From Squalus acanthias (taxonomy: Eukaryota): a stretch of 64,000 nt of DNA. Where the stretch lies: positions 31,994,001 to 32,058,000 of the forward strand of contig CM059432.1 of NCBI GenBank assembly GCA_030390025.1. The letters are read 5' to 3'. This document shows, one piece after another, positions 1-64,000 of this stretch (positions are counted from its first letter, which is position 1; each line of letters begins with the position of its first letter). Made by a program: the position numbers and the translations under genes. The notes below the pieces were generated by a model. That model ran no database searches and was not told where the DNA came from. It worked only from the letters and a program-made list of their open reading frames with translations.

Positions 1-795
1 ATGCAGTGCAAGTTCTGTGAACTTGCACTGCCTTCATTTCTTTTCCTATTGAAAATCAGACCCATTAACTGATACACATCATATCTGTGAAATCAGAACG
101 GCATGCAGCGCACGCCAGATGCGTGTTGATACTGTAGGTGTGATGCGCGCACGTATCGAGAGCCTGTTCTTTAGTAAGAAAATAATGGGAACCTTGTTTT
201 TTCTTCTCTCTATATTCAGGAGGGAATCAGATTTTCCTGATTCACCACCTGAAGAAAATCCGTGAATTTATTGGTAGAAATCGGTAAAACACTATTTTAA
301 TGATCCTTACTTGTGTGAACAATAATTTGTCAGAGGACATGTTTGATTCGACAAAGCACTTTCCTGGTGCAAAAACACACGAGCACCCTGTGTGACTTCT
401 CATTTGTCACCATTTTCTAATCCTTTGTCATCATCAGCGTAACACACCATACTCATTTGCATAAGTGAATTGACTGACTTGCATTCCAGAGAAGTAAATT
501 TATTGGTTTCTCCTAAGACCATAAAGACCACAGAGAGAAAAGGCCATTTGGCTTTACTCAGCTTTACTCCATGCAGAGTCCATGTATGATTATCGATTAT
601 GGACCCCCAGTCCCCACCACTACCTGATGACCCAACTATTTTAAGGCTGGGAATTTCCTCTAAGGGGCACCCACTCCACTTCTGTAACTTCGCCACCAGT
701 GTGCCGGGAACCCAATGAATGCAGTGGACCAGGAGAAGCTTCGAGGAAACTTCTGGCCTAAGTTGTATCTGAGTAACTCTCCCTTCTCCATGAAT

Positions 796-1483
796 GTGAT
801 GCGGAGATGCCGGTGTTGGACTGGGGTGGACAAAAATGAGAAGTCGCACAACACCAGGTTATAGTCCAACAGTTTTATTTGAAATCACAAGCTTTCGGAG
901 CGGCTGCTCCTTCACCTGACGAAGGAGCACAGAATCCACAGAATCCACACAGTGCAGATGGAGGCCATTTCGGCCCATCGAGCCTGCACCGACACATATC
1001 CCACCCTATCCCCGTAACCCCACGTATTTAATCCCCCTAACACTAAGGGTCAATTTATCATAGCCAAATCAACCTAACCCGCACATCTTTGGACTGTGGG
1101 AGGAAACCGGAGCACCCGGAGGAAACCCACGCAGACACGGGGAGAATGTGCAAACTCCACACAGACAGTCACCCGAGGCCGGATTCGAACCCGGGTCCCT
1201 GGCGCTGTGAGGCCACAGTGCTAACCACTATGCCACCGTGTTGCTCCGAAAGCTTGTGATTTCAAATAAAACTGTTGGACTATAACCTTTGTCCACCCCA
1301 GTCCAACACCGGCATCTCCACATCATTCTTAGGGACATAACCTACTTGCCTAAATCCAGTGAGGTTAGGCACAGGTTAGCAACAGACAAGGCTTAGTGAC
1401 CCCAAATGTGCTCAGGGGCACTACTGGGGTTTAACCCACTTAAACTGAACAGAATACTGCTGGTGTTGTGCGACTTCTCATTT
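796..1483. mobile_element. Penelope-like-derived inverted-repeat element (copy 1), interrupted by a SINE and a templated insert
   Basis: Inverted arms gagaagtcgcacaacaccagg...gctttcggag; imperfect 12-bp TSD ttctcca(t/c)gaat at 784 and 1484. Confidence 0.75.
931..1243 (-). mobile_element. HE1-type V-SINE
   Basis: tRNA head (tggcatagtggttagc, ggttcgaatcc), V domain (tttgcacattctccccgtgtctgcgtgggtttcctccggg), CR1-like tail. Confidence 0.85.
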
Positions 1484-1791
1484 TTCTCCACGAATAGGGA
1501 AGCAACTCCCTTTTAAAGGTGAGGGAAAAAGTTTTGTCCAATCTCTAGCCTTGCTCAAGACTTGTGAATTTTGTACTTGGGCCCTTTAGTTCTATGCTTG
1601 TTGTCCAGGGCAAATAGCTTGTTTGCTTCAATCTTATCCTGCCCTTTAATTTTTTTTTAAACAATCATTCTCTTTTCCCCCCGAGTCTTTTTCAGTGAAC
1701 ATAGGTTTAGTTGATTCGGTCTCCCTTCATTACTTCCCTCTTCTGTTGACTGAGCCCCTGTTTCTAACTGGGATTGCTTTTATCTCTACAG

Positions 1792-1895
1792 TTTGATCTG
1801 GTTTGTGATGACAATTGGTTAAATCAGCTCTCACGGTCGATTTCCATGTTTGGACTTTTGGTTGGAGCCCTGTTGTTCGGTCCCCTATCAGACAG
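1792..1895 (+). CDS. SLC22A13: SLC22 exon 2 ([35 protein letters not shown])
   Basis: tctctacag| ... GACAG|gtaag; 104 nt, the usual SLC22 exon-2 size. Confidence 0.95.
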
Positions 1896-4800
1896 GTAAG
1901 AACCAACAGTTTAGATACTGTACAAGCACTATTGGTCATTTGTAGCCTCAGAATGGAGTACTGTCTTAAACAGGAGGTATAGTTCACTAAATTAGCCTAC
2001 ATGCCACTCCTTGTTATCCTGTTTTGTGCTTTAGAACAAGTAGCCTTGGCGTAGATATTTTGGGGCAGATTTTCTTCTTCTTGTGCTTGGTGTATAGGAT
2101 TGCTTGGGTGCAGCACAGAGGAAAATAGGGCAGGGAGAAGAACATGTCTGTTTTGAGGTCCAAAGGATCTTCAATTAAATTTAAATTAGCACAAAATCGG
2201 CCAGGGTCCTTTTATATGTGTGCGATCCTCCCTGTCTGATTTTCCTCTATGTGCTGCACTCAGGTGACTACAAGTGCAATAAGAGGAAATTTCTCCCCTT
2301 TGTACAACTCTCTTGCTGTAACATTGTGAGTTTGCACTAATAAGTGACATTATGAATGGGGACCGTAGATTAAGCTGGGACAGTGCATTGAATGGGGAGG
2401 TTGGACTGAATGGGAATGGTGGATTGATGGGGAAATTGGATTAAATGGGAAAGGTGGATGGATGGGAACAGTTGTTCTTAGGAAGCTGCATGTCGGATGC
2501 GTGTGGGAACCATCATCATACTTATTTCTCCAAACCAAACTATTGAGAAATCCACACAAGTAGACCTATGTTTTCCCAAAATGGAGTGCACACTCTTCTT
2601 AGGGACATATGTGAGAAGTCGCACAACACCAGGTTATAGTCCAACAGTTTTATTTGAAATCACAAGCTTTCGGAGCGCTGCTCCTTCATCAGGTGAAGTG
2701 AAGAGATGCATATAGGCACAGCATATATAGTCAGAGAACACTGCCAGATGATTACAGTTAATCTTTCTAACTGCCCTTTATCACGCCTCGGCAGAGAGAG
2801 AATCACGGCAATTAAAGGTGTGGATGGTGTCCAAACAGGTCAGTGAGGAAAACATTACATCAAAGACAATGAGGTGGGGTCACCAGGGGTCAAATGTGGC
2901 AGATGCTGGGGTCTGTATGGAAAACAAAAAACTTGACGAAGGAGCAGCGCTCCGAAAGCTTGTGATTTCAAATAAAGCTGTTGGACTATAACCTGGTGTT
3001 GTGCGACTTCTCACATTTGTCCACCCCAGTCCAACACCGGCATCTCCACATCATTCTTAGGGACATAACCTACTTGCCTAAATCCAGTGAGGTTAGGCAC
3101 AGGTTAGCAACAGACAAGGCTTAGTGACCCCAAATGTGCTCAGGGGCACTACTGGGGTTTAACCCACTTAAGCTGAACAGAATACTGCTTACCAGCACTG
3201 GTAAACTTCCTGATGTTTGTCTAACTATGACCACTCCTACCCCATTAGTACAGGGTAATCTGTAAGTCCGTGGGAAGAATTCCAATCCCCTGTGAGAGAT
3301 CTCCCCCACGAGGTCCCATTAATGAATCGACCTGACTGATCAATCATCACTGATATCCTGAGGTACTGCGAACCTACCTGCCTCAGTAGCTGGAATCCTG
3401 AGTCTCCAATCTCCCTTCACCAAGCATGTCAACTCGACACCAATGATAATCACCCATCAGCTATTAGACACCTGACAAGCATTTGGTTGAACTCAAACTT
3501 GGCAGACAGCAGATACTGGGAACTATTCCTGATTGGCTTAAGTGAGCAGCACAACTCGCTTTTAAATGTGTGAACGTATTGTCACCATTGTCCTAACCAC
3601 TGCACATACACACACCCCCATGACCCATTAAATGGTAGTTCTACCAAATGGAGGTGCAGTGTTTCAGAAGCAATACCTCACCTCTTTACAAACCAATCAC
3701 AGGATGCACTGAACCCAAGACACGTGAGCCAGGTTACGGTGGGCTGAATGGAGACTGTGGAATGAATATAAACAGTAAGTTGAGTGAAATGAATGGGAAC
3801 AATGGTCTATGAATAGGGCTATTGGGTTAAAGGTGACTAAATTCAAGAGGATTTGTGGATTGAATAGAGATAATGAGCTCTCATAATTTCATTGGATATA
3901 AACACTGTGAAATTACAACAAGGGCATTGAACACCAAAATATCTGCTCCCAAGATGCCTTGAGCATAAAACATGTAAAGATTAAAAGCGACAACAAAGGG
4001 TGAACAACACAATATGATCTGGAATGCACTGTCTGAAAGGCTGGTGGAAGCAGATTCAATAACTTTGAAAGGGAATTGGATATATGCTTGTAAAAGAAAA
4101 ATTTGAATGACTATGGGGAAAGGGCAGGGGAGTGGAACTAATTGGATAACTTTTTCAAAGAGCTGGTACAGGTATGATGGGATGAATGGCCTCCTTTTGT
4201 GCTTCATATAGATTATATCATTCTATATTCCCAAAATGAAGAGCTAAGTAAGCATTGTATATGGGACATTTGGTAAATCTTCTTTTTCATTTGTTACCAA
4301 CATAATACGAGTGTAGCACTCACATACCATAATTGTGGTGAAAACAATGTATAGGTCCTCTCGCTCTGCAAGTAAAATGAAAATAAAGACAGCATTTCAT
4401 AAATACTGTCTAATTTATTGAAATGGCACCATTAAGACACCATTATATAGTCAATTTCTCATTGCCTTCAGAATCAAAAATGTCTTGAGCAGCTATTTCA
4501 GTTATGGCTTCCTCATCCAACGAATAGAGTTACCATTTAATCCTACTTCCGCGCTCCTTATTTTCCTATTGGCCACATTCCATTCCTGTATCAAAAAAGT
4601 TGGAAGGTGGCCAGCTCCCAGATCCTGCTGTTGTGTAAGTCATCACTAAAGGGTGCACAATGTGAAACTTTGAGATCCCTTCCACTTGGGTATTTGCTCT
4701 CTGTCTCTATATAGAGGTCATGATGTGGAGATGCCGGTGTTGGACTGGGGTGGACAAAAATGAGAAGTCGCACAACACCAGGTTATAGTCCAACAGATTT

Positions 4801-7800
4801 ATTTAATTTTACAAGCTTTCGGAACAGTTCGCTCCTTCGTCAGGTAAGTTAGCAGTGAGAGAATCTCCCAGAATTCACAATTTAAACACAGCCTCGGATC
4901 TGCGGGTAAGCGTTCTCCAAGGCGGCCTTCGAGATACACGACAGCGCAAAATCATAGAGCAGAAACTGATAGCCAAGTTCCGCACTCATGAGGATGGCCT
5001 CAATCGCGATATCGGGTTCATGTCACGATACAGAACGTGACTTGACATCATGGCCGGTCTTCCCAGGTGTTTTTTTTTTTAAAAGACTAACACAAGAACC
5101 TACACAGATTGACAGGATATGCAGCCAGCAGGTGGATTGACACGTTGGACCCCCTGGGACACATCTCATTGTCTTGGCTGTGCTCTTTGATGTAAGGAAA
5201 GATTTGAATATATTTTGTCTGTGTTTAAATTGTGAATTCTGGGAGATTCTCTCACTGCTAACTTACCTGACGAAGGAGCGAACTGTTCCGAAAGCTTGTA
5301 AAATTAAATAAATCTGTTGGACTATAACCTGGTGTTGTGCGACTTCTCATTTCTATATAGAGGAGCCTTCCTTCTGTTCCATTAGATCTATTTCCATAAG
5401 CGCATTGGCTGGAAATTCCCTCGGAGCTGTTCACACTCCTCAACCATAAACCCCGTTTACGCATGTAAGTTTCACTTATGGCAAAATGACGGTAGCAGAA
5501 CAGAAGTAGGTCCAAGGAGATTCCAGAACACTGTTATTAATGTTCTATATGCCCAAGAAAATAGCAATCATATTCTCTCCATTTCTCCTTCCACAAAGGC
5601 ACTGACTCTCATGGGGGTCATGGTTCTAAGAATGTCAGTGGTCCTCCAGCACCATGCCTATCCTTCATTTGTCGCCCCTGGCAACAGATGACGTTGTCAC
5701 AGACTTATCAGAGTGTTGTCAGTGTCAGCTGTGGCTCAGTTGGTAGCACCCTCGCATCTGAGTCAGAAGGTTGTGGGTTCAAGTCCCACTCCAGGGATTT
5801 GCGCACATAAAGCTAGGCTGACACTCCAGTGCAGTGCTGAGGGAGTGCTGCACTGTCAGAGGTGCTGTCTTTCGGATGAGACGTTAAACCGAGGCCCCGT
5901 CTGTGGATGTAAAAGATCCCATGGCACTATTTCGAAGAAGAGTAGGGGAGTTATCCCCGGTGTCCTGGCCAATATTTTTCCCTCCACCAACACAACGAAA
6001 AACAGATTATCTGGCCATTATCACATTGCTGTTTGTGGGAGATTGCTGTATGCAAATTGGCTGCCGCATTTCCTACATTACAACAGTGTCTGCATACCTG
6101 AGCACTGCATGATGCAAGAGTCAGCAAGGCGATTGTTTTCTAGTTTTATGAGAAGCCACTCTTTTACAGACTCACACAACGCTTGTCACCTGACTGTTTC
6201 CCTTCACCATACTTCCCTTATGCAGCACTTCTGTAATTAGTGCCACTACTGTGTATTGGTCATCTCATTTCAGCTAAGTGGGACTAATTTTGTCTCTTCC
6301 CCATTTCCACGCCCCTACACCCACCCCCAAAAATACAGAGATCTCCATCATTGCCACTAGTAACCCCACCTGGTTGAACTGACAGTCAAGACTGAGATTC
6401 AGCCCTGACTGTTCATGAGGAAGCTACAACACTATACTACTAGAGCTGGTGTCCTTGAGAAGATCGGACTTTGCTACAAGATGGCTATTACGCATATTTA
6501 ATAACATTGTCCCTTTCTTTTTTGTAGGTTTGGTCGACGTCCAATTCTTTTGGTCTCACTGCTTCTTCAGCTAGCCAGTGGTGTGGGAGCAGCGTTTGTA
6601 CCAAACTTCAACTTATTCATCTCTCTGCAGTTTGTTCTTGGTGCATCGGTAGCTGGTATGCAGATTAACACCTTTGTTTTAGGTATGTGTATAGCACTCC
6701 ACACCCTCAGCAACCTCATTGGCACGCTGCAGCTTGCACTTTCATAAGCCATTCGCATCTCAGTCCTCTTATTTCATAAGATCACTCGATAAATATGGAT
6801 GAGGAAGACCATTCTGTCCATCCTAGCTTATCCATTCAGACAGTATGTCCTCCGCCCTTCAAATAACAGCATTTGACTTCTCTTAAATGACTGCATAGCT
6901 TTTGCCTCCACTACCTACCCAGCAGTGCATTCTACTGTTGATCACGCGCTGTGGGATAAAGAACTTCCTGAAATTTAGGCCCATAGAGCAGGCTATCCAA
7001 GGTCAAATTGAGTAGGAGAGGCAATGGGGTAAATGACAAAGCAATGGTTAGGTGATGCCAGGGTTGGGTTTTAAAAGCCTGTGGATTGTAAAAGAAGGGA
7101 TTTTGAAGAATTGAATAAGGCAAGACTTGAATAATTGTTAAGGCATTTCAAGATGTCATGTGCAAGTAGTACATATTGAGAGCTTAAAATTCTTCTGTGA
7201 CAAGGTTATACTTATGGATATAGGCCCCGAGAAACAGAAAAGTTGCCTGAGAGTTGAATTGTGATGTGAACATCTCGAAAGACCATCATATCTGAAGACC
7301 GAATTGCAAGATTGAGAGCAGTATAACACCCAACATTTTGGTAATGATGCTTTAAGAATGTTCTGGGATTGTTACAACCTGTCCAGTTGCTAACAGATTA
7401 AAACTCTCCACAACTTGCAGCTTCTGTGTAATTTATCCGTGCCTGTATAAAAGATGTAAACATACCTAACTGAAAATACAGAGGGCTAAAAATTCGATAG
7501 CGGTAAAAAGCTGCCGGTGTTAACGGCCGCCAAAAGGATGGTGCTGGCAGGACCGGTAAATTGGCGCTGGTGGCTAATTAACATTAGCCCAGCATTAAAT
7601 TAACAGTGCAATGCCATTCTGGTGGGGTTAGTCCTGGCAGAAGGCCCCAATGTAGCGTAGCCATAGCGTCATTGCAGCAAGAACAGCCTTCTGTTAAAGT
7701 GAGGCTATGAAATGTCATTGACCTGAAACGCTAACTCTGTTTCTCTCTCCACAGATGCTGCCTCAATTGCTGACTATTTCCAGCATTTTGAGTTTTTTTA

Positions 7801-10800
7801 GATTTCCAGCATCCGCAGTATTTTACTTTTGTATTTCAGCAAGCAGTTCAGTCTCTTAAAGGGAAACTGCTTTCTGAAATGAAAAAAATAAAAAATCATG
7901 TAAAAATAGGCGGCTTTCAGCCCTTACAGCTCAACTGCCTTCTGAAAAAAAAATTAACATTATAAAGAAGTACTAAATGGGAGTCTCCAGCTCTTGAAGC
8001 TGAATTCCCTTCTGCACCTAAAAAAAATAAATAGGAAAAGTGCCTCAGCAGGCCAGGGAAGGGGCACCCAGGGTCTCTCACGCAGCACTCCAGCTTTGTG
8101 CAGGGGTTCAACACTGCAAGACAGGTCCTCGACCTACAGGGGCCAGGAGGCCCTCCAGAAAGAAGGATGTGGGACTAGATCACCGAGGCCGTCACTACCA
8201 GCAGTGCCACTCCCATGACCTAGCTCCAGTGCCCAAAGAAGCTTCATGACCTGAGACCACTGGTCAAGGTCAGTGAATGCATCTTCAAAAGCCGTCTCCT
8301 ACCAACTGCACCAACAGCATCACACAATGGTCAATGCACGACTCCCCCCCGCCCCCACCCAATCATTCGCCTACAAACAAGCTGTACCAAACACGAGCAC
8401 ACCTCCCATTCCTAGCTTCACCTCACCCCCTTGGAGGAGACAGTGCTGGCATTTTTGGCAGGGGCATGGCTGAGCCCTTGACCAGTGGCAGGGGCTGAAA
8501 GAATACAAGATGCTGGTATCCTCATGCATTATCCTCCTCCTGGCATGCACCACTTGCTTTCCCGCCCTCCTCTTACCACAACTCCACCCTTGTGCCTTCC
8601 TCATTTCATACACCCAAGAAATGCAGTCTGCCCAGCCAGTGATTGACCAAGAAGAGGGCGAGGAGAGAGAGGGAGGAGAAGAAGAAAGAGAAAAAGGAGA
8701 AGAAGAAGAAGAAGCGATGAGTTGATTTCTTGATGTCATATTGGTTGGATAGATGTATAAAGTTGGATTGAAAAGTTTGCTCTGTGGTGGCTTTTAGTTC
8801 AGCATTGTGGGTAAGTGGATGATGTGATGGTCGGTAACAGAGGGAAAGTAAGGTGTGGGACAAATGTTGAAAGGAGAATTGTGGTTGTGGTCACTGGTGC
8901 TGCAGGCTGATGATTCCATCCCGGATATCCCGGCCAGAAAGGGGCTGTCTGGGTTGCATCCTTCCTTCTACTTCCTCCTCTTCTGCTACCTCCTCTTCTG
9001 CTTCTTCTCCTTCTGCATCTTCCTCTTCTGCATCTTCCTCTTCCCTCTGCGAGCGGATGCTGTAAATTTGAAATAAAAGCATAAAATGCTGGAAATACTC
9101 AGCAGGTCAGGCAGCATCTCGACCTGAGACCACGGGCTCGATTTTGCCAGGCCCGAGGAGGTGGGATTGGAGGCGAGTGAGGTGTAAAAATCGCAAAAAA
9201 TGGCGGGTGGCTCCGATCCTGCCTCCAGCCCGCCTCCGAGCAATTTTCCCAGAATCGGGGTTTCAGACCCCGTTTCCATCCCGCCTCTTGGAGGCGGGAT
9301 AGGCCCTTAACAACCAATTAATTGCCTCTATAATCCCATTTTGAGAGGCCTTTCTGATTTTAACACATTTCCCCCGTCCTGCACGTCTCCTCTGGAACAC
9401 GCCAGTTAATCCTGGCGGCCTCACAAGTGGATTGCTTACTAACAGCTGCAGCTCCACCATTAAAAAGGAGTTTTCACCAATGATCATTTGCAGGTGGCAG
9501 AACATTGTTGTCTCAGGTCTGGGGGAACTTTTAGGCATACTCATTGTTGTGGAAGTTTGGAGCCTGACACCCATCTCCAGTGTGACCTCCTGGGAAACCC
9601 CTATCCCCACCTTGACTGAGCGCTTCCTCAACTGAGTTATATACCAGAAACATGGGAACCATTTATTTCCTTTCCTCCTGGACATCAGATTCAGACGAAG
9701 ACCAGCCGCGGCAGCAGCAGAACCCTGAACAACAGCAGCACCAACAGCAGCAGCAAAAACAGGAGCGCCAAGCTGCTGCTCACCCACCTGAAGCTGCACA
9801 GGCCAGAAGGCGCCAGCGCGCGACCACATTGCTGCCCGGGATGCAAGGGACGCACTCATGTTGGCCAGATTTGCTTAGCCTGCACAATCAAACACTTTTG
9901 CCTCGCATCTTCTTACCAGAGCATCGACAATGGACAAGAACCTGCGGATTCCTATCACTCTGACCACCATATTGACGATTGCAAGTCGCCCTAAGCCCTC
10001 AATGTGGAAGTCCCATTTGCGAGATGACACAGGCCACAACTTCAGCAGTTTGCCATCAAATCTGTTTATCATATTACAAGGATGGCTTGTCAAAAAACAA
10101 TACAACAGAACACCGAAGTGACTACCCTTGTGACTACTTGTGCTTTATTTTCCTCTTATGCGTGCTCCAACGTGGTGCTTCTCCTGTGGCTTCAGCAGAT
10201 GTGGAGGCCCCTTGCTTACTTTCTTGCTGCTCCTGTCTTGACACCTTTGGCAGGCGTCCTCTGGGGTTGCGAGCCTGTGAAGGCTCGGCAACAGTCTGCT
10301 GCTCCTACGGCTGTGCAGGGGCTGAGATGCCCATCTCAGTTGGGTGAGGACTCTGGTGGGGCTCTGACCAAGGGCTTTGCAGTGGCATGGTCATGTGAGC
10401 GCTTGGAGAGGAGCCCCCACTTCCTTGTTGTCTGCCACCAACATCCCTCTCGTGGGTCAGCCCCACTTCAGAGCTAGCAAGTGGCTTGACAGCACCTTGC
10501 TGCACTTCAGGGGGGGCCATGAGGATCCATTTCTGCACTGGAAGTCCTACTCCAGAGGACTTCCATGAAGGTCTGGTTTCTATGCTCAATAGCTGACCAT
10601 CGCTCCTCAAGAGATGCCAGTCTATTCTGAACAATTACCATGTTTTCAACACTCTGGCGACTTAGCTCCTCCATGGCCGTAGACATCCTCTCCTCTACCA
10701 GAGCCATCCTTTCCACAGAGGTTGCCATCCTTTCCGTGGTGATGCGTTCATGCGCCAATGCCTCCACAAAGGCTCTGCTCATGTTCGCGATGGACTCCTC

Positions 10801-13800
10801 CATTCGCTCCACACTCGCAGCGACCCTGGAGACAAAAGCTGCCAGAGACTCCTGCACCAGTTCCTGGAGTTCCAGCACCGCACTCCTTCTGGATGGACCC
10901 GGAGGCACAGGGTCGACATGCAGCTGAGCCGAGCTGGGAGAGTCCTGCGCCTCCAACGAGGACTCTCCACTGCTGTCCCTGTCTTCACCATCTGCTGATG
11001 CTCACTTGTGAGGTGTGATACACATCACTTCTGTTTCTTGTGCCTTTTTTCTTCACACTAAGATCTGCACCTCAACCTAACTATAAACAACTATCAACTC
11101 CTGTCTCCTTGCATATCCATTATGACTCCGCGTGTAATCTTAAAATTAAAGCTCGACCATTTAGGAGTGAAATCAGGAAACACTTTTTCACACAAAGGGC
11201 AGTAGAAATCTAGAACTCTCTCCTCCAAAAAGATGTGAATGCTGGGTCAATAGAAATTTTCAAGATTGAGATCGATAGATTTTTGTTAGGCAAATATATC
11301 AAGGGATATGGAGCAAAGGCAGGTAAATAGAGTTGAGCTGTGCAGATCAGTTGTGAGCTAATTGAATGGCGGAACAGGCTTGAGGTGCTGAATAGATTAC
11401 TTCTTTTTCTTTGTTCTTATGTGCTTTGAATGACCTGAGTATGTAAGATCTGTAGAAATGAAACATTATATATATATATATATTACCCAAGTATTTGTAC
11501 CTTCAAATGGGAAGAATGTTATTTTAAACATAATCCCAGTCTTCAATGTAGCAAGTACTTAGTAAAAAAATTTGGCCAGATCATTAGGTCCAATGATGCA
11601 ATAAAATAAAGCTGCTTGTTTTTATGTGAAAAGCCCCACTTTTTTGTTTCACCCTGTAGGATATGTACTTCTTGTGAGATTAACATTGAAAGCTATGAGT
11701 CGGATGGAGAATTAAATAAATAAAAATGGAAATATATATATTTTTTAAATGTAACATGCCAATTTTGTCTCTCTGCAGGTACAGAGTGGTCTGGTGTATC
11801 ACAGCGATCATTTGCCGTTGTCCTCTCCCATTGTACCTTTACAGCTGGGCAGATGCTTTTGGCTGGGCTGGCTTATGGGATTCGCGACTGGAGGAAGCTG
11901 CAATTAATGACCTCATGTCCTATGGTTATCTTCTTGTTTTACATATGGTAAAGTACTTCATAACTTTTGTAAGCTTCAGTTCTATCTTGAGGCTCAATTT
12001 CTCTTTAGTTCCCTATTGGATTTCTTAGTAACTATCTTGTATTCATGGCCCTTAGTTTTGCATTCTCTCACAAGTGGAGACATTCTCTCCACATCTACCC
12101 TGTTCAACCCATTCATAATTTTTAAGACCTCTATCAGGTCACCTCTAAGGCTTCCCCTTTCTAAATTAAAAAAAAAAAGCCCAAACCTGTTCAATCTTTC
12201 CCGATAGCTGTAATCTCTCAGTTCTGTTACCATCCTTGTAAATCATTTTTGCACTTTCTCCAGTGTTTCTACAGCCTTTTTATAGTATGGAGACCAGAAC
12301 TGTGCACAGTACGCTAAGTGCAGCCTGACCAGGGTCCTAACAAATTTAGTACAACTTCACTACTTTTGAATTCTACACCCTAGAAATAAATCCCTGTGCT
12401 GTGCTAGCATTTTTAATTGCTTTGCTGACCCGTGATGCTGCTTTGAATAATTTGTTCACCTATATCGTTAGATCTCTTTGCTCTTCCATCCCATTCAATT
12501 ACTTATTTTTTAATGTGTAGGCGATGTTCCTATTTTTCCTACCAAAGTGCGTCACCTGACATTTATCTATGTTAAAGTTCATTTGCCACTTGCCTGCCCA
12601 GTCTGCAAGTTTCCTAATGTCATCTTGTATTATGTTGCATTCTTCTTCAGTGTTAGCTATACCTCCCCCGCACCACACATCATACTTTGGTATCGTCTGC
12701 AAATTTTGATATTGAGTTACTTGTTCCCAAATCCAAATCATTAATGTAAATTATGAATAACAGTGGTCCCAGCACTGATCCTTGTGGAACACCACTTTCT
12801 ACCTTCCTCCAATCTGAATAACTACCCTTTACCCACTGGCTGGAGTCATGCATAGCACAAAGGAAGAAAGGTTGTGGTTGTTGGAAGCCAATCATCTCTG
12901 CTCCAGGACATCGCTGCAGGAGTTCCTCAAGGCAGTATCCTAAGCCCAACCATCTTCAGCTGCTTCATCAATGACCTTCCCTACATCATAAGGTCAGAAG
13001 TGGGGATATTCGCTGATGATTGCACAGTGTTCCGTTCCATTCGTAACTCCTCAGATATTGAAGCAGACTGTGCCCACATGCAACAAGACCTGTTTGTGGG
13101 AGCTTGCTGTGCACAAATTGGCTGCTACATTTCCTACATTACAAGATTGAGTACACTTTTTAAAGTACTTCATTGGCTGTAAAGTGCTTTGGGAGTCCTA
13201 AGATTTTAAAAGGCTCTATATAAATGCAAGTCTTTCAAGTCTTTTTTTCCTCCTCTTCTGCTTCTTCCTCTTCCTCCCTCTGCAAGCAGCTTGTCCCCTT
13301 TGCTGCCTCTGCTCCATCCCCATATCATGCTGCAGCACAAGGGGGACTGCAACTAGAGCCCCCAGGACTGGGAAGAAGTGGTGTTCTCAGAGGCCTTCCT
13401 TTAAAAGCCAAAACCTTGCAAATGTCTAGCAGCACTCCCTGCATAATTTAACAACTTTTTAAATACTTTACACCAAGCCACTACTCCAGTAAAATGTAAA
13501 GAAACCAGTACAAAAGCAAAAATCTAAACTTCTCTGAAAATTAAGTGTCTCCCTTTGAGAAGCACTGGCAGCGGGTCCGCCATACTGCTGCAAGCACGTT
13601 CTGCCGTGCATGCTTTGGAGACAACATAGAAACATAGAAGATAGGAGCAGGAGTAGGCCATTCGGCCCCTCGAGCCTGCTCCGCCATTTAATGCGATCAT
13701 GGCTGATCATCCAAATTCAGTACCCTGTCCCTGCCTTCTCCCCATATCCCTTGAACCCCTTAGCCTTAAGAAATATATCTAACTCCTTCTTGAATATATT

Positions 13801-16800
13801 TAATGAATTGGCCTCAACTGCCTTCTGTGGTAGAGAATTCCACAGGTTCACCACTCTCTGGGTGAAGAAATTCCTCCTCATCTCAGTCCTAAATGGCTTA
13901 CCCCTTATCCTTAGACTGTGACCCCTGGTTCTGGACTTCCCCGCCATTGGGAACATCCTTCCTGCATCTAGTCTGTCTAGTCCTGTTAGAATTCTATAAG
14001 TTTCAATGAGATCCCCTCTCATTCTTCTAAACTCTAGCGAATATAAGCCTAATCGACCCAATCTCTCTTCATACGTCATTCTTGCCATCCCAGGTATCAG
14101 TCTGGTGAATCTTCGCTGCACTCCCTCCATGGCAAGAACATGCTTCCTCAGATAAGGCGACCAAAACTGCACACAATACTCAAGGTGTGGTCTCACCAAG
14201 GCCCTGTACAACTGCAGCAAGACATCCTTGCTCCTGTACTCGAATCCTCTCGCTATGAAGGCCAACATACCATTTGCCTTCTTAACCGCCTGCTGCACCT
14301 GCATGCTTACCTTCACCGACTGGTGCACAAGGATACCCAGGTCTCGTTGCACTTCCCCTTTTCCCAATCTATTGCCATTCAGATAATAATCTGCCTTCCT
14401 TTTTTGCCACCAAAGTGGATAACCTCGCATTTATCCACATTATAGTGCATCTGCCATGCATCTGCCCAATCACCCAACCTGTCCAAATCATACTGGAGTT
14501 TCTCTACATCCTCCTCACAGCACACATGCTCACCCAGCTTTGTGTCATCTGCAAACTTGGAGATATTACATCTAGTTCCCTCGTCTAGATCATTAATATA
14601 TATTGTGAATAACTGGGGTCCTAGCATCAATCCCTGCGGTACCCCACTAGTCACTGCCTGCCACTCGGAAAAAGACCCGTTTATTCCAACTCTTTGCTTC
14701 CTATCTGCCAACCAGTTTTCTATCTAAGTCAGTACCTTACCCCCAATCCCACGTGCTTTAACTTTGCACGCTAATCTCTTATGCGGGACCTTATCGAAAG
14801 CCTTCTGAAAGTCCAAATACACCACATGCACTGGTTCTCCCTTATTTATTCTACCAATTACATCCTCAAAAAATTCCAGTAGATTAGTCAAGCATGATTT
14901 ACCTTTTGTAAATCCATGTTGACTTTGTCCGATCCTGTCACTGTTTTCCAAGTGCACTGCTGTTACATCTTTTATAATGGACTCTAACATTTTCCCCACT
15001 ACCAATGTCAGGCTTACCGGTCTATAATTCCCCTTTTCTCTCTACCACCTTTTTTAAATAGTGGGGTTACATTAGCTACCCTCCAATCCATGGGAACTGT
15101 TCCAGAGTCTATAGAATTTTGGAAGATGACCAGCAATGCATCTACTATTTCTAGGGCCACTTCCTTAAGTACCCTAGGATGTAGATTATCAGGCCCTGGG
15201 GATTTATCGGCCTTCAATCCCATCAATTTCCCAAACACCATTTCCCTACAAATACTGATTTCATTCAGTTCCTCCCTCTCATTAGACCCTATGTTCCCCG
15301 ACATCTCTGGGAGTGTATTTGTGTCTTCCTTTGTGAAGACAGAACCAAAGTATGTATTTAATTGGTCTGCCATTTCTTTGTTCCCCATTATAAATTCCCC
15401 TGATTCTGACTGAAAGGGACCTACGCTTGATTTCACCAATCTTTTTCTCTTCCCATATCTATAGAAGCTTTTACAGTCAGTTTTTATGTTCCCTGAAAGC
15501 TTACTCTCATACTCTATTTTCCCCCTCTTAATTAATCCCTTTGTCCTCCTTTGCTGAATCCTAAACTGCTCCCAATCTTCGGGTTTGCTGCTTTTTCTGG
15601 CCAATTTATATGTCTTCTCCTTGGATCTTATGCTATCCCTAATTTTCCTTTTGAGTTGAGTCACCTTTTTTGCTTTATTTTCATGCCAAACAGGGATGAA
15701 CAAATTCTGTAGTTCATCCATGCGATCTTTAAATGTTTGCCATTGCCTATCCACCGTCAACCCTTTAAGTAACATTCCCAATCCATCCTAGCCAACTCGC
15801 GCCTCATACCATCGTAGTTTCCTTTATTTAAATTCAGTACCCTAGTCTCTGAGTCAACTACTACTTCACTCTCCATCTTAATGAAGAATTCTATCATATT
15901 CTGATTGCTCCTCCCCAAGGGGCCTCACACAACAACATTGCTAATCAATCCTTTCTCATTACATAATACCCAGTCTAAGATGGCCTGATCTCTAGTTGGT
16001 TCCTCGACATATTGGTCCAGGAAACCATCCCGTATACACTCTAGGAATTCCTCCTCCACAGTATTGTTACTAATTTGGTTAGCCCAATCTATATGTAAAT
16101 TAAAGTCACCCATGATAACTGCTGTGCCCTTATTGCACGCATCTTTAATTTCCCATTTAATGCCATCCCCAACCTCAGCATTACTGTTTGGGGGTCTGTA
16201 TACAACTCCCACTAACGTTTTCTGCCCCTTGGTATTTCTCAGCTCTACCCATACAGATTCCACATCATCAGAGCTAATATCCTTCCTTACTATTGTGTTA
16301 ATTTCCTCTTTAACCAGCAATGCTACCCCACCTCCTTTTCCTTTTTGCCTGTCCTTCCTGAATATTGAATACCCCTGGATGTTGAATTCCCAGCCTTGGT
16401 CACCCTGGAGCCATGTCTCCGTAATCCCAATTATATCATATCCGTTTACATCTATTTGCGCAGCTAATTCATCCACCTTATTACGAATGCTCCTCGCATT
16501 AAGACACAAAGCCTTCAGGCTTTTTTTTTTGCACACTCTTCGACCTTTTAGAATTATTGTTTACTGTGGCCATGTTTGATTTACACCCTTGATTTCTCTG
16601 CCTTCCACTTTTGCTTTTCTCCTTCCTGTCTTTTGCTTCTATCCTTGCTTCCCTTTCCTCTGTCTCCCTGCACAGGTTCCCAACCCCCTGCCATTTTAGT
16701 TTAAACCCTCCCCAACAGCACTAACAAACACTCCCCCTCGGACATCAGTCCCGGTCCTGCCCAGGTGCAAACCGTCCAGTTTGTACTGGTCCCACCTCCC

Positions 16801-19800
16801 CCAGAACCGGTTCCAATGTCCCAGGAATTTGAATCCCTCCCCCTTGCACCATTCTTCTAGCCACGTATTCATCTGAAATATCCTTCTATTTTTACTCTGA
16901 CTAGTATGTGGCACTGGTAGCAATCCTGAGATTACTATATTTGAGATCCTATTTTTTAATTTACCTCCTAACTCCCGATATTCAGCTTTTAGGACCTCAT
17001 CCCATTTTTTACCTATATCGTTGGTATGTATATGCACCATGACAACTGGCTATTCACCGTCCCCCTCCAGAAGGCCCTGCAGCCGCTCCGAGACATCCTT
17101 GACCCTTGCACCAGGGAGGCAACATACCATCCTGGAAATCTATGGAATTTGCTACCTCAGAGAGCTGTGGAAGCTGCGACATTAAATAAATTTAAAACGG
17201 AGATAGACAGTTTCCTAGCTGATAAGGGAATTAAGGGTTATGGGGAGCGGGCAGGGAAGTGGACGTGAGTCTAGGTTCGGATCAGCCATGATCCTATTGA
17301 ATGGCGGAGCAGGCCCGAGGGGCCATATGGCCTACTCCTGCTCCTACTTCTTATGTTATGTTATGTCCCGTTTGCGGCCGCAGAAACGCCTATCTATTCC
17401 CCTTACAATAGAATCCCCTATCACTATAGCTCTCCCACTCTTTTTCCTCCCGTCCTGTGCAGCAGAACCACCCATGGTGCCAGGAACTTTGTTGCTGCTG
17501 CCTTCCCCCGATAAGCCATCCTCCTCAACAATATCCAAAGTGGTATATCTGTTTGAGAGGGGGATGGCCGCAGGGGACCCCTGCACTACCTGCCTGTGCC
17601 TACTACTCTGCCTGGCGGTCACCCATTCCCTTCCTGCCTGTGCAGCCTTTACCTGCGGTGTGACCAACTCATTAAACGTGATATCCACGACGTCCTCAGC
17701 ATCGCGAATGCTCCAGTATGTATCCATTCGCAGCTCCAGCGCCGCAATGCGGTCTGCCAGTAGCTGCAGCTGGATACACTTCCCACACACATGGTCGTTA
17801 AGGACACGGGAAGTGTCCCTGATTTCCCACATAGTGCAGGAGGAGCATGCCACGGGGCCGAGCTGTGCTGTCATGACTTACCCTTTAATTAATTTAAATT
17901 AAATCAAATCAATACCACAAATTACACTACAATTAAATGATATAGTCAAGGGCCCTTGTTTACTAACACTCCCCGCTACACAACTGAGACCTTAGAAACT
18001 ATAACCACAAAATTAAGACCTTCTAAACGTTCTAAACTATTAACCTTAACTGTCAAACTATAGAGTAGTATAAATACTCACCTGGCCGTACTCACCCAAT
18101 CAGCTGCTTCCTCTTGCCCGCGTCACTTTTTGAATTGTGACGTGGCTCTGGAATGCCGCCGCCAGTCTGCGAGATTGGTAAGCCTCTGAAAAAAGCCTGC
18201 GAAAGTGAGTTTAAATGCTCACTGTACCGTCGCTCTCTCCGCTCCCGACAACGGCCTCTGAAAAAAGCCCGCGAAAGTGAGTTTAAATACTCACTGTACC
18301 GTTGCTCTCTCCGCTCCTGACACCGGCCTCTGGGGGAAAAAAAAGCCCGCGAAAGTGAGTTTAAATATTCACTGTACCGTCGCTCTCTCCGCTCCCGACA
18401 CCGGCCTCTCCGTTCATAAGAGCGGCAACGTCCAAATTACCAGATCGTGCATCAATTCAGCATTGCATGCCGATTGACGTCACAATTTGGCCCATCTAAA
18501 TATCTGAAGCGAATGCAGGCAATGACAGCGCTGCCGACCTGCCCAAAATGGCGGCTACCACGTTCCGCTCCAGAAGGGGGCAGACTTGAGCACTAAAATG
18601 TTGGCTGACAAGCCAGTGCTTTACTGAGGGCGTGTTGCACTGTCGGAGGTGCCGTCATTTTGAATGAGACGTTAAACCGAGGCCCCGTCTACTCTCTGAG
18701 GTGGATGTAAAAGATCCCATTGTAAGGAGGGAGAGAGAAAACGGGGAACTACAGACCAGTTAGCATGACATCAGTAGTAGGGAAAATTCTAGAATCTATC
18801 ATTAAGGATGTGGTAACAGGGCACTTAGAAAATAATAATAGGATTGGGCAGAGTCAACATGGATTTATGAAAGGGAAATTATGTTTGACAAATCTGTTAG
18901 AGTTTTTTGAGATTGTAACGAGCAGAATAAATAAGGGGGAACCAGTGGATGTGGTGTATTTGAATTTTCAGAAGGCATTTGATAAGGTGCCACACAAGAG
19001 GTTATTAAACAAAATTAGGGCTCATGGGAGTGGGGGTAATATATTAGCATGGATTGAGGATTGGTTAACAGACAGAAAACAGAGAGTAGGAATAAATGGG
19101 TCATTTTCGGGTTGGCAGGATGTAACTAGTGGGGTACCGCAAGGATCAGTGCTTGGGCTTCAGCTATTCGCAATCTACATCAATGATTTGGATGAGGGGA
19201 CCAAATGTAATATATCCAAGTTTGCTGATACAAAGCTGGGTGGGAATGTAAGTTGTGAGGAGGATGCAAAGAGGCTTCAAGGGGATATAGACAGGCTAAG
19301 TGAGTGGGCAAGAACATGCCAAATGGAATATAATGTGGAGAAATGTGAAGTTATCCACTTTGGTAGGAAAAATAGAAAAGCAGAGTATTTTTTAAATGGT
19401 GAGAGATGGGAAATGTTGCTGTTCAGAGGGACCTGGGTGTCCTTGTACACGAATCACTGAAAGTTAACATGCAGGTACAGCAAGCAATTAGGAAAGCAAA
19501 TGGTATGTTGGCCTTTATTACAAGATGATTTGAGTATAAGTGTAAAGACATCTTACTGCAATTATATAGGGCCCTGGTGAGACCACACCTGGAGTATTGT
19601 GTACAGTTTTGGTCTCCTTACCTAAGGAAGGATATACTTGCCATAGAGGAAGTGCAACGAAGGTTCACCAGACTGGTTCCTGGGATGGGGGGATTTTCCT
19701 ATGAGGAGAGATTGAGTAGAATAGGCCTATATTCTCCAGAGTTTAGAAGAATGAGAGGTGATCTCATTGAAACATACAAAATTCTTACAGGGCTTGACAG

Positions 19801-22800
19801 GGAAGATGCAGGGAGGATGTTGTCCCTGGCTGGGGAGTCTAGAACCAGTGGTCACAGTCTCAGAATAAGGGGTTGCCCATTTAGGAATGAGATGAGGAGA
19901 AATTTCTTCACTCAGAGGGTGGTGAATCTTTGGAATTCTCTACCCCAGAGGGCTGTGGAGGCTCAGTCGTTGAGTATATTCAAGACAGAGATCGATAGAT
20001 TTTTGAATATTAAGCGAATCAAGGGATATGGGGATAGTGCAGGAAGTGGAGATGAGGTAGAAGATCAGTCATGATCTTATTGAATGGCGGAGCAGGCTCG
20101 AAGTGTCAAATGGCCTACTCCTGCTCCTATTTCTTAAGTTCTTAGGTTCTTATGAGATGGATGAGCAGCTGACCACTGGCATTCAAACAAAGAAATATGC
20201 TGGGCCTCCCGATAAATACTCCCACACAGGATTGCGGTCCGCGCCCAACTTCTTCCTGCTGGGAGTTAAATCAACCCTTTGGTGTTGGTTTCAGAATCTA
20301 TTACATAGGATTACATAGGATAATACGGCACAGTAACAGGCCATTCGGCCCAACCAGTCCATGCCGGCATTTATGCTCCACTCGAGCCTCCTCCCGTCTT
20401 TCCTCATCTAACTCTATCAGCATAACCCTCTATTTCCTTCTCCCTCATATGCTTATCTAGTCTCCCCTTAACCGCATTGAAAATATTTGCCTCAACTACT
20501 CCCTGTGGTAACGATTTCCACATTCTCACCACTCTCTGGGTAAAGAAGTTTCTTCTGAATTCCCTATTTGATTTCTTGGTGACTATCTTATATTGATGGC
20601 CTCTAGTTATGCTCTTCCCCACAGTGGAAACACTCTCTATATCTACTCTATCATAACCTTTCATAAGATCTCAATTAGGTCACCCTTTTTTCAAGCGAAA
20701 AGAGACCCAGCCTGTTCATCCTTTCCAGATAGGTATACCCTCTCATTTTTGATATCATCCTTGTAAATCTTCTCTGCACCCTCTCCAGTGCCTCTATATC
20801 CTTTTGATAAGATGGCGACGCAGTACTCCAAGTGTGGTCTAACCAAGGTTCTTAACTTCACTACTTTTCAATTCTATCCCTCTAGAAATAAACCCTAGTG
20901 CCTGGTTTGCTTTTTTTATGGCCTCGCTATTTTTAGTGATTTGTGTATTTGTACTCCGAGATCGCTTTGCTCCTCTACCCCACCCAGACTCGCACCCTCC
21001 AAGTAATAAGTAACCTCCCTATTCTTCCTACTTCACATTTATCTGTGTTGAACTTCATTTGCCAATTATATGCCCATTCTGCAAGTTTATTAATGTCTTC
21101 CTCTAATTTGTTGCAGTCCTCCTCAGTATTAACTATCCCCTCCCCACCCCCCCAATTTGGTGTCATCTGCAAATTTAGAATTGTGTTTTTGATTCCAAAG
21201 TCTAAATCGTTAATATAAATTGTGAACAACAGTGGTTCCAGCACTGATCCTTGTGGAACACCACTACCCACCTTCTGCCACTGTGAATAGCTATCCTTTA
21301 CCCTATCTCTCTGCTTTCTGTCTTGAAGCCAGCTAGCTATCCATTCTGCTACTTGTCCCCTGACTCCACATTCTCTGACCTTATTCGTTAGTCTATTATG
21401 CGGTACCTTATTGAAGGCCTTTTGAAAATACAGATAAATTACATCTACTACATTACCCTTGTCTATTCTCTCTGTTACCTCTTCAAAAAATGTAATGAGG
21501 TTGGTCACGCAAGACTTTCCCTTTTGAAATCCATGCTGACTATTCATTACTATATTTTTGGCTTCTAGATGTTCTTATTTTTCCTTTAGTACGGATTCCA
21601 TTATTTTTCCTACCACCGATGTTAAGCTGACTGGTCTATAATTCCCTGGACATGTTCTATCCCCCTTCTTAAATATAAGTATTATGTAAGCTATCCGCCA
21701 GTCCTCTGGCACTACCCCTTTTTCTAATGATTTATTAAATATGTGTAGTAATGCCCTCTGCTATCTCTTCTCTAGATTCTTTTAAAATGTGTAGATGTAA
21801 TCCATCCAGACCAGAGGTTTATCCTCTTTGAGTTTGATTAGTTTATTTACAATATCTCCTCTTTTTATTTTAAATGCAGCTATTACATTATAATCTGTTC
21901 ACCTGTTCTATCTCCCTGGTAAATACTGAAGCAAAGTAATTATTTAACATTTCTGCCATATCTCTATCACTACCTGTGGTATTATCCTGTCCATCTCTTA
22001 GTGGCCCTATTCCCATTCAACCTTTCTTTTTTTATTGATTTGCCTGTAAAATATTTTACTATTTTGTTTTATGTTCCTTGATAATTTAATTTCATAGGTC
22101 CTCTTTGCCTTCCTAATTGTTTTTTTGACTTGTCTCCTAATCTCTTTGTATTTTCCCTTATCATGCTCTCCCCTGCTGTCCATTTACTTAATGTATGCCT
22201 CTTTCCTTACCCTCAATTTTCCCTTATGGCTTTATTCATCCATGGTGTCTCATTAGTTTTTTAACGGAATATATTTTTCCTGGTCTCTGTTGAACACCGT
22301 TTTCAATGTTTCCCATTGCTGTTCTACATCATTGTTTGCCAATATTGTTGTCCATTTTATTTTCCTAAGTTGTATTCATAGCCCCTCAAAATCAGCGTTT
22401 CTCCAATCTATCACCCTGGTGGTCTTCATACTTATGTCCTTCTCAATTACTATTTTAAAGCATATTATATTATAGTCACTATAGCCTAGATGTTCCCCTA
22501 CTTTTACTTCTCTTATCTGCTCTGGTTCATTCCCCATTACTAGATCCAATAGCGAATCCTCCCTTGTTGGGCTTTTTACATATTGGGTTAGAAAGGAGTC
22601 ATGTACACATTGTAGGAACTCCATTCCCTTATCCTCTTTACCTACCTCTTCTGTCCAATTAATATCAGGGTAGTTGAAATCCTCCATGATTATTATTCTA
22701 TGTTTTTTACTAATTTCCCTAATTTGTTTGCATATTTCCTCCTCCAACTCCCTTCCACTATTACGTGGCCTGTAGACTACCCCTATTAGTGTGATTGATC

Positions 22801-25800
22801 CTTTATTATCTTTTATCTCTAACTACATGGATTCTATTTCTGTCTTGCTGATAGCTTCATCACTTCTTTCTACTGCCATTATGTTATCCCTAATAAGTAC
22901 AGCTACTCCACCTCCCCCTTTCCCCTCTCTATCTTTTCTAAATATGTTATAACCTGCAATGTTTAATTCCCAGTCCTGATTTTTCTGTAGCCATGTCTTA
23001 GTAATCCCTACTATGTCTGGTTCCTCACAACGCATGATTGCCTCCAGCTCCCCTGTTTTATTACGGACACTGTATGCATTGCTGTACAGACAGTTTAACT
23101 CATTTTTAATAGCAGTACCTTTCCCTTTATTTTTAACCATCTTTTTAGACTCCTGTTCTATAACTCTATTTATTCCCTGGCCATCAATGTGCTCCCTTAC
23201 TTTACTCTTTCCTAAGCTCTCCTTTCCTGTTTTGTTTATATTTAGGCTGGTTTCATTTCTTGTAGATCCCTCCCCCCATCTCACTAATTTAAAGCCTTTG
23301 CCACCTTCCTATTTACCCTTTCCACTAGGACACAGGTCCCATCCCAGCTCGGGTGGAGCCTGTCCCATCGGTACAGCTCCTTCCTGTCCCAGTACTGGTG
23401 CCAGTGTCCCATGAAAAGGATCCCCTCTTTCCCGCACCAGCCCTTTAGCCACTTGTTAATTCTCTTGATCTGACTGCTTCTATGCCAATTTGCACATGGC
23501 TCGGGCAATATTCCAGAGATTATTACTCTCGAGGTCCTGCTTTTTAATTTAGCTCCTAACTCCTGATACTCCTTCAGCAGGATCTCCTCCCTGTTCCTAC
23601 CTATGTCGTTTGTTCCGACGTGGACCAATATAACTGGATTTACCCTGTCCCTTTCCAAATTCCTCTCCAGTCGCCTCGAGATATCCCTTACCCTGGCACC
23701 AGGTAGGCAACACACTCTTTGGGATTCTTGTTCTTGGCTGCAGATATCTATTCCCCCTAATTATAGAATCCCCTATCACTACCACATTTCTATTCTGCTC
23801 TTCACCCAACTTGGACAGCCTTCTGAGCCTTGGTCTGCATTGTGGCTGTCCTCCCCGCAGTCTTTCTCCATGTCCTCACAGTTAGCGAGTACATCATCCC
23901 TGTTGGACAGGATCAGTGTCTGCGGGACCTCCTTCTCAACCTCTCCTAAGTCCCTGCTACCCGGCTCTCTAACAGTCACACCCTTCCTTTCCTGAACCTG
24001 TGCTTTCCTCTGGGGTGTGACTGCATTCTGGATAAAACTGTCCAGAAATTCCTCCCCATCCCTTCTGTTTCGGAGTGTCTCCAACTCGCACTCCAGCTCA
24101 ATGACTCTGAGCCGGAGTGACTGAAGGCAGAGACATTTCCTGCAGATGTGGGAATCCGGGACAGTCTCGCTGTCCACAAACTCCCACATACTACAGTCCC
24201 GACACATAGCCTGCCCTGCTATCTCTAATTTTTTTTTATTTATATGCTTATTTAAATTAGTTAAAGTTTTTAATCAAGCGTTATATTAATTAATTAGTTT
24301 ATCCAGTTAAGTTATTAATTTAATAAAGTATTAGTTATTGTTCCCCAGCTCTTAGTTTAAAACACTGCACTAGCTTAGAGAAAAAAATACGCTCTAATAA
24401 TCATCGTCACTCCTTGATTTTTTTCCCCACCCGGCCCCCGGTTAGGTCCGCTCCTCCTCCGCTGCTCACAGTGAGTTTGGGCCTCTCTCTGACTGCGCTC
24501 TTTATTTACCTGCCTCTGCTCCGGTCCCCGGTTAGGTCCGCTCCTCCTCCGCTGCTCACAGTGAGTTTAACTGAGTCTTCGGGAGAGGCTTTGTTCTTGA
24601 ACCGATGCCATGGTATTAAACAACAACAACTTGAATTTATATAGCACCTTTAACCTAGTAAAACCTACCAAGGTGTTTCACAGAGCGTTTCTCACACAAT
24701 TTGGGTGGATGGGATGAAAAATTGGCCAAAATATGACTGCATGTATTCAAAGTAAGCGGCAATGATGGGATACGCCCTATTTCCCATCATTACCCCCATA
24801 GCAATATTCGCATGAGTAACGTTACTGGCATTGACAGGTGCTAAGGACCAGCAGAAGGTAAGTTTAACCCCGCTGCACCCCGCAAAGGATTCACTCCTTC
24901 CTCAAAGGAAGTTTGATAACAGAAATTGAGGCTCCCATTCCCTCCTCTGCAGGTAGTCGGCCCCGCTCCACTACTACACACACCTGAGGACTATTTACTG
25001 CCCCATCCGCGACGGGTACCCTAGCTGAATAATTTAAAGTCAGCCTGGCCCCAGGAAATATTCCGTTAACAATATGGCGGGAGAAAAGCCCACCCCACCC
25101 AGCACTGCCCCTGCCCACCCCACCAAATTAACCCCGCCAATCCCGGCTACGCGAAAGTCTAGGATACTGTATCATTCAATTGTTTTCTTGTTGTTCTGTC
25201 TTCCGTAGGTTCCTCCCTGAGTCTGCGAGATGGCTTATAACAAAAGGTCGAAATGAAGAAGCGAAGAAGTATCTTATGAGTGCAGCAATAATGAACAAAA
25301 GGGTAGTGCCTGAAACAATGCTTGACATGGTATTTATCAAAGTTTAAACGCTTAAAGGAATTGTTTGAGCTGTGTGAATTGTTTTCAGTTGACCATGTTG
25401 GAAAGAAAAGCTTGGTACCATAGCCAAGTTAATAAATTGACACAGCATTTTATTACATCTGAAAGTGCTTCACTTCACTTTGTAGCACAGTGTCTGATGT
25501 GTAAGCAGACACAACAGCTATGGGATGAATGACCAGTTAATCTGGAGTTTAAATCACCAGGAGAATTCCCTGTTGCTCTTCAAATCATCTTCTTCTTAGG
25601 CAGTCCCTCGGAACCGAGGATGACTTGCCTCCACATTAAAAATGAGTTCGCAGGTGACTGATGAGTCCAATGCGGGACCTACAGTCTCTGTCACAGGTGG
25701 GGCAGACGGTGGTTGAAGTGGCGTGTGGGTGGGGTGCTTGGGTTGACGTGCGCTCCTTGCGCTGCCTGCGCTTGGCTTCCGCTTGCTCCCAGCGAAGAGG

Positions 25801-28800
25801 TGTTCGGCGCCTTCCCGGATGCTTCTCCTCCACTTTGTGCGGTCTTGGGCCAGGGATTCCCAGGTGTCGGTGGGGATGTTACACTTTTTCAAGGAGGCTT
25901 TGAGGGTGTCCTTGAAGCGTTTCCTCTGCCCACCTGGGGCTCTCTTGTCGTGCCGGAGCTCCGAGTAGAGCACCTGTTTTGGGAGTCTCGTATCGGGCAT
26001 GCGGACAATGTGACCCGTCCATTGGAGCCGATCGAGCGTGGTCAAAGCTTTGATGCTGGGGATGTTGGCCTTAGCAATTTGCAGGATCTTGCGGAGGCAG
26101 CGTTGGTGGTACCTCTCCAGTGCTTTGAGGTGCCTGCTGTACATGGTCCATGTCTCTGAGGCATACAGCAGGGCGGGTATCACTGCTGCTCTGTAGACCA
26201 TGAGCTTAGTGCTCTTCAAATAGTGCCTGGGAAACAGCCACCTAAACAGACAGCAATGCATTTAATGTCTCATCCAAAGGATAACACCTCTGACAATGTG
26301 TGAGGTGATGCATTTTGGCAGAAGGAACAGGGAGAGGCAATATACACTTAATGGCACAGTTTTAAAGAGTGTGCAGAGACAGAGGGACCTGGGAGTTAAT
26401 GTGCATAGGTTCCTGAAGGTGGCAGGAGATATTGAGAGTGTGGTTATCAAAGCATATGGGATCTTGGGCTTCAAAAATAGAGGTATTGAGTACAAAAGTA
26501 GAGAAGTTATGCTGAACCTTTATAAAGCGCTGGTTAGGCCACAACTGGAGTATTGCGTCCAGTTCTGGTCACCACACTTTAGGAAGGATGTGAAGGCCCT
26601 TGAGAGGGTGCAGAGGAGATTTACCAGAATGGTTCCGGGGATGGGGGATCTTAGCTACAAGGACAGGTTGGAGAAGCTGGATTTGTTTTCATTGGAGCAA
26701 AGGAGGTTGAGGGGTGATTTGATAGAGGTGTACAAGATTATGACGGGTTTGGATAGGCTAGACAGGGAAAGGCTGTTCCCACTAGTTGATGTTACAAGGA
26801 CTAGGGGACACAGATTTAAGGTTTAGGGCAAGAGATACAGGGGGAACATGAGGAAAAACTTTTTTACGCAGTGAGTGGTGATGACCTGGAACTCGCTGCC
26901 GACGGAAGTGGTGGAAACGGAGACACTCAATATTTTCAAGGAGAGACTGGATAGACACTTGAGGGAAATAAACTTGCAGGGCTACGGGGATAGAGCGTGG
27001 GAATGGGTCTGACTGGATTGCTCTACAGAGAGCCGGCACTGACTCGATGGGCTGAATGGCCTCCTTCTGTGCCGTTATGACTCTATGACAATGTAGCATT
27101 CACTCAGTACTCAACTTGAATATAAAGTTAGTTTATGAGCTCAAACCCTGGTGGGGGCTTCAAACACACAACCTTATCACCTCATTCAGTGTGTCAGGCT
27201 TAGCTCAGCGATAGCGCTCTCGTCTCTGCGTCAGAAGGTTGAGGGTTCAAGCCCCACTCCAGAGATTTGAGCACATAATCTAGGCTGACACTTCAGTGCA
27301 GTACTGAGGGAGTGCTGCATTGTTAGAGGTGCTGTCTTTCAGATGATATGTTACACTAAGGCCCCGTCTGCTCTCTTAGGCTGGCATAAAAGATCCCACG
27401 GCACTATATGATAAACAGCAGGAGATTTCCCCTATTTATCTCTCAACCAACTGCACGAAAATCAGATTATCTAGTCATTTATTTCATTGCTGTATGCAAA
27501 TTGGCTGCCGCGTTTCCTACGTTACAACATGACTACACTTCCAAAGTACTTCATTGTGAAGCGCTTTGGGACATCTTGAGGTCGTGAAAGATGCTATGTA
27601 AATGCAAGTTCTTTCTTTCAGTGTTCATATTTGATGAGTCACTTAGGTGGAAATTTTAACCTAAAAAAACAGGTGGGTTGGGGTCGTGTGGAAAGTTAAA
27701 GTGTTAAAAATCTGAATCGTGACCAGAACCCGCCTCCAACCCATCCACTTCCGCCCACAACCCACTGCCAGGAGGTGGTTCGTCTATGTAAATATTATAA
27801 TGAGGCTGCAAGCCTCGGATTTAACCTCCATTTTGAATTGAACTTTAGCTGCTCCAGTTTCGCAGGCCTCGTGAAACCCGGCAGCTAAAGTAAGGCGAGG
27901 ACTGCTGGATCCAGGAGGCTGTCTGCCTCCCCCTCACCCCCCATCCCCACTCCTCCTGGCCCCCTGTGCTCCTCTGGCCTCCTATCTGGTGCTCCGGCCC
28001 CCGATCTGGCTGCGGGTGGGAAACAGAGGTTTCCCTTGCAAATCAGGCCCTGCCGTTAATTCTTCCAGGTTTCCAGACCGCTTCTGAGCACCCCCACTCC
28101 CAACCCGCCTCCCCATTAAAATTCAGGCCTTACTTACTCTGGACGACAATATCCAACACTGTTAGCTTCTGAAAGAGAGAGATAGGTTAGCGGTTTGGGT
28201 GAGGCTCCTTTTCCATAACTGGACTGCATCAGTTCAGGTGAAGCTTTCCATCTCTTTAAGATGCTGACAGGTGGGCTGCATACTTTCTGGTTTTCTTTCT
28301 AGTAATTTCCTGACCTTGGTTGAGCTGTGCATTGAGGATGGGGGTGGCAGAGCCGGTGGAGGTAAATTGATCCTATGCAAGGAGGGAGGGCAGATGGGAA
28401 CATAGGAGCCAAGATCACCCTGAGTATCCGCTTCGCACCATCCAGCATTTGGTTATAGAATCCCATTGACAGTGGCCTGGGAGAATTTCCCTGACGAGCC
28501 GGGGAATGCGGTACTACATGGATGGAGGAAGGACCTAAAAGAGGGAACATATGGAATGGGGGGAACCAGGAATGTACAATTTTTCCAATATTTCTGGTCT
28601 GGAGAAATTTGAATGTGTTTGTTCACATGGATGGTCCTCAGCCAGTCAGATGTTCAGAGTTCACTGATTCTTGGTGCCTAATATTACCACATTTACTTTC
28701 AAGCTTGCGACTGAGAAGGAAATCCAGCAAGCCACCCTTTTGGAACTTTTTAAGTCATCAAGTCTGAGGAGAGTTACGTTGGTTTTGATTTTCATCTGGT

Positions 28801-29467
28801 AATATTGAATTCTTCATCAATTAATTTCCTAATTTATAATGCTGTGTGAGTAAAATCCCAATTCTACAAATTTAATGGGGGAGGTTAGAGACATAGAATA
28901 TGTTTTATAACCCAACTTGTATACAACACAAAGTGCTTTTCCATTACAATAGTAAGGAATTGACTGGTGTGATATCTTGGCTGCTGGGGTCACAATCTTA
29001 AGACTGAGATGAGGAGGAATTTCTTCATTCAGAGGGTTGTGAATCTTTGGAATTCTCTACCCCAGAGGGCTGTGGATGCTGAGTTGTTGAGTATATTCAA
29101 GGCTGAGATCGATAGATTTTTGGCCTCTAAGGGAAATCAAGGGATATGGGGATTGGGCGGGAAAGTGGAGTTGAGGTCAAAGATCAGCCATGATCGTATT
29201 AAATGGCGGAGCAGGCTCAAAGGGCCGTATGGCCTACTCCTGCTCCTAATTCTTATCTTTTTATGTTCTTAACAATACATCATAGCAACAGTGTCTGTGT
29301 AACTGCACTATGGGACTGAATACCCAAACTTCAAATTTGTTTTTATTTCCAATTTTCTTTCTTTTTCTCCCCTGAAGGGTAGCCTTGTACTGGGATGCGG
29401 TACCATTGGGCCTAACAACTCTCTGGTAGCTCAACCAAATGACTTTTTGTTATTTGTCAGCATAGAC

Positions 29468-29499
<32 letters not shown>

Positions 29500-32400
29500 C
29501 ACACTCACACTCACACTCACTCTCTCTCCAGGGACTTGAACTCATAAAGCTAGGCTGACACTCCAGTGAGGTCCTGTCTTTCGGATGAGACGTTAAACCG
29601 AGGTCCTGTGTGCTCTCTCAGGTGGACGTAAAAGACCCCATGGCGCTATTTTGAAGAAGAGTTATCCCCGGTGTCCTGGCCAATATGTATCCCTCAACCA
29701 ACATAACAAAAAACAGATTATCTGATCATTATTATATTGCTGTTTGTGGGACCTTGCTGTGCGTAAATTGGCTGCCGCGTTTCCCACATTACAACAGTGA
29801 CTCCACTTTATTGGCTGTAAAGCGCTTTGAGACGTCCAGTGATTGTGAAAGGTGCTATATAATTGCAAGTCTTTCTTTCTTTTAACAGACACACATGCTT
29901 TCCAGCAAGAGTTATTGGATTCCACTCTGTAACCCAGAGCTCACTGAGGCTAACTGTGGCATACGTTCCTGTCCTGCCTCAGATCAACTAAAATTGATAT
30001 CTCTCTCTAAGAAGAGCTTAAAATTAACCAAAAGCAGATGATAGGGCAACTTTACACAAATACGGCTCCTCACCCACCAATGGTGCACATCAGGAATGAG
30101 GGCACACAGTCCCCATGATCTACCACCCATAATATATGTAACGTGATTTAGTAAAATTACCCCTATAATTTAGCGGAGATAGCTTTTGTGCTGTTCAGTT
30201 GACTAAATTGTGGTAAACTGGTATTTTTGTTTAACAATAATCAAAGCTAGTTGGGACTTGATCAAGCTTTGCTTATGCCAGTGATTTGCATATAATTTGA
30301 CATCACTGAAAGTGACGGTTGTGATACTGAATGATTACATTTCTTAACTTATTCCCCTATTTCTTCCCTGGCATCACAGGTTTGTAAACAACTTTGTGTA
30401 TTACGGATTGAACTTTAATGTCGGAAGCTTTGGCACAAACATTTACTTAACGTACTTCATCTTTGCACTGGTGGAGGTCCTGCGTGGCTCCTGCATCTGG
30501 CTACTGGAGAAATTCGGTCGGAAAAAATGCCAAGGAGGTTTCCTGTTGCTTACCGGAGTTTCATGCTTCCTTATATTGGCTTTTCCAGAAGGTAGGAATG
30601 GAGCAAATGGGTGGTGCAGCAGGTCATAGCAACCTTGGGTACCCATTTCAAATTGGTGCTCTTAGAATCATAGAATCTTACAGCACAGAAGTAGGCCATT
30701 CGGCCCATCATGCCTGTACCGGCTCTTTGAAAGAGCTATCCAATTAGTCCCACTCCCCCGCTTTTTCCCTATAAACCTGCAAATTTTTCTTTTTCAAGTA
30801 TTTATCCAATTCCCTTTTGATACCTGGGAGTGAGTTACAGGCTTGCATCTAATCGAGGGGTTTGGATAGTCTATATAGAATAATGGATACCTGGGAGTGA
30901 GTTACAGGCTGGAATCTAATTGAGGGGTTTGGATAGTCTATATAGAATCATGGATACCTGGGAGTGAGTTACAAGCTGGAATCTGATCGAGGGGTTCGGA
31001 TGGTGTCTATATAGAATAATGGATACCTGGGAGTGAGTTACAGGCTGGAATCTAATTGAGGGGTTTGGATAGTCTATATAGAATCATGGATACCTGGGAG
31101 TGAGTTACAGGCTGGAATCTAATCGAGGGGTTCGGATGGTGTCTATATAGAATAATGGATACTTGGGAGTGAGTTACAGGCTGGAATCTAATCGAGGTGT
31201 TCAGATGGTGTCCATATAGAATAATGGATACCTGGGAGTGAGTTACAGGCTGGAATCTAATCGAGGGGTTAAGATGGTGTCTATATAGAATAATGGATAC
31301 CTGGGAGTGAGGTGTGAGGCAATGAGGAACATTAATTGAAATGATCGCTAATGCATTTACAATTAAATCTTGCATTCTTACTCCATTTCCTCGCTCATAA
31401 AGCAACTTACATATGAATGAATACTTGATTTTCCAATCAAAAGAGCTGCATAAAGGTCAAAGACTATAAGTCACTGTGCTCCTCAGAGAGAGGACAATTT
31501 GTGTTTAATGAACATTGAGTATTCCATGCACTGCCATTGCTGCACACAGATGGGAGTGAGACTAGGTATCGAGAGATGCCTGTGGGAGATCAGGAGTCTG
31601 AGAGAAGGGAGTAGGAGACTAGGAGCCAGAGTAAGGGGAACAACAATGGGAGAGTGCGGAATAGTGGGACTATAGTGGTGAGTACTTGACGAGCACATTT
31701 CCCAGAGTGAGCAAGGGTATCATCCACCAAATTTATCCTCACATAAGGCAATCCCCTTCATTTTCAATCCCCTCCTCCCTACCAGCGAGTGATTTAAATT
31801 TTATGGGGGAGAAATTTGTATCGCCCCATTTGGGGCGCAATTATCGGCCGGGCACAAAGTTTAGCGCCTGGTGCTAATTATCGCCTCCGACTGCAAACTT
31901 GGCTTCTATCGCCCCGGAGGTGATTGGAGCGCTAAATCAGGCGCTAATGCCGAGGAGCGAGGTGCTACCTCAGAGCGCTGGCGAAGCTCATGTGATGTCA
32001 GTCAGCAATGGAACACAGACACACATGGCACCGGCCAGTTCTTAAAGGGGAGGGTCGATCTTGCTCTCCATCCACACCCTGCTCATTGCAGCCTTGAATC
32101 TTGGCCTGGAGAGACCTGTACATCAAATCTGCTGGAAAGAACAATGGAGAGTCCCAGGGAAAGAGTTCAGAGTGCAGCCCCCATAGTCTTTTCTAAATCG
32201 ATGCAAGGAAGGTCAAATCAAAATTATTCTGCAAAGAGCTGCTCAGTACCCAAAACTCCTTCACACAGCGTTGAATCTCTCCAGAAGTCTCACTCTGTCT
32301 CTCTCTCGGAATGCGTGGTGCAAAAATGTCACCGACAAAAAAAGGCAGGAAGCGGTTGACTTTAAATAGCGCTCCCCCAGTCCCTTCTCGACTGCAAAAC

Positions 32401-35400
32401 GTTCCCCTCAACCTGTCGTTGCTAGCGGCAGGCAGAAAGGCAGGGGGCGCCACTCAATATCCGGTCCGGGGCGCTACCGGCGCGTTGCACGCTCGACTGA
32501 CGTCCCGATCTGCGGGTGCAGGAGATCATGGCGGTAGTGTTTAGCGCTGCCGCAAAATGTCTGGTCAATTTCGCGAGTGGTGCAAAAATCGCCGCGCCCG
32601 GGCGCTAGTTGCTTTGCACCCCAGAGGGCGCTAACGAGAGGTGCAAAGCAACCGAATTTTCCCCCTATATTTTTATACATGAATATACAAGGAGTAGGTT
32701 TCTGACTTTGTACCTCCTGCCGGGAACCTCACCCACCGTGAGCATATATCAGACATCCGGGCACATGCTGAGCACAAAATTTTGGCCAGGAAGTGCTGGC
32801 TCCCAAAGGTGCACAAAGTCAAAAAATGTCCCCTTTATGGTATCTGTTCTTTGTGTTCCAGATATGCCTGTGGCAGTCACGGTGCTTGCCGTCATTGCGA
32901 AATTGACAATCTCGTGCTCCTTCTCCATTTCTTACGTTTATTCTGTTGAATTATTCCCTACTGTGATCAGGTATGATAGATTATAAAAGGCACCATGCAA
33001 TGAGCAAGTATGAAATCTGTCAATGCTGGTGGTTTTTTTTTGCTGGGGAGTGGAATGCTTTATCCATTTTCTGTATCCACAGTATGCATCATAGCGGGCG
33101 TGTTGTTGTTAACGCCATTTGTCCGCTATATGCGGTGGACAGTAAAACTGGAATTTATAAACTTAAATAAAGAAGGAGATACATACACATAGATTTAATG
33201 GGTGAGTGCCCAAAATACATAAAGCAGCAGAACACAAATGAAATAAAAACAAATAAACCTGCTCATGTTGTTAAATATTATTTTCACAGTTTGAACTAAT
33301 ATAATATAGACATTTAATAAACAATTACATAGTATTTACAGCACAGAAACAGATCATTCGGCCCAACAGGTCCATGCCAGTGTTTATGTTTCACACAAGC
33401 CTGCTCCCACCCTTCTAACCCGATCAACATATCTTTCTATTTCTTTCTCCCTCCTGTGTTTATCTAGGTTCCCCTTAAATGCAACTATGCTATTCTCCTC
33501 AACTACTCCTTATATTAGCAAGTTCCACATTCTAACGACTCTCTGGGTAAAGAAGTTTCTCCTGAATTCCTTATTGGATATATTAGTGACTATCTTATAT
33601 TTATGGCCCTTAGTTCTGATCTCCCCCGCAAGTGGAAATATCTTCTCCATGTTTACCCTATCAAACTCTTTCATAATCTTAAAGACCTCTATCAGGTCAC
33701 TCCTCAATCTTCTGTTTTCTAGAGAAAAGAGCCCCAGCCTGTTCAATCTTTTCTGATAGGTATAACCTCTCAGTTCTGGTATCATTTTAGTAAAATTAAC
33801 ATATCTGTGACTTCAAGAAAAGCGTGGAATGAACCGATCCATTCATGTCAAACTGCCTGCTCTTTGCACTTAAGTGGGAGTGCGGCCAGTTATTCTGTAC
33901 TGAGCCCCTTTTTATTGTGATTTCTGCGAACTGAGTAAATAGTTTCTTTCGATTCCTTTAATTCTCCATCCCTTCGCCGACTGGTATTGCCAATGAAATG
34001 TCAGGATGTGTTAGAGGATTTCAAATGACAAGGAAACCTATCTTCACAGTTCATTTGTTCCTTTAAACCATTAAACAGTAGTTAAAGAAGAGTAAGTAAT
34101 TAAGGTAATCACACTTTAATGAGGTGCGAAGAGCTTATGAACTACTCGAATTAGCCAGTGTGTTTAATACGTTGTAAGCAGCGTCTTTGTACTTGAGGCC
34201 TGTGGTAATGGAAAATGGTTATCGTTAATAGACGGTTGCCCGCCGTAAGTACGGACGGTATTCGTGGAGTGGACTGTAATGCTGGCAAGTTTCAAACTGT
34301 TTCATTTTGTGTTTGTGATGCAGGCAGAGTGCCATTGGTTTGTTGTCCGTGTCAGCTCGGGCAGGTAGCATCATCGTCCCCATGGTCCTGCTTTTGCAAC
34401 AGGACTACCCGGCTCTCCCCTTGACCTTATTTGGAATCGCACCCATAATCGCCGGTGCCCTGAGTGTCCTGCTGCCAGAAACTAGCAACAAAGAATTACC
34501 AGATCATACCAGGTAAGTTGGAAATGCTAAAGGATTGGTGCCTGTTAATTTAGTCATGCTTGCTATCAAACGTATGAGGTACAGTAGTCAGTTTGCTCGT
34601 AAATTTAAAAAAAAATTACATTCAAAAGCTTTTAAAATGTTCCCATTAGTGGCATTGCACCCAAAAGAATCAACTTAATTTTTAGAGCCACCTCGAAGGC
34701 ACAACTAGCGGAAACTCGCCATGGTGATTAATTCATGCTGGGGTGTGGCCAGTTTTGTGGGCGGGGCCAGCTTCTAGCACAATGGCCCGTATTTTCCGAT
34801 CGCAGGCCTCCCGCGGGCAGAGGCCTGCGATCTGGAAAAATCTACACCCTTACCTGAGGGCTCCCGGGACGCACACGCTTCCACTGCTGGGCCTCTCCAA
34901 ACTCCAAGTGTGCAGGGCCCACGTATCCCAGAGGCGCAGGTAGTTCGCAGCATCCCTGGGATCACATGGACCATGGGGAGCCAATCAAAAAAGGGACTCT
35001 CCTTTCATACACTTGACAGGAAGACCTGTCAAATATATGAATGGAGATCATCCCAAAAACATAGTAAAACTTTAAATAATTTTTTTTTAAATCACATTTT
35101 TTAAATGACTTGAAATTACAATAAATTTAATTCTTTGAAATAATAATTTAAGTTTTTTACAGGGCTAAAAATAAACTTACCTTTTTTTAAAGTATTTTTA
35201 AATAATAAATCAGTGAAATTAAAAAAAAAACTTTTTTGAACTCTTATCCTGGTAGAAGCAGGCCTAAGATTTGTTAGGGTTTTCTGCGGGTGGAGGGTCT
35301 CCAAAAAGCGGAACTATCCGCCCGGAGAGGCCCTGCCCCCGGGCAGCCGGAGGATCTGTCAAGACCATTCTTGACAGACCGGAAATGTCGGTTTTCAGTG

Positions 35401-36135
35401 CATGCCTGAAACCGGCATTTCTGATGTCCCTACGGGTGGGTACACAGAGCCAAAGTTTTGTAAACTAGCGCAAAAGATCGCGGAAACTCAATATGCGCTG
35501 AATGTAATTTACACTTAAAATGCCGCAATCTTTTGCGCTGGTTATGCCGATTTCTTGCAAATTGCGATGAAAAAAACACACAACCAAGTGGAAACTCCAG
35601 TCCCAAGTTTTTATATTGCTCAGAAAGGTGAGGGGTGTCAGTGTTAGGTAAAGGAACACTTTCCATTCAGGGCAATCAGCATCTATCATTTCCAGTACAG
35701 ATACAGCACAGTTATATGTACAGTAAAAGTCCCACCACTATATCCCAAAAATGGGTCTTGGCACCAACATCAGAGCACCTCTCCTTTACTGTACCAGTGT
35801 GATATTTTTCTATTTCTCGCACCAGCCATCCTTTAGCTTCTAAGGTTGAGTTCTAGGTTAGGATCAGTCCTCTGCTGGAGGCTTATGCCCCAAGCTCATT
35901 TGTGCGTACAAGCTTCAAGGTCACCAGAGAAGATCTTCATCCCATCATTGTGGGTAGAATTCAAAACTTAGGTCAGAGCTCTTTTAATCTGTTGATGGCT
36001 GTAGTGTAAAGGTACTTAAAGGCTTCACTTCTCTACTTCTCTCCTAGGGAAATGCATAGTAAGAATGACCTACAAAATGGACATCCTCAGACTACCGCTG
36101 ATAATAGAAACTTTACTAAGAGCACCCGAATGTAA
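1792..36135 (+). CDS. SLC22A13: SLC22 family organic anion transporter, SLC22A13 (OAT10)-like; coding exons 2-10, exon 1 outside window
   Basis: Nine GT-AG exons (104,155,169,121,95,212,109,189,88 nt = 1242 nt) with compatible phases give one open frame with SLC22 motifs [46 protein letters not shown]. The paralogue name is inferred from sequence resemblance and proximity to XIRP1 (both at human 3p22), not from a search. Confidence 0.7.
2061..2298. mobile_element. Palindromic MITE (Harbinger-like termini)
   Basis: ggggcagatttt ... aaatttctcccc with internal inverted symmetry. Confidence 0.6.
2610..3053. mobile_element. Penelope-like-derived inverted-repeat element (copy 2)
   Basis: Same arms as copy 1; perfect 14-bp TSD ttcttagggacata at 2596 and 3054. 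Confidence 0.8.
3995..4228 (+). mobile_element. CR1 LINE 3' fragment
   Basis: tggaatgcactgtctgaaagggtgg...gaatggcctcct 3' end. Confidence 0.7.
4718..5351 (+). mobile_element. Penelope-like element remnant (copy 3) with GIY-YIG C-terminus between ~130-bp inverted repeats
   Basis: Peptide [37 protein letters not shown] (R..E......GLN end of PLE endonuclease); 12-bp TSD tctatatagagg at 4706 and 5352. Confidence 0.82.
5720..6087 (+). mobile_element. tRNA-head SINE with LF-SINE-like body and L2-type tail
   Basis: A box tggctcagttgg, B box ggttcaagtcc, body ggtgctgtctttcggatgagacgttaaaccgagg. Other copies at 13090-13240, 18615-18722, 26215-26295(-), 27190-27620, 29529-29883, 41640-42692(-), 54562-55000, 57017-58270. 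Confidence 0.8.
6528..6682 (+). CDS. SLC22A13: SLC22 exon 3 ([14 protein letters not shown]...QINTFVL)
   Basis: ttttgtag| ... TTAG|gtatg; 155 nt; completes the MFS motif A (DRFGRR). Confidence 0.95.
7482..9062. mobile_element. Degenerate PIF/Harbinger-type transposon: Myb/SANT-like remnant (+) and acidic transposase-like C-terminus (-)
   Basis: 8040-8270 reads [36 protein letters not shown] (Myb/SANT W..I..V..QC.KK..DL with stops); GGG-type left end; contains a PLE-derived fragment at 7700-7835. Confidence 0.6.
9134..11020. mobile_element. Second Harbinger-like remnant with Q-rich transposase-like N-terminus (+) and coiled-coil ORF (-, 10507-10956)
   Basis: gggctcgatttt terminus, GC-rich subterminal region, convergent ORF remnants; heptad pattern [17 protein letters not shown]. 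Confidence 0.5.
11135..11420 (+). mobile_element. CR1 LINE 3' fragment
   Basis: RT C-terminal FTQR..W pattern plus gaatggcggaacagg tail. Confidence 0.75.
11779..11947 (+). CDS. SLC22A13: SLC22 exon 4 ([11 protein letters not shown]...[14 protein letters not shown]...FYIW)
   Basis: ctctgcag| ... ATATG|gtaaag; 169 nt. Confidence 0.95.
11985..12836 (-). mobile_element. CR1 LINE RT fragment
   Basis: [24 protein letters not shown] in the ORF track. Confidence 0.85.
12838..13090 (+). mobile_element. RT fragment of the same LINE family as 37895-41154
   Basis: [28 protein letters not shown], close match to 40075-40332. Confidence 0.8.
13625..18410 (-). mobile_element. Near full-length CR1 LINE: tandem-repeat 5'UTR, ORF1 (Zn-finger, coiled coil, SGNH esterase), ORF2 (APE+RT); frameshifted
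   Basis: [48 protein letters not shown]; (tatgtttc)n tail; ORF1 split by a CR1 3' fragment at ~17136-17365. Confidence 0.92.
18722..20153 (+). mobile_element. 5'-truncated CR1 LINE (RT)
   Basis: ORFs 18765-19460 and 19577-20074; [19 protein letters not shown]. Confidence 0.9.
20300..24580 (-). mobile_element. Second near full-length CR1 LINE (different subfamily), ORF1 esterase type plus decayed ORF2
   Basis: [29 protein letters not shown] and RT fragments; duplicated 5'UTR unit at 24432-24569; (cctatgtaat)n tail. Confidence 0.9.
25209..25329 (+). CDS. SLC22A13: SLC22 exon 5 ([22 protein letters not shown]...LDM)
   Basis: ttccgtag| ... GACATG|gtattt; PESARW motif; 121 nt. Confidence 0.93.
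25586..26210 (-). mobile_element. RTE-clade LINE 3' fragment with C2H2 zinc finger
   Basis: [27 protein letters not shown]..; [16 protein letters not shown]; (aag)n tail. Confidence 0.85.
26296..27088 (+). mobile_element. CR1 LINE 3' fragment
   Basis: ORF 26296-26826; same subfamily as 50445-51995. Confidence 0.88.
27646..28129. mobile_element. GC-rich non-autonomous DNA transposon (Harbinger-like)
   Basis: aggtggaaattttaa ... ttaaaattcaggcct inverted ends. Confidence 0.55.
28704..28798 (+). CDS. SLC22A13: SLC22 exon 6 ([32 protein letters not shown])
   Basis: ttactttcaag| ... ATCTG|gtaat; 95 nt; phase 0 to 2 fits exons 5 and 7; LELF..LRR motif. Confidence 0.9.
28985..29272 (+). mobile_element. 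CR1 LINE 3' end
   Basis: [17 protein letters not shown] plus ggcctactcctgctcct tail. Confidence 0.85.
29468..29528. repeat. (CA)n/(CACT)n/(CT)n microsatellite
   Basis: Direct reading. Confidence 0.9.
30380..30591 (+). CDS. SLC22A13: SLC22 exon 7 ([15 protein letters not shown]...EKFGRKKCQ...FPE)
   Basis: catcacag| ... GAAG|gtagg; 212 nt. Confidence 0.95.
30819..31311. repeat. Minisatellite, 7 full units plus a partial, 67 or 69 bp
   Basis: Unit gatacctgggagtgagttacaggctggaatctaatcgagggg.. starts at 30819, 30886, 30953, 31022, 31089, 31158, 31227, 31296. Confidence 0.95.
31805..32665. mobile_element. Non-autonomous Harbinger-type element, CpG-rich arms
   Basis: TIR gggggagaaatt/aattttccccc, 3-bp TSD TAT. 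Confidence 0.75.
32862..32970 (+). CDS. SLC22A13: SLC22 exon 8 ([13 protein letters not shown]...ELFPTVIR)
   Basis: tgttccag| ... ATCAG|gtatg; 109 nt. Confidence 0.95.
33322..33795 (-). mobile_element. CR1 LINE 3' fragment
   Basis: ORF 33510-33785 ([14 protein letters not shown]). Confidence 0.85.
34324..34512 (+). CDS. SLC22A13: SLC22 exon 9 ([19 protein letters not shown]...[14 protein letters not shown])
   Basis: gatgcag| ... ACCAG|gtaagt; 189 nt; LPET motif. Confidence 0.93.
34700..35603. mobile_element. GC-arm/AT-core non-autonomous DNA transposon remnants
   Basis: CpG-rich arms around an AT-rich core, same architecture as 41862-42605. Confidence 0.45.
36048..36135 (+). CDS. SLC22A13: SLC22 terminal coding exon ([12 protein letters not shown]...TKSTRM*)
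   Basis: Polypyrimidine tract + ctag acceptor; in phase with exon 9; ends in a class I PDZ-type motif S-T-R-M then TAA. Confidence 0.88.
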
Positions 36136-36975
36136 AGCAAAAGATCATTCAAGGACGGCCTGAATTCTGAGCAACACTGGCAGTAAATTACTCAGAACCG
36201 TTGAGCTGTACTCTGCATTGTAACTTCTAATTTTTACCCATTTCCAACAAAGACATCAATATATTAACTGTGCCAAAAGAAAATATTGTGTTGCTAAGAA
36301 ATTGGTTTTAAGGAAAAGATTGAATAATTTTGTATTAGTAATTTGAACACAGGAGGAGTCTTCAGGGACAGGTAGAATGAATCATGGGAAATGTTCATTG
36401 TACGTGACTGAAAACGGCCAACGTGTTCTAATGTCAGTGATAGGGGTCCATTCAATGGGCCCAGCATCGCTAATCTCAGTAGAATATGTTTGCCTCACTG
36501 CTTCACCCAGTGGACGAAGATTGCATAGTCCCTCAGAGGAGACTTCAAAATAGGATTCTTGTCAGACTGAATGTGAAGGAAAAAGAAAATAAGGAAATGA
36601 TTTAACAATCTCAGCCGTATCCAGGTTCTCGTTTAACACTCAGGGCAGTCCGCCATACTCTCCTTTAACACTCATACTATCCCCCCTATCTCCTTTAACA
36701 CTGCTGGTGTTCCTAGCTCTCACATAAAATGTGCAACTGCTTCATTAGGCTTAAATAATGTGTGTTAATGAGGAGTATTGTGTTGCAGCTCCAATTTTCT
36801 GTTTTTTGGCAAATGTCTGGCCCAGCATTTTGTTTGCCCTTTGACCTTGGCTAGTGACATTATCATGTGTGGACCACAGCTGCTAAAGTTACACACCCAT
36901 TTATTTTAAACAGCCACCTCTTTATAAATATGGGGTTTACTTTCAAAGTGCCCCTGCTTGAAGTTAAAGAAGATC

Positions 36976-37222
36976 AATAAATGAATGCCAGGGAAATCGA
37001 CATGTACCAGCTCTTATGTCACCAACCATTTCTACAGGCAAATTTGCTCACGCACATACAATTGGTGTGAAATATTGTGATTCTTTAAATCCCTTCAGTT
37101 CAGATGAAATGTCCGTTTAATTCAGATTGACTTTAATTTCATTTCTTTATCAATGTATTTTATTTGTAGGTCATGGCGAAGGTTTTTGCTGTAGCAACCC
37201 ATTGAGACTGCTTTGTAATAAA
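36976..37222 (+). terminator. Candidate polyadenylation signals of the SLC22 gene (AATAAA at 36976 and 37217)
   Basis: Two AATAAA hexamers in AT-rich non-repeat sequence 0.8-1.1 kb after the stop. Confidence 0.45.
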
Positions 37223-37894
37223 ATCCCACTGTCTTACAAATTTCAGGCCAAATTTCAGTGGAAAATGCAAACGTGACTTAAGATAAATGAACGATGATGC
37301 ACACTCTGTATCATTCCAATACAAGATGTCTGTGTTGCAATCTTGTGATTTGTTGCTCCTTAATGTAGATAAAACTTTGAACTAAATTTCCTTCTTTATG
37401 TACGCTTTATCAAACTGGTCATTTTTAAATCCAAAACCAGAGTTTTATCAGTAAGTGCAGCATCAGGGAAAAGGAAAAGCACACATTGTACAGTTAGCTG
37501 CTGCAGTCCTTTAAATCACTGCAGCAGGGCCTGGAATCCTCCCTTCATGCATGGGAGCTCCCGGGGATCCCTACTATGCAACCAAATTGGTTAACAAATG
37601 TGTTAAAATAACCCATGGAAGAATATGTGTGCTAACGCATTGGTTACAGAAAACTGCTGGAGGCAATTTCACACAAACTTTCCTAAGTTCTTCCCTCATG
37701 AAGATTACCCCCACTGCATCAGTGGGACAGATTCCTATTTACCACAGAACCCATCTTTAAGGCATTCCTAATTTTTTTTTTCATTCATTCTCAGGATATG
37801 ACCATTGCTAGCAAGGCTGGCATTTATTGCCTATCCCTGGTTGCCTTTGAAATGATGGTGGTGGGCCGCCTTCTTGAACCTCTGCAGTCCATAC

Positions 37895-40800
37895 GGGAAC
37901 GGTAGTGTAGTGGTAATGTCACTGGGCTAGTAATCCAGTAGGCCTGGACTAATGATCCAGAGACGTGAGTTCAAATTCAGTTAATTTAATAAATCTGGAA
38001 TAAAAAGCTAGTATCAGTAATGGTGACCATGAAACTATCGGATTGTCGTAAAAACCCATCTGGTTCACTAATGTCCCTTTAGGGAAGGAAATCTGCCGTC
38101 CTTACCTGGTCTGGCCTATATGTGACTCCAGACCCACAGCAATGTGGTTGACTCTTAACCGTCCTCTGCCTAGCAAGTCACTCAGTTGTAACTAACCGCT
38201 ACGAAACAAAATAATAAGAATGAAACTGGACGGACCACCTGGCATCAGCTATGGACACGGCAACGGCACACCCAGCCCAGTCGACCCCGCAAAGTCTTCT
38301 TCACCAACATCTGGGGACTTGTGCCAAAATTGGGAGAGCTGTCCCACAGACTAGTCAAGCAATAACCTGACATAGTCATACTCACAGAATCATACCTTTC
38401 AGCCAATGTCCCAAACTCCTCCATCACCATCCCTGGGTATGTCCTGTCCCACTGACAGGACAGACTCACAAGAGGTGGCGGCACAGTGGTATACAGTCGG
38501 GAAGGAGTGGCCCTGGGAGTCCTCAACATTGACTCCGGGCCCCATGAAGTCTCATGGCTTCAGGTCAAGCATGGGCAAGGAAACCTCCTGCTGATTACCA
38601 CCTACCGCCCTCCCTCAGCTGATGAATCAGTACTCCTCCATGTTAAACACCACTTGGAAGAAGCACTGAGAGTAGCAAGGGCACAGAATGTACTCTGGGT
38701 GGGGGACTTCAATGTCCATCACTAAGAGTGGCTCGGTAGCACCACTACTGACCGAGCTGGCCGAGTCCTGAAGGACATAGCTGCCAGTCTGGTCCTGCGA
38801 CAGGTGGTGAGTGAACCAACACGAGGGAAAAACCTACTTCACCTCGTCCTCACCAATCTACCTGTCGCAGATGCATCTGTCCATGACAGCATTGGCAGCA
38901 GTGACCACCGCACAGTCAGTGTGGAGATGAAGTCCCGTCTTCACACTGAGGACACACTCCATCGTGTTGTGTGGCACTACGACCGTGCTAAATGGGATAG
39001 ATTCAGAACAGATCTAGCAGCTCAAAACTGGGCATCCATGAGGCGCTGTGGGCCATCAGCAGCAGAAGAATTGTATTCCACCACAATCTGTAACCTCATG
39101 GCCTGGCATATCCCTCACTCTACCATTACCACCAAGCCAGGGGATCAACCCTGGTTCAACAAGGAGTGTAGATGAGCATGCCAGGAGCAGCACCAGGCGT
39201 ACCTAAAAATGAGGTGCCAACCTGGGGAAGCTGCAACACAGGACTACATGCATGCTAAAAAACGGAAGCAGCATGCTATAGACAGGGCTAAGCGATCCCA
39301 CAATCAACAGATCAGATCAAAGCTCTGCAGTCCTGTCACATCCAGTCTTGAATGGTGGTGGACCATTAAACAACTAACGGGGGGAGGAGACGGCTTCAAG
39401 AATATCCCCATCCTCAATGATGGTGGAGCCCAGCACGTGAGTGCAAAAGCCAAGGCTGAAGCGTTTGCAACCAACTTCAGCCAGAAGTGCCTATTGGATG
39501 ATCCATATCGGCCTACTCCCGAGGTCCCCACCATCACAGAAGCCAGTCTTCAGCCAATTCGATTCACTTCACGTGATATCAAGAAATGGCTGAGCGCACT
39601 GGATACAGCAAAGGCTATGGGCCCCGACAACATCCCGGATATCGTGCTGAAGACTTGTGCTCCAGAACTAGCCGTGCCTCTAGCCAAGCTGTTCCAGTAC
39701 AGCTACAACACTGGCATCTATCCGACAACGTGGAAAACTGCCCAGGTATGTCCTGTCCACAAAAAGCAGGACAAATTCAACCCGGCCAATTACCGCCCCA
39801 TCAGTCTGCTCTCAATCATCAGCAAAGTGATGGAAGGTTTCTATCAAGCGACACTTACTTACCAATAACCTGCTCACTGATGCCCAGTTTGGGTTCCGCC
39901 AAGACCACTCGGCTCCCGACCTCATTGCAGTCTTGGTCCAAACATGGACAAAAGAGCTGAATTCCAGAGGTGAGGCGCGAGTGACTGCCCTTGACATCAA
40001 GGCAGCATTTGACCGAGTGTGGCATCAAGGAGCCCTAGTAAAACTGAAGTCAATGGGAATCGGGGAAAACGCTCCACTGGTTGGAGTCATACGTAGCACA
40101 AAGGAAGATGGTTGTGGTGGTTGAAGGTCAATCATCACAGCCCCAGGACATCACTGCAGGAGTTCCTCAGGACAGTTTCCTAGGCCCAACCATCTTCAGC
40201 TGATTCATCAATGACCTTCCCTCCAACATAAGGTCAGAAATGGGGATGTTCGCTGATGACTGCACAGTGTTCAGCGCCATTCACAACTCCTCAGATAATG
40301 AAGCAGTCCATGCCCGCATGCAACAAGACCTGGACGACGCTCAGGCTTGGGCTGATAAGTGGCAGGTAACATTCGCGCCACAGAAGTGCCAGGCAATGAC
40401 TATCTCCAACAAGCGAGAGTCAAACCACCTCCCCTTGACATTCAATGGCATTACCATCGCTGAATCCCCCACTATCAACATCCTGGGGGGTCACCATTAA
40501 CCAGAAACTGAACTGGACCAGCCACATAAATACTGTGGCAACAAGAGCAGGTCAGAGGCTAGGTATTCTGCAGCGAGTGTCTCACCTCCTGACTCCCCAA
40601 AGCCTTTCCACCATCTACAAGGTACAAGTAAGGAGTGTGATGGAATACTCTCCACTTGCCTGGATGAGTGCAGCTCCAACAACACTCAAGAAACTCGACA
40701 CCATCCAGGACTAAGCAGCCCGCTTGATTGGCACCCCATCCACCACCTTAAACATTCACTCCCTCCACCACCGGCACACCGTGGCTGCTGTGTGCACCAT

Positions 40801-41154
40801 CTACAAGATGCACTGCAGCAACTCGCCAAGGCTTCTTCGGCAGCACCTCCTAAACCCACGACCTCTTCCACCTAGAGGGACAAGGGCAGCAGGCACATGG
40901 GAACATCACCACCTACAAGTTCTCCTCCAAGTCACACACCATCCTGACTTAGAAGTATATCGCCGATCCTTCATCGTCGCTGGGTCAAAATCCTGGAACT
41001 CCCTCCTAACAGCACTGTGGGAGTACCATCACCACATGGACTGCAGCGGTTCAAGAAGGCGGCTCACCACCACCTTCTCAAGGGCAACTAGAGATGGGCA
41101 ATAAATGCTGGCATTGCCAGCGACGCCCAGATCCCATAAACAAATTAAAAAAAA
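37895..41154 (+). mobile_element. Full-length, decayed single-ORF CR1/L2-group LINE (APE+RT) with tRNA-derived head and Deu domain
   Basis: A box tagtgtagtgg 37903, B box gttcaaattc 37969, Deu-like domain 38050-38160, APE (TNIWGL, LTESYL, VGDFN, SDH), RT (GPDNIP, DIKAAFD, FADD), poly(A); several stops and frameshifts; inserted into an antisense tail of its own family (37775-37894 and 41155-41310). Confidence 0.85.
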
Positions 41155-41435
41155 ATACTCCCACAATGCTGTTAGGCAGGGAGTTCCAGGATTTTGACCC
41201 AGCGACGGTGAAGGAACAGCAATATATGTCCAATTCAGGATGCTATGTGACTTGGTGGGGAACTTGGAGGTAATAGTGTTCCCATGCAACTATTGTCCTT
41301 GTCCTTCTAAGTTGATTATTTAGTGCTGAATTGTGGACAGTTTCATGTTATGGGCCCATGTCTGCTGGGAACTGGACTGAGACTGCCCAAACTCACTTCA
41401 CATAGGGATTGCACACCTTTGGGATTTCAGACAAT

Positions 41436-41620
41436 GAGGGTCATTTTAGCTGAAGCCGCCGGCGGGAAACTGGCGTGATCAGATTGGCTTCCCATTTTAC
41501 ACCACGCATGATATTAATTTCCATTGATGTCAATCAAAATAAAATTGATGGGGTGTAAAATGGATGGCTGATCTGATTGTGTCATTTTCCCGCCAAGCGG
41601 GTTAGGTTAAAATTGCCCCC
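41436..41620. mobile_element. Palindromic MITE
   Basis: gagggtcatttta ... taaaattgccccc; TSD AAT. Confidence 0.7.
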
Positions 41621-41861
41621 AATGAAATACTTTAGAAGTCAGTCTTGTTTTGTAGGCAAACACAGCAACCAAATTTCACAAACAGCAATGATATATATTG
41701 GCCTCGGCACCAGGAGAACTTACCTGCTCTTCTTCAAATAGTACAATAGGATCTTTTACATCCAATTTTGCAGGCAGACTGTGCTTTGGCTAACGTCTCA
41801 TCTAAAAGATGGCATCTCTGCAATGCAGCACTCATTCAGTAATAGAGTGTCAGTTTATAAT

Positions 41862-42605
41862 GGGCCGAAAATTGATCCCGGGACGCGAGAGTACGCACTG
41901 CATACTCTCGCGTATTCCCACTCCAATTGCCGGTTTTCTGCATGCCCTGCGCATGCGCTGAAAACCGGCAATTGCTCTTCCGAAAAGGGGGCGGGGCCTG
42001 GGTGCATCGCGTGCGCGCTACAGGCTGCGCGCACGCTGTGCACTTCATGCTTTGGACGCGCAGGTAAGTAGGGAAGATTTTGGAAATGTAAAAAGGAGGA
42101 GTAAGACCCACTTTTAAGAAGGTAAGTAGTGAATTAAGTATTTTTTTGAATTTTTTTTTACAGGTATATCTTTTTTATAGACTTTAAAGACAGGTAAGTT
42201 TATTTTTATAACTTTTTAAAAGATTTTAAATTTTTTCAAAAATTTAATTTTTTATTTAAAATGGTTAATTTAATTAACTATACTTATTTTATTAATGTGA
42301 TGGTTTTTTTTTAAAATTTAATTGAGGTTTAGCTGTTATTTTGGGGGGGTGTAAGATTCATAAGTCTCACAGCCATGCTGTGAGACTTATGAATGGAAGA
42401 TGGTGTGCTGCCATTGGCTCTAACTGAGTCACGTGATCCCACAGCTCGCACGAATTCACTACGCCGCTGGGATACGCAAGCCCAGCACAGCTGATGTCTG
42501 GAACATCAAGTTCGTGCGAGCTGGATCAGAAAAAGCATAAGCGAGGTGAGACATCGCGGGGAAGGCTTACCCCAGCGGGAACAGAGCGAGATCAATTTCT
42601 GGGTC
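41862..42605. mobile_element. Non-autonomous DNA transposon inserted in a SINE
   Basis: gggccgaaaattgatc ... gatcaatttctgggtc inverted ends; SINE halves on both sides. Confidence 0.7.
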
Positions 42606-43279
42606 ATTATGTGCTCCAATTTGGAACAGGACTTAAACCCACAACCTTTTAACTCAGAGGTGAGAGGGCTACCACTGAGCCACGGCTGACATTAATGCCA
42701 CTCACTGCCAATGTATTAACGCCCAGTCCCACAAATTGTGAATGACACTGACTGAAAGAACTGAGTGGAAAAATAAGTTAGACAGTACATTGGTCCGACA
42801 AAAGCTGCTTCTGCAGCCTGAGCATGGCGGTTCTAATTTAGGTTTTCACTTGAAATGTTAACCTATCTCTCTCTCTGGTTAAGATGCTAGCTGACATGCT
42901 GTGCCTTTCCACAGTTTTCTGTGTTGCTTTTTTTAAGTTTGACCCTGGACTCACTTTGTGGGATACTAACGTACGAACATTTAACACGTTTGTCTGAAAT
43001 TCCTCTCCGTTAACTTGGCAGCAATAGCCAGCAGTGCATAATTTAATGTTCTGTGTTTTTTTACAGTCAAGCCAATACCCTATGCTTCTGGAGAAAATGT
43101 AATGTATTTAAATGAATTCAAACAACAGAGTTTCATTCTCACTGAATTATTTTATTACATGTTCACTTATGTTATACATAAAAGGAAAAATATGTTAAAA
43201 CTCAACATTTCCAATTGTGCTCCTATCAGTGAAAAAGCTACGATGATTCCCATATCTTGGAATTTATAAGTTGCAAAGT

Positions 43280-43665
43280 GTTCCCTTTTTTCCCCCTGCC
43301 AGTTTGCTCATCTCCTGTCTTGAAGTAGCTGACACGCACAGGCCGATCACGCTCCAAGTAGCCATTATTTGTATGTTAACCTAGTCAGCACGCTGGTTCA
43401 CCATGGAGGGCATCACAACCCAACCCGATCCTGTCCTCACCTGATGTCCCCAAGCAGAAAGGTGGGGGGGCGGTTGGGTCACTGGATAGTAATCGGGAGC
43501 AGGAACCCTAGCTAGTTTTCTTCCCATTATCCCAGAAGAGCTGAGACGTATGGCAGCTGTCCAACTGCCATGTCAGCCAAGATCAGCCACATCACCACAG
43601 GACAGGGATTAATCTTTGGGGCCTTCCTGACCTAAATGGCAAAGCGTTTACCTCAGTGAGCATAG
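43280..43665 (-). mobile_element. Old, diverged tRNA-head SINE family (also ~54020-54370, 61240-61580 and smaller pieces)
   Basis: Shared ggggtcactggatag..atcaggag core; reverse-complement tRNA-like head. Confidence 0.5.
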
Positions 43666-43924
43666 TTGACAAGTGAACACGTGGAGCTCCCAAGTGTCAT
43701 ATAGACAATTCATGATGTTACTAAATTACTGACTGTCCGATAGATTTGTATCAGTTATACACACAAAATCAGATAAACATTTGTCTCCTAGAGGGTTATA
43801 CAATTAAACAATATTGAATTGATTTACTTACATGTATCAACCTCTAATCATCTGACTATTTTTAGATTTTTGTATTTGAAATTTAGGCAAGAGAGGCAAC
43901 ATCTTTAACTCTTTGAACCCAATG

Positions 43925-44325
43925 CAAGTATAGTTATGTTACTGAACTAATAATCCAGAGAATGTGAGTTAAAATCTCAGCATGAGAATTTGAATTCAGT
44001 GTTTAAAAAAAACTGGTCTCAGTAAAAGGGACCATGAAGCTGCCGGATTGTAGGGAAACCCCAACTGATGCACTAATGTCCTTTTGGGAAGGAAACCTGC
44101 CTCCCTTAGCCAGTCTGGCCCATATGTGACTCCAGTGCCACATCAATGTGGTTGACTCTTAACAACCCTTTGAAATGGTCTAGCAAGTCATTCAATTGTA
44201 TCAAACTGCTGCAGAGACTAGCAGTTCAAGAAAAAGACTCACCAACACCTTATCAAGGTAACTAGGGTACGCAATAAATGTCGACCTTGCCAGCGATGCC
44301 CACATCCTGATAATTAATTATTTTT
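43925..44325 (+). mobile_element. DeuSINE (SacSINE1-like): tRNA head, Deu domain, LINE tail
   Basis: cactaatgtccttt..ggaaggaaacctgcc..tgtgactccag..tgtggttgactcttaac, then a tail matching 41043-41135. Confidence 0.8.
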
Positions 44326-46374
44326 AAAGTATGTTTGAAGCCCTCCTAAAGTCAGATGAAGGGTAAAGCTCCTTCTACACTGCCCCCAAAATATGCCAGG
44401 CACCCAATGTCACATTCCAACTTTCTATAGCAGCTGTGCTTCTGGCCTCTTTGACTAATACTGCACAGCTAAAGTTTACGCCATTTCTCAGCGGGTTCTG
44501 CCGATCTCCTGCTGAAGATTGGGACAACCACCGCAGAAATTCAGGGCCCCAAGCTGGACTGAGATTTGGACACTTCTCAGGTAAACTATCAAAATCTAGG
44601 GATTTCCACTTCAAGCTTTCAGTCTCTGAACTTTGAGTTCCTGCAAATACACATTACGATATCTGTAACAGAAAACACAATATGGAAAGCATCTTATATG
44701 GAAAGTATCAAAAGATTTCAACTTATGTGATCCTATTTTCTTTCTTTATGCCTTGACTCATACTGGGGTACAGCTCCATGGACATTTGCAGCACTCTAGT
44801 ACCTCATTCTAGTTGTCATACTTAAGATGTGACACTTCAGGTGTGAGCTTAGATAATGAGTGTTAGCCGGCTAAGAACTGGGAATTAATCTCCTCAATCT
44901 CTTTGATTTAGGGCTTGTCATTGTTTTAGGGATCACGAAGTTCAAAAGAGCCGTGCATAATTTTTGTCATGACAATGCCTTGGTATGAGGTGTAATTATG
45001 TTGTCCCCTACAGATTTTGTCTTTGTGAAGCATCATCATGCTGTGTGTCAAAGCTCTTGACACATTACAATGACCTTTTAATGGAGTGAGGAATATGTTT
45101 GAGGAAGACCTCAAACAAATATTGTACACCTTTCCAAAGTAGCTTCAGAAATCTCATCTTTCCCCTGGGCACTCTGGTATGAACATTGTCCTCAGTAACT
45201 TTAAACTTTAGCTATCTCCTCCATTTCCATTACTGTAGGGGTTGCTGGCAATGTAGGGGTTGGTCTGTCTGCGGAGGGGGAAGAAGGGTTGACCTTTTGG
45301 ATGGGGAAACCGCTCTGTCAGAACACTGTGCTGATGGTAGTGGTGGTGGTGAGGTTGCTGTGCTCTCCTTGTTAACCTGTTCTTTCTCTTTTCAGTGCTG
45401 GTTGATCTGCTTTACTTTACCAGCACCTTCTATTTCATTTTCAAAGCTGATTTCATTTCACACCTAACCCCCAGGATTTACATCCCTCCCATTTTCTTCC
45501 ATTTTCCTCAGGCCTTGCATTTCCCTAGCTATTCGCATTAGTTTCTTTAAAACCTTTAATTTCTTCAATGTTTCTGTCTATTACTTGACTATAACTCACT
45601 CCATGGCTGTTTTTCATCTCTGTGCTTGTTTCGGGATGTGCACATCGCTGGCAATGCCGGCATTTATTGCCCATCCTAGTTGTCCTTGAGAAGGGGCAAA
45701 AGAGGAGCAGGCCCACCGCAGCCTCTCTGCCCCCAGCTCCATTTCCTTCCCCCACCCGTCATCCCTTCTCTACCTGCCAAATAAAAATACAGACTGAGGA
45801 TGGGGGAGGGCTGCACCTAGCTTCCTGGTCTGTTTTGCACCTTTCTACTCCTCTCATTGCCACTCCCCAGGATCACCTAGTGGGAGGTGACAGGAGGCCC
45901 AGGGTAGCAACAGAAAGGGCCTAGTGGAGGTCTACTCCCCCTCCAATTCAGCCTCTTCATCTTTGGAGCTCTTCTGCTTCTTTAATTAATTCCATGCCAC
46001 CTCTTCTGGGTGCTGCAGCACCGTCTCATTCCCATCTTGGGTACTGGTGGGGTCCCTCTTGATGGTGGGAGTCTCCCTCGGGAGCCTGCCCTGCATAGCA
46101 AGTGCCTGACCTAGGAAAATGTTCGTGGGTTAGGGCAGAGTTGGAGGGACGGATGGAAGACCCGCCACACTACTACTACACCCCAAAGAGGAGAATCCTC
46201 TCCTTGATTTCAACACAGTGAGGTTACAGGAAGAAGGAAAAATGTATTAGATGGCGTTCTTGGAGACTAGGTGGAACAAGAGAAAAAATTTCCAGACGAG
46301 CAATGGCCATAGCAGTATCGATAAAACAGAGAAAGATAAGAGAGAGCATTTGGAAATGTCTTAAAAATAAAGAA

Positions 46375-46380
46375 TTTATT
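46375..46380 (-). terminator. Proximal candidate poly(A) signal after the LIM-tail exon; a distal one lies at 43151-43156
   Basis: AATAAA on - strand 90 nt past the stop codon. Confidence 0.4.
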
Positions 46381-46469
46381 ATGCATTTGTTTCTTTTTAT
46401 CTTATTACTATTTGATATATGGATTAAGACTCAGAGTGAATAAGCTATGCTCTTATCATGTTGCGGACT

Positions 46470-49400
46470 TTAACTTATCAGATCATCAAACCATGAATTC
46501 CTCTTAATTTGTGGGTTTGAGTTTGTATCTATGCTGGATTCCTCATTAAGTGGATCAAAAAGACTGGCTACATCGTCTGTGTTATTCATCTGACCTGGCA
46601 CAGTTGCAGACACATCATTCGCGAAGACGTCATTTGTGAAAGAGTTGACCTGTGCCTGTTCAAACGTAGATTTGGTCGGTGTTGGTTGTAGTATGCCAAG
46701 GTTGTCCACTATCAAATCCTTGCCTTCTGTCTGTGATATGTTCGTGGTGTCTTGGACGTCTGATCTCATTCCGCTTGCAAAAAACTCATCAGCTCCAAAA
46801 CAGTCTTGTGCAGAAACTGTTTTTTCTGAAAGCAAGCCCACAGCCGCTGGTGGTTTGCTTGGTGAGACAATGTTCCAAAAGCCAAATACATCCTCCATAG
46901 AACCTGCAGTTGGTGCAGAAGGCGGCTCAGATTCCGATGGACTATTGGCACCAGTTGAACTGATTTCTTTCATTGGAGAAACTTTCTTTGACATGGTCGT
47001 GTCTGTGGTTCGTGCCAGTGGCGCTTCAATCACGCCACAAAGATTACCAAAATCATCCAGTGATGGGCTTTGAACATTTTCAACAGAAGTGTTAAAATTC
47101 TCTTCAGTTATTGGTGTGTAATTGTCACATGGTATCAATAGTTCCTTGGATTCAAGAAGTTTGTCAGCCCTTGTGAGAGACTGATTTTCAGGACGCTCAC
47201 TGAGAACACACAGTGTTTCCTCCACTGATTTTGTAGCACCCATACTTGACTTTTGTGGCAGCTCACTTGATCCTAAAGGATCAGTCTGTGGTTGACTTTG
47301 GACATTTTCATCAAAAGTATCAACATTATCTTTGGCTGCTATGATAATACTTCCATTTGGTTTTATCAGTGATCGATCATGTTCAGATGACTTGTTGGCA
47401 TGCACCTGTGACTGGCTTTGGTGATCTACATCAAACAGATCTGAATTGTTGTTGGTTGTGTTTGTACTATCAAAAGCTGGTACTTTGAAAGACCCATTTG
47501 ACTCAGGGGAATTGCTGAAATCTACTTGGGAATGACACAGAAGATTACTAATTCTATCAGAACTGATCTCCTCACTGTTGGAAGAGATCATATTCTCTCT
47601 CGTAATAGGTTGTCTTGATGTGTAGGGATCACTGGAATCTATATTAACATTAGCAGTATTGCCTGCACTTGCTGTTAGTTGACTTGACCTAAATGCATCG
47701 TCAGCCTTGACTTGTTTATTTTGCTGACTCAGATCTGAATTCTGACCATTTAAAATACTTGGAGTGACAACATTTAAACTGTCAAATACAGCAACAGTAT
47801 TCTCTTTTGTTATCTCTGCTGTTTGGTCTGAATCAAAAAGCGCACTGGTATTTGCTTGTGACACCATCACGCTTGGCTTTGCCTGAGGCTGATTTCCATG
47901 ATCACTTCGAGGCATTTCAGATTCTTCAACTGTCTTTTCAGAGTCAGTGGCCAGGGTTGGTGCTTGTTGAGTTATCTGTGGTGCACCATTGATATCCGTT
48001 TGGATTTCCTGTAAATCAGAGATGTCTTTATCTACTTGTACTTTTTCTGAAGATTCTGTTAGAGATTCTTTGGTTTTTAGACTGAATGTTGTTTTTTCTT
48101 TGCTCTTGCTCAATGAGGAATCAAACAGGTTCCCGAAGGCCGTTTGAGAGTTGGGTTTAGCTGCCTTTTGGGTCTCTGGGGTTGTCTTCTTAAAGTCCTT
48201 TTTACTGTTTGAACCAAACAGTTTTGCAAATGGACTTTTGCGGGGGCCTGACGATTTTGTAGGTGGTTTCTTGTTAAAGGACATGTCGTCTTTTTCACTC
48301 TCAGAAGAATTATTGGTGTTAACAAGATCTGGTATCTTAACTGTGTCAGATTCTGAAGCAACAAAAGACTCCCCTACGGTTTGTCCTCCAACAGGTGGAA
48401 TGATAATTTTAACATTTTCTCTTTCTTCCATTATTTCACTGTGACTGTCATCTTGTTTTTGATTGGAAATTTTGGAATTCTCCTCCTGTTCTGTATATTT
48501 CTTTTCAATTTGGTCCATTTTGGAATTCTCTTGTTCCTTATTTCCTGGGTGAGAAGCATCAGATAATTGGAACTGATCTTGATCCGTGTTACAAGGTGTT
48601 TCCTCTGAACTTTCATTCTTTGTACTATGAGTAGGCGACTCAGTGGAGTTGACAGGTATATCTATAGTGCCTGTTGCTTGATCTATGGTAACTGCTGCTG
48701 AGATCTGATGAATGGTAAGCAGCATTGGAATGTCCTCATGTCCCATGTTAATGGATTCTGGTCCCCCTTCATTTTCTCTTTCATAAGGTTTGTCTTCCAA
48801 AGGCCCGTGGTGAGAGCTGGTAGTTGGCCAGTCATGAGTTTCATTGTTGTCATTGTCTTCTTTGGATCTATTTGAGTCTAGAGAATGCGACATTGTAGCT
48901 GTTTCAATTGGTGGATTAAATAGCTGGTTTTCCATTGTTGATTTTGAAATTGATTCTTTCTTCTGCAAAAAATCTATACTTCTCTCTACTGTCCCGTCAG
49001 TTAAAAACGGCTGGACTGAGTTCCCTTGAGGTATTCCTGCTTTTTCTTTCAGTTTGGAACTTTCTATTAATTTCCCTTCATTAGGTTTATTGGCATCATG
49101 AACTTCAAATTTGCATTTCAGTTCTTCGAGACTCTGTTTCCCATTCATTGCATTTGCCCCAGAATTGGGCCTCGGCCTTCCCTGATCTAACTCAAGCTGT
49201 CTGGGGAGAGAAGCTGGCCTTTTATCTGTTTCCCTCTTTTCAAAATTCTCATTGTGCTCAAATTTTTGCTTCAGTTCTCTAAGAGTCTGTTTTCCACCAT
49301 CAGTCTTTGCATGCAAAGAAGATTGGACCTTCTCTTTATCCAAATAAAGGTCTTTAGTCACTGCTCTTTTGTCTGGTTCATTTTTTTCAAGCTGTTCAAA

Positions 49401-50334
49401 TTTTATCTTCTTTCCATTTAATTTCTCTGCAACGTTTAACTCAAATTTTCCCTTCAACTGTTTAAGGCTCCCTCTTTCGGTATCTGCTCTCAGCTGTGAA
49501 GGGAGGATGGGCTTTTCTTTGCCCAAATGAAGATCTCTAAATACAGATTCTGTTCTTTTATCCACTTCATTCTTTACAAAATGTTCCTGTTTAATTTTAT
49601 GTTCATTAGGCCCAGGTGCATCATCCAACTCAAACTTTTTCTTTAATTCCACAAGACTCGGGTTCTTAGTGTCTGTTTTGACTATTGAAAAAGGGCTGGA
49701 TTTTGCTCTACTTAGATGAAGATCGCTAGATATGGAGTCTGCTCTTTTATCTAGTTCATCCGCTGTGTGTTTCATATTCTCTGTGTTTGATTTACCTCTG
49801 TGGTTGGGCTGATGTTCTTCCTTCATTCCTGTTGATTTAACTTTCACTTGGGTAGAAGAGTTGTGCATCTCTTTACACAAATGAAGATCTTGGAGCTGTT
49901 CGGATTCAGAGGGTTTGAGGAGCGGCATACTCCTCCTGTCTAAGATATTGCAAGGGAGTTTATTCTGCTGATTTTCTGGAGGAGGCCAGCTAATTCTGAG
50001 CTTTGCTGTTGGCTCTGACCTTCGACTAACCTCACTGCTGGGCTCACTTTTATCAGCAGGATTGGAAATCCATCTTGCACGTTCCAAGTTGGGTTGAGCG
50101 GCATTGGACACCGGGTCCAATTTCCCTTTCGCAGCGGATAATTTACCAGTTTCCTCGATTTCGGATTTGCATTCAGCTTGGCTGCCACTGGGAAGATTAG
50201 TGCTCTTCGATAGCCAGAGTTCTTTATGAAGATAATGGCCAAAACCGTCATCGTAATTTCCCTTCACCTTGAATGGCCTGTTAGAGTGAGGCTTGCAATA
50301 AAACTCGCCCTGCACCGGCACATAGTTAAGGAGG
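46470..50334 (-). CDS. XIRP1: Large terminal exon: LIM C-half (LLNYVPVQGEFYCKPH..KGNYDDGFGH) plus ~1250-aa low-complexity tail with LRISWPP and C-terminal QIKRN motifs
   Basis: tttcag acceptor at 50335-6, phase 2 matching the previous exon; 3.86-kb open frame; motifs shared with EPLIN/LIMA1 and the XIRP2 LIM isoform. Confidence 0.88.
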
Positions 50335-50444
50335 CTGAAAAAGAAAAAAGATGCCTTGCATCACACCAAGAAATAGTAAACTAATGTGTCATGCAAAGTC
50401 AGTTGGATATAGCGTGTTAATTAGATAATTATAGATAATCCAGG

Positions 50445-51995
50445 TCCTCACCACTCGCTGCATAAAAAAGTTTTTCCTCACATTCCCCCTGTATCTCTTG
50501 CCCTAAACCTTAAATCTGTGTCCCCTAGTCCTTGTAACATCAACTAGTGGGAACAGACTTTCCCCATCTAGCCTATCCAAACCCGTCATACACCTCTATC
50601 AAATCACCCCTCAACCTCCTTCGCTCCAATGAAAACAAATCCAGCTTCTCAACCTGTCCTTGTAGCTAAGATCCCCCATCCCCGGAACCATTCTGGTAAA
50701 TCTCCTCTGCACCCTCTCAAGGGCCTTCACATCCTTCCTAAAGTGTGGTGACCAGAGCTGGATGCAATGCTCCAGTTGTGGCCTAACCAGCGCTTTATAA
50801 AGATTCAGCATAACTTCTCTACTTTTGTACTCAATACCTCTATTTATGAAGCCCAAGATCCCATATGCTTTGTTAACCACTCTCTCAATATGTCGTGCCA
50901 CCTTCAGGGACCTATGCACATTAACTCCCAGGTCCCTCTGTCCCTGCACACTCTTTAAAACTGTGCCATTAAGTGTATATTGCCTCTCCCTGTTCCTTCT
51001 GCCAAAATGCATCACCTCACATTTCTCTGTATTAAATTCCATCTGCCACTTGTCTGCCCATTCTGCTAGCCTTTCTATGTCCTGTTGCAGTCGATTGGTA
51101 TCATCCTCACTGTTTGCCACACCCCCAAGTTTGGTGTCATTGGCAAATGTAGAAATTCTACTCTGTATTCCAGCTAATTTATATATATATCAAAAAATGC
51201 AGTGGCCCCAGCACTGACCCTTGGGAACACCACTGTCTACCATCCTCAAGTCTGAAAAACAGCCATTTACCACAACTCGCTGTTTTCTGTACTTAAGCCA
51301 GTTCCTTATCCAAGCTGCCACTGACCCACCTATTCCATGAGCCTCAATTTTGTTAACAAGCCTTCTATGTGGTACTTTGTCAAACACCTTCCTAAAATCC
51401 ATGTAGACAACATCCATTGCATTCCCTTCATCAATCCTCCCTGTTACTTCATCAAAAAATTCAATTAGATTCATCAAACACGATCTGCCTTTTACAAATC
51501 CGTGTTGGCTCTCCATAATTAGCTTAAACCTCTCCAAGTACCCGTTAATTTTTTCCTTGATTATTGTTTCTAAAACTTTACCCACCACTGATGTTAAACT
51601 GACCGGCCTATAGTTACTAGGATCGTCCTTACACCCTTTCTTGAACAATGGTGTCACATTTGCCACTTTCCAATTCTCAGGCACCTCCCCCACATCTAGG
51701 GAAGATTGGAAAATTATGGCAAGCCCTTCCGCTATCTCCTCCCCCAATTCTCTTAGCAACCTGGGATGCAAGCCATCTGGACTTATCCACTGTAAGCATA
51801 CCCAGCCTTTTTAGTACATCCTGTCAATCAATTTTCACCCCTTCCATTGCTTCTACCTTTTCCGCTTCTACCTTTTCCACTTCTACCGATATTTTGTCAG
51901 CATCCACCTCCTTAGTAAACACCGATACAAAGTACTCATTGAGTATTCTAGCCTTGCCTTGTGCCTCTAAGCATATATCACCTTCTTTGTCCCTA
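50445..51995 (-). mobile_element. CR1 LINE RT fragment
   Basis: ORFs 50611-51120, 51190-51771, 51824-52054. Confidence 0.9.
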
Positions 51996-52416
51996 GGCCT
52001 ATATTCTCTAGAGTTTAGAAGAATGAGAGGTGATCTCATTGAAACATACAACATTTTTACAGGGCTTGACAGGGTAGTTGCAGGGAGGATGTTTCCCCTG
52101 ACTGGGGAGTCTAGAACCAGGGATCACAGTCTCAGAATAAGGGGTCGGCCATTTAGGACGGAGATGAGGAGAATTTTCTTCACGCAGAGGGTGGTGAACC
52201 TTTGGAATTCTCTACCCCAGAGGGCTGTGGAGGCTCAGTCGTTGAGTATATTCAAGACAGAGATCGATAGATTTTTGAAGATCAAGGGAATCAAGAGATA
52301 TAGGGATAGTGCAGGAAAGTGGAGATGAGGTAGAAGAAGACCCATGATCTTATTGAATGGCGGAGCAGGCTCAAAGGGCCAAATGGCCTACTCCTGCTCC
52401 TATTTCTTATGTTCTT
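51996..52416 (+). mobile_element. CR1 LINE 3' fragment, followed by a Deu-LINE tail at 52436-52615
   Basis: Nearly identical to 19724-20150. Confidence 0.85.
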
Positions 52417-53020
52417 AAAAGTTTAGTGCTGGGGCTTCATCGTCGCTGGGTCAAAATCCTGGAACTCCCTACCTAACAGCACTATGGGAGTACCTTAACC
52501 ACATGGACTGCAGTGCTTCAAGAAGGTGGCTCACCACCACCTTCTCAAGGGCAAGTAGGGATGGGCAATAAATTTGGCCTTGCTAGTGACGCCCATATCC
52601 CAAGAATTAATTTTTTTTAAATGAAGTAAGAGGAGGCCATGACTAAGTGCTTTCCCTCCATGCACTAACTTGGGAAACTTATCACTCAGAGCCTACCACG
52701 ATCTTTCTCCTAGCAGTTCCTGGGGTCGGTGGAGATAGCGTCGGTAAAGGAGCCTTTCCACTGGCATCTACATGTGGTGGGTGAGGAAGGGATGGCTAAT
52801 GGCTGTCCCAGCAGGGGCAGGAAGCGGGAAATCGAGTTCAGGGCAGGAGCAGAGAAGTAGGCCTCACTATCTGACTTTTCCCCATTTCCACTGCTAGCCC
52901 ACCCAATTTTGGGCAGAATGGTGGAGGAAAATTCAGTCTGTCTCAAGAACTCCCAGGTTAGATGTGACATGGTTAGATGCAAAGTTAAGCGCTCTCTATT
53001 CTGCCCCAGCAAAAGGGCAG

Positions 53021-53337
53021 TGAATCACAGAATCCCCACAGTGCAGATAGAGGCCATTTCGGCCCATCGAGCCTGCACCGACACATATCCCACCCTATCG
53101 CCGTAACCCCATGTATTTAATCCCCCCTAACACTAAGGGTCAATTTATCATAGCCAAATCAACCTAACCCGCACATCTTTGGACTGTGGGAGGAAACTGG
53201 AGCACCCGGAGGAAACCCACGCAGACACGGGGAGAATGTGCAAACACCACACAGACAGTCACCCGAGGCCAGATTCGAACCCAGGTCCTTGGCGCTGTGA
53301 GGCAACAGTGCTAACCACTATGCCACCGTGTTGCCCA
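53021..53337 (-). mobile_element. HE1-type V-SINE
   Basis: Nearly identical to 931-1243. Confidence 0.88.
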
Positions 53338-53661
53338 GCCTAGCTACTGCAGCATGGAATGTCCATTTAATTTATTACTTGGGTGTCATCAACGGTTAAA
53401 CAATAGCATTGTGTCACAAGTCATGTGATTGCACTCCTGACATATACAAGTCCTTTCACTGGGATAATACTGCCCTTTAAGAAATATTTAACATGCGATC
53501 AAATATTTGGTTATGATTTTATATATGTGCATATATAATTATTTCTTTTAAAATCAAGACAAATGATCTCGAAGTTTTATTGATGCAATTTGGAATTAGA
53601 TAGTAAATTAAATAACATTGCAGATCGCCAGTAATAGCGAGTCTGGGTTTAAAATCACTCA

Positions 53662-53793
<132 letters not shown>

Positions 53794-54447
53794 CTAACAC
53801 AAGAAGTTTGTCATAAGAACACAGCTACAAACCATTCTCCCCAGCAAGCCGAGAATCAGTGATTGCTCCCTTGTGTGCCCGCTTAACTTGATCCTAGACT
53901 CTAACCCAACTGTAGGAACACATGAGGCAGGATTACAATAAAAGGGATCATATTTTCACTCTGCTGAAGGGCCGGAAAGCATGTTGATGTGCAGAGCTGC
54001 CACTACCTGCTCTGTAAACACACCTTCATAGATTTTTTTATCCAATTGTCTCCCCTTCGCTGGGGTGTGGCTTCACAGATGCCAGTAGCCCTGCAAGTAG
54101 TCATGCTTCATCTATAAGCCTAGACGATGGGTATCATCAGACTATTCAGCTTTGTGGAGATTCATAGCCAAGATCATTCTTGTCCTTGCCTACGTACACA
54201 CGCCTTCTGGCAGGGGTCACTGGATAGCAATCAGGAATAAGAAAGCTGGATGGCCTTTTTATTACCAGAGGTCAGTTATAGTGCCACTACCATTGCCCTG
54301 GCTGCGATTAGCTAACTCAGCAGAGAGTGCGGCTGGTGAAGCCCTACATCCATTGAACCGTCAAGGGAACCCCCATATCCTGATTCTATCTTTATCTATC
54401 TATCTGATCTTTTCACTAGCAGATTAGGAAACAAATCTGAAAATGTG

Positions 54448-54564
54448 CAAATGGTGACACAATGATGCATTTCTACAGCCAATAGTGTCACTCTGTTTGC
54501 AAACCTGGCATTCCTCCAAAAGGTGACACCGCCCTTTAAAAATAGGTCTTTAAAAATTGAAGTG
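54448..54564. promoter_or_regulatory. Candidate striated-muscle enhancer (E-box, MCAT, T-box, MEF2, NKX2-5-like sites)
   Basis: CAAATG 54448, CATTCCT 54509, AGGTGACA 54521, TTAAAAATAG 54536, TGAAGTG 54558 within ~120 bp. Confidence 0.4.
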
Positions 54565-55528
54565 GCTTAGCCTCTGAGTTAGAAGGTTGTGGGTTCAAGT
54601 CCCACTCCAGAGACTTGAGCACATAATCTAGGCTGATTCTTCAGTGCAGTAGTGAGGGAGTACTGCGCTGTCAGAGGTGCTGTCTTTCAGATGAGACAGT
54701 AAACCGAGGCCCCGTCTGCCCTTTCAGGTAAATGATCTCACGGCACTATTCGAAGAAAGGCAGGGGAGTTATCCCTGGTGTCCTGGGCAATATTTTTCCC
54801 TCAACCAACATCACTAAAACACATTATCTGGTCATCAACATAGCTGTTTGTGGGATCTTGCTGTGTGCAAACTGAATGCCGCATTTCCCTATTTTATAAC
54901 AATGATTACACTTCAAAAGTACTTCATTGGCTGTAAAGCGCTTTGGGGTGTACTGAGGTTGTGAAAGGAGCTATATAAATACAAGGAAGTTCTTTCTTTC
55001 TAGGCCAAACAGCAAGCTTATTCCAATCGGAATGATTGTGGCATCAAATAAGAATATTATGACTATCTCTTTGATCACTGGGTATTTTCTGGGATAGTTT
55101 AGAGGTACATATTTCATTGCAGAATTTGAAACCGTGCAGGAGAGCAGAGTCCTCCATACACAATAGTCACTAAAATGAACCACAAAATTATAACCTCTCA
55201 GTAACCATAGACATACAAGGCATAAAGGTTGCAATTTCCTCCTGATATTAAGAAACCTGGGTCGTGGACCAAGGCCCAGAGAGCAGGTCACCACTGAAGT
55301 GATGAGGATAGGAAAGAGGACGAGATAAATCAAGAAGCAGTGCTTAGATGATGCCAAACTAGGCATTTAAAAGCTGTTGGATTGTAGGAGGAAGGGATGG
55401 CCAAGGCAGGTAATGAGTTCTACAGTCCTGTGCTCCTGGGAGAGAACAGGATAGTGCTAGTGCCATGATTTCAACACAATACTTGATGGTAATGCACTGG
55501 TTTTATCCCTTGAATGAAGGGGACTCAC

Positions 55529-55575
55529 GAGTGCTTCAGGGCAGAGCTTTGCAGACAATACTCTAGTGACAGACA
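55529..55575 (-). CDS. Candidate 47-nt exon upstream of the LIM exon (VSVTRVLSAKLCPEAL)
   Basis: ttttatacag| ... CTC|gtgagt; stop-free, ends in phase 0 like the start of the LIM exon; no recognisable motif. Confidence 0.35.
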
Positions 55576-56037
55576 CTGTATAAAATATATTCAGCAGTAG
55601 AAAGTATGACTTTATTACTTTTAATTTCCTTATCAATTTTATTTCAGGCTGCTGTAAAACCATGGAATGTTTAAAGACATCCTTCGTGTTTGTGTTATGC
55701 AGCCTTTACCATTCCCCAGTATTGTTTGGCTACCATTTTGAAAATTCCATTAGGAGGGAGTAACACTTTGTGGGCCATAGGGACGTTATCTAACACATCC
55801 CTGATTGTGTTTCTGCTGCAGACAGTCAAACTCTTCCTCATGTAGCAGATCTACTTTTGAGATGAGACCAGATAATGTAGACCATGATATCTTGTCCAGA
55901 ACAGTAGAATCAGAGGACACGGCCAGCGCTTGAAGGGGGGTAAATTCAAAACTAATCTGCGGAAACAATATTTCAGTGAGCGAGTGGTCAATCGATGGAA
56001 CAGGCTCCCTCGGGACACAGTGAAAGCAGCTAGTATT

Positions 56038-56838
56038 TGGAAGGAAAGGACGAATCAGACTGTTCTGAAGCCTACTATTTTTATACTACTATTGATTTCC
56101 CTTTACATTGAAGTAATGTTAATCTTTAGCCTTTGCCTGTGTAGCAGGGAAGTATATGTCAATTTAAAGTGTCACTGGGCTCTTGGATCAGGATGAAGTA
56201 ATAAAGGTCTTAATTAAAGACATGCCATTGTATACTGATTCCTAAAGTTTCAGAGAACTTTAATCATTTGATAACAGTGTGGGAAACAGTTAGTTCTGCA
56301 AAGGAACACATCTGGGCATACATCATTCTTTTGATTTGGTACAAATGATCCAGAAATAAAGACAAATAAAGGTTTCACTTGGTAGAATATAAATGATATG
56401 GAACAAGAGTGAAACTAAAGATATGATAACAAAGTAAGGTAGTTATACTTGTTGGCTCGTTAAGTAAGGAAATCTAAAGTTATTGATGTGATAAGTCAAT
56501 TAACTTCTTGTATGAAGTTGTATTTTAACTTTTATATAAGTATGTAATGCAGAATTATGTGGATTTTCACGCGGAGGGAGTAAGAGAAATGTATAAAAGC
56601 GGGCAGTTTTAATGAGTATTTGGATTCTTAAAGGCCTAAGATACTGAGCTCAGAACTGTAACACATCTGAATCCCCAGCCAAACCATTAGGTTCTGTTGG
56701 AAGTACTGCCTTTTATATATATGTTTAAATTCTATTGCATATGCTGTATGCTTAATAAACCTATTACACTGGACTTCAATGTTTAAGCACCTTATTGATT
56801 TGAGGAGTAAATCATAACCTAGAACCGATCCCCTCACA
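56038..56838 (+). mobile_element. Solo LTR (801 bp)
   Basis: TG...CA ends, 4-bp TSD TATT, TATAAAA at 56592, AATAAA at 56754. Confidence 0.75.
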
Positions 56839-56922
56839 TATTGATTCATTCAAATGTAAATTAGGTAGATTTTTTTCAGAAAATAAAATTTTGCAAAAGA
56901 GTATATGAATAATTTGAGACAG

Positions 56923-59520
56923 TTCTTTGATGAAATAACGGAGAGGGTTGAGGAAGGTAGTGCAGTTGATGTTGTGTATATGGACTTTCAACAGGCATTT
57001 GATAAAGTACCGCATACTAGCCTGTGTCTCAGCCAGTGGCTCAGTTGGTAGCATAGGATTACATAGGATATACGGCACAGAAACAGGCCATTCGGCCCAA
57101 CCAGTCCATGCCGGCGTTTATGCTCCACTTGAGCCTCCTCCCGTCTTTCCTCATCTAAATCTATCAGCATAACCCTCTATTCCCTTCTCCCTCATATGCT
57201 TGTCTAGCCTCCCCTTAAATGCATCGATACTATTCGCTTCAACCACTCCCTGTGGTAGCGAGTTCCACATTCTCATCACTCTTTGGGTAAAGAAGTTTCT
57301 TCTCAATTCCCTATTGGATTTCTTGGTGACTATCTTATATTGATGGCCTCTAGTTATGCTCCTCCCCACAAGTGGAAACATTCCCTCTGTATCCACTCTT
57401 ATCAAAACCTTTCATAATTTTGAAGACCTCTATTAGGTCACCCCTCATCCTTTTTTCAAGAGAAAAGAGACCCAGCCTGTTCATCCTATCCTGATATGTA
57501 TACCCTCGCATTTCTGGTATCATCCTTGTAAATCTTTTCTGCACCCTCTCCAGTGCCTCTATATCCTTTTTATAATATGTGGAATTCTCTACCACAGAAG
57601 GCTGTGGAGGCCAAGTCACTGAATATATTTAAGAAGGAGATAGATAGATTTCTAGACACAAAAGGCATCAAGGGGTATGGGGAGAGAGCAGGAATATGGT
57701 ATTGAGATAGAGGATCAGCCATGATCATATTGAATGGCGGAGCAGGCTCGAAGGGCCGAATGGCCTACTCCTGCTCCTATTTTTCTATGTTTCTATAATA
57801 TGGCGACCAGAACTGTACGCTGTACTCCAAGCACCCTTGCCTCTGAGTCCGAAGGTTGTGAATTCATAGTCCCACTCCAGAGACTTGAGCACAAAAAATC
57901 TAGGCTGGTAGTACTGAGGGAGTGCTGCGCTGTCAGAGGTGCCGTCTTTTGGATGAGACATTAAACAGAGGCCCTGTCTACTCTCTCAGGTGGGCATAAA
58001 AGATCCCATAGCACTATTTCAAAGAAGAGCAGGGGAGTCCTGGCCAATACTTATCCCTAAATCAATATCACAAAAAAAACCCAGATTATCTGGTCATTAT
58101 CACATTGCTGTATGTGGGATCTTGCTGTGCACAAATTGGCTGCTGCATTTCCTATATTATAACAGTGACTACACTTCAAACAGTACTTCTCTGGCTGTAA
58201 AGCGCTTTGGGACGATGGTAGTTGTGAAAGGCGCTATATAAATGCAAGTCTTTCTTTTCCTTTTTCTCCTTTAGGTAAATCGAAGCCCATGGGATTACAG
58301 GGGCAGTGGGAGCGTGGATACAATCGAAGCCCATGGGATTAAAGGGGCAGTGGGAGCGTGGATACAATCGAAGCCCATGGGATTAAAGGGGCAGTGGGAG
58401 CGTGGATACAATCGAAGCCCATGGGATTAAAGGGGCAGTGGGAGCGTGGATACAATCGAAGCCCATGGGATTAAAGGGGCAGTGGGAGCGTGGATACAAT
58501 CGAAGCCCATGGGATTACAGGGGCAGTGGGAGCGTGGATACAATCGAAGCCCATGGGATTACAGGGGCAGTGGGAGCGTGGATACAATCGAAGCCCATGG
58601 GATTAAAGGGGCAGTGGGAGAGTGGATACAATCGAAGCCCATGGGATTAAAGGGGCAGTGGGAGCGTGGATACAATCGAAGCCCATGGGATTACAGGGGC
58701 AGTGGGAGCGTGGATACAATCGAAGCCCATGGGATTACAGGGGCAGTGGGAGCGTGGATACAATCGAAGCCCATGGGATTAAAGGGGCAGTGGGAGCGTG
58801 GATACAATCGAAGCCCATGGGATTAAAGGGGCAGTGGGAGCGTGGATACAATCGAAGCCCATGGGATTAAAGGGGCAGTGGGAGCGTGGATACAAAATTG
58901 GCTAAGAGTAGAAAGCAGAGGGTAGTGGTAAATGGCTGATTATCAGACTGGAGGGAAGATACAGTGGTCTCCCTCAGGGATTAGGACCACTGCTCTTTTT
59001 GGTATATATTAATGACCTGGACTTGGGTATAGGAGGCAATTTTTTAAATTTTGCAGATGGCACAAAACTTGGCAATGTAATAAACAGTGAGGAGGATAGT
59101 GGTAGACTTCAGGAGGACATAGACAGACTGGTGAAATGGGCAGACACATGGCAGATGAAGTTTAATGCAGAGAAGAGTGAAGTGTTGCATTTTGGAAGGA
59201 AGATAGATAGGGCAAAACTGTTTCCACTAGCAGGAGAGTCACAGATTTAAGATAATTGGCAAAGAACCAAGGGGGAGATGAGAAATCTTTATATGCAGTG
59301 AGTTGTTATGATCTGGAATGCACTGCCTGAAAAGGCAGTGCAAGTAGATTCCATAGTAACGTTCAAAAGGAAATTGGATAGCTACTTGAAAAGCAAAAAT
59401 TTTCAGGACTATGGGGAAAGAGCAGGGGATGGGACTAATTGGATAGCTCTTTCAAATAGCCAGCACAGGCATGATGGGCTGAATGGCCTCCTTCTGTGCT
59501 GTAAAATTCTATGATTCTAT
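56923..59520 (+). mobile_element. CR1 RT fragment, split by a SINE and carrying a tandem array
   Basis: FFDEITER..YMDFQQAFDKVPH | [28 protein letters not shown]. Confidence 0.8.
58278..58893 (+). repeat. 44-bp minisatellite, 14 copies, derived from CR1 RT sequence
   Basis: aatcgaagcccatgggatta(a/c)aggggcagtgggagcgtggatac x14; encodes IEAHGIKGAVGAWIQ. Confidence 0.95.
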
Positions 59521-61749
59521 GACAGGATAAGTGTAGCATGCTTGGGAGGAACAGGTAACCTTGGACCTATGGTTTCCAAAGCGCTCCACCACTGGGGTTT
59601 TCCTTGTCTCATGCCTGGGTCTGTTGTACACTAATTGATAGAGATTGATTGCTATGATTAGTCCACAACTCCATTATGATTGTATCATGCGACTACTACG
59701 ATGGTAGGAGGTGAACCAGATGGACCGTGGCCATTTTTAATCGAGCAATTCCTATGTTCCTAACTTTAAAACTGATTTCAGGAAGTTCTTCACGTAGAGA
59801 GTGATCAACTCTTGGGAGGAGAATTTCAATGGCTTTCCCCTAAGTTTCTGCTGTAACTTCAGTGGAACATTGGCATATGCCCTGGAGAAATTACAGAAAT
59901 GTTCATTTGTAGCTATTGGTTCTGCTGATCTTTTGATGGAGAAATCTACACAGACATTCCAGGTATTTAATGGACTTCTGAGCAGAATGGTGGATACCCT
60001 GGAATCTTTAAAGAAACAACTAGATGCAGCAATGGTGGGAGCATAGGTTTGTTCTGGATGGATGAATTAAGATAGGTCTTCACCATCATAAGTATTTTGT
60101 ACCAGTGATGGGATAGCTTAGCTGCTAGGAGTCCTGATCATAAAATGGTAGATCTAGCAACACAAAGGAGAGGTCAACTCATTGAATTCACTGACGCCAA
60201 AATTGTAGGGATAGATTTTCCAAATTAGTGCTCCCCACACAGAGCTTCACATGATGGGACTGACTATTTGGGAATTCAGGTGCAGTGATCAGTGTGCATC
60301 CCATGATTACCCTTCCTTTAATCTAAATTAGTGCTCCTAGTGCCTAGCACCCGCACAACATTGGAATCCAGGCCATTGTGCTGAGGATAATTGTCTGTCC
60401 ATTCATTTTAATGGATGATAAATTGGTCAGGTGGTGTCCAAATCCCCAATATGCACTCCCATCGCACGAAGGCCTGAGTATAAATCCAGAGCCGAGGCCT
60501 GACCTGGAGGAGGTAGTTTCACATCTCCTCTGCTTGACACCACATGGAGTCTAACTCCAGTGCAGTGTCGAACCTGATGTTAAAGATCCCCAAGCCTTGG
60601 ACTTCCTGGGCACTTCTCAAACCTACCTAAAATTAATTTACATATACAGATAGTGGGACACTGCTGCCTGCACCGTCTATACCCTAAGATTTAATTTCTT
60701 GGAGCGAAGCTCTACATCAGCTTGCATAGAGTTTTAACCTGGGCAGCATAATTGAAGTTACATGCGTCAGTTGTTATTGGCCATGATATGAATGCTCCTT
60801 CCATGGACATAAACATGGTTTTACCAGCCGATAGGGTGGTTCTCCTATACAGCAGGAATATTTTTATGGGCTCCTACAACCCTGTACAATACCCACACCC
60901 ACCGGACACAAGTCACTTGCTGGATGTCAATCAAGAATTCAGAGTGAGAGCTCCGATCTCCACTCGCCAAGACTGTCTGGAGTGGGTTTCGAACCCTGCA
61001 CCTTCTGACACAGAGGCGAGAATGTTACCACTAAAGCAAAGGTTTGCTCTATATGCAGGCAGTGTACCTTGGCTGAAATCTGAACTGCTGTGTCAAGGCG
61101 TTTTCAAATCAAAAACTGCAGGGATCTGGGGAAAGAGCGAGGGAGTGGGTCTAACTGGATTGCTCTTCGAAAGAGCTGGTGCAGACTCTATGGGTCAAAT
61201 GGCCGCCTTCTGTGCTGTACTATTCTATGATTCTATGTGGCCATTCTTCACAAGGAAGACTAGACAGGGAATTTTAGTAGGGCTCTTCCTCCATGTGGAG
61301 AGGGGGGGAGCATCACAAATGGGAAACCTGTCTTCATCCAACATCCACACATTTCCCGGCAGGAGTCAGTGGATCGCAAACACGAGCGTGAAACCTGGCT
61401 GATTTTTTTCCCCCTTTCCCCTAGTGGCATAGAAGACAACTGCAGGGCTCCCACAAGAACCGTTTTGGTTGACATCCATTAGCTGAGCAAAGAACAGGGA
61501 TTGAACCATGGAACCTTTGTCTAACAGCTTGGTTTCACAGTGGGCAGTGCGTTTACAAACCGAGCCACAGGAGCCACATTAATGCTGGAATGTAAATCTC
61601 TTTTTAAAGATCAGCACAGTAAAATATCAAATGCAAAAATCCTGTTTTTTAAATTAAATCCAAATAACATCTACAGTTCATATCGCACAGTCTGAAACAG
61701 AGTCCATGCAAAAAAAAAATCAGATAAAACTGAAGAAATATTAAAAACG

Positions 61750-61755
61750 TTTATT
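61750..61755 (-). terminator. Candidate poly(A) signal of the canonical XIRP1 isoform
   Basis: AATAAA on - strand in T-rich unique sequence ~1.9 kb past the 63617 stop. Confidence 0.35.
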
Positions 61756-62015
61756 AAGGCAGGCTGTGGAAGTAAAAAAAAAAGAATAAGATGTTTAGCA
61801 AACAGGAAGAGCAGTTCACAGGCGGAAAGAAACTTTTGAAGATCCTAGAGGAACTGATACATTATGTTGGAGGTGGAGCTAAAATACAAAGGAAGCTTGA
61901 GGAGAAAAAAAAAGTAGAAAAATTGAATTGTAATGCAAAATTGTAGTCTAATTATGATCACAATACTACACGTCTTCAGTAAAAACAGGAAACACTGGAG
62001 TTATGCAACACACGC

Positions 62016-63161
62016 GGGGTAACTTTAACTTCGAGCGATGGTGTAATACGGGTGATATCGAATTAACCGCCCATTATACACCACGCTCAATTTTACCTTC
62101 CAAGGAAAGGAAAATTGGGGTTGCTGTATAACAACAACAACAACTTGCATTTATATAGCGCCTTTAACGTAGTAAAACGTTGCAAGGCGCTTCACAGGAG
62201 CGTTATCAAACAAATTTGACACCGAGCCACATAAGGAGAAATTAGGGCAGATGACCAAAAACTTGGTCAAACAGGTAGGTTCTAAGGAGCATCTTAAAGG
62301 AGGAGAGAGAGGTAGAGAGGCGGAGAAGTTCAGGGAGAGAATTCCAGAGCTTAGGGCCTAGGCAGCTGAAAGTACGGCCACCAATGGTGGAGTGATTGAA
62401 ATCGGGGATGCTTAAGAGGCCAGAATTGGAGGAGCGCAGATATCTTGGGGGGTTGTGGGGCTGGAGGAGATTACAGAGATAGGGAGGGGCGAGGCCATGG
62501 AGGGCTTTGAAAACAAGTGGTCAGAGATGGCCTTATCTGTGATTGACACGATGGGAGTAGAGAGGTCATGAGGACTGAGATGAGAGAAGTTTCTTCACTC
62601 AGAGGGTGGTGAACCTGTGGAATTCTCTACTACAGAAGGCTGTAGAGGCCAAGTCACTGAATATATTTAAGAAGGAGATAGATAGATTTCTAGACACAAA
62701 AGGCATCAAGGGGTATGGGGAGAGTGCAGGAATATGGTATTGAGATAGAGGATCAGCCATGATCATATTGAATGGCGGAGCAGGCTCGAAGGGCTGAATG
62801 GCCTACTCCTGCTCCTATTTTTCTATGTTTCTATGAGATGGCAAGATCAAGGGGGTGGCCGTGAATATGGGTTGGGGAGTTTACATGGAGGGAGAGATTA
62901 AGGGAGGATAGGAGGCTAGTGAATTCAGAGGAGAGAGGACAGATGAATTGAGATGGAGGCTGAAATCACAGAGGATGAGAAGTCGCTCGGTGCAGATGCT
63001 GAGGGAGGGAAGCAGTGAAGATATCTCAGTGATAACATTTTTATGGTACTTGGGTGGGCAGTAGAGGACGAGAATTTTAAATGAGAGATGAGAGGGTGTA
63101 TAATGGGTGGCTAATTCAATATCACCCGGTTTACACCATTGCCCAAAGATAAAATTACCCC
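62016..63161. mobile_element. MITE interrupted by an L2 LINE 3' fragment (-, ~62131-63090), itself interrupted by a CR1 3' end (+, ~62575-62835)
   Basis: TIR ggggtaacttta/taaaattacccc; L2 tail (caa)n cttgcatttatatagcg; CR1 piece nearly identical to 57578-57793. Confidence 0.75.
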
Positions 63162-63616
63162 CCGTGGAGTTTAACTCCAGCGCAGTGTCAAACGTGATGT
63201 CGAACCTAGGACCAGCAGCATCTGGAAACAGAAAAGATGGTCAACACTGTGAGCGCCTCAAACATTAACCTGTCTTTTCTCTTTTCAGATGCTGATGAAC
63301 TTGCTGTGCACTTCTATTTTCATTTAAAATTGCCAAGTTTTTTTTCTTCTGAAAGATCAGAGAGGTCGACACTTATAGTGTGGATCCTCCATTAGCAGTG
63401 ACTCTTCTACCTGCCTGTGCCAGTCTGAGGCGGGGCCTACACTCGACATGTTAACCCGTCTCTTCAGCGGCTGACCAGGCTTGCTGTATATCTCCAGCAC
63501 CTTTTTGGTTTTTATTTCAGATTTCCAGCTTCATGGTTTTTTTCTTCCCATCTCTATGTTACTTATACAGAGTGTCGCAGGTTGTACTTTAATGGAACCC
63601 AGTGTGACTCTAAGAT

Positions 63617-64000
63617 CTAACATCTCTTTGCTGAATTGGGATTGCCAAAGGAAACGAACACCACTCCACTTTCCTTAGCGTTTTGGCGCGAGTCTTCTGC
63701 TAGCCTCGCAGGGCTCTGCAGGTGCCTACTAAGAAGGGGAGAAGTAGCAACTTCATATCTGGGTGGCGCTTGAACTACCTCGTATGTCGATGAGGTTGTT
63801 GACTCAGATTGCTTTGTGACTGTGGTTGAGGTTTTTGATGTGATAATTTTGTTCCCAAATCGATCGATCTCTTCATATTTTTCCATGACAGTCTTCGTAC
63901 CAACTATCTCACCTCCATCAGGCCCTGTCTTGAACTCTACAACACTTTTGCTTCTCTGAGGGACTGGGCTCTGAGTTCTATCAATGACATTGCCTTTAAA
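63617..64000 (-). CDS. XIRP1: XIRP1 (Xin actin-binding repeat protein 1), 3' end of large coding exon; runs off window edge
   Basis: Frame open from 64000 to stop at 63617: QRSKSVVEFKTGPDG..TKTVMEKYEEIDRFGNKIITS..SPLLSRHLQSP..GVVFVSFGN. This matches the XIRP1 C-terminal motifs as I recall them (RRKSILELQTG, EQYEEVDQFGN, SPLLRQFLHSP). Confidence 0.88.
   Translation of the reverse strand, partial: FKGNVIDRTQSPVPQRSKSVVEFKTGPDGGEIVGTKTVMEKYEEIDRFGNKIITSKTSTTVTKQSESTTSSTYEVVQAPPRYEVATSPLLSRHLQSPARLAEDSRQNAKESGVVFVSFGNPNSAKRC

What the first reader, a model, noticed from the sequence alone, without database searches (positions are those of the whole stretch)
37895..41154. Candidate RNA polymerase III-transcribed autonomous LINE: tRNA head + Deu domain + APE-RT ORF with no TTTT in 3.26 kb
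Seen: the element sits as one unit inside an antisense copy of its own tail. The host resumes at 41155 and ATAC occurs at both junctions. Its first bases are a tRNA-like head (A box 37903-37913, B box 37969-37978), then a Deu-type domain, then directly an endonuclease+RT frame and poly(A), with no ORF1. By manual scan the sense strand has zero runs of 4 or more T but 15 runs of 4 or more A, whereas the 1.4-kb CR1 at 18722-20153 has about 7 T4+ runs on its sense strand. Established: vertebrate Pol III terminates at T4+; LINEs normally use Pol II; DeuSINEs are non-autonomous; tRNA-headed LINEs are known to me only in other clades (Ingi/Vingi). Inference: the family is transcribed end-to-end by Pol III from a SINE-type promoter, and its coding sequence has been purged of terminators. 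This copy is dead (several stops).
Basis: partly seen in the sequence, partly recalled or inferred. Interest (0 to 1): 0.9.

Follow-up and report, generated by a model that had tools for sequence, protein, structure and literature searches.

The report
LINE retrotransposon with SINE-type tRNA head
This is a dead copy of an abundant 3.3-kb self-copying element (LINE) whose whole front end is the kind of tRNA-derived promoter module normally seen only on short parasitic SINEs, which raises the unproven possibility that RNA polymerase III transcribes a protein-coding mobile element.

Summary
Window 37895-41154 is one insertion, flanked by ATAC, inside an older antisense copy of a related tail. 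It has a tRNA-derived head, a SINE-type body, a broken endonuclease-RT frame, a short A-run and no ORF1.

The head-ORF junction is not a chance adjacency. In 29 copies retrieved with ORF sequence alone, 14 start at the same first base of the head. The other 15 are cut short at different points. None has another 5' end or an ORF1. A slightly older subfamily has the same layout. Of 20 of the 39 best non-self matches to the 5' module alone, 17 run on into the ORF and none is a SINE. A SINE in the window equals this LINE's 5'UTR joined to its last ~110 bases.

T4+ runs are absent family-wide: 9 of 13 copies have none and the rest have 1-2. Base shuffles give P about 0.01. Other LINEs show T4+ at or above expectation. 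But codon-preserving shuffles expect only 0.7-2.1 runs (P 0.06-0.63), so this is weak evidence.

Polymerase III transcription is the most economical reading of the fixed 5' end, at about 0.5, but it is not shown. I found no prior description. Interest is high.

The parts
37891..37894 (.). left copy of the 4-nt target-site duplication ATAC
   Evidence: the same four bases lie at 41155-41158
37895..37980 (+). tRNA-derived head. A box 37903-37913. B-box remnant 37967-37978. This copy lacks 28 nt that other copies have after GAGTTC.
   Evidence: Rfam tRNA 26.3 bits and ARAGORN tRNA-Thr on the head of one other copy
37981..38219 (+). SINE-type (Deu-like) body, which makes up the rest of the LINE's 5'UTR
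   Evidence: shared with the SINE at 43942-44210; co-inherited with the ORF
38220..38354 (+). short ATG-initiated ORF (44 codons here, 48 in most copies) that overlaps the long ORF in another frame
   Evidence: out of frame with the endonuclease frame in 20 of 22 copies that keep both marker motifs
38192..41104 (+). endonuclease plus reverse-transcriptase ORF, broken by stops and three frame changes; no in-frame ATG at its start
41040..41146 (+). 3' tail shared with the genome's SINEs
   Evidence: alignment with the SINE at 44150-44330
41147..41155 (+). terminal A-run of 9 A (the last A may belong to the target-site duplication)
   Evidence: A-runs of 5-10 in other copies
41155..41158 (.). right copy of the target-site duplication ATAC
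37774..37892 (-). host: 3' end of an older antisense related tail (left half)
   Evidence: 79% to element 3142-3260
41156..41315 (-). host: the same older antisense tail (right half)
   Evidence: 82.5% to element 2973-3131
43930..44325 (+). older 5'-truncated SINE made of the LINE 5'UTR (to about position 306) joined directly to the LINE's last ~110 nt

Best explanation
The locus is a dead, full-length copy of an abundant, fairly young, 3.3-kb autonomous LINE. I place it in the CR1/L2 group from the literature, not by a tree.

The LINE has one long endonuclease-RT ORF. Its entire 5'UTR is a SINE-type module: a tRNA-derived head of about 100 nt with A and B boxes, then about 220 nt of Deu-like body that the genome's SacSINE1-like SINEs also carry. 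The module is inherited together with the ORF, so the RNA that is copied back into DNA starts at the first base of the head.

Most likely mechanism: the head's internal promoter sets that start, as it does in SINEs. This would work through TFIIIC on the A and B boxes, with TFIIIB upstream. RNA polymerase III would then make the full-length RNA. It can run through because the sense strand holds no run of four or more T, and it would stop at the first T-run in the 3' flank.

The ORF would have to be translated without a cap and without a normal start. Eight upstream ATGs precede it by my count on the alignment, the only nearby ATG is out of frame, and the long frame has no ATG at its start. The protein then acts on the shared 3' tail by target-primed reverse transcription. 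The SINEs are the same element without its ORF.

Shown here: the anatomy, the recurrence, the inheritance as a unit, the family-wide absence of T4+, and the SINE-LINE relation. Inferred: which polymerase acts, where the RNA ends, and how the ORF is translated.
For: (1) Recurrence. A 606-nt query across head, body and ORF start gave 40 of 40 scored matches on many contigs at 88-92% identity. Of these, 38 begin within the first 18 bases and 2 begin at query bases 73 and 76 (9278 first-look candidates).

(2) A sample not biased towards heads. The ORF-only query gave 29 loci besides the window's own. Of these, 14 start at GGGAAC/TGGTAG..., and 15 are truncated at 15 different points. The 5' flanks are unrelated, and none has another 5'UTR or an ORF1.

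(3) Full-length copies. Of the 12 of those 14 that I could fetch whole, 8 run from head to A-run, with short possible target duplications.

(4) Inheritance as a unit.
- Non-CpG pairwise divergence is 0.044 in the head, 0.045 in the body and 0.033-0.042 in the ORF.
- All 4 carriers of the 5'UTR variants 284C+299A fall in one ORF-defined subfamily (4 of 9 against 0 of 18, Fisher p = 0.007).
- A second, older subfamily has the same head-to-A-run layout with its own head variants. Two full-length copies are 83-85% identical to the window copy.
- The B box is identical in both subfamilies, and the A box differs only at an unspecified position.

(5) The youngest heads sit on LINEs. I fetched the sequence downstream of 20 of the 39 best non-self matches to the 322-nt 5' module (95-97% identity). 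Seventeen continue into the ORF, 3 are interrupted and 0 are SINE-type.

(6) T4+ runs.
- Nine of 13 copies have none. The other four have 5 runs in all.
- The column-majority string has none. The older copies have 0 and 2.
- Base shuffles give P(0) = 0.0095.
- Other LINE fragments in the window have 33 against 24 expected.
- Forty related LINE ORFs from metagenomes have 896 against 698 expected, and none has zero.
- TTT makes up 1-3 of 10-19 Phe codons, against 25-46% T-ending in the other NNY pairs.

(7) No spare promoter region. SINE similarity runs to about position 306 and the ATG is at 326-360, so there is no separate LINE-specific 5'UTR that could hold an old promoter.
Against: - Codon-preserving shuffles of the open segments expect only 0.7-2.1 T4+. 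P(at most observed) is 0.06-0.63 across 8 copies. The T4 absence is therefore largely explained by codon usage and low Phe content.
- All copies share ancestry, so the T4 result is one observation, not many.
- The field's stated view is that non-LTR elements are Pol II products and that weak Pol III processivity limits Pol III-driven elements to about 1.3 kb or less (Kojima 2024, passages read). I found no precedent for a Pol III-made mRNA of 3.3 kb.
- AATAAA lies about 37 nt before the A-run and again at its start. This would also suit Pol II cleavage and polyadenylation.
- A CpG-rich patch (observed/expected 1.04) sits at positions 301-450, as in Pol II internal promoters of other LINEs.
- The two subfamilies differ by only about 2% fixed differences, so the association is shown over a shallow time depth.
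- None of the 47 best protein matches is free of stops, though 8 have a single stop.
Confidence: 0.5

Rival explanations
1. Pol II element with a switched 5' end. The LINE replaced its 5'UTR with a SINE 5' module, in line with the known habit of LINEs to swap 5' ends. It is still transcribed by RNA polymerase II, which starts at the same first base. This could use TBP placed by TFIIIB, or elements in the body or in the CpG-rich ORF start. The RNA is capped and polyadenylated. The absence of T4+ is a by-product of codon usage.
For: - 5' end switching of LINEs is documented (bioRxiv 10.1101/2022.11.04.512097, passages read).
- Codon-preserving shuffles leave zero T4+ unremarkable.
- AATAAA lies near the 3' end.
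- A CpG-rich patch lies at positions 301-450.
- The general view is that LINEs are Pol II products and that Pol III processivity is low.
Against: - An old internal LINE promoter would start downstream of an added head, so progeny would lose the head. Yet 14 of 29 unbiased copies and both subfamilies start at head base 1.
- No separate LINE 5'UTR is left.
- Eight upstream ATGs (my count on the alignment) and no in-frame ATG fit cap-dependent scanning poorly too.
- A-runs are short and uniform at 5-10 A, not the decayed long tails expected of polyadenylated templates.
Confidence: 0.38
2. Repeated chimeras. The LINE's own RNA starts inside the body. At each insertion the reverse transcriptase jumps, within the shared Deu-like homology, onto a SINE RNA and finishes at the SINE's head. 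On this reading the head is never part of the LINE transcript.
For: - Template switching by LINE reverse transcriptases is established and is invoked for SINE birth (papers read).
- Fifteen of 29 copies end within the first 313 bases.
- The linked 5'UTR variants (284, 299) lie near the ORF and could belong to a LINE-own part.
Against: - The 15 truncation points are all different, with no peak that would mark a second start site.
- Among 20 of the 39 best non-self matches to the 5' module, none is a SINE, so an equally young and abundant SINE donor is not seen.
- Head divergence equals ORF divergence.
- Head variants track LINE subfamilies.
Confidence: 0.05
3. Chance adjacency or nested insertion of a SINE fragment next to a 5'-truncated LINE at this one locus.
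For: SINE and LINE fragments are very dense in this genome (544,837 first-look candidates for the protein).
Against: - The same junction occurs in 40 of 40 scored matches on many contigs.
- It occurs in 14 of 29 ORF-selected copies.
- There is no SINE tail between the body and the ORF.
- A single ATAC duplication brackets the whole unit.
Confidence: 0.01

Closest known systems
SacSINE1 / LmeSINE1-type DeuSINEs (tRNA head + Deu domain + L2/CR1-like tail)
   Same: The order is the same: a tRNA-derived head with A and B boxes, a central body, then a LINE-type tail. The SINE in this window is this LINE's 5'UTR joined to its last ~110 nt. Published descriptions fit: SacSINE1 is 463 bp, tRNA-derived, carries a Deu domain, and has a tail homologous to L2-2_CM.
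   Different: This element is 3.3 kb and encodes an endonuclease and a reverse transcriptase between body and tail. DeuSINEs are by definition short and non-coding. Identity of the body with the published Deu domain was not checked against a reference sequence, because none was available.
L2/CR1-group partner LINEs of DeuSINEs (L2-2_CM; CR1-4_DR-like)
   Same: It has a single endonuclease-RT ORF, a compact size, and a 3' tail shared with the SINE. The literature names these LINEs as the tail donors.
   Different: In Kojima's 2018 survey of Repbase, only RTE and Vingi 5' regions matched SINE bodies. A CR1/L2-group LINE whose 5'UTR is the SINE head plus body is not in what I read. No RT tree with named references was made here.
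Bipartite non-autonomous LINEs and the head-addition model of SINE birth (Bov-tA; Vingi-2_ACar / SINE2-1_ACar)
   Same: The SINE equals the LINE 5' part plus the LINE 3' part. This is what the model predicts for the origin of SINE bodies.
   Different: In that model the tRNA head is added to an already deleted, Pol II-transcribed LINE derivative. Here the head sits on the full autonomous LINE.
LINE 5' end switching (mammalian L1 families, plant RTE)
   Same: A conserved ORF and 3' end combined with an exchangeable 5'UTR or promoter.
   Different: The known donors supply Pol II promoters. Here the donor-like module is a Pol III type-2 promoter unit.
Cassandra, Helenus and Ajax (TRIMp3): LTR elements with Pol III promoters
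   Same: A retroelement that carries a small-RNA-derived internal Pol III promoter.
   Different: Those are non-coding and at most about 1.3 kb. Their autonomous partners are assumed to use Pol II.

Membership tests
APE-type LINE (autonomous non-LTR retrotransposon) | apurinic-type endonuclease domain | tested here: met
   Pfam Exo_endo_phos_2 at E 2.3e-11 and Exo_endo_phos at E 1.3e-07
APE-type LINE (autonomous non-LTR retrotransposon) | reverse-transcriptase domain | tested here: met
   Pfam RVT_1 at E 5.4e-15 and 4.8e-09 in two frame pieces; 1431 homologues of 915-2610 aa
APE-type LINE (autonomous non-LTR retrotransposon) | dispersed copies with variable 5' truncation, a common 3' end and target-site duplications | tested here: met
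APE-type LINE (autonomous non-LTR retrotransposon) | an intact ORF in at least some copies (present-day autonomy) | tested here: inconclusive
   none of 47 scored protein matches is free of stops; 8 have one stop
CR1/L2 group | placement of the RT in a tree with named reference elements | not testable with these tools
   No Repbase or Dfam references were available, and homologues carry no clade names. The assignment rests on the literature about the SINE tail.
DeuSINE (SacSINE1-type) | tRNA-derived head with A and B boxes | tested here: met
   (9 of 13 copies match a strict A...B pattern)
DeuSINE (SacSINE1-type) | central Deu domain | tested here: inconclusive
   The body is shared with a SINE of SacSINE1-like build, but no reference Deu sequence could be obtained.
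DeuSINE (SacSINE1-type) | short, non-coding, non-autonomous | tested here: not met
   3.3 kb with an endonuclease-RT ORF
Pol III type-2 (tRNA-like) transcription unit | A box and B box at tRNA-like spacing from the first base | tested here: met
   The A box TAGC[G/A]TAGTGG lies at bases 9-19 and the B box GAGTTCAAATCC at about bases 72-82. The consensus motifs used for comparison are recalled.
Pol III type-2 (tRNA-like) transcription unit | no internal T4+ terminator before the intended 3' end | tested here: met
   not significant under codon-preserving shuffles
Pol III type-2 (tRNA-like) transcription unit | Pol III, TFIIIC or TFIIIB occupancy, 5'-triphosphate RNA, inhibitor profile | not testable with these tools
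   no run on record as RNA
Pol III type-2 (tRNA-like) transcription unit | length in the range of known Pol III products (hundreds of bases) | tested here: not met
   3.3 kb; the range is as stated by Kojima 2024
tRNA gene | cloverleaf with an acceptor stem | tested here: not met
   ARAGORN of 13 heads. Rfam tRNA scores 26.3 bits, under the 29-bit cut-off, matches model positions 7-64 only, and shows a 22-nt insert.

The most novel reading that the evidence does not exclude
This would be the first autonomous retrotransposon whose retrotransposition-competent, protein-coding RNA is made end to end by RNA polymerase III from a tRNA-derived internal promoter. The RNA would be translated without a cap. 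It would also mean that the Deu-type SINE body is simply this LINE lineage's 5'UTR, so that SacSINE1-type DeuSINEs arise by internal deletion of a tRNA-headed LINE.
Probability: 0.45. Interest if true: 0.95.

Novelty: new variant of a known kind. Interest (0 to 1): 0.78.

Why it matters
Textbook and current specialist writing split retroposons cleanly: LINEs are Pol II products, and SINEs are short because they are Pol III products.

This LINE family's only 5'UTR is a complete SINE promoter module, and its copies all begin at the SINE start base. It either breaks that split or shows Pol II using a Pol III promoter platform. Either result would be new and can be tested directly on an abundant natural family.

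It also bears on an old open question, the origin of conserved SINE central domains. Here the Deu-like body, the head and the tail all lie on one autonomous element, and the SINE is that element minus its ORF.

Tried and rejected
- RNA evidence. The look-up of sequencing runs listed no holder on record as RNA. Laying contigs of four coded runs showed only that the LINE and SINE-type joints (body end joined to tail) exist in several coded organisms. Those runs may be DNA, so nothing follows about expression, start sites or polymerase.
- Reference check of the Deu label. Motif searches of the paper library found nothing relevant. The supplements of PMC5499810 were not readable. Nishihara 2006 and the 2011 Vingi paper are not held.
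- Prior description. Searches found no paper describing a tRNA-headed autonomous LINE. Repbase and Dfam could not be consulted.
- Earlier notes of this scan held nothing.
- Other LINE families of this genome as T4 controls. A search with a distant homologue returned only this family.
- Heads in distant relatives. ARAGORN found none in 48 metagenome loci, but it also misses 12 of 13 heads of this family, so that blank means little. A strict A...B pattern found 0 of 32 upstream regions against 9 of 13 family copies. Many of those contigs may lack the true 5' end.
- RNase P processing of a read-through transcript as the source of the exact 5' end. I consider this unlikely because the head lacks an acceptor stem.
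- Selection on the A and B boxes. The test had too few subfamily differences: 4 fixed differences in 99 head sites.
Full report
**What is at the locus**

Window 37895-41154 begins GGGAACGGTAG and ends in a run of 9 A. ATAC lies directly before it (37891-37894) and after it (41155-41158). On either side lies one older, antisense copy of a related 3' tail. Bases 37774-37892 match element positions 3142-3260 at 79%, and 41156-41315 match positions 2973-3131 at 82.5%. The whole 3.26 kb therefore entered as one piece.

Pfam finds an apurinic-type endonuclease and a reverse transcriptase in frames broken by stops and three frame changes. The long frame opens at element position 298, directly after the SINE-like part, so there is no ORF1.
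- The B box is only partly present in this copy. A private 28-nt deletion removes what most other copies have after GAGTTC.
- The 'Deu' label could not be checked against a reference.

**Is the head-ORF junction a family property?**

Yes. A 606-nt query across head, body and ORF start gave 40 of 40 scored matches on many contigs at 88-92% identity (9278 first-look candidates, so counts are floors).

To avoid selecting for heads, I searched with ORF sequence only (4391 candidates; top matches 95-96%) and looked upstream in the 29 loci other than the window's own.
- Fourteen begin at the same first base, one of them with an internal deletion in the head.
- Fifteen are truncated at fifteen different points between about base 43 and base 313.
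- The flanks are unrelated to each other.
- None shows another 5'UTR or an ORF1.

Eight of the 12 run from the head to the A-run, and four are cut or rearranged further 3'. Their junctions show short, partly imperfect target duplications.

**Is the head inherited with the ORF or added each time?**

Four lines of evidence point to inheritance.
- Among 13 copies the non-CpG pairwise divergence is 0.044 in the head, 0.045 in the body and 0.033-0.042 in the ORF.
- In 30 copies (29 junction-selected loci plus the window), an ORF-defined subfamily (T at 1505 and 1580; 9 copies; 3 ambiguous copies dropped) holds all four carriers of two non-CpG 5'UTR variants. That is 4 of 9 against 0 of 18 (Fisher p = 0.007). 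Those two sites lie near the ORF, so this alone does not prove that the head itself is linked.
- Starting from an 87%-identical RT fragment at 12833-13092, I fetched the expected 5' regions of 12 of its 39 nearest relatives. Four show a head with its own variants (GCATAGTGGTTATGTT where the young family has GCGTAGTGGTAATGTC). One runs on beyond the fetched piece, and seven have no match, presumably because they are truncated. Two of the four, fetched whole, are full-length from head to A-run and 83-85% identical to the window copy. The two subfamilies differ by about 2% fixed differences in the ORF, 1% in the body and 4% in the head, so the time depth shown is modest.
- A query of the 322-nt 5' module alone gave 40 matches at 95-97%. 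I fetched 220 nt downstream of 20 of the 39 non-self matches. Seventeen continue into the ORF (one with an internal deletion), three are interrupted soon after the ATG (two of these are duplicates on one contig), and none is a SINE.

The youngest copies of the module therefore sit on LINEs. An equally young SINE that could donate heads by template switching is not seen.

**Relation to SINEs**

The SINE at 43930-44325 aligns with the LINE's 5'UTR up to about position 306 and then directly with the LINE's last ~110 nt. Contigs of four coded runs show many joints of the same kind. I use that only to say that such forms exist.

Published descriptions fit this build. SacSINE1 is a 463-bp tRNA-derived SINE with a Deu domain and a tail homologous to an L2 (or 'CR1-4_DR-like') LINE (passages read). 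The vertebrate Deu domain is given as 330 bp. My recollection is that the body here is the Deu domain; no call confirms it.

**The head as a promoter**

Copies read TAGC[G/A]TAGTGG at bases 9-19 and GAGTTCAAATCC at about bases 72-82. These fit the A- and B-box consensus as I recall it, the B box with two departures. Rfam's tRNA model matches positions 7-64 of one head at 26.3 bits (cut-off 29), with a 22-nt insert and no acceptor stem. ARAGORN calls the same head tRNA-Thr. The other 11 loci and the window give nothing. It is thus a degenerate tRNA derivative, as in SINEs, and not a tRNA gene.

**The T4 argument**

The absence is real at family level.
- Nine of 13 copies have no T4+. The other four have five runs in all, two of them at one mutable TTT site.
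- The column-majority string has none.
- The two older copies have 0 and 2.

Against base composition this is unusual, with a mean of 4.5 and P(0) = 0.0095 in 2000 shuffles. Other LINEs do not share it.
- Eight LINE fragments in the window (9.45 kb) have 33 T4+ against 24.0 expected.
- Forty related LINE ORFs from metagenome contigs have 896 against 698 expected, and none has zero. Those are much richer in A+T.

I kept either the protein and codon usage, or the codon set, within the open segments of 8 copies. The expectation is then only 0.7-2.1 runs, and P(at most observed) is 0.06-0.63. Phe is rare, and TTT is used for 1-3 of 10-19 Phe codons against 25-46% T-ending in other NNY pairs. That is in the direction of avoidance, but the copies are not independent. 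I rate the T4 absence as consistent with Pol III read-through, not as evidence of a purge.

**Which polymerase?**

Nothing here measures it. The argument for Pol III is structural.
- The RNA that gives rise to new copies must start at head base 1.
- That is where the A/B-box promoter starts SINE RNA.
- No separate LINE 5'UTR remains that could hold an older internal promoter.
- An older promoter placed downstream of an added head would produce headless progeny.

The arguments against are as follows.
- The stated low processivity of Pol III and the length range of known Pol III elements (Kojima 2024, passages).
- The need to translate an uncapped RNA.
- AATAAA lies about 37 nt before the A-run.
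- A CpG-rich patch lies at the ORF start.

LINEs are known to swap 5' ends for new Pol II promoters. A Pol II reading, in which the polymerase uses the platform set by the head, remains a strong rival. I put Pol III at about 0.5, Pol II at about 0.38, repeated template switching at about 0.05 and chance at about 0.01.

**Translation**

The nearest ATG opens a 42-55-codon ORF, most often 48 codons. It is out of frame with the endonuclease frame in 20 of 22 copies that keep both marker motifs; 8 of the 30 copies lacked a motif. The long frame has a stop at position 295-297 and no ATG before the endonuclease. By my count on the alignment, eight further ATGs lie in the 5'UTR. Whatever the polymerase, the start of translation is unusual.

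**Novelty**

Seven literature searches and the passages read gave no description of an autonomous LINE with a tRNA-derived head. Kojima's 2018 survey found only RTE and Vingi 5' regions in SINE bodies. Repbase and Dfam were not available, so a database entry may exist. I class the finding as a new variant of a known kind. If Pol III transcription is shown, it would be a new kind.

Noticed in passing
window 38220-38354 and the same place in loci L002-L030 and L061-L072: The only ATG near the ORF start opens a ~48-codon ORF that overlaps the endonuclease-RT frame one base out of register (20 of 22 copies). The long frame has no ATG of its own but encodes an Arg/His-rich stretch upstream of the endonuclease. 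This suggests non-AUG initiation, frameshifting or reinitiation.
   Followed up: partly
element positions 301-450 (window about 38195-38345): A small CpG-rich patch (observed/expected 1.04 against 0.1-0.86 elsewhere). It is also the most indel-prone and divergent part of the element (non-CpG p = 0.065).
   Followed up: partly
window 37972-37973: This copy has a private 28-nt deletion between two AAAT repeats. It removes the end of the B box and the acceptor-like part of the head.
   Followed up: yes
window 44310-44325 and 52596-52612; L165 3137-3146: Older tails of this lineage end in AATTAATT or GAATGAAT followed by a T-run (T5-T8), where the young LINE has an A-run. Whether that T-run belongs to the element (a built-in Pol III terminator in the SINE form) or to the target site was not resolved.
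   Followed up: no
window 52330-52410; 5' flank of L040: Another abundant repeat (...GACCCATGATCTTATTGAATGGCGGAGCAGGCTC...) recurs next to unrelated copies of the LINE.
   Followed up: no
window 13768-16680 (-), 18726-20005 (+), 21014-23155 (-), 26344-26961 (+), 50404-51822 (-), 58675-59202 (+): Fragments of other, more distant LINE families (21-38% amino-acid identity to the query proteins) with ordinary T4+ counts. No head or Deu-like sequence of this family was found next to them by blastn.
   Followed up: partly
L171 and L180 (both on contig C1615): Two copies of the 5' module with near-identical (one base differs) non-LINE sequence after the ATG region, about 181 kb apart. This is probably a segmental duplication.
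   Followed up: no
window 37700-37924, run X5 (coded organism B): A 1-kb contig covers the left flank and runs 30 bases into the head, while the X1 contig stops at 37892. The insertion may be shared by, or polymorphic among, the coded organisms.
   Followed up: no

Follow-up and report, generated by a model that had tools for sequence, protein, structure and literature searches.

The SINE at positions 43918-44325 of the window (the whole 64-kb stretch of repeat-rich vertebrate DNA from Squalus acanthias that was analysed) consists, by alignment, of the 5′ and 3′ ends of a LINE at 37895-41155 and nothing else, apart from approximately 15 nucleotides at the junction. From its sequence, the LINE is best classified as an elasmobranch Zenon element of the CR1 group, and a tRNA-like head stands at the front of both elements. 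The best explanation, held at slightly better than even confidence, is that a tRNA-headed Zenon LINE gives rise to ready-made SINEs by internal deletion. The SINE is unrelated to the Deu domain. The coordinates of the relevant features are given in Table 1.

Table 1. Parts of the SINE and the LINE, and Deu-bearing sequences elsewhere in the window.
Feature	Coordinates	Strand	Description
SINE head	43918-43988	+	decayed tRNA-like unit; one anticodon-like hairpin 43942-43958; decayed B box 43966-43978
SINE body	43989-44200	+	homologous to Zenon 5′ UTR, 80% to LINE body; not Deu
SINE junction	44201-44215	+	joins LINE about 38200-38204 with about 41039; ~15 nt
SINE tail	44216-44325	+	equivalent to LINE 3′ end; AATAAA; A/T-rich terminus; first TTTT at 44321
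LINE	37895-41155	+	~3.3 kb; single endonuclease-RT frame; A9 end
LINE tRNA-like head	37895-37985	+	A box 37903-37913; anticodon-like hairpins 37922-37938 and 37944-37960; B box 37967-37978
LINE 5′ UTR body common to SINE	37986-38204	+	by alignment; 15-nt motif in 7/7 elasmobranch Zenon consensuses
APE endonuclease and reverse transcriptase frame	38192-41053	+	PF14529, PF03372, PF00078; no ORF1
LINE 3′ tail	41039-41155	+	hairpins z = -2.59; AATAAA 41100-41105; A9 41147-41155
Older LINE 3′ end copy, left half	37773-37892	-	79% to 41036-41155
Older LINE 3′ end copy, right half	41156-41315	-	82% to 40867-41025
Deu motif sites	5872/5912, 18660/18710, 26260, 27389, 29581/29631, 41741, 54687/54731, 57949/57999		
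True DeuSINE copies	5703-6111, 18559-18724, 27189-27626, 29519-29885, 41616-41883 (-), 54542-55004, 57802-58266		identified by published Deu motifs

The SINE matches the two ends of the LINE

The 5′ part of the SINE aligns locally with the LINE (38002-38226 against 44007-44246) at 180 of 224 positions (80%), the final ~20 columns, which lie beyond the junction, being weak; the whole 5′ part scores 274.5, whereas the highest of 300 shuffles scored 52.5. The tails align (41039-41147 against 44216-44320) at 82 of 105 positions (78%) with a score of 101.5, the highest of 300 shuffles being 38. Comparison of the window with itself pairs the same regions, 43942-44210 with 37944-38200 and 44220-44307 with 41045-41134. 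The original prediction of a two-part match, in which the head and body of the LINE are followed directly by its last ~100 nucleotides, was correct, as was its placement of the LINE start at 37895. It also recognized a shared break, which it set slightly short at ~38190; in the LINE, the break falls around 38200-38204 and homology takes up again at 41039. The two-part SINE is present once in the 64-kb window. No convincing target-site duplication was found at either element, the best being 6 nucleotides at the SINE and 4 at the LINE.

Over its full length (positions 1-71 of 71), the Rfam tRNA model aligns with the head of the SINE, with 14.5 bits and an E-value of 3.9 against a gathering score of 29, and ARAGORN at default settings found no tRNA in it. 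Rfam gave no tRNA match for the LINE head, which ARAGORN detects only at relaxed thresholds. The Rfam searches returned 6, 1 and 2 sub-threshold matches, among which only the weak tRNA alignment of the SINE head is informative. The assignment of the heads to a tRNA origin therefore rests on the familiar consensus patterns of the A and B boxes and on cleaner published consensuses, the tRNA model scores being weak. The SINE head has one anticodon-like hairpin and the LINE head two, the extra hairpin occupying ~22 nucleotides, and the B box of the LINE is damaged in the window copy by a deletion of ~28 nucleotides.

The LINE is an elasmobranch Zenon element

A single open reading frame encoding an APE endonuclease and a reverse transcriptase, the lack of ORF1 and a terminal poly-A (A9) fit the features of Zenon described in PMC13343379 (2026). 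Zenon elements are reported there from five elasmobranchs, a coelacanth and a hagfish, all without ORF1 and all with the poly-A end; those of elasmobranchs are absent from repeat databases and group with elements of crustaceans. The motif of the shared body occurs in seven rows of the consensus table, which are all seven elasmobranch Zenons (five species). In the first 400 letters given in the supplement, 7/7 elasmobranch consensuses start with the A/B-box head and the body and then continue into LINE-specific sequence, whereas none of the three hagfish and coelacanth consensuses does so, the coelacanth start being of low confidence. By eye, the consensuses of sharks and of a ray retain both the A and the B box, and the first ~350 nucleotides of the window LINE are roughly 97% identical to SquAca_Zenon-1, three deletions aside. 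The words tRNA, promoter and polymerase III do not occur in the main text of that paper. CR1-Zenon-like LINEs are only named in the available text of a whale shark preprint (10.1101/443036), and no tRNA-headed or Pol III-driven shark LINE was found among the literature matches listed, which cover titles and abstract openings and few subscription journals.

The closest named proteins are shark gene models, from Heterodontus francisci (83%) and Heptranchias perlo (82-85%). At E<=1e-30, 628 library proteins matched, the best at 40% or less apart from short fragments at 65-82%. Among 175 pattern matches in metagenomes there are 22 relatives (23-39%), 13 of them with more than 400 nucleotides of upstream sequence, and neither head, body nor tail has a match among these 22 distant relatives (best E-value 0.21). 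In the closest intact one (38%), the 5′ region (420-740) has no tRNA head and an ATG stands just before the endonuclease. No further copies were found in viral contigs or prokaryote genomes.

The reading frame of the window copy is broken by three frameshifts and six stops. Its first in-frame ATG (38927) is downstream of the endonuclease, and the Heptranchias model P0009 begins at the corresponding methionine. An earlier ATG at 38220, which is not in frame with the endonuclease, opens a 45-codon frame (38220-38357) over the start of the ORF; its context recurs by eye in six of the seven published consensuses, and in that of the ray it likewise lies outside the endonuclease frame. No candidate emerged when proteins were searched with a frame spanning the body/junction and the ORF. 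Only the 3′ tail, which carries AATAAA 30 nucleotides before the end, folds better than shuffles; no stable fold was found in the 5′ region, for which z is 0.27 both for 37893-38320 and for the body.

The full-length LINE interrupts an older, antisense copy of its own 3′ end, and therefore head, body and ORF were inserted as one unit; 10 nucleotides were lost at the insertion site, without a target-site duplication. Five Zenon-type tails are present in the window, two followed by a T-run (that of the SINE and that at 51994-52620) and three by A-runs. In the second of these (51994-52620), a CR1 element is followed immediately after its 3′ end by a Zenon tail truncated at the 5′ side (88% to 40948-41136), which terminates in T8 without poly-A.

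The shared body is not a Deu domain

The original prediction identified the shared middle part as a Deu domain and, pointing to the conserved Deu/Nin domains of deuterostome SINEs including AmnSINE1, proposed that this domain may be a functional 5′ UTR element in an autonomous parent. The two-part alignment is the single observation in favour of this. Two Deu motifs taken from a published alignment match the window 7 and 6 times, against chance expectations of 1.27 and 0.05, and none of the 7 or the 6 matches is inside the SINE or the LINE. Six true Deu copies of the window align as one family, with head, body and tail unlike those of the SINE at 43918. A profile of these six copies has 20 matches at E<=10 within the window, none of them in either the SINE or the head of the LINE, and neither of the two gave a match when searched alone at E<=100. 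Conversely, three motifs of the SINE/LINE body are absent from the available part of the PMC7245038 supplement, in which the published Deu alignment shows no resemblance to the body, and by eye the Meta and UCON3 domain alignments show no likeness to it. Deu identity of the shared body is thereby ruled out, since the motifs and profile match elsewhere in the window and in neither element. The proposed origin of the Deu domain of AmnSINE1 falls because the body shared by SINE and LINE is not Deu; that Zenon is the parent of the Deu domain is now highly improbable.

The DeuSINE copies of the window resemble SacSINE1, a name that we infer from published descriptions. The sole physical link between the Zenon family and Deu seen in the window is at 12833-13243, where an internal fragment of 260 nucleotides from a Zenon reverse transcriptase (87% to 40074-40332) abuts the 3′ part of a DeuSINE; the joint is due either to a template switch or to nested insertion. 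Other repeats of the window include long imperfect, MITE-like hairpins (41433-41623 and 41922-41976) with weak sub-threshold Rfam microRNA matches, and tandem arrays at 58278-58895 (period about 88 nucleotides) and 30819-31311 (about 68 nucleotides).

Joints in sequencing runs and the origin of the SINE

At least half of the words of the first 808 nucleotides of the LINE are present in 17 of 24 listed public sequencing runs (6 organisms, 7 studies), while runs X18-X20 contain 0.04-0.07 of them. Depth and joints were read from runs X1, X13 and X22, a fourth (X23) having yielded no reads; the Logan contigs are blind to transcript start, strand and polymerase. In X1, where single contigs have a baseline of about 20 and depth is not equivalent to copy number, the body has a summed depth of 0.88-1.16 M, which falls to 0.52-0.60 M immediately beyond the junction and climbs to 10.6 M at the 3′ end. 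X13 has a profile of the same shape, except that depth sinks to 33 k across 38193-38303. In X22, 165 reads aligned, and the body end is joined before 41029 and before 41081 (3-4 reads). Among the joints listed (the 15 best supported, with 6019 further ones, and a between-letters table), 38196>41005, 38202>41025, 38204>41029 and 38246>41005 connect head to tail, each in one or two contigs where counted and at depths of 293-1089 in X1; further joints internal to the LINE ORF are also among those listed. The joint 38246>41005 keeps LINE-specific sequence beyond the break of the SINE, and therefore internal deletion does occur in the Zenon family.

No single contig or read in the aligned runs spans the whole LINE, as might be expected if a SINE and a LINE had fused by chance at this locus alone. 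Such a one-off chimera has a negligible probability and is ruled out by the 7/7 published elasmobranch consensuses, which contain the same join.

The mechanism proposed is as follows. The A and B boxes would most likely serve as an internal Pol III promoter from which the entire 3.3-kb RNA is transcribed, and the reverse transcriptase would bind the structured 3′ tail and copy the RNA by target-primed reverse transcription, the established mode of LINEs. Since the element contains its promoter as well as its tail, a deletion sparing the first ~300 and the last ~100-150 nucleotides would at once create a working SINE. Its products would not have to acquire a head; the joints are observed, and their mobility may be presumed. 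Internal-deletion derivatives of Zenon in Lepidoptera (the available text of PMC6740152) count in favour of this origin.

The prediction that the SINE is the LINE minus its middle is supported by the alignment, the joints and the published consensuses, but its origin from the neighbouring LINE is not, since the SINE is 20% diverged from that subfamily and differs by eye from 7/7 published elasmobranch consensuses at shared positions. Being old and single-armed and departing by eye from all seven consensuses, the SINE would belong to an earlier lineage: it may be an old two-part derivative of a single-hairpin Zenon rather than of the neighbour's subfamily. With one hairpin, its head seems to predate the two-hairpin head of the LINE.

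A single-hairpin head of tRNA size is also predicted if the SINE came first. In this reading, a form of which the original prediction gave as its alternative, a tRNA SINE consisting of head and body could have been joined to Zenon by template switching in early elasmobranchs and become the 5′ end of the LINE; the lineage of the SINE at 43918 would then be the donor or its sister, and only some later SINEs would be deletions. Head and body are indeed missing from the Zenons of hagfish and coelacanth and from the 22 distant relatives, and the grouping with crustacean elements in the available parts of PMC13343379 raises the possibility that Zenon lacked a host promoter when it arrived. The departures of the SINE from the seven LINE consensuses at shared sites point the same way, and one of these SINE-type variants recurs in X1 and X13, as the consensus of loose ends before 38076. 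Against capture, the body is missing from the published domain alignments compared (Deu, Meta and UCON3), and the joint 38246>41005 with its LINE-specific sequence, together with the several points at which the tail is re-entered, indicates deletion. Capture is the less probable of the two origins. The lineage at 43918 in particular was more probably cut from an early Zenon than the source of the Zenon front end. Deletion and capture can both hold, in succession.

T-run depletion and the transcribing polymerase

If an internal Pol III promoter drives the whole RNA, the coding strand of the LINE may be expected to have lost its T-runs for that reason. TTTT does not occur in 3244 nucleotides of this strand (4.5 expected), and the longest TTTT-free stretch on the + strand of the window (3416 nucleotides, the next being 912) covers the LINE. 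TTT occurs 9 times against 21.9 expected (0/3000 shuffles as low). The observed/expected ratio of TT is 0.72, in comparison with 0.87-1.33 in five other LINEs of the window and in the 12 relatives, among the 22, that have long coding stretches; 214 other windows of equal size all reach 0.94 or more. A-runs are not depleted. Of three definitions of a near-terminator that were tried, four T in five nucleotides (3 against 8.1 in dinucleotide shuffles, 8/300 as low) and four in six (12 against 20.2, 5/300 as low) are depleted, and five in seven are not (153/300), the two positive outcomes carrying no correction for three attempts; neither of the first two losses is present in any of the eight comparators. 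No TTTT is created by any of the 40 common base differences listed (of which there are 578 further ones).

The absence of TTTT alone is not significant when TT content or codon use is kept, the probability of zero being 0.15 in dinucleotide, 0.44 in trinucleotide and 0.13 in synonymous-codon shuffles, so that TTTT loss is largely a consequence of TT loss. TA is depleted as well, with an observed/expected ratio of 0.65. A near full-length CR1-type LINE at 13650-17200 (- strand) has a TTTT-free coding-strand stretch of 2324 nucleotides with normal TT content. As a sequence pattern, the shortage of T-runs fits transcription of the LINE by Pol III, without proof.

An RNA of the same anatomy might instead be made by Pol II, with the head as a passenger or an aid to Pol II and the shortage of TT and TA due to RNA stability or to avoidance of nucleases that cut at UU and UA. 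The AATAAA and poly-A end of the LINE and the dependence of TTTT loss on TT loss are in keeping with this, and the depletion of TA indicates that other pressures could explain the pattern. RNA made by Pol III is uncapped and hard to translate. According to the available text of PMC10886601, non-LTR elements use Pol II and the templates of Pol III are short (the division of labour between these polymerases and the bivalve partners of Zenon are also treated in PMC11481361 and PMC10294476, as far as their text is available). Yet shark and ray consensuses retain both boxes, TT is not lost in neighbouring LINEs or in relatives without the head, and the poly-A end, being common to all Zenons, says nothing about the promoter. 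This Pol II account is somewhat less likely than not. Between Pol III and Pol II as such, the balance is about even for the Zenon LINE. The fuller proposal, which falls only a little short of an even chance, is that elasmobranch Zenon may be an autonomous protein-coding retrotransposon that is transcribed by Pol III from a tRNA-derived promoter, is translated without a cap, has no in-frame AUG before its endonuclease and sheds SINEs by single deletions, thus uniting a SINE and its LINE in a single element.

Comparison with known elements

The seven elasmobranch Zenon LINEs of PMC13343379 (SquAca_Zenon-1 and six others) are like the window LINE in lacking ORF1, in ending in poly-A and in their length of about 3.3 kb, according to the available parts of that paper, the main text of which does not describe the head, the loss of T-runs or a derived SINE. 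The Persaeus SIDE/Zenon elements of Lepidoptera (PMC6740152, available text) are likewise non-autonomous, combine the 5′ and 3′ ends of Zenon and arose more than once; unlike the shark derivative and its parent, which are both headed, they are described there as lacking both homology to tRNA and a Pol III promoter. The bipartite SINEs Bov-A/Bov-tA, WALLSI2 and CoeSINE4 (PMC5786205, available text) similarly derive body and tail from the 5′ and 3′ parts of a partner LINE. In contrast, the bodies in that account come from RTE and Vingi LINEs only and the head was added after the deletion, whereas the CR1-group LINE of the shark is already headed.

The DeuSINEs SacSINE1, LmeSINE1 and AmnSINE1 (PMC5499810, PMC4824008 and PMC7245038, available parts) have in common with the SINE at 43918 a tRNA-like head, a shark host and a partner of the CR1/L2 group, but their body is not homologous to that of this SINE or to the LINE head, and their tail is different; DeuSINEs and SINE modules are also treated in the available text of PMC3747384 and PMC3531059. 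Cassandra, Helenus and Ajax (TRIMp3; PMC10886601, available text) are likewise retroelements with a Pol III promoter derived from a small RNA; in contrast to Zenon, they are described as non-coding LTR elements of 311-1263 bp that are not autonomous.

Implications

The finding leaves the Deu domain itself unexplained, and it should alert annotators that an abundant shark repeat can be mistaken for Deu. It bears on two textbook statements, that LINEs are transcribed by Pol II and SINEs by Pol III, and that SINE heads are added to LINE fragments. As to the second, it shows how a LINE of the CR1 group could turn into a SINE in one step, a route for which the available text of the PMC5786205 survey gives no example in that group. 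As to the first, if the Pol III reading is true, an uncapped RNA of 3.3 kb must be translated, which would imply an unusual start mechanism in the body of ~200 nucleotides. Since this LINE family has been kept from sharks to rays and combines a tRNA head with a T-poor coding strand, it makes the Pol II rule directly testable.
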